Origin: Limnothrix sp. BL-A-16
GTDB lineage: Bacteria; Cyanobacteriota; Cyanobacteriia; CACIAM-69d
DNA length: 64,000 nt
Reading direction: 5' to 3'
NCBI GenBank assembly: GCA_041937175.2
Contig: CP166615.1
Coordinates: forward strand, 2,592,001 to 2,656,000
Each line of letters opens with the position of its first letter. Position 1 is the first letter of the stretch. Position numbers and translations under genes: made by a program. The notes below the pieces were generated by a model. That model saw nothing but the letters and a program-made list of their open reading frames with translations. It had not been told where the DNA came from and searched no databases. Positions 1 to 64,000 of this stretch are shown piece by piece.

Positions 1-510
1 TTCGCCATGGGCCAGGGAGGCGGAAAATTGCTCGGAATTCGCTTCAGCCGTTGTTTGACTCGTTTCGACGGTGGGCGCGCTCAAGGTCGCCGTTTCCACT
101 TCGGCGGTGATTGGCTCGATCGCGCTAACAACGGTGCGTTGGGGAATGCTGCGGGCTGGAATGGTGAGTTGTTGACCAGCGCTCAGGACAGCATCAATCG
201 ACAGGTGGTTCGCCGCCGCCAGGGCTTCAGGCGCAACATCGTATTGACGGGCGATGGTCGCGATCGTGTCGTTGGCTTGAACCGTGTGGGTCTTGCTGGT
301 GGCCGCCGCCACGGCTTGGCTACTGAGGGACGGAGCCTGGTTGGGTTCTGCCGCAATCGCGTGGTCGCCTTGGCGGGGCAACAGCAACCCTGTTGCACCC
401 ATTGAGATTGCCAACCCTAGCGTCGCGATCGAGGCGCGGGTCTTCCGACTAGTCTCCGTGGGAGCTTGTTGGTACTGTTCGGTCATCGCACGATGTGGAT
501 TGTTGGTCAT
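1..510 (-). CDS. LysM peptidoglycan-binding protein, NlpD/M23-like (5' part; runs off the left edge)
   Basis: Not in ORF track. Minus frame from ATG 510 reads MTNNPHRAMTEQ...RASIATLGLAISMGATGLLLPRQGDHAIAAEP...HTVQANDTIATIARQYDVAPEALAAANHLSIDAVLSAGQQLTIP: cyanobacterial NlpD-type N-terminus plus a LysM motif. In-frame TGA just upstream of 510. Confidence 0.8.
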   Translation of the reverse strand, partial: MTNNPHRAMTEQYQQAPTETSRKTRASIATLGLAISMGATGLLLPRQGDHAIAAEPNQAPSLSSQAVAAATSKTHTVQANDTIATIARQYDVAPEALAAANHLSIDAVLSAGQQLTIPARSIPQRTVVSAIEPITAEVETATLSAPTVETSQTTAEANSEQFSASLAHGE

Positions 511-1099
511 TGGGGCGCTGGCAACTCAGCAGTCAGCAAGCCTTGGGCTGGTAAACCACAGAACTCGCCTCGACTCTGGTCGTGGGTGGGGTGCTCAATC
601 GTTGATTGCCCATTGGACTGCGATTGAATCAGCCTTGCCGTCCCAAGCGCCTTGGATGGCTAGATCACCGCTCAGGTGCGACGCGGCGGCCAGCGATAAG
701 CTCGGTTAGACCGGGGTCTTAATACGAGTTAAGGCTTAGGCAAGACTACCCTGCTTTTGTGGTTTAGGCAAGTTTAACCAGATTGGCAACTGATTTGTGA
801 CAGTTTCGGTATTTGTTTTCTTGATGAATATTGCGCCTTTCGGTGATGTTTTGTCGTTCAGGATTGCACTCCTTACTTGATCATCGTTTTTCCAAAATTC
901 TTTCTCCAAAAGACTTTCAGGCGTTCAAGTCATTGACAACGAGTATCGGATTACCTCCCTTTCAAGACTTAGCCGACAGGTCAGGATCACCGTAATTCTA
1001 CGCTGTGTCTTGGATTGCCTAGTCAAGATTTCCAAGGGGGGAATATGTCGTTTTAGAGCCTGATGAATTAAAAAAAATGTAAAATTCGCTGCAAAATTC

Positions 1100-1140
1100 G
1101 GACGATTGATTGATAGGATTTTCTTATTAATCAATCGTCC
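1100..1140. other. Long inverted repeat / hairpin in the intergenic region
   Basis: GGACGATTGATTGATAGGA / TCTTATTAATCAATCGTCC arms around a short T loop; two mismatches. Confidence 0.6.
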
Positions 1141-1576
1141 AATCGCCCCCTGTGGGGCACGAAAGCCCCGTTACGCCGATCGCCCCTGAGGTTTAGAGGG
1201 CTGATTAGACCTGAGCAATCACGGCTCAGCAATTGCCAGGTGGCGATCACTGGGCGATCGGGAGCCAAAACACGCCCTCAGCAACTCCATCGGCCCCTGA
1301 CGGGCAATCACCACCGATTCCAGCTCCCCCAGACCGCTGAATCCAGCAACAGGCTACCCATCGGTTGCGATCGGCCCTGTCAAAATGGACAGCATGGGCA
1401 AATTCCAGGAGATCGCTATTCCGTTACTCCGTTGATGCTCAGGTGCTGATGCGACCTCAACGGATTCAGCCTCGCCCCATTCAAATTTGGTCTTTTGGTC
1501 GATTACCTGGTCTATTGATTTGGCCCATATGAGACCTCAATCCATGCATTCGCAACGCCTGTACCCACAACAGGAC

Positions 1577-2041
1577 TTACCCCAATAATCCCAACTGCCG
1601 CCGAGCCTCAAACAGCCCGATCGCGGTGCTTGACGATAGATTCAGGCTACGGACACCCGCACAGTCCATGGGAATGCGAGCAATCAGGTCGCAAGTTTCC
1701 AGCACCAAAGTCGGCAACCCCTCCGTTTCGCTGCCAAACAGCAGCCAATCCGTCGGGGCATAGGCGATGTGGTGATAGGACGTGCTGCCACCGCTGGAAA
1801 ATCCAATCAGCCGTCCCCCGATCGGGCGGTGAAATTCGGCAAAGGTCGGCCAATCGGCATGATAGCGAAGCTTGACAAACGGCCAGTAGTCCAGTCCAGC
1901 CCGTTTGAGGTAGCGATCGGTAATTTCAAAGCCCAAAGGGCCCACCAGGTGCAGTTCCGTACCGGTGGCAGCGCAGGTACGGGCAATATTGCCTGTATTG
2001 GGCGGAATTTGAGGATTAACCAGCACAATTTGGGGTTGCAT
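1577..2041 (-). CDS. trmL: tRNA (cytidine(34)-2'-O)-methyltransferase TrmL (SpoU family)
   Basis: PQIPPNTGNIARTCAAT, LKRAGLDYW, LLFGSETEGLP, VRSLNLS motifs; ATG 2041 chosen as start. Confidence 0.93.
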   Translation of the reverse strand: MQPQIVLVNPQIPPNTGNIARTCAATGTELHLVGPLGFEITDRYLKRAGLDYWPFVKLRYHADWPTFAEFHRPIGGRLIGFSSGGSTSYHHIAYAPTDWLLFGSETEGLPTLVLETCDLIARIPMDCAGVRSLNLSSSTAIGLFEARRQLGLLG

Positions 2042-2606
2042 GGAATTTTTTGGCAACTAAGGAACTGAGACAACGGTATTTCAGGGAAATTCACCCCAAA
2101 CCGCTCAATTGAGATCGTCAAACGAACCAAGATTTTTCACCCTGATTCGCCTGCTCCGGGAGGCTGACAACTATAGATTTTTTTAATCACTGACCGGGAA
2201 TCTCGATTGATTATCAAAAATAATTTAAAATCCGTCAAACATCATAATTACCAATCATTAATCGCGATTGAAAAACATAATCAATCGTGAATCGATCGCG
2301 ATCGCTCCTCAGCAGGCCCCAAGGGAACCTCCCCAGGCAAACAGCGGCCCGGCCACCCCTATGATTCCCATCCAACCCCGATTGGATCAGGCCCCCAGTC
2401 CACTACTGCGAACTTCGATCAGCGATCGGGCGGCCGATCAGGCCCAACAGTTGTGTTCAACAATACATATATATGGATGTGTACAGAGATGCCGACAAAC
2501 AAGCCGCACTGTCCCACAGCGATCCACAGCGCCTGGCATGATTCGGTATCATGAAAGATTGGGCTTTGATCAGTGGGGCGCACTTTGATCGCCGCCGCCA
2601 ATTTGC

Positions 2607-5090
2607 CTAGGTCAAAATCATACCCCCCAACAGCTTGCGATACCGATAGCCCAGTTCGGCGGCAATTCGAGGATGGTTTGCCAAATCTGGGTCGGTGTGG
2701 ATCAAATCCTCAGCGGCCGATCGAGCCAGGTTCAACACATCGCGATCGTCCACCAAGCTGGCCAGGGCAAAATCCGGCAACCCCGATTGGCGCGTGCCCA
2801 ACACTTCACCGGGGCCACGAAACCGCATATCCATCTCTGAAATAAAAAAGCCATCCTGAGATTGGGCCAACACCTCCAGCCGCTGGCTGGCTTCCGGGCT
2901 TTTGCTGGTGTTCATCAACAAACAAAAGGACTGGGCCGCCCCCCGCCCCACCCGACCGCGCAACTGGTGTAACTGAGACAAACCGAAGCGTTCCGCATGT
3001 TCAATCACCATCACCGTGGCGTTGGGCACATCCACCCCCACTTCAATCACCGTGGTGGACACCAAAATCTGGGTTTGGTTTTGCCGAAATTGCTCGATCG
3101 CCCGGTCTTTATCCGCCGAACTCATGCGCCCATGGAGCAAACCCACCTGAAACTCCGGAAACACCACCTCAGAGAGGTATTGATATTCCTCGATCGCGGA
3201 TTTCAAATCGAGCTTTTCTGACTCCTCCACCAGCGGCAACACCACATAAACCTGGCGACCTTGGGCAATTTCTCGGCGGATCAGGTCATGGGCCGCCGGG
3301 CGATCGCCCGATCGCAACACCGTGGTTTGAATCGCCTGCCGACCGGGCGGCAACTCGTCAATTTGGCTCACATCCAAGTCCCCATGGATCGTCAGCGCCA
3401 AGGTGCGCGGAATCGGCGTAGCGGTCATGGTCAACACATGGGGCTGAAGTCCCTTTTGTTGCAGCTTGGCCCGCTGTTGCACCCCGAATCGGTGCTGCTC
3501 ATCAATCACCGCCAAGCCCAAACGGGAAAATTCCACCTTGTCTTGGATCAGGGCATGGGTTCCCACCAACAGGGGCAACTCTCCCGTTTGCAATTGGGCA
3601 TGGATGGCGCGCCGTTTTTTGGCCCCCGTGGAACCCGTCAGCAATTCCACGGGCAAGTGCAACAGGTTAAACCAACCCACAATTTTTCGGTAATGTTGCT
3701 CCGCCAGCACTTCCGTGGGAGCCATCAGGGCCGCTTGGTAGCCCGCTTGGATGGCCGCCAGGATGGTGATCACGGCCACGACAGTTTTTCCAGATCCCAC
3801 ATCCCCTTGCACCAGACGGTTCATGGGGGTAGGCCGTTGTAAGTCTTCCAGAATTTCGCCCACCACGCGCTTTTGGGCCCCGGTCAGCTCAAAGGGCAAC
3901 ACCTGATGAAATTGGTCAATCAGAGGGCCGGTGGTGGCCAAGACCACACTGGTTTCCTGGCGCTTTTGTTGCGATCGCCGCTGGAGCAATCCCAACTGGA
4001 GGTAGAAAAATTCATCGAAAATCAACCGTCGCCGGGCTGCCGCCAACTGATCATCGTCGGCGGGAAAATGCACTTGGGCGATCGCGTCGGCAATTTTGAT
4101 CAGGTTGTAGCGTTCACGAAAGTCGCGGGGCAGGGCTTCTGGCACTTGGCTGGCGGCGGGCAACACGGCCAAGACCGATCGCCGCACCAAATCCGCCGTC
4201 ACTCCTTCGGTCAGGGAATAGACCGGCACGACCCGCCCCACCGTCAAGGAGGCGATCGTCCCGTCGGCGCTGTCGATTACTTCCAGATCAGGATTGTCGA
4301 GCGTAATGCCATATTTATCCTGCTTCACCAGGCCGGACGCGGCCACCAGCGTGCCTGAGGAATAGAGACTTTGTTGGCTCTTTTGCCAGGCGATCGAACT
4401 AAAGCGGGTTCCTGCAAAAAACTTGCTAATTCGCACTTGGCCCGTGCGATCGCGCAGAATCAGTTCAAAAATCGTCAGTTTCGAGTTTTTGGGACTGGTG
4501 AAGCAGTTACAACGCTTGACCGTTCCCACAATTGTCACCGTTTCGCCCCCTTCCAAGTCGCGGATATTCACCTGGCGAGCGTAATCGATATAGTCACGAG
4601 GGTAATGGCACAGCAAATCCTGCACCGTCAACAGCCCCAACTTGGCCAGCCGCCCCCCCGATCGCGTCCCGATCGATCGCACCTGCGACAGGGGTAGATC
4701 CAACGTCAGCGATCGCGTGCTGACCGCCGGTTGAAGCTGGTTCAAATCCTTGGTTTTTGGGCGCTTGGGCGATCGGGGGGCCGCCTCTGGAGCCGCAGCC
4801 TCGGCGATCGCCCCCTCACAGGCCCGCTGCACCTGATGCAAAAACTGCCGCGTATTCACCACAATTCGCTTGCGTTGGGCCAAGTCCAAATTGGGATAGT
4901 CCGCAAACTGGGCCGCCGTTTCCCGCCATCGCCGTCGATCGCTCGCGGACAGTCCCTGGGGCGGCCGGCCAAATTGCAAACACAAAAATTCACTGAATCG
5001 ATATTCCCGCCCAGCCAAATCCCCAAAGCCCCGTTCCGCTTCCACGGCCAGGGCCTTCTGCAAACGAATCCAGTCGGGTAGCTCAGACAA
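2607..5090 (-). CDS. recG: ATP-dependent DNA helicase RecG
   Basis: MNRLVQGDVGSGKT, DEQHRFG, MTATPIPRTL, QLHQLRGRVGRG, RGPGEVLGTRQSG. Confidence 0.97.
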   Translation of the reverse strand: MSELPDWIRLQKALAVEAERGFGDLAGREYRFSEFLCLQFGRPPQGLSASDRRRWRETAAQFADYPNLDLAQRKRIVVNTRQFLHQVQRACEGAIAEAAAPEAAPRSPKRPKTKDLNQLQPAVSTRSLTLDLPLSQVRSIGTRSGGRLAKLGLLTVQDLLCHYPRDYIDYARQVNIRDLEGGETVTIVGTVKRCNCFTSPKNSKLTIFELILRDRTGQVRISKFFAGTRFSSIAWQKSQQSLYSSGTLVAASGLVKQDKYGITLDNPDLEVIDSADGTIASLTVGRVVPVYSLTEGVTADLVRRSVLAVLPAASQVPEALPRDFRERYNLIKIADAIAQVHFPADDDQLAAARRRLIFDEFFYLQLGLLQRRSQQKRQETSVVLATTGPLIDQFHQVLPFELTGAQKRVVGEILEDLQRPTPMNRLVQGDVGSGKTVVAVITILAAIQAGYQAALMAPTEVLAEQHYRKIVGWFNLLHLPVELLTGSTGAKKRRAIHAQLQTGELPLLVGTHALIQDKVEFSRLGLAVIDEQHRFGVQQRAKLQQKGLQPHVLTMTATPIPRTLALTIHGDLDVSQIDELPPGRQAIQTTVLRSGDRPAAHDLIRREIAQGRQVYVVLPLVEESEKLDLKSAIEEYQYLSEVVFPEFQVGLLHGRMSSADKDRAIEQFRQNQTQILVSTTVIEVGVDVPNATVMVIEHAERFGLSQLHQLRGRVGRGAAQSFCLLMNTSKSPEASQRLEVLAQSQDGFFISEMDMRFRGPGEVLGTRQSGLPDFALASLVDDRDVLNLARSAAEDLIHTDPDLANHPRIAAELGYRYRKLLGGMILT

Positions 5091-5166
5091 AATGACGGCT
5101 AGGGCGATCGAATATCTGTTGGCCGTCGTGCCAACGGTAGTTCCAACGAACGTATTTTGCGGGAAA

Positions 5167-5730
5167 TTATTGGGGTTGAGAAGCGGGATACCAAATTTCC
5201 AGAGTCCCGGGAGGCTCCTTATCTAACAACTTGAGTAGAGGGATGAGTTGGATATCACTCCATGCACCTTGGTTGACCAAACTCTTAATGCGTTTTGCTT
5301 TCACCATATCTTCTTCATAAAAAAATCGTACCTGAATTTCTGATTTGGGAAAATAATTCTGAACTTTCTCTGGCGGAACAACTCGATCTACAACCAAATT
5401 GCTCACCCGAGGAACCGATGCCCCATCATCCCTTAATTTACTCATGAGTGCCGTTGCATCATTGCGCTGCTTCTCTGAGGAAATGTGAATATAGATTGTG
5501 CTATTAATCAACGACTCTTTGGATCCATGATTGATCGTAGCGATCGCAGGAGCTGGTGTTACGTCAACGCTGGCTTTCACTGAGGGTGTGGGAGATGGCG
5601 TGGCAGCACTTCGATCTCCAAAGAGCTTATCCCAATTGCCTACAATCGAAGTAATGACGATGCCCAGGAATGTGATCATTGCTAAAACAACCTGAGTTAG
5701 CAATCCCCATTTTTCATTGCTGCTACTCAT
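5167..5730 (-). CDS. Hypothetical membrane-anchored protein (one N-terminal TM, Pro/Thr linker, C-terminal globular domain)
   Basis: GGAGG RBS before ATG 5730; hydrophobic LLTQVVLAMITFLGIVITSIVG; AT-rich gene. Confidence 0.65.
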   Translation of the reverse strand: MSSSNEKWGLLTQVVLAMITFLGIVITSIVGNWDKLFGDRSAATPSPTPSVKASVDVTPAPAIATINHGSKESLINSTIYIHISSEKQRNDATALMSKLRDDGASVPRVSNLVVDRVVPPEKVQNYFPKSEIQVRFFYEEDMVKAKRIKSLVNQGAWSDIQLIPLLKLLDKEPPGTLEIWYPASQPQ

Positions 5731-6164
5731 AACACCTCCATCCAGAAATTGAATGATTTCCATGAATTGGGCATTTTTAAAACCAAATTAAGCGAGATTT
5801 TTAAAATAAAATCATGTTTTTCTCAATTCATTCAACTAAGTTTTGATCGAAAACAAGTATCATCCTTATCTTGAATTAATTTCATTTGAGAATTATTTAT
5901 CATTATAGCCTTGACCAACAGTACAGGCATTGCTGTTTAACAAAAATATCTGAAAGTCAATTGATTTTATTTGATTTCTGAAAATTGATTTTTGAAATTT
6001 GATCGGAACTTTCAAAACCAAGCAATCTATCCGATAGTTGCCACTCCCTTTCAAGAATATGCCGATCGCTCTCTGATCGAAAATTTGGTCTTTCTTGATG
6101 GATTTGGTACGGTTGAAATTGTTGGCCAATCCACTAATCGTCTGTTTACTCGCTTGAGCTGCCT

Positions 6165-7232
6165 ATGTCTCCTGAAACTGCCACCCCCACGACTGTTCAA
6201 CCGGCCAAGACAGTGCATCTGCGCGAAACCGGCATCAACCCTAACCATTGGTATGTGGTGGCGAGCGATCGGGAAGTGACTCGCCAGCCGCTGGGCGTGG
6301 AGCTTTGGGGGCGGGCAATTGTCCTTTACCGCGATACCCAAGGGCAAGTGCAAGCGATGGAGGATTGCTGTCCCCATCGGCTGGTGAAGTTGTCGGATGG
6401 GCGTGTGGTGGGCGATCACATCGAGTGCATGTACCACGGTTGGCAGTTCGACAGCGCTGGAGCCTGTGTGGATGTGCCTTACCTGGGAGATCACCAAAAG
6501 CTGCCCAGTTGCCGAATCCATACCTACCCAGTGCGAGAACTGGATGGGTTCATTTGGTTGTGGCCAGGGGAATTGCAACCGGGACAGGTGTTGCCAGAAC
6601 CGATGGGGCTGCCGGAATGGAGCCACTTAAACTACATCGCTTCCGTGGCCACGATCGACTGTCGGGGCCATTTTTCCTTCCTGATTGAAAACCTGATGGA
6701 CATGTACCACGGGCATTTGCATCAGGACTACCAGGCTTGGGCTTCCGCGAAGTTGGAGAAGCTCACCGAATCGCCCGATCGGGTCGATGCTCTCTACGAA
6801 GCCCAAAGCTACTACCGAATTGACAAAATTTGGGCGGTGGCGCAACTGTTTATCCCCGCCATGCGCCAACTGCACCCGGAGCCGCTCTCGGTGAGCTATG
6901 TCTATCCCCACTGGGCCTCTAGCTTGGGCCAAGAATTCAAAATTTATTGCCTGTTTTGTCCCGTTAGCGCCACCCGCACTCGGGCCTATTTGGTGCATTT
7001 CACCTCCCTTCATGCCTTTGGCCGGCTGCATCAGTTGCCGGTGGTGATCCGCCAGTGGGTGAAAGATCGGATGTTTAATGCGGCGGCCAAGTTGCTGGAA
7101 GGGTTGGTGGAGCAGGATGTGTTGATGATTGAGCAGGAGCAGCGATCGTTTGAGGCGGATCCCCACCGCAAGGGGCCAGAGCTGAATCCCGCGATCGCGG
7201 CCGTGCAGCGCCTCATTCGATCGCGGGGCTAA
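6165..7232 (+). CDS. Rieske [2Fe-2S] aromatic ring-hydroxylating oxygenase alpha-subunit family protein
   Basis: Rieske CPHR...ECMYHGWQF; mononuclear Fe motif ENLMDMYHGHLH. Confidence 0.9.
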   Translation: MSPETATPTTVQPAKTVHLRETGINPNHWYVVASDREVTRQPLGVELWGRAIVLYRDTQGQVQAMEDCCPHRLVKLSDGRVVGDHIECMYHGWQFDSAGACVDVPYLGDHQKLPSCRIHTYPVRELDGFIWLWPGELQPGQVLPEPMGLPEWSHLNYIASVATIDCRGHFSFLIENLMDMYHGHLHQDYQAWASAKLEKLTESPDRVDALYEAQSYYRIDKIWAVAQLFIPAMRQLHPEPLSVSYVYPHWASSLGQEFKIYCLFCPVSATRTRAYLVHFTSLHAFGRLHQLPVVIRQWVKDRMFNAAAKLLEGLVEQDVLMIEQEQRSFEADPHRKGPELNPAIAAVQRLIRSRG

Positions 7233-7483
7233 TCAACAACCGCTGGGCTGGCCCATGAGTCATGAGAAGTGATTAGGAGTGATTAGGGGTAATTAACCGA
7301 CCGTTGATGAACCCATCATTCAAAAACAGCATGGGCCGGAGTCGCGCAATGTTCAGGGCGATCGCGCAAGGAAACGGGGAACTATGGCAAAGTTTCCTGG
7401 CTTAGGCCGCGATCGGGCTTTGATGCGGATTGTTTTCCCAACCTCCCCGATCGCGCCCTTGGGTTCCTTGCTTGCCCCAGCCC

Positions 7484-8410
7484 ATGCGACTCGAACAGTT
7501 ACAGGCCTTCCTTGCGATCGCGGATACCGGTGGTTTCCAGGCCGCCGCTAAGCGTTGCGGAGTCACCCAATCCACCATCAGCCGCCAACTTCAGAGCCTG
7601 GAGTCTACCCTGGGGCTAAGCCTGATTCGCCGCAGCACCCCCATCCAACTCACCCTCGCCGGTAACCAACTATTGCCTCACGCCCGGCGCATGGTGCAGG
7701 AGTGGGACTTGGCGAATCGGGCGATCGCCAACCTGCGCGAAGGTCAACAACCGGAACTCTGCATCGCCGCCATTCACTCCGTTTGCGCCTACCGACTGCC
7801 CGCCATTTTGCAGGACTTTATCCAAACCTATCCCCAGGTGCAATTGCGGGTGACGGCCTTGGGCAGCGATCGATCGCTCAAGGTATTGCGTGATGGGTTG
7901 GTGGATGTGGCCGTGGTCATGAATAACCGGTTTTTGACCAATAACGCCGATTGGGTGGTGGATTCCCTTTATAAGGAACCCGTGGTGGCCCTCGTCAGCG
8001 CCTCCCATCCCCTCGCCAACCACGGGCCCGTTTCCTGGCTGGATCTGGGGGAATATCCCCACGTGGTGTTCAAGGATGGCTACGGAATGCAGCGGTTGGT
8101 GCAGGAACAGTTTGCCCGCGAGGGAATTACCCTGCGGGTTGCCTTGGAACTGAACACCCTCGATGCCTTTCGGGGGGTTGTCCGCCAGGGAAAATGTGTG
8201 GCCCTTTTGCCAGAGTCAGCCGTGCTGGAGGCAAAGGAAGATCCAGGCTTGCGAGTATTACCGCTGGCGGATCCGGCGATCGAGCGGGAAGTGGTATTGG
8301 TGACAACGCGCGATCGACTGCAATTACAACCGATCAGCTATTTCCGACAGTTGGTGCAAGCCACCCTCCATCAACAGGCCTTGCTCCCCAACCGCCCGTT
8401 GGCCAAGTGA
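7484..8410 (+). CDS. ntcB: LysR-family nitrogen assimilation regulator NtcB
   Basis: MRLEQLQAFLAIADTGGFQAAAKRCGVTQSTISRQ HTH; ALGSDRSLKVLRDGLVD and FKDGYGMQRLVQEQF, recalled as typical of NtcB. Confidence 0.82.
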   Translation: MRLEQLQAFLAIADTGGFQAAAKRCGVTQSTISRQLQSLESTLGLSLIRRSTPIQLTLAGNQLLPHARRMVQEWDLANRAIANLREGQQPELCIAAIHSVCAYRLPAILQDFIQTYPQVQLRVTALGSDRSLKVLRDGLVDVAVVMNNRFLTNNADWVVDSLYKEPVVALVSASHPLANHGPVSWLDLGEYPHVVFKDGYGMQRLVQEQFAREGITLRVALELNTLDAFRGVVRQGKCVALLPESAVLEAKEDPGLRVLPLADPAIEREVVLVTTRDRLQLQPISYFRQLVQATLHQQALLPNRPLAK

Positions 8411-8456
8411 CCCGTGCTAGCCTACGGGAAACTGCTGTTTTCTGTCCCGATCGCCC

Positions 8457-8849
8457 TTGGCCACCATGGTTTTGTTCCCTTTCCAGCCTGTTGTGGGCGC
8501 AGTGTCTTCGGTTCCCAACGCGATCGGCCTGTGGATGGTCGTGGGCATTGATGGCCTCCTCTCGATCGGCCTGCTGTGGCTGGCTTGGCAACTGTGGCAA
8601 CTACGGCGCACCCTGCGGAACACCGCCCAGGGCCTGGAATCCGCCGCCCGCAGCACCCATACCGTCCTGGGCAATGCGCCGCAAAACATCGCGATCGGCC
8701 AGCGCGGCATCTATGGATTTCGCCAGACCTACCGCACCTTTGAGCCGGCCCTCGAAGCGAATCTTCAGAAAATCACCTGGGTGCTCTCCCTAATTCAACA
8801 ATTCACAAAACTCCAATCTCGCATTAAGCGATCCGCCCCCAAGCAATAG
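8457..8849 (+). CDS. Hypothetical membrane protein
   Basis: N-terminal TM segment then helical region; start uncertain. Confidence 0.6.
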   Translation: MATMVLFPFQPVVGAVSSVPNAIGLWMVVGIDGLLSIGLLWLAWQLWQLRRTLRNTAQGLESAARSTHTVLGNAPQNIAIGQRGIYGFRQTYRTFEPALEANLQKITWVLSLIQQFTKLQSRIKRSAPKQ

Positions 8850-9014
8850 CCAACTCATGGTTTATCCGCGAACCTTCGCCGATCCGAGTTAAACCACCGG
8901 GGCGATCGGTCAATGTGACCGGTGATGTGACCAAAAATACCCAAGATTGGACATTAACATTACCCAATCATAGGCTCCTCAGTTTCTCTAGAGGTGCTAA
9001 TTTTGCTGACTCAA

Positions 9015-9189
9015 TAGACCTCTTGCATCAATCAAAACCCTCACCCTAAATCCCTCTCCCAAGTCAGGAGAGGGACTTGACAACCAACAGCGAAATCGCC
9101 GTTATTCTCGATTTCTGGCTCCCCTTCGCCCTCCTTGGGAGAAGGGGTTGGGGGATGAGGGCTGTTAGCTGATTCGCGCAAGAGGTCTA
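9015..9189. mobile_element. MITE-like element (~175 bp) with terminal inverted repeats and TA ends
   Basis: TAGACCTCTTGC ... GCAAGAGGTCTA ends; internal imperfect inverted arms CCCTCACCCTAAATCCCTCTCCCAAG / CTTGGGAGAAGGGGTTGGGGGATGAGGG; no ORF. Confidence 0.7.
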
Positions 9190-9483
9190 GTGCCGCAAAA
9201 CCCATTCTGAGACTAGAATTTTCAGCCTTTGCCTCAGCCCCTGCCGGTGACCTCGCAAAGCCTGTCGCAAGACCCAGGCTCGATCGGTCTTTAAGCCACC
9301 AAACAGCACAGGATTATCTTTATCGATCGCCTCATGCCAAATTTGTGCAATTTTGACTTTGACTTATTTAATCCAGTTTTTGATCCCGACAGTTTTTGTT
9401 TATAAGTCTTGTGATTTAACTTTTTGATCACTTAAGTTGATTGCAGTTGGGTCGCACGTCTACTCTTGCTCGGTGGCATCATC

Positions 9484-12400
9484 ATGTCGGACTCTATCTT
9501 TGGCTTGCCTGAATTTGTAGAACCCACTCCTTTGGGCGTTGTACCCACTTCACAGCCAACGATCGACCTCAGCCGACTGTTGCCACCTGTCCTGGCCAAT
9601 GGCCTTTCCACCAGCGAGCGGTTGGAACAAATCCAGCAATTACAAACCGGTAGCCTCACGGATCCCATCCTAGGTTCCAACCCACAAGCCACGGTTCCAG
9701 CAGGCCGCACCCAAAATGTGCGCCGTAACCCCGCGTTGGGCAACGGCACATCCACGCCAACCGGCGATGGCGGACTGGGCGGAACAGCTTCACCGATCGA
9801 CCCCTTGACCGGTGACTCACTGGATGACTCATCCACCACAGCGGATGGCAGCACTGGGGCGATCGAGCCAAAGCCCGCCCTGACCAGCCTGTCCACCGCC
9901 CCCACGTCCCCCGACATTCAGTTCACCTCCGGCGCTTTCACGGCCCTGAGCGCAACAGCCAGCGTTGAATTTCAATGGGATGGTGGCGGCTATAGCAATA
10001 CTCAGTTAGGCATTTTTTCCCTGGAAGGCATGGAGCAATTCACGGGCGATGCCTTCCACCGAGAAGCCGCCCGCCGCGCCACCACCAACTCCCCCACCGG
10101 CCACCTGCTGATTGACGATCGCACCGAAGGCGCAAAGTTCAGCGGCAAACTGAATCACGAAGACAACTTCAACCAAGGCCCCTTCAACGGAGTCAAAACC
10201 TTCAGCATCACTCCCGGGGCCAAATATGGCTTGATCCTGATTCCCGATGGAAAACTGGCGGACATCGCCACGGGCGCAGCCCAGGCGGAGGGGTCGCGCC
10301 GTCCGCTCTATTCCATGGCCACCGCCAACCCGGATCAGCTTTTCCAAGCTGGGCAGTTGGTGGAAGTGGGTTCAGACCCAACCCGGGGCAACACCTACGT
10401 TTTTGAAGATTTACGCCTCGATCAAGGAAGCGATCGGGACTACAACGATATCGTCGTGCGGTTGCGTGGGTTTAGTGGCTCTGTCCCCTCGATCGACCAA
10501 TACATCGACTCCAACAAAGATTGGCGCAAGGAAGAAGCTGGCAAGCTGTTGTTAGCCGATGCCTTGCCCTACGTCACCGTTGAGCCATCGCAACCAGCCC
10601 CCAGCGCTCCCACCCCTAGTCCTAGTCCCGCTCCTGGCAACGATCCATCCAGCAGCACAACCACCCCACCAACCCCAGCCCCCGGCCCAACGCCGCCCAA
10701 CACGGAACCCCCAGCCCCCAGCACTCCAGTGCCCAGCACTACGCCTGTTATTTCACCGCTGGGCACTTTCCCCTGGACTTACCCAACGCCTGAGGATCTG
10801 GCAGCCGCAGCCATCACACCCGCCAGCAAATTCCCGATCGTTGGGGTGATCGACACGGGGTTTGCCCGCAGCAACCCGGATTTGGACTACAGCAAAATCG
10901 TTTGGGGCAAGGACTACATCGACAACGATGCCGATCCGCTGCTGAATCCCGGCGAGGGCAACGAACATGGCACCCACATTCTGGGTCTGATCTCCGCCCT
11001 CCGCAACAATGGTGTGGGGATTGATGGCCTCGCACCCGATGCGCCAATTTGGGCGGCGCGGGCCGTGGGTTCGGGCAACTGGGCCAAAGCCTTGGTTGAT
11101 TACGTGGATTACATCAAGAGCAAGGGTCAAACCCGTGGGTTGGTGAACCTGAGCTTTGACCTGACCCAAAAGAACGCCGACGGGACGATTTCGACGCGCT
11201 ACGAGTTCACCCCAGAAGAGCGGGTGGCGATCGAGACAGCTCGCCAAGCGGGCGTCATCTTAGTTGTGGCGGCGGGCAACAGTGGCACGGGGGATATGTC
11301 CGTGTTGGCTCAGGCGGCTCAGGAGTTTGACAACATCATTTCGGTGGCGGCGGCGGAACAGATCGATCGCTCGGTGGCGATCGCTGATGGAGCGGCCAAA
11401 ACCGACTATTCCAGCAGTGGCAAAAAGCTAACCCTCAGTGCGATCGGCGGGACGATCGAGCAGGGGATTCCATCGCTGCTGGCAGAAGGGCTAGGCACGA
11501 TGGCGGGCACGTCGGTTGCCACAGCGAAGGTGACGGCGAATGCGGCTCTGGCGTGGGCGGCGAATCCCAGCCTGAACTATCTGCAAGTCAAGGATGTTCT
11601 GACCAAAACAGCGACCGACATCGAAGCCCCTGGCTACGACGAGCTGACGGGGTATGGGATCGTCAATGGCGCAGCGGCAATTTCTTTGGCCAAAATGACG
11701 AAGGGCGAAACCTACAACCCTGAGCCTTGGTTTGCGCCGGATAGTTGGAGCGGCGAAGGATTTGCAACCCCTTGGGAACGCGAAGTAGCAGCCCTAGATT
11801 CCTACGCGATCAGGTCTAACCCAAGTAGCTCTGGATACATGGGGCTGTTTTTGTACGATGCCCGATGGTATCAAATGTCTGCTGAAGCTATTGAGCGTGA
11901 TGACGTAAGGCGCAATTTCCTAGGCTACTCCCATGCCACTTTTCGTACTTTTGTAGATTTCGTACCGCCTAGGATTAGCAATGATATTAGGTTAGTGCCT
12001 GTTGCTTACCATGCAGGAGTTCCCTACAAGTGGACAACCAAGAGTACAAGTACCCTAAAAGCCGAGTTAGGACGTGACCCCACTTTTGATGATCTCGTAC
12101 GGATTGCTAGACCGGATTTAGTTCCCGGGGATCCAGCCTATGCTGCGTTCGAGCTTTTCCTAGTACGACAGCACAAGGCACGTCCCGTAAGTACAACAGG
12201 AACGGGTCGGACAGGGGTTTTATCATCATCCCCGCTGGTCTATATTCCTCAGCCCTGGACGGAGCTAGCTAACTTTGCCACGCTAGTTCCTGACACTATC
12301 AGCCTCGCGAACAGCGCCTATGCTAAAAACGGTGGCTCTAGCACTTTAGGATCACCAGTATCCGGTCAAGGTTTAGGTAAATTCGACTCGCAAATCTACT

Positions 12401-15400
12401 CATCCTTGACAGTCAAGTCTCAAGTGTTGACTGGTGGTTCAGAAGGGGCAGGTGCACTGGTTTTAAACAGAGCCGAGAGTGAGGCCTTCTGGCTCAGAGG
12501 AGATTTCTTCATCGGTCAGTATATGATTGGTGCAGCCAACTTTGGACTGCCCACTTCGGATCGATACAAGTTTGGAAGTGGTGAGCGACAAGACTTTGAG
12601 ACAGGCGCTGTTTTTTATACAGGCTCTTCTTTCACTACCTTGCTTGGTCAGGCAGGAAGTTATTATCAAAAAACGCTGACGAACGCCCAGCGTAACCAAC
12701 TGGGTATGCTGACTGGATCAGCAGTTTTCTCCAATGGGCAATTTACTTACCCCTTCGCTGGTGGCAGCCTAAAGTACAGCTCGTCGGGCGTATTCTCCAT
12801 CGAGTTTAACTGGACAAATTATCCTTCCGTAGCTGCTGGTAACTGGACGGGTACAGGATCAGTACGTCTGCAAAATCCGCCTCAACCTGGGACGATGGCT
12901 GGTTTACCCAATACAGCAGGTGCTTATCAATACAGCACTAGAAGTGCCAACGGTGCGATCGCCCACTATTACGCGAATGGCAACCTTCAGCAACAACCCA
13001 ACAGCGCCAAGATCTACTGGTATCAAATACCGGGCACTACCCAGTTGTCATCAACCAACCCCATTACTACACCAACATCAACCAAACTCACTCCTGCTTC
13101 AGTACTCTTCGATCAGCCTGTCATCAGCTATGAGAGTAACGCGCCAGCATCACTCAATCTTTATTCAAGTCTCAAGCAAGGAAGTTTGAGCAGCACCAAC
13201 CCTGACGACCTGTTCTATTTTGATGTTACGAAGCCTGGCGAGTATATTCAGTGGAACGCCAAAACATTGTCTGGCAATCTCAGGATGCAAATTATTCGGG
13301 ATGCCAACAATAACAACCTTTTGGATGCTAACGAAACAGTCAAGACAATTTCTCTAGGCTCCAATAGCAGCCAATCGATGACTTTTGAGGACAAGGGACG
13401 TTACTATATTCGTCTTTTGCCTGAATCTGGAAGTTCAGCAAGCTACCAGTTGAGTGCGATCGGCTCGCCTTACCGCCCCCTTCATCACGGCGCTGACTTC
13501 AACCGTGACGGGCTAACCGATTTTGCGTACCAAGGAAAAGGAGCTGGCAACAATAGTGCAAGCGTATTTACCTATGGTGCTGCTGGGATCGGCAAATTCA
13601 CTGATCTTCGTAATGATCTTGAGGGTAGTCGTGTCAACTTGATTTGGGGTGACTTTAATGGCGATCGTCGCCCAGACTACATCCGGCAGGAAAAAGCAGA
13701 TTGGGCAACTTGGAACAATAGCAACAATACAAGCAACATTAATGGAAACAACACTACTGAAAACAACACTGAATTGTGGCTAGCTGGTGCTGATGGCAAG
13801 AGTTTTTACGAGGAGCGGGATCTAGAGGCAGCGACTGGTAGTAGCTTCAATGGCAATTTTGTAAACCTCATCCCTGGCGATTTCAATGGCGATGGGAAAA
13901 CAGACTTCATCCGCCAAGAAAAAAGTGACTGGGATAACCATGGCAGTCGCGATGCCGAAGTGTGGCTCAATACGGGTGCTGTTGACTTCAAAATGGTTCA
14001 CAGCCTGACTTTCAATGGCGATGGATTTAAGGGTGATTACGTCAACCTCATCCCTGGCGACTTTGATGGTGACGGCCGGACAGATTTTATCCGACAGGAG
14101 AAAAATAACTGGGATGACGATGGAAGCAACACAGCCGTTGTGTTTCTGTCTAATGGCAATGGCCAGTTTCGTCAGGGAGCCGTTCTCAATAACTCCGAAA
14201 ATGATCTGCGGGGAGATTTTACGAATCTAATCCCCGGTGACTTCAATGGTGATGGAAAAACAGACTTCATTCGTCAGGAAAAGAATACCTGGGATGACGA
14301 TGAAGGTCGTACCGCCGAAGTCTGGCTATCCAATGGAGGTATGAGTCAATTCACTCGTGTTTCAACTCCTCTCCGCCATGATGGTGATGACTTCAAGGGT
14401 AGTTTCGTCAATATTATTCCCGGTGACTTCAATGGCGACGGGCGCACTGATATCCTGCGCCAGAAGTTTGGCCCACGAGATCAGGACAACCATCGAACAG
14501 CAGAAATTTTTCTGTCAAATGGAGATGGGACGTTCAGCAAAAATCCCCAATTGATTCAGTATGGGAATAACTATTTCAAAGGAACCTCCACCAACATTTT
14601 GACGGGCGCACTGGGCGGTACTGCTCCATTTTACGAACATACAGACAGCAGGAGTGGCTGGGTTGTTGAGTATCATGGCTGGCCTAGCAATCGTCCCAAA
14701 CCTGTGGATTTAGGGTGGGATCGTGATGATGTTCTTGGATCGACGCGGCTTGATTCCAATATCCGTTCAGATGGTAAGCGTGGCTTCCAGATGGATTGGG
14801 GACATGATGCGCCGGATGCGCGAGTTCCTAATGATCAGTTTGCGATGCGTGCCTATACTCAATACAGCTTTGAGGCAGGTAAGACCTATGTGGCAAAGGT
14901 GAAAGCAGATGATGGTTATCGTCTCTTTGCCAAACATATTGGCACGAACAAATGGGAAAACTTCATGGCCGATGGATTCCGTAAAGATGCTTACGGAGCG
15001 CACAAAGAAATTCAGTTTACTGTGCCGCAGTCGGGTACCTATGACTTCCACTTCGAGTTCTATGATGACACCAGCGATGCCTACTTCGATTTAACAATTG
15101 ATGAGGCTTCTCGTGTAGAAAACTACTACCCTAACATCGAGTCAACACTCATCGAGTTCTTTGGAAATCGTGCCAATACAAATGGCGAAGATTGGTCTCA
15201 AAGGAGCATTGACACAATGTGGGATCGTATTTCTGGTGAGAGTGCTCAGTTTGGAACCAGAGCGAGTAGTTTCTATGATTCTGGAGATATTTGGCAGCAG
15301 GATTCGCCTGAGGATATTTTGAGAATTTATGACGATCTTTCTCGGGATATTCTAGGGTCTGTTAAGCCTCTGACCACGGGCTATGCCTATGACAGAGGAT

Positions 15401-16338
15401 ACTACTCAGCGTATGGTGCTCATTCTGGCTTGGATATTGATACCATTCGTGGAGATGTAATTCGATCTGCAACACGAGGAAAGTTCGCTTTTGCCAAGCA
15501 CTATCAGTCTCCTGGGAATCCCAACGGTTGGTGGATTGCAATTGACGAGATAGATGCTAATGATGCAAGAACTGGACGGCGCTGGTGGTACGGACACCTT
15601 GGTAGCTCTCGCTTCTCATCTGTTGGGGAAATCATTGAGCGTGGAACTGTGATTGGAGATGCTGGCGACGAGAGTGGCTATGCAAACCATCTTCATCTTA
15701 TGGTGGTGAATACATACGGAGACCCACCAACTTCTTGGAATGAGGCGGTTAACGGGACAGGACGTGGTTATGCAGGAGATGTACAAAACGTCCTAGAACG
15801 AACCATGAGCCCACTCCAAGCTTACTGGGAGTCTCGCAATGAGAATGGGCAACCTCCTGGTAACAATATTCAAGTGCCTAGTAGTGGAACTGTCAGTCAA
15901 GCAGGTTTAGAGTTCATTGCTCGGCATGAAGGTCTACGATTGGATCTGTACAACGATCCTGCAGGACATTGCACAATTGGTGTTGGTCATCTAGTTCATC
16001 GAGGTAACTGCAACGGCAGTGAATCAACAGAGTTTCGGAACGGAATTACAAGAGACCGTGCCCTTGATCTTCTGAACCAAGATGCTAGTGGCGCAGCCAA
16101 CACCGTCCGCCAGTACGTAACTGTGCCTTTGAATCAGAATCAGTTTGATGCTTTGGTCAGCTTTGTTTTTAATGTGGGATCGGGTAACTTTCAAGCATCC
16201 AATCTCTTAATACGTTTGAACCAAGGAGAGTATAGTGCTGTTCCTTCAGAGCTCAATCGTTGGAATAAGGCTGGTGGTGTGGTACTACCAGGCTTAGTTA
16301 CACGCCGGAAGGAAGAAGGCGATCTCTTTACCAGCTAG
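9484..16338 (+). CDS. Giant multidomain protein: DUF4114-like, Pro-rich linker, S8 subtilase, LGFP-like, PPC, FG-GAP repeats, PA14, M23 peptidase, GH24 lysozyme
   Basis: Uninterrupted ~2,284-codon ORF from ATG 9484. Motifs: FEDLRLDQGSDRDYNDIV; VIDTG/EHGTH/AAGNS/GTSVA; six G/ADFxxD repeats; ADDGYRL; HSGLD/YGHL/HLH; HEGLRLDLYNDPAGHCTIGVGH...LNQNQFDALVSFVFNVG...GLVTRRKEE. Confidence 0.88.
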   Translation: MSDSIFGLPEFVEPTPLGVVPTSQPTIDLSRLLPPVLANGLSTSERLEQIQQLQTGSLTDPILGSNPQATVPAGRTQNVRRNPALGNGTSTPTGDGGLGGTASPIDPLTGDSLDDSSTTADGSTGAIEPKPALTSLSTAPTSPDIQFTSGAFTALSATASVEFQWDGGGYSNTQLGIFSLEGMEQFTGDAFHREAARRATTNSPTGHLLIDDRTEGAKFSGKLNHEDNFNQGPFNGVKTFSITPGAKYGLILIPDGKLADIATGAAQAEGSRRPLYSMATANPDQLFQAGQLVEVGSDPTRGNTYVFEDLRLDQGSDRDYNDIVVRLRGFSGSVPSIDQYIDSNKDWRKEEAGKLLLADALPYVTVEPSQPAPSAPTPSPSPAPGNDPSSSTTTPPTPAPGPTPPNTEPPAPSTPVPSTTPVISPLGTFPWTYPTPEDLAAAAITPASKFPIVGVIDTGFARSNPDLDYSKIVWGKDYIDNDADPLLNPGEGNEHGTHILGLISALRNNGVGIDGLAPDAPIWAARAVGSGNWAKALVDYVDYIKSKGQTRGLVNLSFDLTQKNADGTISTRYEFTPEERVAIETARQAGVILVVAAGNSGTGDMSVLAQAAQEFDNIISVAAAEQIDRSVAIADGAAKTDYSSSGKKLTLSAIGGTIEQGIPSLLAEGLGTMAGTSVATAKVTANAALAWAANPSLNYLQVKDVLTKTATDIEAPGYDELTGYGIVNGAAAISLAKMTKGETYNPEPWFAPDSWSGEGFATPWEREVAALDSYAIRSNPSSSGYMGLFLYDARWYQMSAEAIERDDVRRNFLGYSHATFRTFVDFVPPRISNDIRLVPVAYHAGVPYKWTTKSTSTLKAELGRDPTFDDLVRIARPDLVPGDPAYAAFELFLVRQHKARPVSTTGTGRTGVLSSSPLVYIPQPWTELANFATLVPDTISLANSAYAKNGGSSTLGSPVSGQGLGKFDSQIYSSLTVKSQVLTGGSEGAGALVLNRAESEAFWLRGDFFIGQYMIGAANFGLPTSDRYKFGSGERQDFETGAVFYTGSSFTTLLGQAGSYYQKTLTNAQRNQLGMLTGSAVFSNGQFTYPFAGGSLKYSSSGVFSIEFNWTNYPSVAAGNWTGTGSVRLQNPPQPGTMAGLPNTAGAYQYSTRSANGAIAHYYANGNLQQQPNSAKIYWYQIPGTTQLSSTNPITTPTSTKLTPASVLFDQPVISYESNAPASLNLYSSLKQGSLSSTNPDDLFYFDVTKPGEYIQWNAKTLSGNLRMQIIRDANNNNLLDANETVKTISLGSNSSQSMTFEDKGRYYIRLLPESGSSASYQLSAIGSPYRPLHHGADFNRDGLTDFAYQGKGAGNNSASVFTYGAAGIGKFTDLRNDLEGSRVNLIWGDFNGDRRPDYIRQEKADWATWNNSNNTSNINGNNTTENNTELWLAGADGKSFYEERDLEAATGSSFNGNFVNLIPGDFNGDGKTDFIRQEKSDWDNHGSRDAEVWLNTGAVDFKMVHSLTFNGDGFKGDYVNLIPGDFDGDGRTDFIRQEKNNWDDDGSNTAVVFLSNGNGQFRQGAVLNNSENDLRGDFTNLIPGDFNGDGKTDFIRQEKNTWDDDEGRTAEVWLSNGGMSQFTRVSTPLRHDGDDFKGSFVNIIPGDFNGDGRTDILRQKFGPRDQDNHRTAEIFLSNGDGTFSKNPQLIQYGNNYFKGTSTNILTGALGGTAPFYEHTDSRSGWVVEYHGWPSNRPKPVDLGWDRDDVLGSTRLDSNIRSDGKRGFQMDWGHDAPDARVPNDQFAMRAYTQYSFEAGKTYVAKVKADDGYRLFAKHIGTNKWENFMADGFRKDAYGAHKEIQFTVPQSGTYDFHFEFYDDTSDAYFDLTIDEASRVENYYPNIESTLIEFFGNRANTNGEDWSQRSIDTMWDRISGESAQFGTRASSFYDSGDIWQQDSPEDILRIYDDLSRDILGSVKPLTTGYAYDRGYYSAYGAHSGLDIDTIRGDVIRSATRGKFAFAKHYQSPGNPNGWWIAIDEIDANDARTGRRWWYGHLGSSRFSSVGEIIERGTVIGDAGDESGYANHLHLMVVNTYGDPPTSWNEAVNGTGRGYAGDVQNVLERTMSPLQAYWESRNENGQPPGNNIQVPSSGTVSQAGLEFIARHEGLRLDLYNDPAGHCTIGVGHLVHRGNCNGSESTEFRNGITRDRALDLLNQDASGAANTVRQYVTVPLNQNQFDALVSFVFNVGSGNFQASNLLIRLNQGEYSAVPSELNRWNKAGGVVLPGLVTRRKEEGDLFTS

Positions 16339-16347
16339 ATACGAAGC

Positions 16348-16372
16348 GGGCGATCGCCCTTGCTAGACTGGG
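16348..16372 (+). repeat. 25-bp direct repeat, copy 1 (HIP1 core plus TGcTAGACT extended -10-like motif)
   Basis: GGGCGATCGCCCTTGCTAGACTGGG; matches 17086-17110 at 24/25; ~40 bp upstream of the antitoxin ATG. Confidence 0.75.
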
Positions 16373-16413
16373 AATCGCCAGCCGATCGCCCCCACGAGAT
16401 CTGAGGCAACCCT

Positions 16414-16647
16414 ATGGCTCTGTTAACGCTGGAAATTTCCCTAGAGATTCTTTTAGAAGCGATCGCCCATTGGGATCGGAGTGATCGACTGCAACTGTGG
16501 CAATTCCTCAGTGACGATCTTTTCAGCGATGTGGAAACAGAGATCGATCGATCGCCCACCGAAGATCTCCGACAATCACTTCAGGAAATGCACTCAGGGC
16601 AAACTTTTCCCATCGAACAAATGTGGCTGGTCGTCGAAGCCAATTAA
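16414..16647 (+). CDS. Putative antitoxin (small acidic protein upstream of a RelE-like toxin)
   Basis: 77 aa, acidic, ends LRQSLQEMHSGQTFPIEQMW; 6 bp upstream of the toxin. Confidence 0.7.
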   Translation: MALLTLEISLEILLEAIAHWDRSDRLQLWQFLSDDLFSDVETEIDRSPTEDLRQSLQEMHSGQTFPIEQMWLVVEAN

Positions 16648-16653
16648 CCAGCC

Positions 16654-16986
16654 ATGTCAATCGAGGTTACACCCACCTTCACGCGAAAGGTTCGCACCCT
16701 GCTTAAGCGTTATCGAAGTCTGCGCCAAGACTTACAGCCCATACTAGACCAACTCGCGCAGGGCGAACGTCCCGGTGATCGCCTCCAAGGCATGTCGCTT
16801 AACGTCTTCAAAGTACGAATTAAAAACAGTGATATTGGCAAGAGAAAAAGCGCTGGATATCGTCTGATCTATTACGCAGAATTAGCAGAACGAATTGTTC
16901 TATTAACGATTTATAGCAAAAGTGATCGCACAGATATTGGTTCGCAAGAAATTCTTGAAATTCTTCGTGAATTCGATTCGCCCTAA
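16654..16986 (+). CDS. Type II toxin, RelE/ParE (HigB2-like) family
   Basis: GDRLQG...VFKVRIKNSDIGKRKSAGYRLIYY...IVLLTIYSKSD. Confidence 0.85.
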   Translation: MSIEVTPTFTRKVRTLLKRYRSLRQDLQPILDQLAQGERPGDRLQGMSLNVFKVRIKNSDIGKRKSAGYRLIYYAELAERIVLLTIYSKSDRTDIGSQEILEILREFDSP

Positions 16987-17085
16987 AATAGCATCATGCA
17001 CCTCGATGATCAGCAACCTTAAAGATCATAGCTGCGATCCGAGTTTGATAAGGCGACCGTAGCACTATGATCGTGACCCATCGCA

Positions 17086-17110
17086 GGGTGATCGCCCTTG
17101 CTAGACTGGG
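17086..17110 (+). repeat. 25-bp direct repeat, copy 2
   Basis: GGGTGATCGCCCTTGCTAGACTGGG, 40 bp upstream of the Uma2 ATG. Confidence 0.75.
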
Positions 17111-17150
17111 GTTCAGTTCCCTTGGCTTGCAGCGTTGCTCACCCTAGCCC

Positions 17151-17768
17151 ATGGTTGCCCTGCCCGATCGCCTCTCCGTCACGGACTACTTTGCCCTAGA
17201 AGCCATCAGCCCCACCAAGCATGAGTATTGGGATGGCTATCTGGTGGCCATGGCCGGGGCGAGCGATGCCCATGTGGCGATCGTGGGCAACCTATTTGCT
17301 GCGCTGTTGGGACACATTGCGCCGCCCTGTCGGATCTATATAACTGATATGCGCCTGCAAATTGCCAATAAAAATCGCTATTTTTATCCCGATCTCCTGG
17401 TGACTTGCGACCCCAGAGATACGATCATTACGCCTGAAAATAATTACGCCAAACAGTTTCCAACCTTAATTGTTGAAGTGCTGTCAGACACCACAGAACT
17501 ACGCGATCGCGGTAGCAAGTTTTTTGACTATCAACAGATCGAAAGTCTCCAGGAATATGCCCTGATTAATACCAATTGTCAGCGCGTTGAATGCTTCCGT
17601 CGTAACCAGGAGGATGATTGGGTACTGACCACCTACACACCCGATCGCGCCGATCGATTCCAACTCAAATCCATCGACTTTACGGGAACCCTGACGCAGC
17701 TTTATCGCAATGCGATCGCCCTGCCCAGTTCCCCAGCCTTTGATTCAGACCCACCCGATCGCCCTTAG
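17151..17768 (+). CDS. Uma2 (DUF820) family PD-(D/E)xK endonuclease-like protein
   Basis: KHEYWDGYLVAMAGASDAH, YFYPDLLVTCD, LIVEVLSDTTELRDRGSKF, SLQEYALI. Confidence 0.9.
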   Translation: MVALPDRLSVTDYFALEAISPTKHEYWDGYLVAMAGASDAHVAIVGNLFAALLGHIAPPCRIYITDMRLQIANKNRYFYPDLLVTCDPRDTIITPENNYAKQFPTLIVEVLSDTTELRDRGSKFFDYQQIESLQEYALINTNCQRVECFRRNQEDDWVLTTYTPDRADRFQLKSIDFTGTLTQLYRNAIALPSSPAFDSDPPDRP

Positions 17769-18093
17769 TCGCCATCACCGTCACTATCTCCTATGGCAGT
17801 TTTATCCACTTGATGGGAGGAGCGATTGCCCTTGCTCGGCCCGCCAGCCCTCGCTCTTGCAACAATTAAAGGCTTTTATTAAAGATTGAATGAAGGATTG
17901 TCCGAAAAAAGGTTTTTAGTTGCTTAAGTTAAAGATTTTGTGAAAAGTAGACTCAAAAACGACTAATTTGGCGGATATTTTTTAAGTTTTAATTGATACA
18001 TCAAAGCTTATTTATCTCCAGCTCTATCGATATAATCAATGCAGGGTGACAGTCATTGAATTGTCTTCATCTTGATATTCCCCCCATAGATCT

Positions 18094-19014
18094 ATGAAGC
18101 TTCTTAAAACGGCTCTGAGTTTGACTGCGATTGTCACCTCTTCAGTGGCCGCCTGCTTGGCAGGTTCTGCGCCAGCCCAAGCCTATCGAATGTTTTTAGG
18201 CGAAGATTTAAATTCAAACCCTTGGGCTCCAACCTCTAATCGCACCAACTCTCAGGCAGCAGAAGCCGCTTTTTTGTCAAATTTGACCGGTGTGGGTACT
18301 GAGACCTTTGAAAGTCAAATCACCGGCACTAACAATCTTCTAAATGTTTCATTTCCCGGAGCTGGAACGGCAACACTCTCGGGAAATGGTCGAATTTCAA
18401 GCGTGCCCGTGGGCTGGACAAATGGCGTTGGTCGCTATGCCGTTTCTGGGACTCAATTTTGGGAAGTGGACGCTGGGGGACACTTCACAATCAATTTCAG
18501 TCAGCAGGTGGGAGCTTTTGGGTTTTATGGGGTTGATATTGGTGATTTTGGTGGCCAATTAACCCTGACTTTGGCGGGCGCATCCACCACAAAACAGGTG
18601 ACGGTTAATAACACAATCGGCTCGTCGGGCAGCACGGATGGTTCTGTGCTGTTCTTTGGCATTATTGCGGAAACGATGGAGGAGGCGTTCAGTAGTGTTT
18701 CCTTCAGCATGTCAACGGGTCAAGGCGATGTTTTTGCCTTTGACAACATGACGGTGGGCGGTCTGTCTCAGGTCAAAACTCCGGAGCCATCCCCCCAGCC
18801 CAGTCCTGAGCCGACTCCGGAACCCAGTCCTGAACCCACTGTGACTCCGGAACCCGGCCCTAGCCCAACCCCCAGCCCCTCAGCAACTCCTACGCCGCAA
18901 CCCACGCAGCCCACGGATCCGGTGTCAGTGCCGGAGCCGGGATCGATCGGGGCCTTGTTCCTGGTGGGAGCCATGGGAGTCCTGGGTTTGGGTCGTCGTC
19001 GCCGCGCTGACTGA
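18094..19014 (+). CDS. PEP-CTERM sorting-domain surface protein with Pro/Thr/Glu-rich linker
   Basis: Signal peptide ending APAQA; C-terminal VPEPGSIGALFLVGAMGVLGLGRRRR; PEP(S/T) repeats. Confidence 0.88.
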   Translation: MKLLKTALSLTAIVTSSVAACLAGSAPAQAYRMFLGEDLNSNPWAPTSNRTNSQAAEAAFLSNLTGVGTETFESQITGTNNLLNVSFPGAGTATLSGNGRISSVPVGWTNGVGRYAVSGTQFWEVDAGGHFTINFSQQVGAFGFYGVDIGDFGGQLTLTLAGASTTKQVTVNNTIGSSGSTDGSVLFFGIIAETMEEAFSSVSFSMSTGQGDVFAFDNMTVGGLSQVKTPEPSPQPSPEPTPEPSPEPTVTPEPGPSPTPSPSATPTPQPTQPTDPVSVPEPGSIGALFLVGAMGVLGLGRRRRAD

Positions 19015-19181
19015 TAGGTAAGCCAAAGCTGTACAACGGGATCGCTGATCGGGAAGATTGCAGGAAATCTAAAGAAGCACCTGCAAGAGATCGAGAGGCA
19101 TCGGAGACAATGCCAAGCTGGAAAGATTCCCAGCTCGGGTTTCTGCCGCTTGGTTCTCTCTTCCTTCAACGGGTTAAAACC

Positions 19182-20543
19182 ATGACCGATCGACCTGCGC
19201 TGCTGATTCGGAACGCTCGCATCCTGTTGCCCGAAGGGGATTTCCTGCAAGGCGATGTGTGGATCGAAGGCGATCAGATTCGGCAGGTGGCTCCTGAAAT
19301 TTCCCCCGACACGATCGGGCCGATCGACCGTGAAATTGACGCAACGGGTTTGACCCTGTTGCCGGGCGCGATCGACCCTCAAGTTCATTTCCGCGAACCA
19401 GGTTTAGAGCATAAAGAGGATCTCCGAACCGCCAGCCATGCCTGTGCCAAGGGCGGTGTCACCTCCTTTTTGGAGATGCCTAACACCAAGCCCTTAACCA
19501 CCACTCAAGCCACGCTGCAAGACAAGCTCGATCGCGCGGCGAGTAAGTGCGTGGTCAACTATGGCTTTTTCATTGGAGCCACCGCCGATCGGTTGCCGGA
19601 TTTGATCACGGCGAACCCCGTTTGCGGCATCAAGATCTTTATGGGGTCAATGCATGGCCCCTTGTTGGTGGATGAGGAGCCAATCCTTGATCAAATTTTT
19701 GCGATGGGGCAACAGCCGGGACAAACGGGCTATGGGCGCTTAATTGCTGTCCATGCCGAAAACCAAGATCGGATTCGTCAGCGCCGGGAGCAATTTGCGG
19801 GCATTACCGATCCGGCAATCCATTCCCAAATTCAAGACAACCAAGCCGCGCTGGAGGCCACACAACTGGCCCTCAAGTTGGCGCGGAAGCATCGTCGGCG
19901 GCTGCACATCTTGCACATGTCCACGGGTGATGAGGCGAACCTGATGCGTCAGGACAAGCCCGAATGGGTGACCTGTGAAGTTACCCCCCAACATTTGCTG
20001 CTGGATGTGAGTGCCTACGAAACGATCGGCACTTTTGCGCAAATGAATCCCCCCCTGCGATCGCCTGAAGATTGCGCAATTTTGTGGCAGGCCCTGCTAG
20101 ATGGGGTCATTGATTTCATTGCCACTGACCACGCCCCCCACACCTTGGAAGAAAAGGCGCAACCCTATCCCAACAGTCCCAGCGGAATGCCGGGGGTGCA
20201 AACCTCCTTGCCCCTAATGCTGACCCAGGCGGCGGCGGGGCGCTGCACGGTGGCTCAGGTGGCCCGGTGGATGTCAACCAATGTGGCCAAGGGGTTTGGC
20301 ATTCCCAACAAGGGGGCGATCGCTCCCGGATTGGATGCGGATTTGGTGTTGGTGGATCTCAATCACTACCGTCCGGTGCTGCGGGAAGAAATGCTGTCCA
20401 AATGTGGTTGGAGTCCCTTTGAGGGGTGGAATCTCACGGGTTGGCCGGTTTACACGATCGTGGGCGGCCAGGTGGCCTATGAAAACGGCCAGGTTAATGA
20501 GTCGGTGCGTGGTCGGGCCTTGAGGTTTGAACCGGCGGTGTAG
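19182..20543 (+). CDS. pyrC: Dihydroorotase (amidohydrolase superfamily)
   Basis: PGAIDPQVHFREPG, EMPNT, VHAE, HILH, MNPPLR, ATDHAPH. Confidence 0.88.
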   Translation: MTDRPALLIRNARILLPEGDFLQGDVWIEGDQIRQVAPEISPDTIGPIDREIDATGLTLLPGAIDPQVHFREPGLEHKEDLRTASHACAKGGVTSFLEMPNTKPLTTTQATLQDKLDRAASKCVVNYGFFIGATADRLPDLITANPVCGIKIFMGSMHGPLLVDEEPILDQIFAMGQQPGQTGYGRLIAVHAENQDRIRQRREQFAGITDPAIHSQIQDNQAALEATQLALKLARKHRRRLHILHMSTGDEANLMRQDKPEWVTCEVTPQHLLLDVSAYETIGTFAQMNPPLRSPEDCAILWQALLDGVIDFIATDHAPHTLEEKAQPYPNSPSGMPGVQTSLPLMLTQAAAGRCTVAQVARWMSTNVAKGFGIPNKGAIAPGLDADLVLVDLNHYRPVLREEMLSKCGWSPFEGWNLTGWPVYTIVGGQVAYENGQVNESVRGRALRFEPAV

Positions 20544-20595
20544 GGCTGATCGTTAACTCGCCTAGATCCCCCATATCACCGCTGGCAGATCGTGG

Positions 20596-20703
20596 CAGAT
20601 CGTGAAAGACAAGGGGCTTCAGCCCCTTGTTCTGCATCACATAGGCCCCCACCAACACCGTTACCACAGATCATGAAAGGCAAGGGGCTTAAGCCCCTTG
20701 TTC
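20596..20703. repeat. Two 37-bp direct repeats, each containing the palindrome CAAGGGGCTT(A/C)AGCCCCTTG (REP-like)
   Basis: 20596-20632 and 20667-20703, between convergent genes; same palindrome recurs at 62912-62931. Confidence 0.75.
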
Positions 20704-20740
20704 CGGCGATGGGGCTATGGACAATCAGCCGTAGAAGCAC

Positions 20741-21391
20741 CTAGGGCGTGGGGCGGCCCAGAAACCATTCCAGCCGCAGGGCCGTTTGGTCATCGTCGGG
20801 GGCAAATTGGCTCAGGGGTTCTTGGCGACCCAGATTCGATCGCAACTGGGTGGCCGCCCAACTGCTGGGCCGCGTGCGATCGCCCTGGCGACCAAACAGC
20901 CATAGGTTCGATCGCCCGCTGTCTTCGGTGCTGATTCCTTGGGCATAGCGAGCCTGCTGCTCGGTTTTGGCCCCAGCACTCAGCAGCAACACAGACTCCC
21001 CTTCGGGCCCGTAGTAGACTTCCAATCCGTCCCCTGGATCCACGATTGGCGGGATTTCTTCGGGGCCCCCTAGCCCATATTCCACCCATTGCTGGCAAGT
21101 GGCTAGCTCACTGTAGGGCAACTCAAGCTGCGCCAACATGGGCAAAATGGCCGCGTGATCGCACTCCAAATCGCCCGCCGCCGTCAGGTCTTGGGCCTTA
21201 CCTTCGGGGAGCGGTGGCGTTTGGCTGGCCACGCGCTGGGCCAGCACCAGCACCAACAGCCCCGTCAACAAAGCAATAGCACTCGATCGCCGCCAGGCCT
21301 TCCTCAGCCAGGTTCCTGCAATCCCAACTTGCCAAACTCCAACTTTCCAGGTGTTGATCGGCGGCTGGTGTTCCATGATCCGATCCATCAT
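20741..21391 (-). CDS. Hypothetical exported protein
   Basis: 216-aa ORF with signal-like segment RRSSAIALLTGLLVLVLAQRVAS; start uncertain. Confidence 0.55.
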   Translation of the reverse strand: MMDRIMEHQPPINTWKVGVWQVGIAGTWLRKAWRRSSAIALLTGLLVLVLAQRVASQTPPLPEGKAQDLTAAGDLECDHAAILPMLAQLELPYSELATCQQWVEYGLGGPEEIPPIVDPGDGLEVYYGPEGESVLLLSAGAKTEQQARYAQGISTEDSGRSNLWLFGRQGDRTRPSSWAATQLRSNLGRQEPLSQFAPDDDQTALRLEWFLGRPTP

Positions 21392-21776
21392 CCCTGCCCT
21401 CCTACGAACCTAAGTGGCTCTCGGATGCGGGTTCGATCGCCCGGCCCAGGGCCAAAAGGCGTGAACCCGCAAGCGCGTTGGTCTCTGTGAATGGGGAGGG
21501 GCCGGCTTGGAGGTGTGTGAAGCGATCAACCCGAAACCAACCCCATTCCTTTTGATCCTAAAGATCACTAGGCACGGTGGTTTCGAGTATGACGCGATCG
21601 ATATTGAACGTTATGCAACGCCATCAGTTGCAACGCCATGTAACAATTAACACCCTGCATTGATCGCAGGATTTCAGGTTCGCTTTGACTGGTTTTGCAG
21701 CTTGTTTTTAATGCCTAAAACCAGACTAGAATTCAACCTCTAACCTGGTTCTAATACTCTCCAAGCCAGCGGCTGA

Positions 21777-22322
21777 CTAGGGAACCTGAACCACCGTTTG
21801 GGCTTCCACCCGTTGACCATTGGCATACAAATCCTGATGGTCATTCGTATTCAAGGTCACCTGGATTTGGTTGCTGCCACTCGGCAGAGATTCCAAGTAA
21901 TACCAGTTGCCATAGAGCCGAGTGAGTTTACGCCCGTTGAGGTACAGATGCGCGTGACCTTGGTTCCAAGCACCGGGTTGGTTAATTTGCTCCGGGGCAA
22001 ATCGAAAATTTTGAACCGTGAGTTGCAGGTTCCAGCCCTGTTTGGGATCCGGCAATACGGCGAGGCTGACGGTGGGGATTGGCTGACCGGCAGGAATATC
22101 AAAACGACCGTGCTGATGCTCGCCGCCATGACCACTGCCATCGTGGGGGCTATGCGGGCTGGCTGAAGGGCTAGCCGGGGGGCTGGATGGGTGATGGTGA
22201 TGATTGCCATCGGCCCGGGCTGGCTGGTAAATCGATTGGGCGATCGGGCTGAGGAGCGTCACCGCCAGAGTCAAGCCAACCGATCGCAAGGAAACACGAG
22301 AGCGGGACAACTTCAGTGGCAT
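21777..22322 (-). CDS. His-rich exported protein, putative metal-binding
   Basis: Signal peptide ending PARA; HHHH...HSPHDGSGHGGEHQH; GHAHLYLNG and NTNDH motifs. Confidence 0.75.
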   Translation of the reverse strand: MPLKLSRSRVSLRSVGLTLAVTLLSPIAQSIYQPARADGNHHHHPSSPPASPSASPHSPHDGSGHGGEHQHGRFDIPAGQPIPTVSLAVLPDPKQGWNLQLTVQNFRFAPEQINQPGAWNQGHAHLYLNGRKLTRLYGNWYYLESLPSGSNQIQVTLNTNDHQDLYANGQRVEAQTVVQVP

Positions 22323-22502
22323 AGCAAGCGAAGAGTAGTTTGGGGATTCAGAAGCAATTGTGAACCGGCGACCAACCTTCTTCAGGCGGATGGTGGGGTG
22401 AGGCGCGCGCAACCGAAAAACTCAGCAAACAACCCAACCAACCGCTCAACGCATTAATTCAGCGCATCAATCAAAAGAACACAGACGATCTCACTGGCAG
22501 CT

Positions 22503-23444
22503 TTAGCCGATCGCCATGGAACTGCTCTGCTGGAGTTGGCGCAGGGCCGTTAAAGCCGTCTGGAAAGCCCCCCAATCGCCACAGTCATAGAAACAACGGA
22601 CAGCACATTCCAAGTCATGAATTGCCGCTTGATGACAATGCATTTGTTGGTGAAGCTGACTGCGGGCCATGTAGGACAAACCGTTCATGGGAGCCAGGGC
22701 GATCGCCCGGTCAAAACTGCCGATCGCCTCCGTGGAACGCCCCAAAGCCTGTAACACCAAACCGCGCAGATGAAAGCCATTGGCTTGCTGGGGGCCGTAG
22801 CGCAAACTGCGATCGAGATCGGCTAAGGCTTGGGGCCGATCACCCTGATCCAGCCAGGTAATCGCCCGGTCGTAATACACCTGAGCGAGGCGATCGAGTG
22901 ATTCATGGCCGAATTGCAGAATGGCCCGGTTGAAATCTTTGATCGCCTCGCGCCCCTGCTGTTGTTCAGCCATCACCAGCCCGTGGTTATACCAAGCTCG
23001 CCCATCCAAGGGATGTTGATGCAGCACCGCTTCAAAATCCTGGGTGGCGGCGGCCCGGTTTTGTTGCCCGCGATAGGCCAAACCACGGTTCAGGTATGCA
23101 TCCGCAAGCTGGGGGTTGAGTTCCAGCGCCGTTGTGCAGTCCCCGATCGCGGCCGCCCAGTCAGCGAGCGCCAGCCAGGTCAGGCAACGGTTGTGGTGGG
23201 CCCGGGCTTGCCGATGGGCATCCGAGGTTCGATCGGCAGCGATCGCGAAGGCCGCTAGCGCATCCGCATAATCACCACGGCTAAAAGCTGATGCACCCAG
23301 CGCCATCGGGTCTTGGGGACTAGAAACCGGAACACTAGCCGGAGTCAGTCGGGATGGCCAATAGATAGTGGCTGCGAGGCCCCAAACAACCACGCTCAGC
23401 AGCAGCGCGATCGCCCAGCGCCCGGATCGATCGGGTTCGGACAT
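22503..23444 (-). CDS. Tetratricopeptide repeat protein with N-terminal TM/signal
   Basis: Repeated A(Y/W)xNRG...A..DF..A TPR units; start uncertain (23444 or 23486). Confidence 0.85.
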   Translation of the reverse strand: MSEPDRSGRWAIALLLSVVVWGLAATIYWPSRLTPASVPVSSPQDPMALGASAFSRGDYADALAAFAIAADRTSDAHRQARAHHNRCLTWLALADWAAAIGDCTTALELNPQLADAYLNRGLAYRGQQNRAAATQDFEAVLHQHPLDGRAWYNHGLVMAEQQQGREAIKDFNRAILQFGHESLDRLAQVYYDRAITWLDQGDRPQALADLDRSLRYGPQQANGFHLRGLVLQALGRSTEAIGSFDRAIALAPMNGLSYMARSQLHQQMHCHQAAIHDLECAVRCFYDCGDWGAFQTALTALRQLQQSSSMAIG

Positions 23445-23596
23445 AGGGTCGGAGGCCTGTTGAATGACCAAAAGGCAATTCAACACTCGGGTTCAATTGG
23501 GTGGGTTAGCCATCAGGAACAGCGCCAGGGCTGCCCAGCGCTCAAAACCGGTCAAGGCATCTGTGGAGGAATGTTGCCTTGACCGGCTTGCATGAC

Positions 23597-23926
23597 TTAC
23601 CAACCGGCTTCTGACTTGGACAGCACGAAGGAGGCCACATCTTGAATATCTTCGTCCGTCAGCTTGCCCTTGAAGGCCGGCATCGCACCTTTACCGTTGG
23701 TGACCTGCTTCACGATCGCCTCGATCGAGTTCATGCCGTATTTTTCCAAGGCATCCTTCTTCAAGGTCTTGTCTGCCATCACCACGTTACGGCCACCCGC
23801 ATGACAAGCGGCGCAGTTGGCGTTAAAGATTTTGGCTCCATTGGCCACATCAGCCGCATGGGCAGCGCCCGCAAAGCTCAACCAAGCAGCAACCAGAGCG
23901 ATCGCCCAAGATACAAACCGTTTCAT
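23597..23926 (-). CDS. petJ: Cytochrome c6
   Basis: Signal peptide ending [35 protein letters not shown]. Confidence 0.95.
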
Positions 23927-24073
23927 TGTCCTTGATCCTGTCAGTCAGTACTGAAGCGATGAAAAGCTTCAGACCCATTTAGTTCAGATCTGCCCAAGCC
24001 TGTCAAGCCCAGTATTAGTCAAGGTTTGGCAATGGTTTGCAATAATTTTTTAAAATGCTGAACCGAGACACAA

Positions 24074-25027
24074 TCAAGCCGCGTAAAGGCTTTTAATCCA
24101 TTCCCATTCCTGCTCAAGACCCTTGCGAATCGTGACTTGAGGGTCATAGCCCAAAAGATTGCGAGCCTTGGTCACATCGGCGGAGGTGTGACGAGCATCC
24201 CCGATCGCCCGATCCTGATAATCGCGCGCGATCGGGTGGCCCACAATGGCCTCCATTTGATCCAGCACCTCCGTCAGCACCACGCGACTGCCGCCACCGA
24301 TGTTGAAAATTTCCCCGATCGCCGCTGGAACCACCGCCGCCGCCAAATTCGCCGCCACCGCATCGCTGACATAGGTAAAATCGCGGGTCTGTTGCCCATC
24401 CCCATAAATGGGAATTGCCTGATGGGCGATCGCCGCCTTAAAGAACTTGTGAAACGCCATGTCTGGCCGCTGTCGGGGCCCATAAACCGTGAAGTAGCGC
24501 AGGGCCACAAACGGCACCCCAAAATTGTTGCAATAGAGCCGCCCGAGCTGTTCGGCCGCTAATTTCGTAATCCCATAGGGCGACACGGGCTTGGGACAGA
24601 CCAACTCACTGGTGGGAAAGGTCTCCGCATCGCCATAAATAGACGACGTGGATGCATAGACCAACCGTTGCAAATTCGGGGCCTGCTTCGCGGCTTCCAA
24701 GAGGCGCTGGGTCGCCGTGATGTTGCGATCGGTGTAGTCCTGGAACCCAGTTCCCCAACTGGCCCGCACCCCCGCCTGGGCCGCCTGGTGATAAACCACA
24801 TCCGCTTCCGCCAGCAGGGGGGCCCAGTCAATGGCTCGTAAATCCACCTCCAGCAGTTGGAATTGGCCATGATCCAACAGGGGCGCAACGTTTTGCCGCT
24901 TTAGGGCCGGGTCGTAATAGTCATTGAAATGATCAATGCCAATGACCCGATCGCCTCGCAGTAACAGCGTTTCCGCCAGGTGGGAGCCAATGAAGCCGGC
25001 CGCGCCGGTCACGATGCTGGTAGTCAT
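24074..25027 (-). CDS. NAD-dependent nucleotide-sugar epimerase/dehydratase
   Basis: TGAAGFIGSH, HQAAQAGVR, SPYGITK, RYFTVYGPRQRPDM. Confidence 0.92.
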   Translation of the reverse strand: MTTSIVTGAAGFIGSHLAETLLLRGDRVIGIDHFNDYYDPALKRQNVAPLLDHGQFQLLEVDLRAIDWAPLLAEADVVYHQAAQAGVRASWGTGFQDYTDRNITATQRLLEAAKQAPNLQRLVYASTSSIYGDAETFPTSELVCPKPVSPYGITKLAAEQLGRLYCNNFGVPFVALRYFTVYGPRQRPDMAFHKFFKAAIAHQAIPIYGDGQQTRDFTYVSDAVAANLAAAVVPAAIGEIFNIGGGSRVVLTEVLDQMEAIVGHPIARDYQDRAIGDARHTSADVTKARNLLGYDPQVTIRKGLEQEWEWIKSLYAA

Positions 25028-25333
25028 GGGGAGTTCAGAAATCGCCGTTTTGCAATCGTTGAGGGGAAATTGGCGCGATCGCCCAATCGCTGGTCTAGGT
25101 TTAGCCCAAGTTTTGGCCCTTCGCCTAGCCCAGTCTAGGAAGTTTTGCACCCAAACGTGGAAACAACCAACCCGGAAATGGTCGTTGATGATCGGCGATC
25201 GACCGCGATTGAGTCGAAATTGGACAAGATCCAGCCTCCCAGCGGGGATCGGTGGTGAGAGGAGCGGACGTGCGATATTCTGAGATACTGGCTCCTGGCC
25301 GAGTTCTGTTCACAACTGCGGGTTAAAGATTCT

Positions 25334-26692
25334 GTGAAGGTTTTAGTGGTTGGCAATGGTGGCCGTGAACACACGATCGCCCACATGTTGTTGAAGTCGG
25401 AACAGATGGAGCGGGTCTTTTGTATTCCCGGAAATGGGGGAACGGCCCTGAATCCCCGTTGCCAAAACTTTGCCTTCGCTGCAACTGATTTTGAAGCGAT
25501 CGCTCGCGTTGCCCAAACCCAAGGAGTCTCCCTGGTGGTGGTGGGCCCCGAAGCGCCCTTAGCCGTCGGGATTGTGGACTTTTTGCGCGGGCGACAAATT
25601 CCCGTGTTTGGCCCCACCCAAGCGGGGGCCCAAATCGAAGCAAGCAAGTCCTGGGCCAAAACGCTCATGGCCGAAGCGGGTGTGCCCACGGCCCAGTCCG
25701 CCACCTTCACGGAGCTGGCCCCCGCCCGCGACTATTTGCAGCAAACCGGGGCCCCGATCGTGGTGAAGGCCGATGGTCTGGCGGCGGGCAAAGGTGTAAC
25801 CGTAGCCATGACCCTGGATCAGGCCCTCAAGGCAGTGGAGTCCATCTTTGGCGGCCAATTCGGCTCCGCTGGCTCCAGCGTGGTGATCGAAGAATTTATG
25901 GAAGGGCGGGAAGTATCCGTTCTGGCCCTGACCGATGGCAAAGCCGTGCGCCCTCTGATTCCCGCCCAAGACCATAAACGAATTGGCGAGGGAGACACCG
26001 GCCCCAACACGGGCGGCATGGGAACCTATGCCCCGGCTCCCTTGGTTACGCCGGATCTGATGGCGCGCATTGAAACGGAAGTGTTGCAGCCCACGGTGCG
26101 GGCCCTGGCGGCACGCGGCATTGATTACCGAGGGGTTTTGTATGCGGGGTTGATGATCACGCCTGAGGGGAATCCCAAGGTGGTGGAATTTAACTGCCGT
26201 TTTGGCGACCCGGAAACCCAGGTGGTGTTGCCGCTGCTGGAAACGCCGCTCCATGAGCTGATGCTGGCCTGTGTGGAACAGCGGTTGGCCCAGTTTCCCC
26301 CGATCGCCTGGAAATCGGGCGTGGCCGGCTGTGTGGTGGTGGCCGCCCAAGGCTATCCGGGTAGTTTTGCCAAGGGTACCCCGATCGCGGGTTTGGCAGA
26401 GGCGGAAGCGGTGGGATCCATGGTGTTTCACGCGGGAACGCGCCTGGTGCGATCGAGCGGCAACACTGATCGACTGGTCAGCGATGGAGGGCGAGTCCTA
26501 GGGGTTACGGCGATCGGGGCAGATTTTGACGAAGCCTTCGGAACCGTCTACCGGGCGATCGAGACCATTGACTACGCCGACAAAACCTATCGTCGCGACA
26601 TTGGCTATCAAGTGCGTCAACAACCTTGGGAAACCCTGCCCTCGCCCGGTGTCGTCGCCGCCAGTGACCCTATGCCCACCGAAGCCCCTTAA
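25334..26692 (+). CDS. purD: Phosphoribosylamine--glycine ligase
   Basis: KVLVVGNGGREH, GPEAPL, KADGLAAGKGV, QDHKR..EGDTGPNTGGMG, EFNCRFGDPE. Confidence 0.97.
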   Translation: MKVLVVGNGGREHTIAHMLLKSEQMERVFCIPGNGGTALNPRCQNFAFAATDFEAIARVAQTQGVSLVVVGPEAPLAVGIVDFLRGRQIPVFGPTQAGAQIEASKSWAKTLMAEAGVPTAQSATFTELAPARDYLQQTGAPIVVKADGLAAGKGVTVAMTLDQALKAVESIFGGQFGSAGSSVVIEEFMEGREVSVLALTDGKAVRPLIPAQDHKRIGEGDTGPNTGGMGTYAPAPLVTPDLMARIETEVLQPTVRALAARGIDYRGVLYAGLMITPEGNPKVVEFNCRFGDPETQVVLPLLETPLHELMLACVEQRLAQFPPIAWKSGVAGCVVVAAQGYPGSFAKGTPIAGLAEAEAVGSMVFHAGTRLVRSSGNTDRLVSDGGRVLGVTAIGADFDEAFGTVYRAIETIDYADKTYRRDIGYQVRQQPWETLPSPGVVAASDPMPTEAP

Positions 26693-26723
26693 GATCGAAT
26701 CAATCTGCACGCTCCCCGAGACC

Positions 26724-28871
26724 ATGCTTGAGGCGATCGTTACGTTGCGGCAAATCCTGCGTCGCTGGTGGTCAGAATTCACCCTCCAAACCCGATTGAT
26801 GGCGGTGGCAACCCTCGTGGTGTCTCTGCTGACCAGCGGGTTAACCTTTTGGGCCGTCAACACCATCCAGCAGGATGCCCGGCTCAACGACACCCGATTC
26901 GGGCGGGATTTGGGGCTGCTCTTGGCCGCCAACACTGCGCCCCTGGTGGCAGAACAAGACTTGGGCGGCTTGGCTGGCTTCTCGCGCCGGTTTTATAACA
27001 GCACCTCCAGCGTTCGGTATTTGCTCTATGCCGACGTGGACGGGGATATCTTCTACGGCATTCCCTTTTCCGATACGGAGGTGAAGAACTCCCTAACCCT
27101 GCGTCGTCGGATTCAGTTGCCGCCGGACTATGCGGCCGATCTCGATCGCCCCTTGGTGCGTCAACACCTCACCCCTAACGGTCAAGTTACGGATGTGTTT
27201 GTGCCCCTCACCCATGAGGGTCAATACTTGGGGGTGTTGGCTGTGGGCACCAATCCCAATCCGACGGTGGTGGCCTCGTCGGGCCTGACCCGCGACGTGA
27301 CAATCGCCGTGTTTGTATCGATTTGGGTGATGGTGATTTTGGGGGCTGTGTTTAATGCCCTCACCATCACCAAGCCGATTAAGGAATTGCTGATCGGTGT
27401 CAAAAACATCGCCTCTGGGGATTTTAAGCAGCGAATTACCCTGCCGTTTGGCGGCGAACTCGGGGAGCTAATTGCCAGTTTTAACGACATGGCGGAGCGC
27501 CTGGAGCGCTATGAAGAACAGAATATTGAAGAGCTAACGGCCAGCAAGGCCAAGCTCGAAACCCTAATCGCCACGATCGTCGATGGGGCCCTGCTGTTGG
27601 ATACGGATCTGCGCGTGGTGTTGGTGAATCCCACGGCCCGACAGATTTTTGGCTGGGATCGCGAAACGGACGGCCAGCCGATCATTGGCAAAAATGTGCT
27701 CTATGAGTTTCCACCCGAGGTGCAGGTGAAGCTCACGCGCCCGCTCTACCAGTTGGCGGAAGGCAAGGCCGACGAGGGCGAAGAGTTTCGCATTACCCTG
27801 ATGGAACCGGTAAAGCGGACAGTGCGCATTTTGCTGTCGCCAGTGCTGTCCCAACGGGCAATCGGGGATGGGCACCTGTGCGACACTTGCGAGCACCATC
27901 AGCAGGATCAGTGCAGCGATGCCCAACGGCCCCTCGCCAGGGAATGTAATCTCTATGCCGATCAAGACGGTGAGGCCCCGGGCGATCGCTACCGTGAAAG
28001 CATCCGAGGGATTGCCGTCACGGTGCAGGACATTACTCGGGAAGTGGAGCTAAACGAGGCTAAAAGCCAATTCATCAGCAACGTTTCCCACGAACTACGC
28101 ACGCCGTTGTTTAACATCAAGTCCTTCATTGAAACGCTCCATGACTATGGCGATGATCTGTCGCCGGAACAGCAACGGGAGTTTTTGGACACCGCCAATC
28201 GTGAAACCGATCGCCTCACCCGGTTGGTGAATGACGTGTTGGATCTCTCTCGGTTGGAATCCAGCCGCAGTTACACGTTTGACGCGATCGACCTGGTACA
28301 GCCGATCGAACAAACCCTGCGCACCTACCAGCTCAATGCTCGCGACAAGGGAATCGAACTGACCCAAGAGCTGGCCCCCAACCTGCCGCCCGTTTTGGGT
28401 AACTATGATCTGTTGCTGCAAGTGTTCGCCAACTTAGTGGGCAATGCCCTGAAATTTACCCCCAAGGGCGGCCAGGTGGCGATCCGAGCCTATATTCCCC
28501 AAGACCCCGCCGTTCAACCGGCCCTCTGGGATACCTGCCCGGTGAATGCGGCAACCGGCCCAGCCAAATCCCAGTCCGAGGTGGTGAGCGTGGTGCGGGT
28601 GGAAGTGGCCGACACCGGCATTGGCATTGGCCCCGAAGATTGCCATGCCATTTTCGATCGGTTCTATCGGGTCGAAAACCGGGTGCATACCCTCGAAGGC
28701 ACGGGGTTGGGCCTGTCGATCGTCCGTAACATCATTGACAAGCACCAAAGCAGCGTCAAATTGATCAGCGAAGTGGGCGTAGGGACGATTTTTTGGTTTG
28801 ACTTGTTGATTTATCGGGATGGGTTAACCCTGCCGGAACCCATGCCCGTGGTTTCCAGCACCCTGGGTTAG
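26724..28871 (+). CDS. nblS: Sensor histidine kinase NblS/Hik33 (TM-HAMP-PAS-HisKA-HATPase)
   Basis: WWSEFTLQTRLMAVATLVVS, DARLNDTRFGRDLGLLLA, FISNVSHELRTPLFNIKSFIETL, RVENRVHTLEGTGLGL. Confidence 0.93.
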   Translation: MLEAIVTLRQILRRWWSEFTLQTRLMAVATLVVSLLTSGLTFWAVNTIQQDARLNDTRFGRDLGLLLAANTAPLVAEQDLGGLAGFSRRFYNSTSSVRYLLYADVDGDIFYGIPFSDTEVKNSLTLRRRIQLPPDYAADLDRPLVRQHLTPNGQVTDVFVPLTHEGQYLGVLAVGTNPNPTVVASSGLTRDVTIAVFVSIWVMVILGAVFNALTITKPIKELLIGVKNIASGDFKQRITLPFGGELGELIASFNDMAERLERYEEQNIEELTASKAKLETLIATIVDGALLLDTDLRVVLVNPTARQIFGWDRETDGQPIIGKNVLYEFPPEVQVKLTRPLYQLAEGKADEGEEFRITLMEPVKRTVRILLSPVLSQRAIGDGHLCDTCEHHQQDQCSDAQRPLARECNLYADQDGEAPGDRYRESIRGIAVTVQDITREVELNEAKSQFISNVSHELRTPLFNIKSFIETLHDYGDDLSPEQQREFLDTANRETDRLTRLVNDVLDLSRLESSRSYTFDAIDLVQPIEQTLRTYQLNARDKGIELTQELAPNLPPVLGNYDLLLQVFANLVGNALKFTPKGGQVAIRAYIPQDPAVQPALWDTCPVNAATGPAKSQSEVVSVVRVEVADTGIGIGPEDCHAIFDRFYRVENRVHTLEGTGLGLSIVRNIIDKHQSSVKLISEVGVGTIFWFDLLIYRDGLTLPEPMPVVSSTLG

Positions 28872-29037
28872 GCCCTGGGGCAATCTTGGGGCGAGTCGGG
28901 CGGCGATCGCGACTGATCCGCATCCCACAAGGGTCGATCGCCCGTGTTAGCCTAACGATGATTGGCGGGGCTACTCAGTCCGAGCGTCAGCCCGAGCTGT
29001 TGATGAACCCTGGTAGGCATACGGAGTCGATCGTCCG

Positions 29038-29376
29038 ATGGATGGAAATAACTGGCTGCAACAACTGCTGACCATTGGTTTGGGAACAACGGCCATTGTT
29101 GCAGAACGCCTCAAGGAAGCCAGCGATGAATGGGTTCGCAGCGGCCGCTTGGATCCAGAACAGGCCCGCAAGGTGGTGGATGACCTGATGCAGCGTTTGC
29201 AGTCCGGCGGCAATCCCTCCCCCAGCGAAAGTTTTGATTCCCTGATTCAGCAGCAGTTTCGGAAGGTGATGAAGGATTTTGGTGTGCCCGATCGCTCAGA
29301 GGTAGACGAACTGCGCGGCCGGATCGATCGGCTAGAGCGCCAAGTGCGCGACCTGGAAAATCGACTGTGGCGTTAG
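29038..29376 (+). CDS. Phasin-like / conserved small coiled-coil protein
   Basis: WLQQLLTIGLGTT...DEWVRSGRL...GVPDRSEVDELRGRIDRLE. Confidence 0.7.
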   Translation: MDGNNWLQQLLTIGLGTTAIVAERLKEASDEWVRSGRLDPEQARKVVDDLMQRLQSGGNPSPSESFDSLIQQQFRKVMKDFGVPDRSEVDELRGRIDRLERQVRDLENRLWR

Positions 29377-29442
29377 GGCGATCGCTCGTTAGGATCAAGA
29401 ACGACCCACTTTGCTCGCAGATTGATCGAGGAGACTAGACCC

Positions 29443-30039
29443 TTGCGTGATGTGTTAATCAGCTTTGGGGTGATGTTGGTTTGCCTAGTGGCCGTGTTGA
29501 TGGTCACCTTCACGGGCAAAGCCCCCACCGCCGAAGCAAACCCCCTATCCAGTCAACCGGCGGCCGAAGCCACTGCCAACGGTTCCAAACTGGCAGCCCG
29601 TCTCATTAGCGACGCGGCCGCTCAACTGCGATCGCCTGAGATTGCCACCTTGCCCACCGATACCCAGGAGACAACCCTCGTGGCCGACGCGAGCAACCTG
29701 ACCACCACCGATTCCGGCCTGCAATACGAAGACCTGACCGTGGGAACCGGCGCAGCCCCCACGCCCGGCCAGAACGTCACGGTTCACTACACCGGCACGC
29801 TCACGGACGGCAAAAAATTTGATAGCTCGCGCGATCGGGGTCAGCCCTTCAGCTTCCGCATTGGCGTGGGTCAAGTGATCAAGGGTTGGGACGAAGGTGT
29901 CCTGTCCATGCGGGTTGGTGGTCGCCGCAAGCTGGTGATTCCGCCGGACTTGGGCTACGGGGCCCGGGGAGCTGGTGGGGTGATTCCTCCCAACGCCACC
30001 CTGGTGTTTGATGTGGAATTGCTGCGCGTGGGGGGTTAA
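29443..30039 (+). CDS. FKBP-type peptidyl-prolyl isomerase
   Basis: [45 protein letters not shown] start inferred. Confidence 0.93.
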
Positions 30040-30305
30040 TCAACAGCTAGTTCCCGCTCAGCATCAGCACTGATGGTTTTTGGACTCTGGGAAAGCATCC
30101 AAGATCTTGGATAGGGGCGATCACTCCGGCGGGGCGATCGCCCCTTGTGCTGGCCACCGATCGCGGGGAGTCGCGAGCGCACCAGCACGATCAAGCAGAT
30201 CCCCCGGTCTGGATTCGGTATCCTGAATGAGGTTGATCAGTCCCTAGGTCAACCGACAATCAAGCGCCGCACCCACTGACGGTGCAAGCGGAATCAGCCA
30301 CGCCC

Positions 30306-31025
30306 ATGTCAACGCAACCCCCAAAGTCCAAGCGGTTGAGAAACGGGCAACCACTGCGCCCCTTTTCCCGCGCCTCAGCATCCGCCACGGCTCCCCAGGG
30401 TAACCAGGGCGGGCGGTGGCATTGGCAACATTGGCTCCCTTCCCTGACGGCAACCCTGCGGCAAGCACCCGTTTGGACTTGGCAACGGCGACATTGGTGG
30501 GGGTCGGGGTTGGTGGTGCTCCTGACCATGGGGGCCATGCGATCGCTCGTCATCGATTCTTATCTGGTGACCCTGCCAACCATGAGGCCCACCCTGCAAC
30601 CGGGCGATCGCCTGCTGATCGACAAAGCAAGCTACCAGTGGCGCAATCCCGATCGAGGCGAGTTAGTGGCCTTCATGCCGCCCGGCGCGCCGAATCAACC
30701 TCGGGGAGTGTTGGTCAATCGGGCCGTTGGTTTACCCGGCGATCGGGTTGAAATCCAAAGCGGCCAACTCTTGGTTAATCAGCGCCCGATCGCCCATGGC
30801 CAGTCCCTGGCGATCGAAATTGGGGATCTTGCCCCCGTGCGAGTTCCCGCCGCCACCTACTTTGTCATGAGCGATGGTTCCGCCTTGGGTCGTGCCCCAG
30901 CGCTAACCTTCACCTACGGTTACGTGCCGCGCCAAGCCCTAGTAGGGCGAGTTATGTGGCGATTTTTCCCCCTCGATCGCTGGGGGGCACCGACCACGGC
31001 CCCGCCTGATCCAGTCCCTCAGTAG
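30306..31025 (+). CDS. Signal peptidase I-like protein with degenerate active site
   Basis: TMRPTLQPGDRLLIDK, RGELVAF, NRAVGLPGDRVEI, VGRVMWRFFPLDRWG; catalytic Ser/Lys positions read Thr/Asn. Confidence 0.75.
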   Translation: MSTQPPKSKRLRNGQPLRPFSRASASATAPQGNQGGRWHWQHWLPSLTATLRQAPVWTWQRRHWWGSGLVVLLTMGAMRSLVIDSYLVTLPTMRPTLQPGDRLLIDKASYQWRNPDRGELVAFMPPGAPNQPRGVLVNRAVGLPGDRVEIQSGQLLVNQRPIAHGQSLAIEIGDLAPVRVPAATYFVMSDGSALGRAPALTFTYGYVPRQALVGRVMWRFFPLDRWGAPTTAPPDPVPQ

Positions 31026-31344
31026 TCAACGGCGATCATTACGCGGTTTTGCGGTATATCTTCTCAACAACAGACCAGCCGGAATTTTCACCGCTGTAAT
31101 AGCCTGTAATAGGAGTTGAGAGTTTCCAGTTTCTGGCTAACGGCGCACGGATTGATTCCAAGTTTCCAAGCAGAATAGTCAATCATGCCGACGCGCCTGC
31201 ATTCCCCAAGTCCCAATCTTGGATCCTGAACCCCGATCGCGCTTCTCCTGGTTTGCATTTCCCGGGCTTGGCCCAAGGTGCTCAGCGCCCAGCGTTTCAA
31301 GAAGCGCCCTCGTCTACTGCTTTAGTGCATTTAGGATTTTTCTC

Positions 31345-32037
31345 GTGACCGATCAACCCGCTTCCTCGCATAAAGAGCCATCCACCAATCCCCCCACCGA
31401 CAGCGCTTGGGTTGAAGTCCTCAAAACCATTGGTCTCAGCATTGTCCTGGCCCTAGGGATTCGTACCTACGTGGCCGAAGCTCGCTGGATTCCCTCTGAA
31501 TCAATGGTGCCGACGCTGCTGGTGAAGGATCGGTTGATTGTCGAAAAACTGCAATACCGATTTGGCGGCAGCCCCAAGCGCGGCGACATCATCGTCTTCA
31601 TGCCGACCGCCGAACTGCGCCGCCACAACCTCAAAGATGCTTTTATTAAGCGTGTGATTGGTCTGCCGGGTGAACTGGTGGAGTTGCGAGATGGCCAGGT
31701 TTACATCAACGGCCAGCGCCTGAACGAACCCTACATTGCCCGCGAGTCCGTCTTAGCAACCGGTCGCCCCAGTCCTGCGAGTGGCTCAGGGGAGCGCCCG
31801 GCCAGCCGTAGCGCGGATGGCAATGCGGTGCAGCGCACGGATACTAATGTTTGCGTAGGGGATCCGCAACCTTTTCTGGCCCGGCCGGTGCGGGTGCCGC
31901 CCAAGTCTTATCTCGTGCTCGGAGACAATCGCAACCGCAGTTACGACAGCCGTTGCTGGGGAGTCGTTCCGCAAGATTTGATTGTTGGTCACGCAGTTTG
32001 GCGGTTTTGGCCACTCGATCGCATGGGTAATCTCTAG
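31345..32037 (+). CDS. lepB: Signal peptidase I
   Basis: [35 protein letters not shown] start inferred. Confidence 0.92.
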
Positions 32038-32133
32038 CCAAACACTGAGCCTAGAACAAGAGGGCCCAGAAAAAACAGAGCCTAGAACAGGCTAGAACTG
32101 GAACATAAAAAGCTGGCCAAAAAGCTAGCAAAT

Positions 32134-32172
32134 AAAAAGGAGAGTCGCTGGTTCAGCAACTGCTCCTTTTTT
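32134..32172. terminator. Probable bidirectional intrinsic terminator between lepB and rpmE
   Basis: AAAAAGGAGAGTCGCTG-GTT-CAGCAACTGCTCCTTTTTT hairpin with A and T tails. Confidence 0.65.
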
Positions 32173-32249
32173 CTGTTTCTTCTGGTTGAAGAATTTTGAG
32201 TTTGCCAATTTTAGTTGGCCAATTCGTTGGCTAACCAAACCAAGGAACC

Positions 32250-32474
32250 CTAGTCCTTTTTGGTTTCGGTTGCCATCCCATACTTGCGCAGGAATCGCTC
32301 CACACGACCTTCGGTGTCAATAATCCGCTGGGTACCGGTGAAGAACGGGTGATTGCCAGCCCAAATGTCCACATGCAATTCCGGTTGGGTCGAACCAACC
32401 GTCATCACCAATTCGCCGTTGCAATAGACCTTTGCATCGGGATACCACTCGGGGTGAATGCCTTCTTTTGCCAT
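32250..32474 (-). CDS. rpmE: 50S ribosomal protein L31
   Basis: MAKEGIHPEWY...DIWAGNHPFFTG...DTEGRVERF. Confidence 0.95.
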   Translation of the reverse strand: MAKEGIHPEWYPDAKVYCNGELVMTVGSTQPELHVDIWAGNHPFFTGTQRIIDTEGRVERFLRKYGMATETKKD

Positions 32475-32674
32475 GATGCGAACCTCAACCAAAGTTTAGG
32501 AAATTTAAGGGCGATCGAACCGCATTCAAGTACATGGGTTCGATCGAGGGGATTTGCACAAAAGAGCTGGCGATCGCGACTTCCAAACGGGGTCTTTTGA
32601 TCACCAGCCCCAGCCTGTCCATTCGTTGGGGAAAGCCACCGGAGCCTCCCCAACGAAAGTCGGCGCTTGGAAAA

Positions 32675-33088
32675 TTAGCGCTTCGAGAACTGAGGAGCCT
32701 TCCGGGCTTTCTTCAAACCGTACTTGCGACGTTCCTTGGCGCGGGGGTCGCGGGTCAGGTAGCCTTCAACCTTCAGGGGCTTCCGGTTTTCAGGGTCAAG
32801 CTGAATCAAAGCCCGAGCCACACCCAAGCGGATCGAGTCAGCCTGGCCGGTCAAACCACCGCCCACCACGCTCACCAGCACATCGTAGTCCCCTTCCAAG
32901 CCGAGGGTTTCCAGAGGTGCTTTGGCCGCAGCCAGATAAACCGGGTTGTATTGCAGGTAGTTATCGCCAGGACGACCGTTAATGGTCAGTTGGCCGGAGC
33001 CAGGCACCAGGCGCACGCGGGCGACCGAGGTTTTACGGCGGCCCGTGCCGCGATACATCACGCGCCCGTTGTTATCCGTTGCTTGCAT
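32675..33088 (-). CDS. rpsI: 30S ribosomal protein S9
   Basis: [12 protein letters not shown]...[20 protein letters not shown]. Confidence 0.97.
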
Positions 33089-33552
33089 TAGCCTTCACCT
33101 CCAGGAATGGTGTTGATCGTCAGGACTTGGGGTTGTTGTGCCGTGTGGGGATGGTCTACGCCGGCATAAACCTTCAGCTTGCGGAACAGTTGCCGACCGA
33201 GAGCATTTTTAGGCAGCATCCCTTTAACGGCATGTTCCACAATCCGCTCGGGCAGACGATTTTGCAGCTTTTCAAAGCTCTCCGTCTTCATCCCACCGGG
33301 ACGGCCAGAGTGACGACGGTAGACCTTTTGAGTCCGTTTTTTACCGGTCACTTCCACTTTGTCGGCGTTGACGATCACCACAAAGTCACCGGTATCCAGG
33401 TGGGGCGTGTAGGTGGGCTTGTTTTTGCCCCGCAGGACGGAAGCCACTTCGGTGGCCAGGCGGCCAAGGCGTTGACCAGCGGCATCAACGACGTACCATT
33501 GCCGGTCAACATCGTTTACGGAGGGCAGGGCAGTCTTGGTGGGAATGGACAT
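33088..33552 (-). CDS. rplM: 50S ribosomal protein L13
   Basis: WYVVDA..QRLGRLA...[15 protein letters not shown]. Confidence 0.97.
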
Positions 33553-33634
33553 AGGGGTTGGTTGGGTTGCGAAAGTCGCTGAATCGGGGAAGTTATAACT
33601 AGGGCGATCGCGTAGTGCGTTAAGCCTAGAATCT

Positions 33635-34486
33635 TTATGTAACGGAAGGGCTGGAGGTTGCCGGGCCGTCCTGGGTCAGGTCAAACCAAGGCAGGGTGTT
33701 GGTGCGAGCAATCTCTGGCAGGGGCGAGTTGGGGTAGCCAATGCGCAGTAGGCACAATCCCATGGGTGGCGCGGCATATTTCACCAGGTCTCGGCGTTCA
33801 CTCTGCCAAATTTGGGTGAACTCTTCGACACTGAGGCGATCGCGCCCCACCAACACCAACATCCCCGCCAGCAGCCGCATCATGCCGTACAAAAAGCCAC
33901 TGGCTTGAACTTCAAGTTCCACAATCGGCCCGCGCCGCCGACACCAGGCTTCTTGAACATCCACCCAAGAATGGGGACGTTTTGATCCGGCACGGTGGAA
34001 GGCTGCCAAGTGATGCCGACCCACGAGGGGGGCGATCGCCGCCTGCATCTTTTCCACTTGAATTGGCTCGTAATAGTGCCAACTGAAGGGTTTCAGGTAC
34101 AGATTCGGCTGTGGATCGGTGTAGAGAACATAGCGGTAACGCCGCCACGAGGCCGAGAACCGAGCGTGCCAGTTCCCCGGAACCGCACAGGAGGCCAGAA
34201 TCAGAATATCATCTGGCAACCTTGTGTTGAGGACTTTCGCCCAACGGTGAGGGGGAATCGGGCTGGCCACATCAAAGTGGGCCACTTGGGCGGAGGCATG
34301 AACTCCGGTGTCGGTGCGTCCAGCACCATGGATGACCACGGGATGCCCCAGAATCTCGGCGATCGTGTCTTCGATCGTGGCTTGAACGCTGCGATCGCGG
34401 ATCTGCCGCTGCCAACCACAGAACCCTGCTCCCAGGTACTGAATCACCAAAGCAATGCGCTGCTGATCGGCGGGACAGTCGGCCAT
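33635..34486 (-). CDS. truA: tRNA pseudouridine(38-40) synthase TruA
   Basis: [30 protein letters not shown]. Confidence 0.95.
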
Positions 34487-34521
34487 GGTTGTTGCTCTAC
34501 ACCCCAGCGATTGGTCTCGGC

Positions 34522-34872
34522 CTAGACCAATTCCAAGATGGCCATTTCGGCATTGTCACCGCGCCGAGGCACGGTGCGCAAAATGCGGGTATAGCCACCA
34601 TTGCGCTGACCGTAGCGCTGGGGAGCCTGCTCAAACAGGGCATGAACCAAGTCAGCATCATACAGATAGCCCAAAGCCCGACGACGGGAAGCCAAGGAAC
34701 CATCCTTGGCCAAGGTAATCATGCGATCAACCTCGGCGCGAACGGCCCGGGCCCGGGCTTTGGTGGTGGTGATTTGACCATTGCGGATGGTTTCCGTGGC
34801 CAGGGCCCGCAGCAGGGCGCGACGCTGGTCAGCGGGCTTACCAAGTTTAGGAACGCGACGACCGTGACGCAT
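34522..34872 (-). CDS. rplQ: 50S ribosomal protein L17
   Basis: [22 protein letters not shown]...RRGDNAEMA. Confidence 0.97.
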
Positions 34873-34953
34873 AGCTCCGATCTCTACTCAACTGATTAGT
34901 AACTAGGGGGGTCGGATCTAGAACGAGCTAGAGCCGGGGGTGAATGGTGGCCG

Positions 34954-35898
34954 TTAGGCTTTGGCCACTTTCTCTTGCGGCAGGGTGATGCCCAAACGCC
35001 GCTGCAACGCTTCGATCACTTCTTCAGCCGACTTGGCTCCGAAGTTCTTGATCTCCAGCAAATCTTCTTGGGTGAATTCCAGAAGATCGGCCACGGTGTT
35101 GATTTGCGCCCGCTTCAGGCAGTTGTAGGCGCGCACCGACAGTTGCAATTCCTCGATCGGGATTTGGCTGCTGGGGTCTTGGGATTCTGGGCGATCGCTC
35201 TTGGTGGCTTCGATGGTGAAGTCCTTAAGCGGGTTGAACAGATCCACCAGCAGCGTGGCAGCCTGACTGAGTGCCTGTTGGGGGGTGATGCTGCCGTTCG
35301 TCCAAATTTCCAGAACCAGGCGATCCTTCTCCAGCGATTCGCCCACCCGGGCATCCTCAACGGTGTAGTTCACCTTGCGGACGGGCATAAACATCGAGTC
35401 GATCTGCAAAAAGTCGATCGCCGATGCATCATCACGACCCCGATCGATCGCCCGATAGCCCACTCCACGTTCCACTCGGAACTCCATTTCCAACGTGGCC
35501 CCTTCGGCCAAGGTGGCAATGTACTGGGTTGGGTCAACCACTTCCACTTCTGAAGGCAAATCGAACAGGTCTGCCGTGACCACCCGCGGCCCCTTAGCCA
35601 ACAGGCGACCAATTTGCGGCTGATCCGTGTGGCTGCGCAGCACCAATTCCTTCATGTTCAGCAGGATGTCCAACACATCCTCCCGCACACCGGGAACCGT
35701 CGCGAACTCGTGGTTCACGCCCGCAATCCGGACGGCCGTCACTGCGGAACCCACGAGGTTCGACAGCAGTACCCGACGCAAAGCGTTCCCCACCGTTGTG
35801 CCCTGCCCGCGTTCGAGGGGGGACAGCACCAAACGGCTGTAGAGATTGCGATTGCTTTCCGTGCTCGATTCAACACACTCGATCTGAAATTGCGACAC
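34954..35898 (-). CDS. rpoA: RNA polymerase subunit alpha
   Basis: PLERGQGTTVGNALRRVLLS, HEF, IEELQLSVRAYNCLKRA, KNFGAKS. Confidence 0.97.
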   Translation of the reverse strand: MSQFQIECVESSTESNRNLYSRLVLSPLERGQGTTVGNALRRVLLSNLVGSAVTAVRIAGVNHEFATVPGVREDVLDILLNMKELVLRSHTDQPQIGRLLAKGPRVVTADLFDLPSEVEVVDPTQYIATLAEGATLEMEFRVERGVGYRAIDRGRDDASAIDFLQIDSMFMPVRKVNYTVEDARVGESLEKDRLVLEIWTNGSITPQQALSQAATLLVDLFNPLKDFTIEATKSDRPESQDPSSQIPIEELQLSVRAYNCLKRAQINTVADLLEFTQEDLLEIKNFGAKSAEEVIEALQRRLGITLPQEKVAKA

Positions 35899-36049
35899 GC
35901 TTTGTGCCTCCCAACCGGCCTAGTCGATCCATATGCGGCAGTGAAGCCGCCCCGTAACAGAAAAAAATTCGCGGTGACCAAGGGTTACCGCTGGCTTGCA
36001 GGATGCGATCGCAGCGCCCGTGAGTTGGCGCGGGTCGATCGCAAGGGGA

Positions 36050-36445
36050 TTAGACCCGACGACGCTTCGGCGGCCGGCAACCATTGTGCGGAATCGGCGT
36101 AACATCGCGAATCAGCGTGATTTCCAGACCCGACGCTTGCAGGGCCCGAATGGCCGTTTCCCGACCCGAACCGGGGCCGCTCACCATCACTTCCACCTGA
36201 CGCATCCCCTGCTCAGAGGCGCGACGGGCAGCAGCTTCGGCAGCAGTTTGGGCGGCGAAGGGCGTACCCTTCTTGGCTCCTTTGAAGCCGCTAGAACCAG
36301 CCGAGGCCCAGGAGATTGCATCACCCTTGAGGTCGGTGATCGTCACGATCGTGTTGTTGAAGGTCGATTGAATGTGAGCGACACCACTGGGGACGTTGCG
36401 CTTTTGCTTACGCGGGCCAGAGCGCTTGTTGGGTTGCTTTGCCAT
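36050..36445 (-). CDS. rpsK: 30S ribosomal protein S11
   Basis: [31 protein letters not shown]. Confidence 0.97.
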
Positions 36446-36496
36446 AGCTGTTGAACAGAACTAAAACGTTCGTAGAAAGGGGACAGAACCAGTCGA

Positions 36497-36874
36497 TTAC
36501 TTGCGGGGAGCCTTCTTCTTCCCAGCCACCGTGCGACGACCACCACGGCGAGTCCGGGCATTGGTGCGCGTCCGTTGACCCCGCACCGGCAAGCCTGCCC
36601 GGTGACGACGACCCCGATAGCAACCGATGTCCATCAGGCGCTTGATGTTCATGGCCTCAAAGCGGCGCAGATCACCTTCCACCTGGTAATTATCCAGCTC
36701 GGCCCGCAGAGCCGAGATATCTGCATCGCCGAGGTCTTTGACGCGCGTATCCGGATTCACACCCGTTGCGGCCAAAATCTTCTTCGACAGGGTTAGACCA
36801 ATGCCGTAAATATAGGTCAACCCAATTTCAATGCGCTTATCGCGCGGTAAATCTACACCGGAAATACGTGCCAC
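36497..36874 (-). CDS. rpsM: 30S ribosomal protein S13
   Basis: [31 protein letters not shown]. Confidence 0.97.
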
Positions 36875-36950
36875 GTTGGTTCTCCCTAACGTTTTAATGC
36901 TCTGTCTTTAGATGGGTGCCAGGCAAACACAACCACCCTAACGCTGTCTT

Positions 36951-37064
36951 TTACCCTTGGCGTTGTTTGTGTTTGGGGTTTTGGCAAATGACCATGACGC
37001 GACCGCGACGACGAATCACGCGGCACTTTTCGCACATTTTGCGGACGGAGGCTCGGACTTTCAT
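36951..37064 (-). CDS. rpmJ: 50S ribosomal protein L36
   Basis: Not in ORF track; read manually as [37 protein letters not shown]. Confidence 0.95.
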
Positions 37065-37171
37065 GATGGTTAAAATCTCCAAACTTGGAATTTTAGAGAA
37101 AAATGAGTACCGGATCAACCTATCGGGGCAAGTCTCTGGCTAGACCAGCGATCGGGTGGTTATTTTGGGGG

Positions 37172-37408
37172 TTATTTTTTGCCACCCGTGTTCTTTAAAC
37201 GGTAGGTGATGCGCCCTTTGGTCAGGTCGTAGGGGGTCAGCTCAACCTTGACGCGATCGCCCGGCAGAATCTTGATGTAGTTACGGCGAATCTTGCCAGA
37301 AATATGTGCTAGGACGTTGAAACCGTTATCGAGATCCACCCGGAACATTGCGTTCGGGAGTGATTCGGTTACGGTTCCCTCCATTTCGATCAGATCTTGC
37401 TTGGACAA
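37172..37408 (-). CDS. infA: Translation initiation factor IF-1
   Basis: [18 protein letters not shown]...[22 protein letters not shown] start. Confidence 0.96.
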
Positions 37409-37548
37409 GGATCAGCTCTCCTGTATGAACGTCGAGTTGGTTGACAATCAGTGAACTTGCTGTTAAGCGCTATCTCACTGCCAAACTAGCACAATGGGCG
37501 ATCGGGTCTGGGGTTCTGGTTCAGTTCACGGTTTCAGTTAATCGTGAA

Positions 37549-38127
37549 CTAGGCTGCTGGGGCGATCGCCTGTTTCAGGTCACGCGTCACATCGCTGAGG
37601 GACTGATCGCCATTCACCTCCGCCAATAGGTTTGCCTGCTGGGCCCTGTAGAACTTCAGCAGCGGCTCCGTCGTTTGGTGAAAAATCGCCAGACGATGCT
37701 CAATAGTCGCCAAATTGTCATCCGAGCGACCTTCCGCCGTGCCTCGACTCAGGAGGCGGGCCTTGAGTACATCATCGGCCACCACCAAATTCAGCACTCG
37801 ATCGCAAGCCTGACCCGTTGCCGCCAGCATGTCATTGAGTTTTTCGGCCTGGGCCACATTGCGCGGGAAGCCGTCCAGGATCCAGCCCTGTTGAGCATCA
37901 GGTTCCGCGAGTCGGTCTTTGATGATCCCAATGATCAATTCATCAGGCACCAATTCACCGCGATCCATAAAGGACTTCGCCGCCTGTCCCAAGGAAGTGC
38001 CCTGGGCAACCGCCGCCCGCAAGATATCACCCGTGGAAATATGGGGAATGCCATATTCATCAGACAAAATCTTGGCCTGTGTCCCCTTGCCTGCACCCGG
38101 TGGGCCGAAAAAAATCAATCGCGTCAC
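37549..38127 (-). CDS. adk: Adenylate kinase
   Basis: GPPGAGKGTQA, HISTGDILR, ILDGFPR. Confidence 0.95.
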   Translation of the reverse strand: MTRLIFFGPPGAGKGTQAKILSDEYGIPHISTGDILRAAVAQGTSLGQAAKSFMDRGELVPDELIIGIIKDRLAEPDAQQGWILDGFPRNVAQAEKLNDMLAATGQACDRVLNLVVADDVLKARLLSRGTAEGRSDDNLATIEHRLAIFHQTTEPLLKFYRAQQANLLAEVNGDQSLSDVTRDLKQAIAPAA

Positions 38128-39446
38128 TGCTTCACCATTCCTTCGTAGCGCTGTGAAATTACGTAGGTTTGGATTTGCTTCGCCGTTTCGATCGCGACCC
38201 CAACCAAAATCAGAAACGACGTTGCTCCCAACCCTTGGAACGTCCGCACATTGGTGGCACTTTCCACGGCCGTGGGCACAATGGCCACCAAGCCCAGGAA
38301 AATTGCCCCCAAGAAGGTCAGCCGATTCAAAATCTGCTGCACCCGCTTGCTCGTGGCTTGGCCTGGACGCACCCCGGGAATACTCGCTCCCATCTTCTTC
38401 AGGTTCTGAGCCATATCCACCGGGTTCACCACCAGCGACGAATAGAAATAGCTAAAGAACAGAATCAGTGCCAGGTAAACCAACACATACAGCCAGGGCG
38501 TGGGGCCCGTCGGACTCAGATAGGTAGCCACCCGAGCTAAGGCCTCATTGTTGGTGAATTGGGCCAGCGAAGCCGGAACTACCAACACCGCCGTCGAGAA
38601 GATGATGGGCATCACCCCCCCTTGGTTGAGGCGCAAGGGCAAGTAGCTGCTGCGCTCCTGATACTGGCGGCGACCCACCTGGCGGCGGGCCATCACGATC
38701 GGGATGCGGCGGGCCCCTTCCTGAACAAACACAATGCCGACAATGGTGGCCATAAATGCCAACATCAACAGCACAATGCCGCCAATGGTCGATCGATCAC
38801 CACTCTGAGCCAGCTCCAACGTTTGACCCACCGACTTCGGAAAGGTCGAAACAATGTTCACGAAAATCAGCAACGAGGCACCATTGCCAACGCCACGTTC
38901 CGTGATCAGTTCGCCAATCCACATCACAAACATCGAACCAGCCGTCAGGGCCAGCGCCGTCTTCACCACAAACAGGCCCGCTGGCTCCGTCGTGGCCCCC
39001 AACGCCGACACCCAGAGACCGATCCCCACACTTTGGATCACGGCCCAAGCAACGGACACATAGCGGGTGATTTGGGCAATCTTGCGACGGCCCGCCTCCC
39101 CTTCATTCTTCTGGAGGTCTTCCAGAGAAGGCAGCGCCGCCGTCAGCAATTGAATGATGATGGATGCGTTGATGTAGGGCAGAATTCCCAACGCAAAGAT
39201 CCCCAGCAGCGACAGACCGCCCCCGGAGAAGATATCTAAGAAGCCAACCAACCCACCTAGACCGCTGTTTTGGATCGCGTTGCCAAAGGCTGCACGATCA
39301 ATTCCCGGTACCGGCAAAAAGATCCCAAGGCGCACCAGCACTAGCAGGCCGACGGTCACCAGCAACCGCCCCCGCAGGCCAGCCGCCTGGGCCATTTGCA
39401 TGAAGGTTTCTTGGGCTGTTGGCGCTTTATCTCGACTGACGACCAT
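38124..39446 (-). CDS. secY: Preprotein translocase SecY
   Basis: FALGILPYINASII, GVGNGASLLIF, GGVMPIIF, IPGVRPG. Confidence 0.97.
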   Translation of the reverse strand: MVVSRDKAPTAQETFMQMAQAAGLRGRLLVTVGLLVLVRLGIFLPVPGIDRAAFGNAIQNSGLGGLVGFLDIFSGGGLSLLGIFALGILPYINASIIIQLLTAALPSLEDLQKNEGEAGRRKIAQITRYVSVAWAVIQSVGIGLWVSALGATTEPAGLFVVKTALALTAGSMFVMWIGELITERGVGNGASLLIFVNIVSTFPKSVGQTLELAQSGDRSTIGGIVLLMLAFMATIVGIVFVQEGARRIPIVMARRQVGRRQYQERSSYLPLRLNQGGVMPIIFSTAVLVVPASLAQFTNNEALARVATYLSPTGPTPWLYVLVYLALILFFSYFYSSLVVNPVDMAQNLKKMGASIPGVRPGQATSKRVQQILNRLTFLGAIFLGLVAIVPTAVESATNVRTFQGLGATSFLILVGVAIETAKQIQTYVISQRYEGMVKQ

Positions 39447-39497
39447 GGTTGGTACACCTCAGGCAAATTTCAGCAACCGGATTTCCCAACTTCAATC

Positions 39498-39941
39498 TTA
39501 GACAACCGTGCAAGTTCCGCCGGCTGCTTCGATCTTTTCCTTGGCGCTAGCCGTGAAGCGAGCGGCTTCCACCGTCAGCTTCACCGACAGGTCACCATCG
39601 CCCAGCAACTTCAGCGGGCCATCGTTGGTGGTGACAATTCCGGCTTCCATCAACGAGGCCAAGTTGACGGTCGAGCCGGCCGCCAGGCCAGCCAGACTGC
39701 CGACGTTGACCACGGTGTAGGCTTGGCGGTTGATCACCGTGAAGTGCTTCAGCTTCGGCACCCGGCGATAGAGGGGCATTTGACCCCCTTCAAAACCGGG
39801 GCGGGTGCTGCGACCGGAGCGCGACTTTTGACCGCGCATCCCGAAGCCACCGCTCGCGCCTTGACCGGCAGCAATGCCCCGACCGACGCGACGACCGCGC
39901 TTTTTGGAGCCTTTTTTAGGCTGTGCATCCGTGATTTTCAT
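39498..39941 (-). CDS. rplO: 50S ribosomal protein L15
   Basis: [23 protein letters not shown]. Confidence 0.97.
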
Positions 39942-39968
39942 GGATTTGGTCTCCGTCGATGACCGGAA

Positions 39969-40493
39969 CTACTTGTACAGGTGCTCGAGGGTCACACCCC
40001 GGTCTTCGGCCACTTCTGCGAAAGTCCGCAGGGAAGACAGGGCATCCAAAGCAGCACGGGCGTTGTTCAAGGGGTTGTCGGAACCCAGTTGCTTGGCAAG
40101 GATGTTTTTCACCCCAGCCAATTCCAACACGGTGCGGACAGCACCCCCAGCGATTACCCCGGTACCGGGAGCAGCGGGGCGCATCATCACTTTGGAGCTA
40201 CCACCACCGACACCGTTGGTGGGGTGGGGAATCGTGTCGCCCTTGATCAGGGGCACATCAACCAGGTGCTTTTTGCCATCGGCTACGCCTTTTTTGACGG
40301 CTCCGATCACATCAGCGGCTTTGCCGACCCCAACGCCCACTTGACCGCGTTCGTTACCGATCACGACCACGGCGCGGAAGCTGAGCTTTTTACCGCCCTT
40401 GACCACCTTGGTGACGCGGCGGATTTGGACGACGCGCTCTTGCCATTCGGACTCTTTCTCGCGGGTGCGATTGCCTTTACGACGAGTTGCCAT
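39969..40493 (-). CDS. rpsE: 30S ribosomal protein S5
   Basis: [23 protein letters not shown]. Confidence 0.97.
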
Positions 40494-40516
40494 AGTGAAT
40501 ACTCCTGAGTTCTCGC

Positions 40517-40879
40517 CTAGAAGTTCAGTCCGGCTTCGCGCGCCGCGTCGGCCAAAGCCTTGACACGACCGTGGTAAAGATTACCGCCGCGATCGAACAC
40601 AACTTGGGTAACGCCCTTGGCTTGGGCACGTTCAGCCAGCAGCTTACCCACCGCTGCGGCTGCATCACAATCGCGGCTGCTTTCAAGCTGCGATTTGACA
40701 TCGGGTTCCAGGGTCGAGGCGGCCACCAACGTGTGATGTTGGGTGTCGTCGATCACCTGGGCATAAATGTGTTGGTGCGAGCGGAACACGCACAGGCGAG
40801 GCCGATCGGGCGTTCCCGAAACTTTGCGGCGCACCCGCCCGTGGCGACGGTGCACCATATCCTTGCGAGTGGCTTTCAT
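40517..40879 (-). CDS. rplR: 50S ribosomal protein L18
   Basis: [30 protein letters not shown]. Confidence 0.97.
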
Positions 40880-41418
40880 TATTTCTTACCTGTCTTACCT
40901 GCCTTGCGGCGAACGACTTCACCTTGGTAGCGAATCCCTTTGCCCTTGTAGGGTTCCGGTTTGCGCACAGCACGGACACGGGCGGCGGTGTTACCCACCA
41001 ATTCCTTGTCAATGCCGCTGACAATCACGTTGGTGTTGTTTTCTACCGCAAACTGAATCCCGTCGGGGGCGGGAATATTCACCGGGTGGCTGTAGCCCAT
41101 GCTCAGGTTGAGCGTGGTGCCTTGGACAGCGGCCCGATAACCGACCCCTTGGATTTCCAGACGACGCTGGAAGCCTTGGGACACCCCTTCGACCATGTTG
41201 GCCAACAGGGTGCGGCAGAGACCATGGCGCTGACGAGCGGGACGCGATTCATCCCGGCGCGTCACGAACAGTTGATCGGCTTCTTGGGAGAAGAGAATTT
41301 CAGGGGGGAAGGTGCGGGTCAGCTCGCCTTTGGAGCCTTTGACCGAGACGGTTTGGCCGTCGATCGTCACCGTCACCCCTTTGGGAATAGGAATGGGACG
41401 CTTGCCAATGCGGGACAC
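40879..41418 (-). CDS. rplF: 50S ribosomal protein L6
   Basis: [25 protein letters not shown]. Confidence 0.97.
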
Positions 41419-41444
41419 GATTGAGAACTCCTTCGTCGTAGGGA

Positions 41445-41843
41445 TTACCAGACGTAGCAGAGGACTTCGCCACCGATGCCCTGCTGACGCGCGTCGCGAT
41501 CGGTCATGATGCCTCGAGAGGTCGAGACGATCGCGATGCCAATACCGCCTAGGACGCGGGGCAAATCGCGGCGATTGGAATAGACACGGAGACCCGGCTT
41601 GCTCACGCGCTTCAGGTTCGAGATGATCGGACGGCGCTGTTTACCCTTGTATTTCAAAGAGATTACGAGCGTCTTCTTCACGCCTTCCCCGGTTTCTTCC
41701 ACTTCGGCGACGAAGCCTTCAGACTTGAGCACCTCGGCGATGCTGCGGGTCATCTTGGTGGCCGGAACTTCCGTTTTTTGGTGACGCGCCAAGCAGGCGT
41801 TTCGAATGCGCGTCAGCATATCTGCGATGGGATCGTTAACCAT
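41445..41843 (-). CDS. rpsH: 30S ribosomal protein S8
   Basis: [30 protein letters not shown]. Confidence 0.97.
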
Positions 41844-41861
41844 AGTTCGCTCCTTGCAACG

Positions 41862-42407
41862 CTACTTGTCCCGGAACGGCATGCCCATTTCCTTGAGCAG
41901 CGCGCGGCCTTCTTCGTCGGTGGTGGCGGTGGTCGTAATGCAAATGTCCATCCCACGGATTTGGTCGATGCTGTCGTAGCTGATTTCAGGGAAAATCAGC
42001 TGCTCCCGCAGACCTAGGGAATAGTTGCCACGACCATCGAAGCTGTTGGGGCTGACACCACGAAAGTCCCGGATTCGGGGTAGGGACAATCGCACAAGGC
42101 GATCGAGGAAGTCATACATCTTGTCTGAGCGCAGAGTCACCATCATGCCCACGGGCATCCCTTGGCGCAGCTTGAACCCGGCGATCGCCTTTTTGGCGCG
42201 GGTCACGACGGGGCGCTGACCGGTGATGGTGGCCAATTCCACTAGAGAAGACTCCAGGGCCTTGGCATTCTGCGACGCTTCGCCCAAACCACGGTTCACC
42301 GTGATCTTCACCACTTTGGGCACCTGGTGAATGTTCTCGTACCGGAACTGTTCCATCAGTTTCGGCACGATTGTTTCCTTGTAAATGGTTTTCAGTCGTG
42401 CTGGCAT
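41862..42407 (-). CDS. rplE: 50S ribosomal protein L5
   Basis: [35 protein letters not shown]. Confidence 0.96.
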
Positions 42408-42433
42408 GGCTGTTTCAGCGATCGGGCGCAACG

Positions 42434-42802
42434 TTAGTCGATGATTTCGCCAGTTTTAATCAGCTTGCGCACCTTCTTGCCTTGGTCGGTGAAGGTGTAG
42501 CAAACGCGGCTGGCGACCTTTTCTTTTTCGGAATAGTGCAGGACGTTCGAGCTGTGGATCGGGAACTCGCGCACCTCGACTTTGCCCGATTCGCCTTCCT
42601 GGGTTGGCTTGGTGTGCTTGGTCTTTTGGTTCACCCCTTCCACGATCACTTGGCTCGTTTTGGGGAAGACGCGCACAATCTTGCCAACTTTTCCCTTGTC
42701 ACGACCGGAGATCACCTGAACGGTGTCACCCGCTTTGACATGCATTTTGAAGCGCACGGCTTTGCCGTTTGCATTCACTTGAATCTTGCCGGGCTTGGCC
42801 AT
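42434..42802 (-). CDS. rplX: 50S ribosomal protein L24
   Basis: [29 protein letters not shown]. Confidence 0.96.
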
Positions 42803-43170
42803 TACAGCACCTCCGGAGCCAGCGAAACGATCTTCAGGTAGTTCTTGTCACGCAGCTCACGAGCCACGGGGCCAAAAACGCGCGTCCCACGGGGGTTGCC
42901 ATCCTTGTTGACGATCACGGCGGCGTTGTCGTCGAAGCGAATGCACATGCCGCTATCGCGTCGGATGGTTTTTCGAGTGCGAACGATCACGGCTCGCACC
43001 ACGTCGGACTTTTTCACTGCCATATTCGGAATGGCATCTTTGACGACGGCGATGATCTCATCACCGACATGGCCGTAGCGACGGTTGCCACCGCCCAGGA
43101 CGCGAATACACATCAGCTTTTTCGCGCCGCTGTTGTCCGCTACGTTCAGATAGGTTTGCTGTTGAATCAT
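42802..43170 (-). CDS. rplN: 50S ribosomal protein L14
   Basis: [28 protein letters not shown]. Confidence 0.97.
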
Positions 43171-43187
43171 GGGCGATCGAGCCTCCC

Positions 43188-43436
43188 TTACCGGGTCGCG
43201 CTTTCGAGAACTTCAACGACCGTCCAGCGCTTGGTTTTGCTCAGGGGGCGAGTTTCGCGGATGCGAACCCGATCGCCTTCCTTGCACTGGTTGTCTTCAT
43301 CGTGGGCCTTAAAGCGGCGCGTGCGAACCACAATCTTGCCGTACTTGGAGTGGGCCGAGCGGTTTTCCACCGACACCACCACCGTTTTCTGCATCTTGTC
43401 GCTCACAACAACGCCAACACGTTCTTTGGCAGCCAT
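43188..43436 (-). CDS. rpsQ: 30S ribosomal protein S17
   Basis: [25 protein letters not shown]. Confidence 0.97.
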
Positions 43437-43454
43437 AGGGGGTTAACTCCAGAA

Positions 43455-43682
43455 CTACGCTTGGGTTGCTGCTTCGGATGCAGCCGAGAGCTTACGCTCA
43501 TGCTCCACCGTGAGCAGTTGCGCCAACTCATGCTTTGCATGTTTGATTTCGTGCGATTTCACCTCTTGGCGAATCGCCTTCTTCATCCGGAATTGGAACA
43601 GTTGGCGCTTGAGTTCCAAAATGCGATCGCCCAGTTCGGTGTTACTAAGGGCGCGCGCGTCAGCAATCTTCGGGAGAGCCAT
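43455..43682 (-). CDS. rpmC: 50S ribosomal protein L29
   Basis: LKRQLFQFR...[16 protein letters not shown]; lies between rplP and rpsQ. Confidence 0.93.
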
Positions 43683-43688
43683 AGGGCA

Positions 43689-44108
43689 TTACGACTGGAT
43701 GTCTTCGCGAACAATAAACTTGGTCTTCACGGGCATCTTGAACGCGGCCAGGCGCATTGCTTCGCGAGCCGTCTCTTCAGCAACACCCTTGATTTCGTAC
43801 AGGATCCGACCGGGCTTGATCACGGCCACCCAGAACTCCGGTGCCCCCTTACCGGAACCCATCCGGGTTTCTGCGGGGCGCATGGTCACGGGCTTATCCG
43901 GGAAGACGCGGATCCAGATTTTGCCGCCCCGACGGATGTAACGGGTCATGGCTCGACGACCGGCTTCGATTTGGCGAGCCGTAATCCAGCCGCATTCCAG
44001 CGATTGCAGGGCAAAATCCCCAAAATTCAGCGAACTGCCCCGAGTGGCGAGGCCCCGCATCCGGCCGCGTTGTTGCTTGCGGAATTTTGTTCTTCTTGGA
44101 CTGAGCAT
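43689..44108 (-). CDS. rplP: 50S ribosomal protein L16
   Basis: [25 protein letters not shown]. Confidence 0.97.
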
Positions 44109-44111
44109 GGA

Positions 44112-44843
44112 TTATTCCTCGTTCGAGCGGTCTTCAAACTGCTGACGACGACGGGGCTGGCGACGACGCGGCGCAGGCTGATTCGCCGGGGCCACTTCCT
44201 CTTGTCCAGGAATGATCTCGCCCTTGAACACCCACACCTTGATCCCCAACACCCCATAGATGGTGCTGGCGGTGCGATAGCTGTAGTCAATGTCCGCCCG
44301 CAGGGTATGCAGGGGCACGCGACCTTCCCGCGTCCATTCCGATCGGGCAATTTCTGCACCGTTCAAACGACCGCCGACTTGGATTTTGATCCCTTCGATA
44401 CCAGCGCGCTGGGCCCGTTGGATCGCCTGGCGGACAACCCGCCGGAACGACACCCGCCGCTCCAGTTGCTGGGCGATGTACTCGGCAATCAAGGTGGCAT
44501 CGGCATCGACGCGGGCCACTTCGATCACGTTGATCCGAATCTGGCGATCGCGGCTACCCAGCAGGTTTTGCAGACCGACTCGCAGGGTTTCAATCCCGCT
44601 GCCGCCCCGGCCCACGACCACACCCGGACGAGCAGTGTGAACTTCGAGATCGATTTGGTCAGCCTTGCGCTCAATCCGTACCTTGGCAATGCCGGCATTG
44701 TTCAGGTTCTTCTCAACGTATTGCCGGATTTTGTGGTCTTCCTGCAACAGGCTGGAATAACGCGACGGATCTGCAAACCAGCGCGAGCGGTGCTCTTGGG
44801 TAATGCCGAGTCGCAGGCCGACGGGGTGAATTTTCTGTCCCAT
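44112..44843 (-). CDS. rpsC: 30S ribosomal protein S3
   Basis: [34 protein letters not shown]. Confidence 0.97.
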
Positions 44844-44864
44844 GGTTTCCTCGTCTCCTTATGC

Positions 44865-45221
44865 TTAGGCTTCTGCCGCCGGAGCAACCGCCACGGTGAT
44901 GTGGCAGGTGGGCTTGCGGATTTGGTAGGCGCGACCTTGGGCGCGAGGGCGGAATCGCTTCAGGGTGGGGCCCTGATCAGCGAAGGCCGTGCTCACTACC
45001 AAGGAGGTAGCATCGAAACCGTTGTTGTTTTCTGCATTGGCAGCAGCCGATCGCAGCAACTTGCGAACGATTTCGCAGGCGCGATAGGGCATAAATTGCA
45101 GAATAATCAGCGCTTCGGCGTAGCTGCGACCACGGATTTGGTCGAGGACGCGGCGAACTTTGCGGGGGGACATCCGCACGAAGCGCACGCTTGCTTTGAC
45201 TTCGTTGGGACTAAGTGCCAT
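44865..45221 (-). CDS. rplV: 50S ribosomal protein L22
   Basis: [29 protein letters not shown]. Confidence 0.97.
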
Positions 45222-45242
45222 ATCTGAGCGATCCTCCGGGGG

Positions 45243-45521
45243 TTACTTGCGTCCTTTCTTGTCGCCCTTGGTGTGGCCTTTGAAGGTGCGCGTGGGAGCA
45301 AATTCCCCCAGCTTGTGGCCCACCATTTGCTCGTTGACGTACACGGGGACGTGTTGCCGGCCGTTGTGGACGGCGATCGTGTGACCCACCATTTGCGGCA
45401 GGATCGTGGAAGCCCGTGACCAGGTTTTGATCACTTGCTTTTCGCCCTTGACGTTCAGCGCTTCTACTTTTTTGAGCAGCTTGTCAGCAACGAAGGGACC
45501 TTTTTTCAGAGAACGAGACAT
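45243..45521 (-). CDS. rpsS: 30S ribosomal protein S19
   Basis: [28 protein letters not shown]. Confidence 0.97.
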
Positions 45522-45619
45522 ACGCTTTAGGAACTCTTAGGGATTCGCGATCTCAAGCAGCGATCGCCCAGGACTGGAGGGTTAAACCAACGGGCGGGCG
45601 ATCGCCACACTGAAAAAAC

Positions 45620-46483
45620 CTATGCGTTGCGACCGCCGCGACCGCGCTTGGACGACTTACGACGACGACGCACAATGAGTTTGGTGCTGGCTTTCCGCTT
45701 GTCGCGGGTTTTGCGACCCAAAGCGGGTTTACCCCAAGGGGTCACCGGGCCAGAACGCCCAATGGGCGCACGACCTTCACCACCACCGTGGGGGTGATCC
45801 ACCGGGTTCATGACGCTACCGCGCACTTCCGGACGGCGACCCAACCAACGCTTGCGGCCGGCTTTACCCAGGCTCAGGTTGCGGTGTTCGGAGTTGCCGA
45901 CGCTGCCGATGGTGGCCATGCACTCTTTACGGACTTTGCGCACTTCCGTGGAAGGCAGCTTCAAGGTGACGTAGTTGCCTTCTTTGGCGACCACTTCAGC
46001 ACCGGAACCCGCAGAACGGGCCATTTGCGCACCGCGACCCGCCACCAACTCAATGTTGTGGACGGTCGTACCCAAGGGCATGTTGGCCAAGGGCAGCGCA
46101 TTACCCACTTCGATCGGGGAATCGGGACCCGCCACGATCGTTTGGCCCACTTGCAGACCAACGGGGGTGATGATGTAGCGCTTTTCGCCGTCTTCGTATT
46201 GCACCAACGAAATGCGCGCATTCCGGTTGGGGTCATACTCGATCGACAGCACTTCAGCGGTCATGCCCAGCTTGTCGCGCTTGAAGTCGATCTTCCGGTA
46301 CAGACGCTTGTGGCCACCGCCCCGGTGACGACAGGTGATCCGGCCCAGGTTGTTGCGACCCTTGCGGCGGTGCTTGTAAGAAGTCAGGGACTTTTCGGGT
46401 TCGCTGCGGGTAATTTCCGCAAAGTCAGCCACGCTGGCTTGACGAACCCCGGGGGTATAAGGACGGAAGGTACGAATTGGCAT
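45620..46483 (-). CDS. rplB: 50S ribosomal protein L2
   Basis: [30 protein letters not shown]. Confidence 0.97.
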
Positions 46484-46504
46484 CGTCTTAAAACTCCTTC
46501 AGCG

Positions 46505-46831
46505 CTAGACTTCGGGGAACAGTTGAATCGAACTGCCTTCGGCCAGCGTGACGATCGCCCGCTTCACCTGAGGACGGTAACCCGACAGCCGACCCATTTT
46601 GCGGGTCTTGCGCGGCGGGTTGTAGGTGTTGACCTTCTGGACTTTCACCTCAAACAGACCCTCGATCGCTGCCTTGATGTCCAGCTTGTTGGCGCGGGGA
46701 TCCACGTCAAACACGTACTGGTTGTTTTCCAGCAAAATCGTGGCCTTTTCGGTGATGATCGGCCGGCGAACCACATCCGCCAACGTGCGATCGTCCAAGC
46801 GCGTTTTGTACTTAGGAGTGCGCTTAATCAT
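46505..46831 (-). CDS. rplW: 50S ribosomal protein L23
   Basis: [22 protein letters not shown]. Confidence 0.95.
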
Positions 46832-47459
46832 CGCCGTAAACCTCCTTGATCTTCTCCAGCGCGTCCGCCGTCACCACCACCTTGTCGGCATTCAGCAGGT
46901 CGAACACATTCAGGTTCGTTGCCAAAATCAACCGCAGGCTTTGGACGTTCCGGGCCGACAGCCAAACATTTTCATCTTGGTCAGCCACAATCAACAGCAC
47001 CTTCTGGCTCGCATCCACATCCCAACGGGCGAGAGCGGCCAACAGGTCTTTGGTCTTGGGCTGGCTGAGTTGGCTGGCAAAGTTTTCCACCACCACCAAA
47101 TCATCCAAGCGACCTTGGAACGCCGTGCGCAGGGCCAGGCGGCGCTCCTTCCGGTTCATCTTTTGCGAGTAGTCGCGGGGCTTGGGGCCAAAGATCACAC
47201 CACCACCACGCCACAGGGGAGAGCGGTTCGAGCCAGCACGGGCACGACCGGTTCCCTTTTGCCGCCAGGGCTTGCGACCACCACCGCGCACTTCCGAACG
47301 GGTCTTGGTGCTGACAGTACCTTGGCGAGCGTTCGCCAATTGACGCACCAAAGCCCGGTGCACAATGTGCTGGGCATTTTCTTCACGGGCGACGCGCAAG
47401 TCTAGCTCGGTCTTGCCGGCTTCCTTACCGTCCCAATCTTTCACAATGCAGTTGACCAT
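46824..47459 (-). CDS. rplD: 50S ribosomal protein L4
   Basis: [30 protein letters not shown]. Confidence 0.97.
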
Positions 47460-47499
47460 TGCTGTGCTCCACGTTCGACGGACTTACGGGCGATCGCGC

Positions 47500-48144
47500 T
47501 TACTTTTGACGACCCACCAGGTTGGACGGTGCAATGCTGACCAGCGTCCCCGGTTTGCCCGGAACCGCACCCTTGATCAACACGATGTTGCGATCGGGGT
47601 CGATCCGCACAACCGTCAGCTTCTTGACCGTCACACGCTCATTGCCCATCCGGCCAGCCATGCGCTTACCGGGATAGACACGACCGGGGGTCGTACCCGC
47701 ACCCGTCGAACCGGGCAGACGGTGGTTTTTGGAACCGTGAGACATCGGCCCGCGACCGAAGTTGTGGCGCTTTTGGTAACCCGCAAAACCGCGACCAATG
47801 CTGTTCCCCGTCACGTCAACGATTTGACCGACTTCGATGCAGCGATCGGCGCGAATTTCTTCACCAAGGGCAAAACCAGCCACATCCGCCAAGCGGTATT
47901 CCCGCAGGTGACGCAGGGGCTTTGCATTGGCCTTGCTCAGGTGGCCAATTTCCGGCTTGCTGAGGGACTTTTCTTTGACTTCTTGAAAACCCAACTGAAC
48001 GGCCGTGTAGCCATCAGTCTCTTTGGTTTTGATTTGCGTAACGGTACAGGGGCCCGCTTGGATGACCGTTACCGGGATGGCCCGGCCCGTTTCATCGAAG
48101 ACTTGGGTCATGCCCAGCTTCGTACCTAGAATGCCAAGAGACAT
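47500..48144 (-). CDS. rplC: 50S ribosomal protein L3
   Basis: [28 protein letters not shown]. Confidence 0.97.
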
Positions 48145-48530
48145 GGCGTTCTCCTTAGACTAGGGATGGTTAGGAGAGTCCTCCCCTCTAGCGTCAACCA
48201 GCCGCAACAAGAGCGCTTCTAGCACGTAAGGGCCAGAAGCACTTTCCCGACGGACTTTGAGTTTTGGGCACTCTGATTGACGTAGACTGACCGCTTATCT
48301 GCGCTGAGGAATCCTTGAGATTTTCAGTGCTCGGATGTCAGTCAACCGAGGGAAGATTTTGCGCTGGAGCGGTTTGCATCGTTGCAGCGCGTTTGCTTGC
48401 TAGGACTTAAGCAGCGATCTGCTCAGTATCCGGTTCAGCAAAAGTTGCCTGGAAAATTTGCCAGCTCGGCAAAGGTTGTGGTTTTAAGGTTGCGTAGCGC
48501 AGGAAACCACAATTTTGGCAACGGTTCAAT

Positions 48531-48559
48531 ATTATAGGGGTGTGGCAGGCTTTTGTCTA
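48531..48559 (-). promoter_or_regulatory. Sigma70-type promoter of the rplC operon
   Basis: Minus strand TAGACA (48559-48554), 17-bp spacer, TATAAT (48536-48531). Confidence 0.7.
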
Positions 48560-48632
48560 GCAATTGATGATTTTGCTACAAAACATGGCAACACACCCCT
48601 TGTCCCTTAGGTTAAAAATGGGGGCGAATGCT

Positions 48633-50789
48633 TTACCCCTTCACGATCGCCCCGAAATCTCCGAGCACCCTGGCATGATTCCGCAACAGGCCCAGCAGGT
48701 TCAGCCGGTTACGCCGTACCGCCTCGTCATCTACCATCACCATCACGCTTTCGGAACCATCAAAGAAGTTCGCGACCACGGCCGCCGCCTGAGCCAGTTG
48801 ATCGGCTAGGGGTTGGTAGTTACGGGTTTGGCGAGTGGCTTGGGTGATGGGCAACAGAGCAACTAGGGCATCATAAAACGCCTGTTCTGAAGGTTGCTCA
48901 AACAAGGCGGGCTTCACGGAAGCGGCGGGATCCAGATCGCTGAAGTTGAGATCGCCCTTGGTGGCCAGCTTGGAGGCGCGGTTAATGGTGGCATAAAGAT
49001 TAACCAATTGCCCCGATCGCCGCAGGGATTGCAAAAACTGCGCCCGTTGCAACACGTCGGCGGGGTCGTAGAGGGCCCGCAGGGCCGCATCCCGATCGCC
49101 CGGTTCTCCAACAACTGCCAAGGCCAAATCGTAATCAATGCCTTGCTCATCTTCGAGCAGGCTGCGGAACCGTTGCACGAAGAATTCTGCCAGTTGTGTC
49201 CCCATGCCAGACTCTGCCCAGCGATCGACCGATTCCGGCTCAATCAACGATTCCAAATTCAGAGACCAACCGGCATCCCAAATGATGTTCACCACGGCGT
49301 TGGCGGCCCGGCGCAGGGCAAAGGGATCGGAAGATCCGCTGGGCAGCAGGCCAATTCGGAACAGGCTGCACAGGGTATCGAGCCGATCGGCCAGGGCCAC
49401 AATGCGCCCGGTTTGGCTGCGGGGCAAGGCATCGCCCGCGCCTTTGGGTAGGTAATGCTCCCCGATCGCCACCGCCACCGCTGCCGGTTCCCCGCTGGCC
49501 CGGGCATACTTCTCGCCCATAATGCCTTGCAGCTCCGGGAACTCGAATACCATGCTGGTCACCAAGTCTGCTTTGCAAAGCAGGGCGGCCCAGTTCACCA
49601 AGTCCCGATCATCCGCCGACAATTGCAGTTGGTGGCAGAGCCGATCGGCCATGGATACGATCCGATCGACCTTGGCCCGCATACTGCCCAATTGGTCTTG
49701 GAAGGTGACCGTTTCCAATTTGGCCAAGTAACTTTCCAAAGGCTTGGCAATATCGGCCTTGTAGAAATACTGGCCATCGCTGAGGCGGGCCCGCACGACC
49801 CGTCCATTGCCCTCGGCGATGATGGCGGCCTTGGTCGGATCCCCATTACTGATGGTGATGAAGTTGGGCAACAGTTGATCGGGCTGGCCCGGTTGATGAA
49901 CGGGGAAATAGCGCTGATGGGTGACCATGACGGTTTTGGTCACTTCCGACGGCAGCTCCAAAAATTCTTGATCAAAGCCACCAATCACCGCCGTGGGGAA
50001 TTCCACCAAGTCCCGCACTTCTTCTAGCAAATCGGGGTCAATTTCCGCTTCTCCACCCAGTTGGGCCGCTGCGGCCTGGGTTTGCTGAATGATCAGCGCC
50101 TGCCGTTGATCGGGATTCACCAGCACGGAAGCCGCTGCCAGGGTGGCCACATAGTCGGTGGCCTGAGCGATCGAGACCGGTGCAGGATGCAACACCCGGT
50201 GTCCCGTCGTGACTCGATCGGCCGTCAGCACCTCCGCCGGGCGCGTTTCGGTAGCCGCTCGCACGGTCAAAGACACCGGCAACACTTGATCATCCCAAAG
50301 GGCAATCAGGCTGCGAATGGGCCGGGGGAATCGGAATTCGCCATCTCCCCAGCGCATAAACCGCTTCCCTTCAAGGGCCAGCACCCATTGGGGAGCCAAT
50401 TCCTGCAAGAGATCAGGGGTCGATCGCCCCGCCGTGAACACTTCCGCAAAAACAAATTCACCCTTGTCCGTGGCTCGCAACTCCAAATCGCTCAGGGCCA
50501 CACCGTTTTTGCGCGCAAATCCTTCGGCGGCCTTGGTGGGTTGCCCATCCTTGAAGGCCGCACTGGCCGGCGGCCCTTTGACCGCTTCCCGGCGATCGGG
50601 CTGGCGATCGGGCAACCCTTCAATCACCAGGGCCAAGCGGCGCGGCGTGGCAAACACCTGCACCGATGTGGCGCTTAGGTTGGCTTCCGCCAAGCTCTGG
50701 GGCAAGCGATCGCGCCACTGGCGCACCGCACTGGCCACAAAACTTGCGGGTAATTCTTCAGTGCCGACCTCAAACAAAAAAGCAGGCAT
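48633..50789 (-). CDS. glyS: Glycine--tRNA ligase beta subunit
   Basis: [50 protein letters not shown]. Confidence 0.96.
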
Positions 50790-50974
50790 GGGAGCGCTGG
50801 AACTCGATGAACAGACTTGAAAAACCTAGCAGATCGCCAGCATAAACGATCCGAAACCATCCGACTGAGGGCGATTGTTTCATTGCCTTGCCTTCATTGC
50901 CTTGCCTTTGTGGACTGGCCTTCGTTAGCGCACCCGGACAGAAGCTTGGCCAAGCAACTCAGTTGCATCAACCG

Positions 50975-51652
50975 TCAGCCACCCTGGGTACGCCCCAGCC
51001 ACAGAATGCCCGCAATTACCAGTGTCACCAGCAGCAGCCCAAAGCCCAAAAAGCGATTCTCATGGACAATCAGGGCCGGATCGATCGGCTTTGGCTCGGG
51101 CATGGGACGCGATCGGGGCGATCGGCTCGGAGCCTGACCGGTGGCCGCCTTGAACCCCGCACCATCCGCCGCCTCCAAGCTCGACAGATCAGGAATTTCC
51201 GTCAACCATTCCGGGCGCTTGCTCAACACGGGCGCTTCCAAAATGGCCAACAACCGGCGAGCTTGCGATCGGGTTTCCAGGTGGGGATGTTTGGTCAGTT
51301 GCCGACACAATTGCAGCGCTGCATCTTGCAGGCCCGCCGCCTCATAGGCCGTCACCAACCACACCTGCATTTCCCCCCCCAAGCGCCCATTGGCCGGCAA
51401 CAGCGCCGCACCCGTTTCCAAAGACTCGATCGCCTCGCGATAGCGCCCTGCCTCAAACAGCATCCGCCCCTGGTCATAAAGTGTTTGGGCCCGATCTAGG
51501 GTCATGGCCTCAAAATCCGTTACCGGCTTTGGGTCGGCCGTCTCTGGCTCCATACCGGTTTCCACAGCACTCGCCCCCGATGCAGGGTTTAGCGATGAAT
51601 TCAGCGAGTGAAAGACTGCTTCTTGATCTGGTTGATCTTGCTCTGCCGCCAC
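50975..51652 (-). CDS. TPR-like protein with C-terminal TM anchor
   Basis: YDQGRMLFEAGRYREAI...GGEMQVWLVTAYEAAG...ILEAPVL; start uncertain. Confidence 0.75.
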   Translation of the reverse strand: MAAEQDQPDQEAVFHSLNSSLNPASGASAVETGMEPETADPKPVTDFEAMTLDRAQTLYDQGRMLFEAGRYREAIESLETGAALLPANGRLGGEMQVWLVTAYEAAGLQDAALQLCRQLTKHPHLETRSQARRLLAILEAPVLSKRPEWLTEIPDLSSLEAADGAGFKAATGQAPSRSPRSRPMPEPKPIDPALIVHENRFLGFGLLLVTLVIAGILWLGRTQGG

Positions 51653-51779
51653 GCGATCGCCTCAAATTCCTCTCGGTTCAGAGCCTTTAGTGTAACGCCG
51701 TGCTCCATAACTCTTTACGCAGCGGCAAGACCTTGGGTTAATCTTAAGGGGCATTTTTTGAGAAATACCACCGCGCGCT

Positions 51780-52277
51780 ATGAAACGGCCGCTTGCGATC
51801 GCCGCCCTCACCAGCCTTGGCCTTGGTTTGGCAGGACTGCACATCAACGCCCAAGCCCAAGACCGCAGTGCCCCCGTGGTGGAATGTCGCCGCCCCGTGC
51901 CCCTGATGCCCGTTGGTGGCAATGACCCCGAAGTGGTGAAGCGGGTTTCGGCCCCTAGCCTGCTGTTCACGCGTAACAATTGGAACACCGATTTTGTGGT
52001 TCCCAGCAATCAAAGCTTTACCAGTTTTCGAGTCAACCTGTTTTTCAAAGACTCCGGCAGCTATCAATCTGAAATGTTTCTCAAATATGGGGACAGCAGC
52101 AACGATCAGTTCTATGACGAACGGGTAAATGCTGAGACAAATCAACTGGTACAAGTGCCTGCTTATCCACGTCGTCGTCCCGGCCAAAATATTCAACCGT
52201 TCCAGGTGAACGTGAAGGTGGGTAACACAGGATCGATCGGGAAAGTATATGTCGTTTCGGTGGATGCTTGCCGTTAG
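51780..52277 (+). CDS. Hypothetical exported protein
   Basis: Signal peptide ending NAQA; RNNWNTDFVVP; two Cys near the termini. Confidence 0.7.
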   Translation: MKRPLAIAALTSLGLGLAGLHINAQAQDRSAPVVECRRPVPLMPVGGNDPEVVKRVSAPSLLFTRNNWNTDFVVPSNQSFTSFRVNLFFKDSGSYQSEMFLKYGDSSNDQFYDERVNAETNQLVQVPAYPRRRPGQNIQPFQVNVKVGNTGSIGKVYVVSVDACR

Positions 52278-53788
52278 TTTTTAGGGGCTTCTTCTAACCA
52301 ATAGACCAGCATTTCTCCTCGACCTTTCACAGCAATTAACCCCCGCTGAGTTAATCGATAAAGGCTCGCTTCTCCCCCCAGGCGATCGAATACCGCTTGC
52401 GTCACTTGGATTTTGCCCGGCAATCCTTGGGACTCCATTCGGCTGGCCACATTCACCGTGTCCCCCCACAGATCGTAAGCGAACTTTCGCAGCCCAATCA
52501 CGCCCGCCACCACCGGCCCCGAATGGAGACCAACCCGAATCGAGAGGGGGTAGCGGGACGTTTGATTCAATTGTTCCATCGCCCGTTGCATGGCCAACGC
52601 CATATCTGCCGCCGCCGCCGCGTGGTTCGGATTGGGATTCGGCAAGCCCGCCGCCGCCATGTAGGCATCCCCAATGGTCTTGATCTTTTCAAGACCATGG
52701 AACTCCGCCAATTGATCAAAGAGCGAAAACATTCGATTCAGCAACTCAATCGTTTCGCCCGGTTGCAGTTGCGAAGCCAGGGGCGTAAATCCCACTAAAT
52801 CTGCAAATAAAACCGTCACCTCTGGAAATAAGTCCGCAATCTGGGCTGAGTCGATCAAGAGTCGATCGGCAACACTACGGGGCAAAATATTCGTCAACAA
52901 TTGATCCGATCGCCGCTGTTCTTGGCGCAATTGTTTGCGAACTTCAAATTCCGTTCGCGATAGCCGTTCATAGAGACCAACCACCAAGGTTGACATCAAG
53001 GAAATCCAAACCATATCAAACAAAACTTGCCCAGGATCCAAAGGATCTGGAAAGATTGGCTGTCCCATCAAACCATTGGTCAAAAAATAGTTCACATAGG
53101 CAATCAGATGAGAAATCAGATGCCAATGCCAACGAAAGGGCAACACAGCCGCAATACTAAAAAAGCCCAATGTCCAACCCTTCAAATCGGGCATGACCGG
53201 TGTGCCCCAGTGGCTGGGTAAATTGGTCACCACCGAAATCGTGGTTGAAAGTAGTAAAAATAAACCAAATTGGGATGAAAAAATAACCGGATCCAAGCTC
53301 AAGCGCTCCGGTCGCTTCGACTGAATCAGCGGTGGCAATTTTCCACCCTGGCTTAAGGGCTTTGGGGTGATATTTTTAGGAGTCGTTTGCTGAGCAGCAG
53401 CAGGATAGGCCGAAATCGACGCAGGAGCCAAATATCGTTCAGTTAAAGACTGGGTTTCACGGCTGCCCGCAGCAATTAAAACAATCGCCATCAAATGGCG
53501 AATCAAGCGCACACTGAGCAGATCGCCTTTACTGGATTCCTCAAAGGCAATCAGAATTGAGAACGTGCTGAAATAAATGACTCCTAGGCGAAATCCCAGC
53601 ATCAAGCGCTGGTGAATCAGTGCCGATCGCCAGGCAACATAACTATCAAATTCCGCTTCATTGAGATGTCGCCCATCTCCCAAGAGGAGGTTTATGGAAC
53701 GGGTTAACCAAGCGCGCAACAGACTACGAAAGGATGGGCTACCTCTAGGGCGATTGCGCCAAATCCGTCGCCAAGGGGTCAAGGGCAC
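52274..53788 (-). CDS. Membrane-bound class III adenylate cyclase
   Basis: Multiple TMs; VTVLFADLVGFT, EKIKTIGDAYM, YDLWGDTVNVASRMES (K/D residues indicate ATP specificity); start uncertain. Confidence 0.88.
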   Translation of the reverse strand: MPLTPWRRIWRNRPRGSPSFRSLLRAWLTRSINLLLGDGRHLNEAEFDSYVAWRSALIHQRLMLGFRLGVIYFSTFSILIAFEESSKGDLLSVRLIRHLMAIVLIAAGSRETQSLTERYLAPASISAYPAAAQQTTPKNITPKPLSQGGKLPPLIQSKRPERLSLDPVIFSSQFGLFLLLSTTISVVTNLPSHWGTPVMPDLKGWTLGFFSIAAVLPFRWHWHLISHLIAYVNYFLTNGLMGQPIFPDPLDPGQVLFDMVWISLMSTLVVGLYERLSRTEFEVRKQLRQEQRRSDQLLTNILPRSVADRLLIDSAQIADLFPEVTVLFADLVGFTPLASQLQPGETIELLNRMFSLFDQLAEFHGLEKIKTIGDAYMAAAGLPNPNPNHAAAAADMALAMQRAMEQLNQTSRYPLSIRVGLHSGPVVAGVIGLRKFAYDLWGDTVNVASRMESQGLPGKIQVTQAVFDRLGGEASLYRLTQRGLIAVKGRGEMLVYWLEEAPKN

Positions 53789-53834
53789 AGCAAGAGCAAG
53801 AGCAGGGAGAGATCGGAAAGTTTTGAAATTTTAA

Positions 53835-53880
53835 CGGAATTCAGCGACGGAATTGAGCGACGGAGTTGAGCGATGGAACT
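53835..53880. repeat. Short tandem repeat, 13-mer x ~3.5
   Basis: CGGAATTCAGCGA CGGAATTGAGCGA CGGAGTTGAGCGA TGGAACT. Confidence 0.7.
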
Positions 53881-54079
53881 AGGCAAATTCAGTTGTCAGG
53901 ATTTAGGATCATTCCCCTAGAAACTTCGACTGATCAGATCTGACTGATCACAGTAGGCAAATTTGCCTAAATTGGTTTGGAAATCGCTGGCAATCAATTG
54001 AAGTCGTGATCAGTCACTATTGACAGACGCAAATTGAAATTGCGGAAATGTCCTGAGAGGAAATGTCCTAAAAAACCAA

Positions 54080-54499
54080 TTAATTGGGACGGTAGGGATC
54101 GATCGAGGGATAGGGACCAAACTGCACCTGCCGCAATCCGCAGAGATCATAGGGCTGCTCTTCCAAGACCGTCTCGGAACCATCGGAATAAATGGCTTTG
54201 ATTTTGTAGTTACACCCGGACTGATAAAGGTTGTCGTAATTAAATTCCAAGTCGATCGCTTCGCCGGATTTTAAAATGCGATCGCCTAAGAGTTCTTGCC
54301 AATCCCCTGAATAGCGAGGTGCAATATAGAGGGCGTATAAACTACGAGCATTATTGTTGCGAAACCGAATACGCGCAATGCGGTTTTCTGGGCGAGTATT
54401 GTCCCATTGGGCGAAGGTTCCTTCGATCGCTGTGCCGAGGACTGTAACCCCGATCAGACCCATGGCAATCAGTTGGCTGCTCCACCGCTTGAAATTCAT
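54080..54499 (-). CDS. Small exported protein with two Cys
   Basis: Signal peptide; GCNYKIKAIYSDG...YDLCG. Confidence 0.7.
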   Translation of the reverse strand: MNFKRWSSQLIAMGLIGVTVLGTAIEGTFAQWDNTRPENRIARIRFRNNNARSLYALYIAPRYSGDWQELLGDRILKSGEAIDLEFNYDNLYQSGCNYKIKAIYSDGSETVLEEQPYDLCGLRQVQFGPYPSIDPYRPN

Positions 54500-54635
54500 A
54501 ACTCAGGCTCTCTGCGTGAGGTTGCAATTCAGAAAAAGATTGCGTCCAGTGTACGCGCGATTGTTCAGTCCCTGCTAGGGGATGGCAAAAATTATTGAGA
54601 GAATGCTGAGCAATTTCTGAGTCATTTCTGCGAAA

Positions 54636-55415
54636 TCACTCAGAATCCCATTGATCTTGTCGATTGTGGATCATTTTTAGCTCGTTCCGAACCCGATCGC
54701 CCAGTTTTAATGCTTCATCAAGTACCTGACCATATTCAAGGGCTTGATCCGTCACCAGTTGCATATGCTGACCCAGGGTGGCCCCTTCAAAGGCATCCAC
54801 TTGCGCCATCACCACATCTTGGTTTTCACGTAACACCCGTTCCACTTTCAAGGCATTTTCCAGCTCCGATCGCAATTGGCTCAAGGTGGCGATCGTTTGG
54901 GCTTGTTCCTCAGGGCTGATGACTTTTCCGGAGGCTTGGGCCAGTTGAGCCTTCACGTCCGTTGCCCGCACCAGCCGATTAAATTTTTCCACCTCTTGGG
55001 TCAAGGGCAGGAGTGATCGCAAGGTATCTTGTTTTTTCTCTTCATCCCGCGAAAACCAAATAGACATGGGAATACCCGTAAGCAGACAAATGCTCGCCGA
55101 CCAGCGCACAATGCTAATGATGCTAATTCCGGCAAGCAAGCCCAACAGACGAACTAAGTAAAACCCACCAATGGCAATTGGGATCACAAAAATTCCAAGC
55201 AAAATTGCCCAAATAATCGAAAACCAAAATCCATTCCAAGCATATTTTAAGCAACGCTTGCCGATCGCTTGCCATTTAGGTAGTTTACGATTTTGATGCA
55301 AGGCTTTAGACAGATCTTGAGCATCTTTAAAGGGAATGCCCGTTAGGGTTTGGAAGTCCGTAGGCGACAGGAGCAAAGTTTGCCAATTGGTTGTTTTTTC
55401 AGTCATATTTTTCAC
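54636..55415 (-). CDS. Hypothetical membrane protein with C-terminal coiled coil
   Basis: 2-3 TM segments, then EVEKFNRLVRA...LKVERVLREN. Confidence 0.7.
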   Translation of the reverse strand: MKNMTEKTTNWQTLLLSPTDFQTLTGIPFKDAQDLSKALHQNRKLPKWQAIGKRCLKYAWNGFWFSIIWAILLGIFVIPIAIGGFYLVRLLGLLAGISIISIVRWSASICLLTGIPMSIWFSRDEEKKQDTLRSLLPLTQEVEKFNRLVRATDVKAQLAQASGKVISPEEQAQTIATLSQLRSELENALKVERVLRENQDVVMAQVDAFEGATLGQHMQLVTDQALEYGQVLDEALKLGDRVRNELKMIHNRQDQWDSE

Positions 55416-55992
55416 TCATATTCAGTTTCCATTAATCGTCAGTTTTGGCTGAGCTTCACCCGATTCAATGGTCGTCAAATTCGATCAGTCATCCCTGATA
55501 GTTTGCGGTTTATTTTCTATCCTAAGCATCTCCCAGCTTTTCGATCGCGCGGTCTGACCGCAACCCACAGCGTCCACTGATTCGACTCAAAGGGCTGACC
55601 ATCGAACCCATGCAACTGGCCCTGGAACGGCTAGACCTGACTCAGTTGGTCTTGGCTAAAAAGGAAGCGATCGCGCCGCTCCCCAGTCATCTGAATCCCC
55701 TTGCATCGCAGCAAAATCACGACAAAATCACAGCACAATCGCGACAAGGTTGCAGGAAACGGGTCACAGCAGCACCGAGAGCACAGGGCGAGCCTGAACG
55801 ATGACCCGATCGGGAATCGCCCGGCACGGCACAATCAAATTTCCGCCAGGGATACTGAAGACGGCAAACCCCCACCCCTTGGGTCGTAAAAGCCGATCGC
55901 GCTCGATCGCTCTCCCTGCCTACAATAGCGCTACGGTCGTGCAGCGGAGGCTGATCCCTCCCGGAGTAATTCCTGCACACCCCGAACACCCC

Positions 55993-58611
55993 ATGCAACC
56001 CACTGATCCCAATAAATTCACCACCAAGGCTTGGGAAGTTATTGCCCAAATGCCAGAAGTTGCCAAACAAAATCGCCAACAACAGCTAGAGTCAGAACAT
56101 TTACTCAAATCATTATTAGAACAAGAGGGATTAGCCACCAGTATTTTTAACAAGGCTGGGGCCCAGCCCAGTCGCTTACAAGAATTAGCGGATCAATTCT
56201 TGCAGAAACAACCCAAAATTTCCGGTGATATTGGCTCAGTTTACTTGGGACAAAGCCTGGATAAGTTGCTTGATCGGGCTGAGGCCTTTCGCAAGGAATT
56301 GGGTGATGAATACCTCTCGATCGAACACCTCGTGTTGGGGTTTGCCAAGGACGATCGATGCGGTCGCAAAATTTTTAATGAAGTGGGGCTGAATGAGGCC
56401 AAACTGCGGGAAGCAATCAAACAAGTGAGAGGCAATCAAACCGTGACCGATCGTGATCCAGAAGGGAAATATGAAGCTCTTGAAAAATATGGCCGAGACC
56501 TCACCCAATATGCCCGCCAAGGGAAGCTCGATCCAGTCATTGGCCGGGATGACGAAATTCGCCGCACGATCCAAATTTTGTCGCGTCGCACCAAAAATAA
56601 TCCTGTTTTAATTGGTGAGCCAGGGGTGGGCAAAACCGCGATCGCCGAAGGATTAGCTCAGCGCATCGTGAAAGGAGATGTGCCAGAATCCTTGCAAAAT
56701 CGCACCCTAATTGCCCTTGACATGGGCGCACTGATTGCTGGGGCCAAATATCGCGGGGAATTTGAAGAACGCCTGAAAGCGGTGCTCAAGGAAGTGACTG
56801 ATTCTGAAGGGAATATCATTCTCTTTATTGATGAAATTCACACCGTGGTAGGCGCAGGGGCAACGCAGGGGGCCATGGATGCCGGTAACCTTCTGAAACC
56901 CATGTTGGCTCGGGGTGAATTGCGCTGTATTGGAGCCACCACCCTCGATGAGTACCGCAAATATATTGAAAAAGATGCGGCATTGGAACGGCGCTTTCAA
57001 CAGGTTTATATTGACCAGCCCTCGGTGGTGGATACGATTTCAATTCTACGCGGGTTGAAGGATCGCTACGAAACCCATCACAACGTCAAGATTTCTGATA
57101 GTGCTTTGGTGGCGGCGGCCACCCTTTCTAATCGCTACATCAGCGATCGATTTTTGCCGGACAAGGCGATCGATCTAGTGGATGAAGCCGCAGCCAAGTT
57201 GAAAATGGAAGTGACCTCTAAGCCAGAGGAACTGGATGAAATCGATCGCAAGATTTTGCAACTGGAAATGGAGCGCTTGTCCTTACAAAAGGAGAGTGAT
57301 TCCGCTTCCAAGGAGCGGCTGGAACGGCTCGATCGGGAATTGGCAGACCTGAAGGAAACCCAAAGCCATTTGAACGCCCAATGGCAACAGGAAAAAGATC
57401 TGTTGGAGCAACGAAAAGCCCTCAAGGAACAGATCGATCGGGTGGAGCTGGAAATTCAGCAAGCGGAGCGAGACTATGACCTCAATCGAGCCGCTGAATT
57501 AAAGTTTGGAACCCTGAATGAACTGCATCAGCAATTGCAGACCATTGAACAGACAATTTCAACTCAGCAATCGAGCGGTCAAATTTTGCTGCGAGAAGAA
57601 GTCAGTGAATCTGACATTGCTGAAATTATTGCCAAGTGGACTGGCATTCCGGTCAGCAAACTGATTGCTTCCGAAATGGAAAAGTTGCTGCATTTGGAAG
57701 ACGAGCTACATCAGCGCGTAATTGGCCAAGATGAGGCCGTCACGGCGGTGGCCGATGCCATCCAGCGATCGCGTGCGGGGTTGGCCGATCCTAACCGCCC
57801 GATCGCCAGCTTTATCTTCTTGGGCCCCACGGGCGTGGGCAAAACTGAACTGGCTAAATCCCTGGCGGCTTATCTATTCGACACCGAAGAAGCGATGGTG
57901 CGAATTGATATGTCGGAATACATGGAAAAACATGCGGTTTCGCGTTTGGTCGGTGCGCCCCCCGGTTATGTGGGCTATGAGGAAGGCGGACAACTCACGG
58001 AAGCCATTCGTCGTCGTCCTTATTCAGTAATTCTGTTTGATGAAATCGAAAAAGCGCACCCGGATGTGTTCAACATCATGCTGCAAATTTTGGATGATGG
58101 TCGAGTGACCGATTCCCAAGGGCGCACCGTTGATTTCAAAAACAGCATCATCATTCTGACCAGTAACGTTGGCTCCCAATACATTTTGGAATTGGCGGCC
58201 GATAACAGTCGCTATGAAGAAATGCGGACGCGGGTGATGGCGGCCATGCGCGAACAATTCCGCCCAGAATTCTTAAACCGCATTGATGACATCATCATTT
58301 TCCACGGTCTCGAAAAGTCGGAATTGCGCCAAATTATCCAAATTCAAGCCCAGCGATTGGAAGCCCGTTTAGCAGAAAAGAAAATGGCCCTGAAACTGTC
58401 AGAAGCGGCGATCGACTTCTTGGCAGAAGTTGGCTACGATCCCACCTACGGCGCACGCCCCTTGAAACGAGCCGTGCAACGGGAATTGGAAACCCAAATT
58501 GCTAAGTGCATTCTGCGGGGTGAGTTCACCGAGGGTGACACGATTTGGGTTGATATTGAAAACGAGCGACTGGCTTTCAAGCGGCTGACGGCGGATTTGG
58601 TGGCACTCTAG
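55993..58611 (+). CDS. clpB: ATP-dependent chaperone ClpB
   Basis: [14 protein letters not shown]; two AAA+ modules ([17 protein letters not shown]); M-domain coiled coil; GARPLKR. Confidence 0.96.
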
Positions 58612-58872
58612 GCTAGGCAACGGCGATCGCCCATGGCTCTCGATCGTGCTGAGTTGACCAAAATCGCCTAAAGTTCAAGGCCAATGGGAAATTTCCGAGT
58701 CGCATGGGTCGATCGCTCCTAGGTTGCAATTGGTGCGATCGACCCCCATCCTTTGCGGATCTCAACAACCGATCCTGGAAGGAACAGTTCAACAAGGGGC
58801 ATTGACTCAAAAAGGGGCATCGATGGTGCAATTACAGATGAGTTCAGGTTTCTATGGGATGCGCCCATTGTC

Positions 58873-59442
58873 ATGGTTGAACTCCTAGCGGTGCTGGCAG
58901 CTTCGGCGGCGGGAGGGATGCGCATTGCCCTGCCGCTGTTGTTAATTGGCCTCTTGCAGGGCGATCGCCTCTGGTCACGGGTGCCGCTGCTGTCGCAACT
59001 GTCGCCGCAATGGGTGCTGGGGGTGCTGGTTAGTTGGTCGTTGTTTGAGCTGTTTGCTTCCAAAAAACTTCTGGGGCAACGAATTTTGCAGTTGGTGCAA
59101 TTGGTGTTCAGTCCCTTGGCTGGGGCCGTGATGGGAATGGCGATCGCCCAAGCAGCCGATCGTACGGATCAAATCACCGTGCTGTTGGGAATTGTGGGAG
59201 GACTGCTAGCCCTAGTCTTGCAACTGGTGCAGGTGGGCTGGTTTTTTCGATTAGGAGGGCTGCCCCTTTGGGCAATTTTCACCCAAGATGCCCTCTGCAT
59301 TTTTTTGGTGCTATTTGCCTTTGATGCACCCACCCAAGGGGGAACAATCGCCCTGATGCTTCTGTGGCTAGCGATTCGCAGTTCCAAGGCCTGGTATTTC
59401 CATTACCAAGAACAACCGAATTCGTCGTTTCCCAGAACTTAG
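58873..59442 (+). CDS. DUF4126-like membrane protein
   Basis: LAASAAGGMRIALPLL, ELFASKKLLGQR; multi-TM. Confidence 0.7.
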   Translation: MVELLAVLAASAAGGMRIALPLLLIGLLQGDRLWSRVPLLSQLSPQWVLGVLVSWSLFELFASKKLLGQRILQLVQLVFSPLAGAVMGMAIAQAADRTDQITVLLGIVGGLLALVLQLVQVGWFFRLGGLPLWAIFTQDALCIFLVLFAFDAPTQGGTIALMLLWLAIRSSKAWYFHYQEQPNSSFPRT

Positions 59443-59465
59443 GAATGAAAACGATCGATCAACTG

Positions 59466-60062
59466 CTAATCAACTGCTAACCAATCAAAGAGCTGACCCA
59501 GCGTGAGTTGAAATTCAGTCGCAAACTCGGGCACAGGTAAGCGATCATTTGCATCCCGAAAAACTGAAACTCGACAATCATGATTAATGGTGAAAACCAT
59601 ATTTCGGGCAGGATCAATCAGCCAGCCCATTTGAGTTCCATGCTGGGCACAATGCAGTAGCTTATCAATAATGCCCAGGCTTTCTTGCTTGGGTGACAAA
59701 ATTTCGATCGCCCAGTCTGGCGCTTCGGTAATTGGGTGAGAAACTAATCGATTGTTAGTGTCGCGCGGGATTCGATCCCAGGTTAAAACCACCAAGTCTG
59801 GCACAATTGCTCGATCGCCAAAGGTACATCGTAACTCAGAAAAGGCACGGGCAACTTTGCGAGCTTTCAAGGCTGCATTGATGGCTGCACCCAAGTCCAT
59901 TTGCAGTGCACTATGCTCAATTTGCGGCATTGGTTTTTGAATGATTTTGCCGTTAATGAATTCACTGGCCGGCTGGGTATCGGGCAGGGCCAAAAACTGG
60001 TTCAGGTCGATCGCCTCTGGGGCTAATTCCACAGCGGCCGGGACGCTTAGGCTAACGGTCAT
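59466..60062 (-). CDS. Uma2 (DUF820) family endonuclease-like protein, copy A
   Basis: PASEFINGKIIQKPMP, ELRCTFG..AIVPD, PDWAIEILSP, GWLIDP. Confidence 0.9.
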   Translation of the reverse strand: MTVSLSVPAAVELAPEAIDLNQFLALPDTQPASEFINGKIIQKPMPQIEHSALQMDLGAAINAALKARKVARAFSELRCTFGDRAIVPDLVVLTWDRIPRDTNNRLVSHPITEAPDWAIEILSPKQESLGIIDKLLHCAQHGTQMGWLIDPARNMVFTINHDCRVSVFRDANDRLPVPEFATEFQLTLGQLFDWLAVD

Positions 60063-60155
60063 TTACCCATCCTCCAAAACCAATTCAGTGGACTGTCAAT
60101 TCTTGGGAAGAGAACTTTTAATTTATTAGAAAAATTAGTCAAGCAATCTCAGATA

Positions 60156-60752
60156 TTAGTCAATTGCTAACCAATCAAATAATTGACCTAGCGTCAGTTG
60201 AAAATCAACTGCAAACTCAGGAACAGGAAGAACATGGCTCATATCCTGAGCGACTGAGATCTGGCAATCACCGTTAATTAGTAAAATACCATTTTGAGCG
60301 GGGTCAATCAGCCAGCCCATTTGAGTTCCATGCTGGGCACAATGCAGTAGCTTATCAATAATACCCAAGCTCTCTTGCTTGGGTGACAAAATCTCGATCG
60401 CCCAGTCTGGCGGGATTAAAAATTGATTGGCAACCCGACCCGTTTTTGGGTTTCGGGGAATTCGTTCCCACTGGAAAACTGATAAGTCCGGAACAATTGC
60501 TCGATCGCCAAAGGTACAGCGCAATTCTGTATAAGCCCGGGCAATTTTTCGCTGTTTGAGCACGGCGTTAATCGCTGCTACTAAGTCTGCTTGTAGGGTG
60601 CTGTGTTCTCCTTGGGGCATTGGTTTTTGAATGATTTTGCCGTTAATGAATTCACTGGCCGGCTGGGTATCGGGCAGGGCCAAAAACTGGTTCAGGTCGA
60701 TCGCCTCTGGGGCTGACTCAGTAGCAGCCGGAGCGCTTAGGCTAGCGGTCAT
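60156..60752 (-). CDS. Uma2 (DUF820) family endonuclease-like protein, copy B
   Basis: Same motifs; tandem paralog offset 690 bp; GGAGG RBS. Confidence 0.9.
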   Translation of the reverse strand: MTASLSAPAATESAPEAIDLNQFLALPDTQPASEFINGKIIQKPMPQGEHSTLQADLVAAINAVLKQRKIARAYTELRCTFGDRAIVPDLSVFQWERIPRNPKTGRVANQFLIPPDWAIEILSPKQESLGIIDKLLHCAQHGTQMGWLIDPAQNGILLINGDCQISVAQDMSHVLPVPEFAVDFQLTLGQLFDWLAID

Positions 60753-60820
60753 TTCCCCATCCTCCAAAAACAATGCAGTGGGCTATCCCTTCCCAGGATA
60801 GCGACTGGTTTTGACCAAAT

Positions 60821-61243
60821 TCAAATCCGTTGTTCATCTAGCCAGCGTTGCAAAATTGCCGCCGCCGCATAGCGATCGATGCTGCCCTTGTCCCGCGAAG
60901 GCTGGAGGCCGCGCGATCGCAACAGTTCCTCCGCTTCCACCGAACTCAGTCGCTCATCCACCAACACAAACGGCAGCCCGATCGCTGTGGCATAACGCTT
61001 GGCCCACTTGCGAGCATGGCGGGTTTGGGCACTGTCTTCGCCGTCCATCGTCAGGGGTAACCCGGCCACCAGTACCGTGGCCTGGCGCTCCTGGGCGATC
61101 GCTTGCAGGGCCACCACATCCTGCTCAAAAGATTGCCGCTCGATCGTGGCGATCGGGCTGGCGATTAACCCCAGGCGATCGCACCCCGCCACCCCAATTC
61201 GTTTGCGCCCAATATCCAGGGCGATCGCGGCCACTTCTGCCAT
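60821..61243 (-). CDS. ruvX: RuvX/YqgF pre-16S rRNA nuclease
   Basis: ALDIGRKRIGVA, VAGLP, VDERLSS, IDRYAAAAIL. Confidence 0.92.
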   Translation of the reverse strand: MAEVAAIALDIGRKRIGVAGCDRLGLIASPIATIERQSFEQDVVALQAIAQERQATVLVAGLPLTMDGEDSAQTRHARKWAKRYATAIGLPFVLVDERLSSVEAEELLRSRGLQPSRDKGSIDRYAAAAILQRWLDEQRI

Positions 61244-61352
61244 GGTTGTTCTCGGTCGCCTATGCCTTTCAATTGCCCCGAAATATCAAAACCGATCCAA
61301 AAACTGATCTAAAAACTAATCTCAAGCACTAGCTGATTGATTAGCACTTGTC

Positions 61353-61994
61353 CTAAAAATCATCGAAGTCATCATCTTCTGTTTCTGGCTCGATCGGCGT
61401 GTTCACAATCTCTTGCCACAGGTCGATCGCCGCCTGACTGGCATTCACCTGCTGGAGCCGATCAAGCACTAAACCAGATGAGGTTTTTAGCTCAGGAAAT
61501 TGTAATAACAACATGGCCAAATCACGCCAATCCGTACCCGCTTTAGGCTTGCCGCGTCGTTGTTGATAGGTAATGACTTTGCTAGCAATTAACGCCACCG
61601 GAGCCATCACTAATATGCCTTCAATGGTCTGACTGGGCGGTAATTGATCTACTTGGCGAATATCGAGTAAATGTCGGTTGCCCGATCGCTGAATTTGATA
61701 AACCCGATAGCCCAGGGAATCTTTAACCGATCGCACCCGCACCGCAATATAAAACGTTTCGCTTAAATAAACCTGAATCGCTGCAGCCAGTGACTCAGCT
61801 TCCAGTGCCAGGAGATCAATATCCTGAGTCATGCGCGGTTCACCCACATAGGCATTCACCGCCTGGGCACCGAAAATCACAACATCGGTGCGATCGCGCA
61901 AGAATTCAAAAACCGCATTGTGCAATGTAGCGAGGGGCAATGCTTCGCGATTCATAAATTCTTGAAAACTGAGAGCGTCAGCACTGAGCACCAT
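61353..61994 (-). CDS. Nucleotidyltransferase, AbiEii/AbiGii-like superfamily
   Basis: VIFGAQAVNAY..EPRMTQDIDLL; LIASKV...KAGTDWRDL; start uncertain. Confidence 0.7.
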   Translation of the reverse strand: MVLSADALSFQEFMNREALPLATLHNAVFEFLRDRTDVVIFGAQAVNAYVGEPRMTQDIDLLALEAESLAAAIQVYLSETFYIAVRVRSVKDSLGYRVYQIQRSGNRHLLDIRQVDQLPPSQTIEGILVMAPVALIASKVITYQQRRGKPKAGTDWRDLAMLLLQFPELKTSSGLVLDRLQQVNASQAAIDLWQEIVNTPIEPETEDDDFDDF

Positions 61995-62151
61995 AGGAAT
62001 AATTGGGGCAACTTGTGCAATTAATGACGGGAGTAACCTGTACTTCCATCTAAGCACAAGTTCTATAGTGCTTGGTTCAATGGCTCTCAAACAAATCGGG
62101 GCAGGCCCAGCCCACCCCGATTCACCTAATTATTATTTTGGCAGTCATCTC

Positions 62152-62176
62152 GTAGGGGCGTAACGCCTTACGCCCT
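62152..62176. repeat. GTAG-type REP-like palindrome
   Basis: GTAGGGGCGTAA-CGCC-TTACGCCCT. Confidence 0.5.
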
Positions 62177-62204
62177 CCGCCAGCTTCTCGGTTTCGCCCG
62201 TGTT

Positions 62205-62828
62205 TTACCCGTTGCCCTTGTTGCGCAAATCCAGGTTTTTCTTAACCAGCCAAGCTGCAAAGGCCAACACCAAAATTCCCAAGACAATCTTAGAAACTGG
62301 GGCAAGATATTCATCCACCAGCTCATAGTTAGCCCCGAGTTTATAGCCCAGGGTGGTGAGGGCCGTTGTCCAAATAATTGTCCCGATCGTTGTATAGATC
62401 GTGAAAGGGACGATCGGCATTCCCTCAATGCCCGCCGGGAGCGAAATTAAAGTCCGAATGCCCGGAACCATCCGGCCCAAGAGCACCGCCTTAGCACCAT
62501 GCTTTTGGAACCAGTTTTTGGATTTACCGACATCTTCACCGGAAATGCCGATCCATTTGAAGTATTTGTCAGCCCAACGCTCTAGGCGCTCTTCGTTGAC
62601 CAGTTTGCCAATGTAGTACCAGGGATAGGCTCCCAAAACCGTACCGATTACACCCGCTGCGATCGCTGGGATTAGCTCCAAATTATTATTTGGTTGAGAA
62701 GCCGTAAACCCCGCCAAGGGCATAATTAATTCGGAAGGAATCGGCGGAAATAGATTTTCCAAAAACATCAGGAACCCAATGCCGAAATAGCCCAGGGAAC
62801 CAATAATTTCAACAATCCACTCTTTCAT
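62205..62828 (-). CDS. DedA family membrane protein
   Basis: FLENLFPPIPSELIMPLAGF, GRMVPGIRTLISLPAG. Confidence 0.92.
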   Translation of the reverse strand: MKEWIVEIIGSLGYFGIGFLMFLENLFPPIPSELIMPLAGFTASQPNNNLELIPAIAAGVIGTVLGAYPWYYIGKLVNEERLERWADKYFKWIGISGEDVGKSKNWFQKHGAKAVLLGRMVPGIRTLISLPAGIEGMPIVPFTIYTTIGTIIWTTALTTLGYKLGANYELVDEYLAPVSKIVLGILVLAFAAWLVKKNLDLRNKGNG

Positions 62829-62911
62829 AGAAAGCAAGAATAACGCGGTGAACAAAATCGGTGAATTGGGTGCGTGGTGACGATATCAGGCATCTAACCC
62901 CGAGGGCAAGA

Positions 62912-62931
62912 CAAGGGGCTTAAGCCCCTTG
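62912..62931. repeat. REP-like palindrome CAAGGGGCTTAAGCCCCTTG (third copy)
   Basis: Identical to 20681-20700; lies just downstream of ahcY. Confidence 0.7.
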
Positions 62932-62966
62932 CCCCACACTAGGGATTAGGGTTCAGGCGGTGGCGA

Positions 62967-64000
<1,034 letters not shown>

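Follow-up and report, generated by a model that had tools for sequence, protein, structure and literature searches.

A giant subtilase-carried protein of Limnothrix sp. BL-A-16 with a probably horizontally exchanged murein hydrolase cassette: a candidate polymorphic-toxin-like bacteriolytic effector

The window, a stretch of 64,000 nucleotides (nt) from contig CP166615.1 of the cyanobacterium Limnothrix sp. BL-A-16, contains a single unbroken open reading frame (ORF) on the plus strand that starts at 9466 (TTG) or 9484 (ATG) and ends at 16338 (Table 1). Residue numbers and the length of 2,284 amino acids (aa) are counted from the ATG at 9484. Matches over the Pfam cutoffs in this giant ORF are to DUF4114, Peptidase_S8, FG-GAP_3, Peptidase_M23, and Phage_lysozyme/GH24. 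Together with the motifs, they bear out the DUF4114, S8, six FG-GAP, M23, and C-terminal GH24 domains of the original prediction, whose coordinates for the catalytic motifs of S8, M23, and GH24 proved exact. The neighbors are ordinary chromosomal genes (RecG, Rieske oxygenase, LysR, amidohydrolase, PurD, and the like). No phage genes occur within the surrounding 20 kb, which does not have the makeup of a prophage or lysis cassette, and no lysis gene or regulator linked to the giant ORF was found in its neighborhood.

Table 1. Features of the giant ORF, with positions in the window.
Feature	Position	Strand	Evidence or remark
Whole ORF	9484..16338	+	2,284 aa from ATG, then stop; in-frame TTG upstream at 9466
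N-terminal ~30-residue peptide, MSD..FGLPEF.E..P.G..P..QP.ID	9484..9573	+	Conserved in own subclade
DUF4114 region	9931..10593 (Pfam core, 10210-10467)	+	Pfam 3.1e-14
Pro/Ser/Thr-rich linker	10633..10803	+	33% Pro over residues 373-445
Peptidase S8 (subtilase)	10834..11658	+	Pfam 1.4e-34; triad intact
Carrier end and junction 1	11719..11792	+	Conserved P-x-x-W-x-G-E-G-x-V-T-P-x-E-R-A, then switch
Uncharacterized ~460-aa region	11791..13176	+	Residues 770-1231; weak LGFP-like match only, 12544-12624
PPC-like beta domain (pre-peptidase C-terminal/collagen-binding type)	13177..13467	+	ColH 3jqw, E = 1.4e-5
FG-GAP/integrin-like beta-propeller region	13492..14658	+	Six Ca-loop repeats
PA14-like domain, borderline	14716..15183	+	24.5 bits on sub-segment, cutoff 24
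Peptidase M23 (LytM/lysostaphin type)	15418..15708	+	Pfam 31.9 bits; H1980, D1984, H2038, H2069, H2071
GH24 (T4-type) lysozyme	15889..16329	+	Pfam 7e-42

The N-terminal part of the protein (residues 1 to 768), referred to here as the carrier, opens with a short peptide that has 10 invariant positions among six N-termini (alignment A1), and the first 45 residues have no tblastn match elsewhere in the genome. The Pfam match to DUF4114 spans residues 243 to 328 (54 bits), with the family alignment covering residues 150 to 370; in the literature, DUF4114 is described as a Ca-dependent lectin-like sugar-binding domain (PMC9109919). The protease belongs to peptidase family S8 (PF00082, residues 451 to 725, 120.2 bits against a cutoff of 21.8), with the triad D457 (10852), H495 (10966), and S677 (11512) in subtilisin order and the oxyanion residue N599 (11278) within AAGNS. 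These residues are retained across the family alignment (D in 74, H in 74, S in 76, and N in 75 of 77 sequences). Assignment to the mycosins of the type VII secretion system (T7SS) fails, NCBIfam TIGR03921 giving 105.9 bits against a cutoff of 278.75. A reading as anti-phage defense was rejected, PADLOC matching nothing but IetS, with 16.4 bits over the S8 domain. Relative to the same-genus ortholog, Ka/Ks is 0.156 for the carrier as a whole, with values of 0.086 in DUF4114 and 0.111 in S8, indicating that the carrier is under purifying selection.

Past the carrier, residues 770 to 1231 have no Pfam match over cutoff, and at E ≤ 10 only LGFP is returned (13.7 bits, E = 0.08, residues 1021 to 1047); the LGFP-like repeats that had been proposed at ~12300 to 12780 are not confirmed. 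Residues 770 to 1235 have no usable match in the ESM Atlas, and the AlphaFold2 prediction for them, from an alignment of 5 rows, has a mean pLDDT of 36 and is unusable. The PPC and PA14 domains of the original prediction are both borderline: PPC scores 15 to 20 bits in Pfam, below its cutoff, though it does match a ColH chain in PDB, and PA14 scores 17 bits with the whole protein as query, passing its cutoff narrowly when the sub-segment is used. Between them, FG-GAP_3 matches six stretches (56.6 bits), and six Ca-loop motifs of the form [AG]DF[ND]xDxxxD lie at 13492 to 14451.

The C-terminal end, or warhead, consists of two predicted peptidoglycan hydrolases. The first (residues 1979 to 2075) falls within Peptidase_M23 (cutoff, 28.7 bits), bears the motifs HSGLD (at 15421), YGHL, and HLH, and has its five putative zinc-binding and catalytic residues (Table 1) invariant in 7 of 7 sequences (alignment A3). 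The structural model, with a pLDDT of 75 to 90 in this domain, matches LytM (4zyb) and lysostaphin (4qpb) in Foldseek (E = 6e-6 to 2e-5). Further fold matches of this moderately confident model are to zoocin A, EnpA, and a chain of the cyanophage A4 pre-ejectosome, the last of which (9k2v_A) is the top match. A phmmer comparison of the M23 domain and the segment preceding it with PDB sequences gave nothing meaningful. The second hydrolase falls within GH24 (PF00959, residues 2147 to 2278, 143.1 bits), with the signature E2149 (15928)-x8-D2158-x5-T2164, and matches both solved lysozymes (PDB 6et6, E = 1.8e-27) and the PHROG endolysin family phrog_7 (5e-49). The GH24 part of the M23-GH24 model has a pLDDT of <40, and only the M23 part was used. 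Judged from their sequences, the catalytic residues of S8, M23, and GH24 are all intact.

The region downstream of the carrier, or payload, differs from the same locus in a sister genome. Relative to the same-genus genome L014, the flanks are 88 to 94% identical in nucleotide sequence over window positions 137 to 11760 and from 16353 on, and positions 11761 to 16352, from just past S8 to the stop, have no nucleotide match there. The L014 ortholog encodes a different product of 1,907 aa, with no recognizable hydrolase and only LGFP recognized after S8. Likeness to this ortholog thus ends at ~11760 (junction 1), and public contigs change sequence at 11792. Third-position G+C content (GC3) is 0.57 to 0.73 over 9484 to 11883 versus 0.34 to 0.50 over 11884 to 16338, in a genome of 0.552 G+C; the payload is compositionally foreign.

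Other assemblies show further joints within the payload. Evidence from public contigs was confined to bridging contigs and joints, leaving aside stretches of the locus that no contig covers. Two contigs that span the locus (X3 and X11) have other sequence in place of 11793 to 12843 and 15060 to 16350, and in other strains the former interval gives way to 571 different bases. A second junction lies at the end of the PA14-like domain (~15059 to 15196), where these contigs and two related proteins (P0003 and P0004, which part from the giant ORF at about residues 1860 to 1904) change to other warheads. A third relative, P0002, is 97 to 100% identical to the warhead (residues 1921 to 2284) in every 60-residue bin, but elsewhere its N-terminus is only 20 to 35% identical and its DUF4114 about 73%. 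A 24.5-kb contig (X12) has 10297 to 16376 at ≥90% likeness, without the flanks.

The giant ORF is not a singleton but one of at least 76 relatives. Of 98 matches, 80 contain S8 and 70 contain both DUF4114 and S8. Among the 76 S8-bearing proteins in P0002 to P0079, on which the warhead counts are based, 50 bear one or more peptidoglycan hydrolase domains (33 with M23, 15 with CHAP but not M23, and 2 with VgrG3-like_C or GH25); other C termini are lipases (6), Toxin-deaminase (1), and CdiA_C (1). One relative, P0054, carries T6SS_VgrG3-like_C (3e-54), and the same-genus genome has a second paralog whose C terminus is an AHH nuclease. A 371-aa ORF that follows this paralog (L015:5485-6600), a candidate immunity gene, has marginal DALR/ArgRS-like matches only. 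Members occur patchily, in 50 of the 401 genomes that were sampled over the phylum, and, going by the source names of the matches, most members come from filamentous cyanobacteria. At the sequence level, DUF4114 plus S8 thus appears as the constant module, followed by highly variable C termini that are mostly peptidoglycan hydrolases. Homologs of invariant architecture with a housekeeping role, which had been named as the case that would overturn the original prediction, were not what we found; the variable C termini and the different cassette of the same-genus ortholog support its modular carrier with a dual hydrolase cargo, directed outward and not to housekeeping. Its alternative, filament or sheath remodeling, is disfavored because the cassette has been swapped and its base composition is foreign. 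A literature search found no paper on the DUF4114-S8 family.

No export signal was recognized in the protein. The first 20 residues contain no K or R, the maximum Kyte-Doolittle value (12-residue window) in the first 80 aa is 1.14, and the whole protein has no segment of transmembrane grade, in agreement with the earlier statement that a Sec signal is lacking. Neither TssC nor a phage-type or contractile sheath was found in a search of the genome, and no type VI secretion system (T6SS) or extracellular contractile injection system (eCIS) was identified. Many relatives have a conserved basic N-terminal leader with an LEPxLTPSG motif, and leader-bearing relatives adjoin an M50-like membrane protease and an HlyD adaptor. 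The leader HMM gives 0.0 bits on the giant ORF, and the possibility that its N terminus is a degenerate family leader was rejected, the best frame genome-wide reaching 13.6 bits. An M50-like/HlyD pair elsewhere in this 100%-complete genome was likewise sought, with protein queries and NF041824, and not found. The same genome has a C39-ABC/HlyD system at G000:C1:3.493-3.497 Mb.

The absence of an adjacent immunity gene, also part of the original prediction, held when the cassette and neighboring ORFs were checked. Neither the cassette nor the DNA that follows it contains an immunity gene, and the swapped segment has no ORF inside it; homology to the sister genome restarts 15 nt past the stop, and the X12 contig shares just 38 nt past it. 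The next ORFs downstream are a small toxin-antitoxin-like pair, followed by Uma2.

We consider it probable (roughly 0.55) that the giant ORF encodes a polymorphic-toxin-like bacteriolytic effector that is presumably exported. The carrier, comprising the N-terminal peptide, DUF4114, the proline-rich linker, and an active S8 protease, would be vertically inherited, and the payload (residues 770 to 2284), comprising PPC-like, FG-GAP propeller, and PA14-like binding modules and the two-enzyme warhead, would be horizontally exchanged. After exit by a non-Sec route, the lectin and propeller modules would dock the protein on a polysaccharide or cell surface, and the S8 protease may trim or free the payload, perhaps by autoprocessing. 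The warhead would then cut peptidoglycan twice, M23 at the peptide cross-links and GH24 at the glycan strands, and could thereby lyse the exposed murein of neighboring bacteria, possibly in mats or blooms. Several points count against this reading: peptidoglycan hydrolases acting from outside normally do not cross the Gram-negative outer membrane; no export signal, family leader, M50-like/HlyD pair, sheath, or immunity gene was found; and some 460 aa (residues 770 to 1231) have no domain assignment.

This design resembles that of polymorphic toxin systems, in which a constant N terminus and central binding or repeat modules precede C-terminal toxin domains exchanged by recombination, and whose listed processing proteases include subtilisin (Zhang, de Souza, Anantharaman, Iyer, and Aravind 2012, PMC3482391). 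The giant ORF family likewise has a constant N-terminal part and a varying C-terminal domain, and relatives end in AHH, Toxin-deaminase, CdiA_C, and Ntox44. Unlike those systems, the giant ORF has no signal peptide, TPS, PAAR, WXG/LXG, or PVC metallopeptidase, nor any other N-terminal trafficking domain or linked secretion apparatus; no cognate immunity gene lies immediately downstream, and in place of a nuclease its warhead has two murein hydrolases. The indexed text of PMC3482391 makes no mention of DUF4114. The claim that no characterized protein has this architecture is fair for the exact domain order but not for the general design, which that source describes.

Individual modules have parallels elsewhere. 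The bacteriolysins lysostaphin, zoocin A, and EnpA share the M23 fold, the full zinc-binding and catalytic set, and binding modules, and lysostaphin-type enzymes are themselves secreted antibacterial wall hydrolases that combine M23 with a wall-targeting domain; however, they are Sec-exported Gram-positive proteins of about 250 to 500 aa with one catalytic domain, whereas the giant ORF is cyanobacterial, far longer, and has an S8 protease and a second hydrolase. Virion-associated hydrolases of phages, such as phi29 gp13 with its lysozyme-like and M23 domains, also attack glycan and peptide with one polypeptide, and GH24 matches endolysin families, but here M23 precedes the lysozyme, both are C-terminal in a very large multidomain protein of the host, and there is no phage context. 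The peptidoglycan hydrolase effectors of T6SS (VgrG3 C-terminal, Tae/Tge) are likewise interbacterial murein warheads, and P0054 carries a VgrG3-like C-terminal domain, but the giant ORF has no immunity partner, its genome lacks a detectable TssC, and its carrier bears no relation to VgrG, PAAR, or Hcp. The FG-GAP region is 30 to 39% identical to that of RHS/TcdB_midN proteins (P0073 and P0080 to P0096), but no RHS/YD shell, SpvB, or TcdB_midN was detected in the giant ORF by Pfam.

Three other explanations were weighed. The protein could be a bacteriolysin that is stored in the cytoplasm and freed, like colicins and pyocins, by a dying fraction of cells, then digesting neighbors or wall debris for competition or nutrient scavenging. 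Since a cytoplasmic store cannot reach the murein, immunity would be needless, and the intact active sites fit this account, as does a genome in which no signal peptide, leader, dedicated exporter, or immunity gene was found. We nevertheless regard it as unlikely: neither a lysis gene nor a regulator is linked to it, and active export in the family is argued by the protease/adaptor pair that leader-bearing relatives appear to own. Slightly less likely still is an endogenous autolysin or wall-remodeling enzyme directed at the cell's own murein or sheath (filament breakage, septum, or programmed lysis), with S8 as activator and the binding modules tethering the protein to its own envelope. Such a role would accommodate two murein hydrolases without an immunity gene, the lack of a classical secretion signal, and a family found mostly in filamentous cyanobacteria, by source names, but it is at odds with a hydrolase cassette that is not constant inside one genus (in the syntenic counterpart no hydrolase is recognizable), with the foreign composition of that cassette, and with the patchiness of the family, and the AHH nuclease, deaminase, CdiA_C, and lipase of relatives would be senseless for wall remodeling.

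A phage-derived lysin or virion wall-degrading remnant that became joined accidentally to a protease gene of the host might explain the foreign composition, the matches of GH24 and M23 to phage endolysin families, and the cyanophage A4 chain as best M23 fold match. This explanation is very improbable, given that the surrounding 20 kb lacks phage genes, the same fusion occurs in an independent assembly (P0002) and an independent contig, the carrier with a variable tail recurs in at least 76 proteins, and the carrier is under purifying selection.

The effector reading can be extended, more tentatively. On this extension, which we hold at somewhat less than even odds, DUF4114-S8 proteins would form a class of polymorphic effectors, spread across the cyanobacteria and not described before, that has its own maturation and export route. 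A leader with an LEPxLTPSG-type end would be recognized by the adjacent M50-like intramembrane metalloprotease (with the HExxH of the daptide/YydH type) and the HlyD-family adaptor, amounting to a RiPP-style leader-peptidase system co-opted for proteins of 1,400 to 3,000 aa. The giant ORF would then be a derivative that lacks the leader, in a genome that lacks the M50-like/HlyD pair, and its product would therefore have to leave the cell some other way or work once cells have lysed. The accompanying proposal, that the M23-GH24 warhead was acquired recently and ready-made by recombination, is in our judgment just as tentative.

The interbacterial weaponry of cyanobacteria is poorly charted, and this locus provides a clean natural case of cassette replacement, in which sister genomes differ at base-level junctions inside one gene. 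Beyond this locus, there are at least 76 giant proteins in which a lectin-protease carrier is combined with swappable murein hydrolases, lipases, and nucleases. The M50-like/HlyD pair and the leader would be a testable candidate for a new mode of export of very large proteins. Should the family prove to be secreted and antibacterial, it would matter for the ecology of mats and blooms and offer a source of modular lytic enzymes.

The giant gene is one open frame with an in-frame TTG upstream of its ATG, at window position 9466, and its main domains are those of the original prediction (table; residues counted from the ATG). Five Pfam families score above gathering cutoffs, and the catalytic coordinates proposed earlier all proved exact against the ORF: D457 (window 10852), H495 (10966), N599 in AAGNS, and S677 (11512) for S8; H1980/D1984 (HSGLD at 15421), H2038, and H2069/H2071 for M23; and E2149 (15928), x8, D2158, x5, T2164 for GH24. 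A structure model of residues 1905-2284 is confident solely over the M23 part (pLDDT 75-90), whose predicted fold resembles LytM, lysostaphin, zoocin A, EnpA, and a cyanophage A4 pre-ejectosome chain; solved lysozymes match the GH24 part (1.8e-27). The lesser modules fared less well: PA14 is marginal (full-length sequence, 17 bits; one sub-segment, 24.5 bits, cutoff 24), PPC falls below the Pfam cutoff but matches ColH chain 3jqw at 1.4e-5, and the supposed LGFP-like repeats were not confirmed (13.7 bits at best, E = 0.08). Residues 770-1231 received no assignment from domain searches or structure prediction.

Features of the giant gene, its surroundings, and relatives' loci
Feature	Location	Strand	Support or remark
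Whole ORF	window 9484-16338	+	one open frame, 2,284 codons from ATG
DUF4114	residues 243-328		Pfam, above gathering score
Peptidase_S8	residues 451-725		Pfam, above gathering score
FG-GAP_3	six stretches		Pfam, above gathering score
FG-GAP calcium-loop motifs	window 13492-14451		six
Peptidase_M23	residues 1979-2075		Pfam, 31.9 bits (cutoff 28.7)
Phage_lysozyme/GH24	residues 2147-2278		Pfam, 143 bits
Flanks aligned with same-genus genome	window 137-11760, 16353-16631, 17090-20307		88-94% nucleotide identity
MITE-like element	window 9015-9190		176 bp
77-aa and 110-aa ORF pair	window 16414-16986		just 3' of the gene
Uma2-family genes (putative restriction endonucleases)	window 17151-17768, 59466-60062, 60156-60773		three
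306-aa protein	window 18094-19014
Second lower-GC stretch	window 52000-62000		GC 0.49-0.51
M50-like (daptide/YydH-type HExxH) metalloprotease, usually with HlyD adaptor, by giant DUF4114(-S8) genes	L015:14180-17320, L016:13384-16580, L031-L038, L042		relatives' loci
371-aa ORF	L015:5485-6600	-	relative's locus
M50-like gene beside injection-system-like ORFs	L040 (G126:C1:3926000-3945000)		judged by eye

The syntenic locus is present in a same-genus genome, where both flanks align and window 11761-16352 has no nucleotide match. The unmatched segment begins just past the S8 module and ends 14 nt after the stop codon. GC3 is 0.57-0.73 over 9484-11883 and 0.34-0.50 over 11884-16338 (genome GC, 0.552). 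The same-genus ortholog has 1,907 aa, with LGFP as the sole recognised domain after S8; next to it come a Uma2 fragment, an 87-aa ORF, and a PIN gene. That genome's second paralog ends in an AHH nuclease. Contigs from public sequencing runs agree with cassette replacement: those from X3 and X11 bridge the locus with 571 other bases for 11793-12843 and about 1,940 for 15060-16350, and a 24.5-kb X12 contig has 10297-16376 at ≥90% similarity with other sequence around it.

A patchwork pattern emerges from the identity profiles. Relative P0002 is 20-35% identical over the N-terminal 180 residues, ~73% over DUF4114, 82-100% from S8 to residue 900, 57-70% over residues 961-1140, and 97-100% in each 60-residue bin from 1921 to the end. 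P0003 and P0004 track the protein to about residues 1860-1904 and then end differently, in another M23 plus an unassigned domain and in a C39-like peptidase, respectively, and P0071 has the FG-GAP-to-M23 stretch after a Calx-beta N-terminus, with no S8. Judged by Ka/Ks against the sister ortholog (0.156 overall, 0.086 for DUF4114, 0.111 for S8), the carrier, that is, the part through S8, is under purifying selection; the unequal Ks values of DUF4114 (0.18) and S8 (0.88) are a further sign of mosaic ancestry.

A whole-length search yielded 98 proteins, whose named sources are filamentous cyanobacteria (Limnothrix, Microcoleus, Coleofasciculus, Laspinema, Desertifilum, Geitlerinema, Pseudanabaena, Nostoc, and others); by precomputed Pfam lists, 80 have S8 and 70 both DUF4114 and S8. 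At least 50 of 401 sampled genomes of the phylum match a DUF4114-S8 query (E ≤ 1e-30), a minimum, the initial screen having been stricter; in the host genome, which is 100% complete with 4.56 Mb in 2 contigs, this is the sole DUF4114-S8 gene. Across 77 aligned sequences the S8 triad is largely conserved (Asp in 74, His in 74, Ser in 76), and the constant module ends at a conserved P-x-x-W-x-G-E-G-x-V-T-P-x-E-R-A motif, C-terminal to S8 architecture being variable throughout. Murein hydrolases, one or more per protein, occur in 50 of the 76 S8-bearing proteins in P0002-P0079 (M23 in 33, CHAP without M23 in 15, VgrG3-like_C in 1, GH25 in 1), with Amidase_3, GH19, and GH108 as second enzymes; a lipase domain occurs in 6, a C39-like peptidase in 2, Toxin-deaminase in 1, and CdiA_C in 1. 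GH24 occurs in just one of the 76, P0002. Binding modules include LGFP, LysM, SH3_3, PA14, PPC, tectonin, SBBP, and ricin-, B-, and C-type lectins. The recurrent pairs M23+GH108, M23+Ntox44, CHAP+M23, Amidase_3+CHAP, and GH19+M23 suggest that two-enzyme murein attack is the selected design.

A Sec signal had been reported missing, and indeed the N-terminus has no hydrophobic core and no basic residue among its first 20 positions, and no TM-grade segment occurs across the protein; no Sec-like N-terminus was seen among family members. A profile built from 26 N-termini finds a leader in 29 of the 98 proteins, 24 of them seeds that match by construction: a short basic N-terminus, a conserved FILEPILTPSG(L/I)(L/V)DG or WQRLERLNTPSPI motif, and an acidic stretch. 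Next to the giant gene in two relatives, and divergent from it, are genes for an M50-like membrane metalloprotease (~505 aa; 31.8 bits to Pfam M50 and 127 bits to NCBIfam daptide_HExxH, whose cutoff is 300) and an HlyD-family adaptor (~504-520 aa). The M50-like protein occurs in 27 of the 401 genomes, and 24 of these also belong to the 50 that match DUF4114/S8; since the genomes are related, this overlap is no statistical test. Around M50-like genes, 15 loci were retrieved, 11 of which have a 1,422-3,093-aa ORF within 8 kb, every one starting with a basic stretch and LEPxLTPSG-type motif (7 by profile, 4 variants by eye), and in 11 of 15 an HlyD-like gene adjoins. The pair is a candidate leader-dependent maturation and export system for giant proteins; neither pair nor leader was detected in the window's own genome. 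The L040 M50-like gene lies beside ORFs that, judged by eye, resemble the sheath of a contractile injection system (APGVYVEE motif), a DUF4255-like protein, and an AAA ATPase. Neither the arrangement nor the DUF4114-S8 family was described in the full-text literature searched, which took in few subscription journals and so may have missed published work.

The absence of an adjacent immunity gene was likewise borne out: the swapped segment holds just the gene's own 3' part, and sequence shared with the X12 contig stops 38 nt past the stop codon. After the stop come the 77-aa ORF, the 110-aa RelE-like ORF (a sub-cutoff 24.7 bits to Pfam RelE; 1.6e-14 to phrog_5869), and a Uma2 gene matching PADLOC candidate family PDC-S03 (1.4e-21). 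The first two ORFs probably form a type II toxin-antitoxin system rather than providing immunity; X3 and X11 contigs have 24 other bases in place of 16475-17088. Directly 3' of the AHH-ending paralog, the 371-aa ORF, with marginal DALR/ArgRS-like Pfam matches only, is possibly its immunity gene. The MITE-like element, 290 bp upstream of the gene start, has terminal inverted repeats (TAGACCTCTTGC...) and 20 blastn matches in the genome, the 15 listed being 88-100% identical; it is missing from this site in the same-genus genome and the X1, X3, and X11 contigs. The 306-aa protein combines a signal-like segment at the N-terminus with a PEPTPEP stretch rich in Pro and a C-terminal VPEPGS...GLGRRRR tail that resembles a PEP-CTERM sorting signal. 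The second lower-GC stretch, unrelated to the effector finding, contains an adenylate/guanylate cyclase, a ClpB-like ATPase, DUF4126, two Uma2 genes, and an AbiEii-like gene.

Conserved carrier, exchangeable C-terminal cassettes with sharp junctions, and relatives ending in classic toxin domains point to an exported bacteriolytic effector, a reading to which we give a probability of about 0.55. Docking would fall to the lectin and propeller modules, S8 may trim or release the payload, and M23 and GH24 would cut murein peptide and glycan. The outer membrane normally stops murein hydrolases acting from outside. One rival is an autolysin, turned on the producer's own wall; another has the protein released by lysis. 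Searches found for the gene neither a known trafficking domain nor a linked apparatus for secretion, no TssC or sheath families turned up in the genome, and one C39-ABC/type I HlyD pair lies far off (G000:C1:3.493-3.497 Mb). A phage remnant, the third rival, is disfavoured by the surroundings: RecG, a Rieske oxygenase, and a LysR regulator lie upstream and an amidohydrolase, PurD, and a histidine kinase downstream, all of them ordinary chromosomal genes, and no phage neighbourhood was found around the gene. Defence-system searches gave only a 16-bit IetS match.

Zhang et al. 2012 (PMC3482391) list subtilisin among polymorphic toxins' built-in processing proteases, and PMC9109919 describes DUF4114 as a Ca-dependent, lectin-like sugar-binding domain. 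The effector reading shares with polymorphic toxin systems the conserved carrier and swappable cassettes; unlike them, this locus has neither an immunity gene nor a recognised trafficking or secretion partner. These are two defining features, and export, autoprocessing, and killing are predicted, so the protein is taken to resemble a polymorphic toxin in its workings without being a proven member. The original interpretation stands in part. It would be a polymorphic-toxin-like effector that, with no immunity partner, joins a new cyanobacterial carrier to a rare M23+GH24 warhead.
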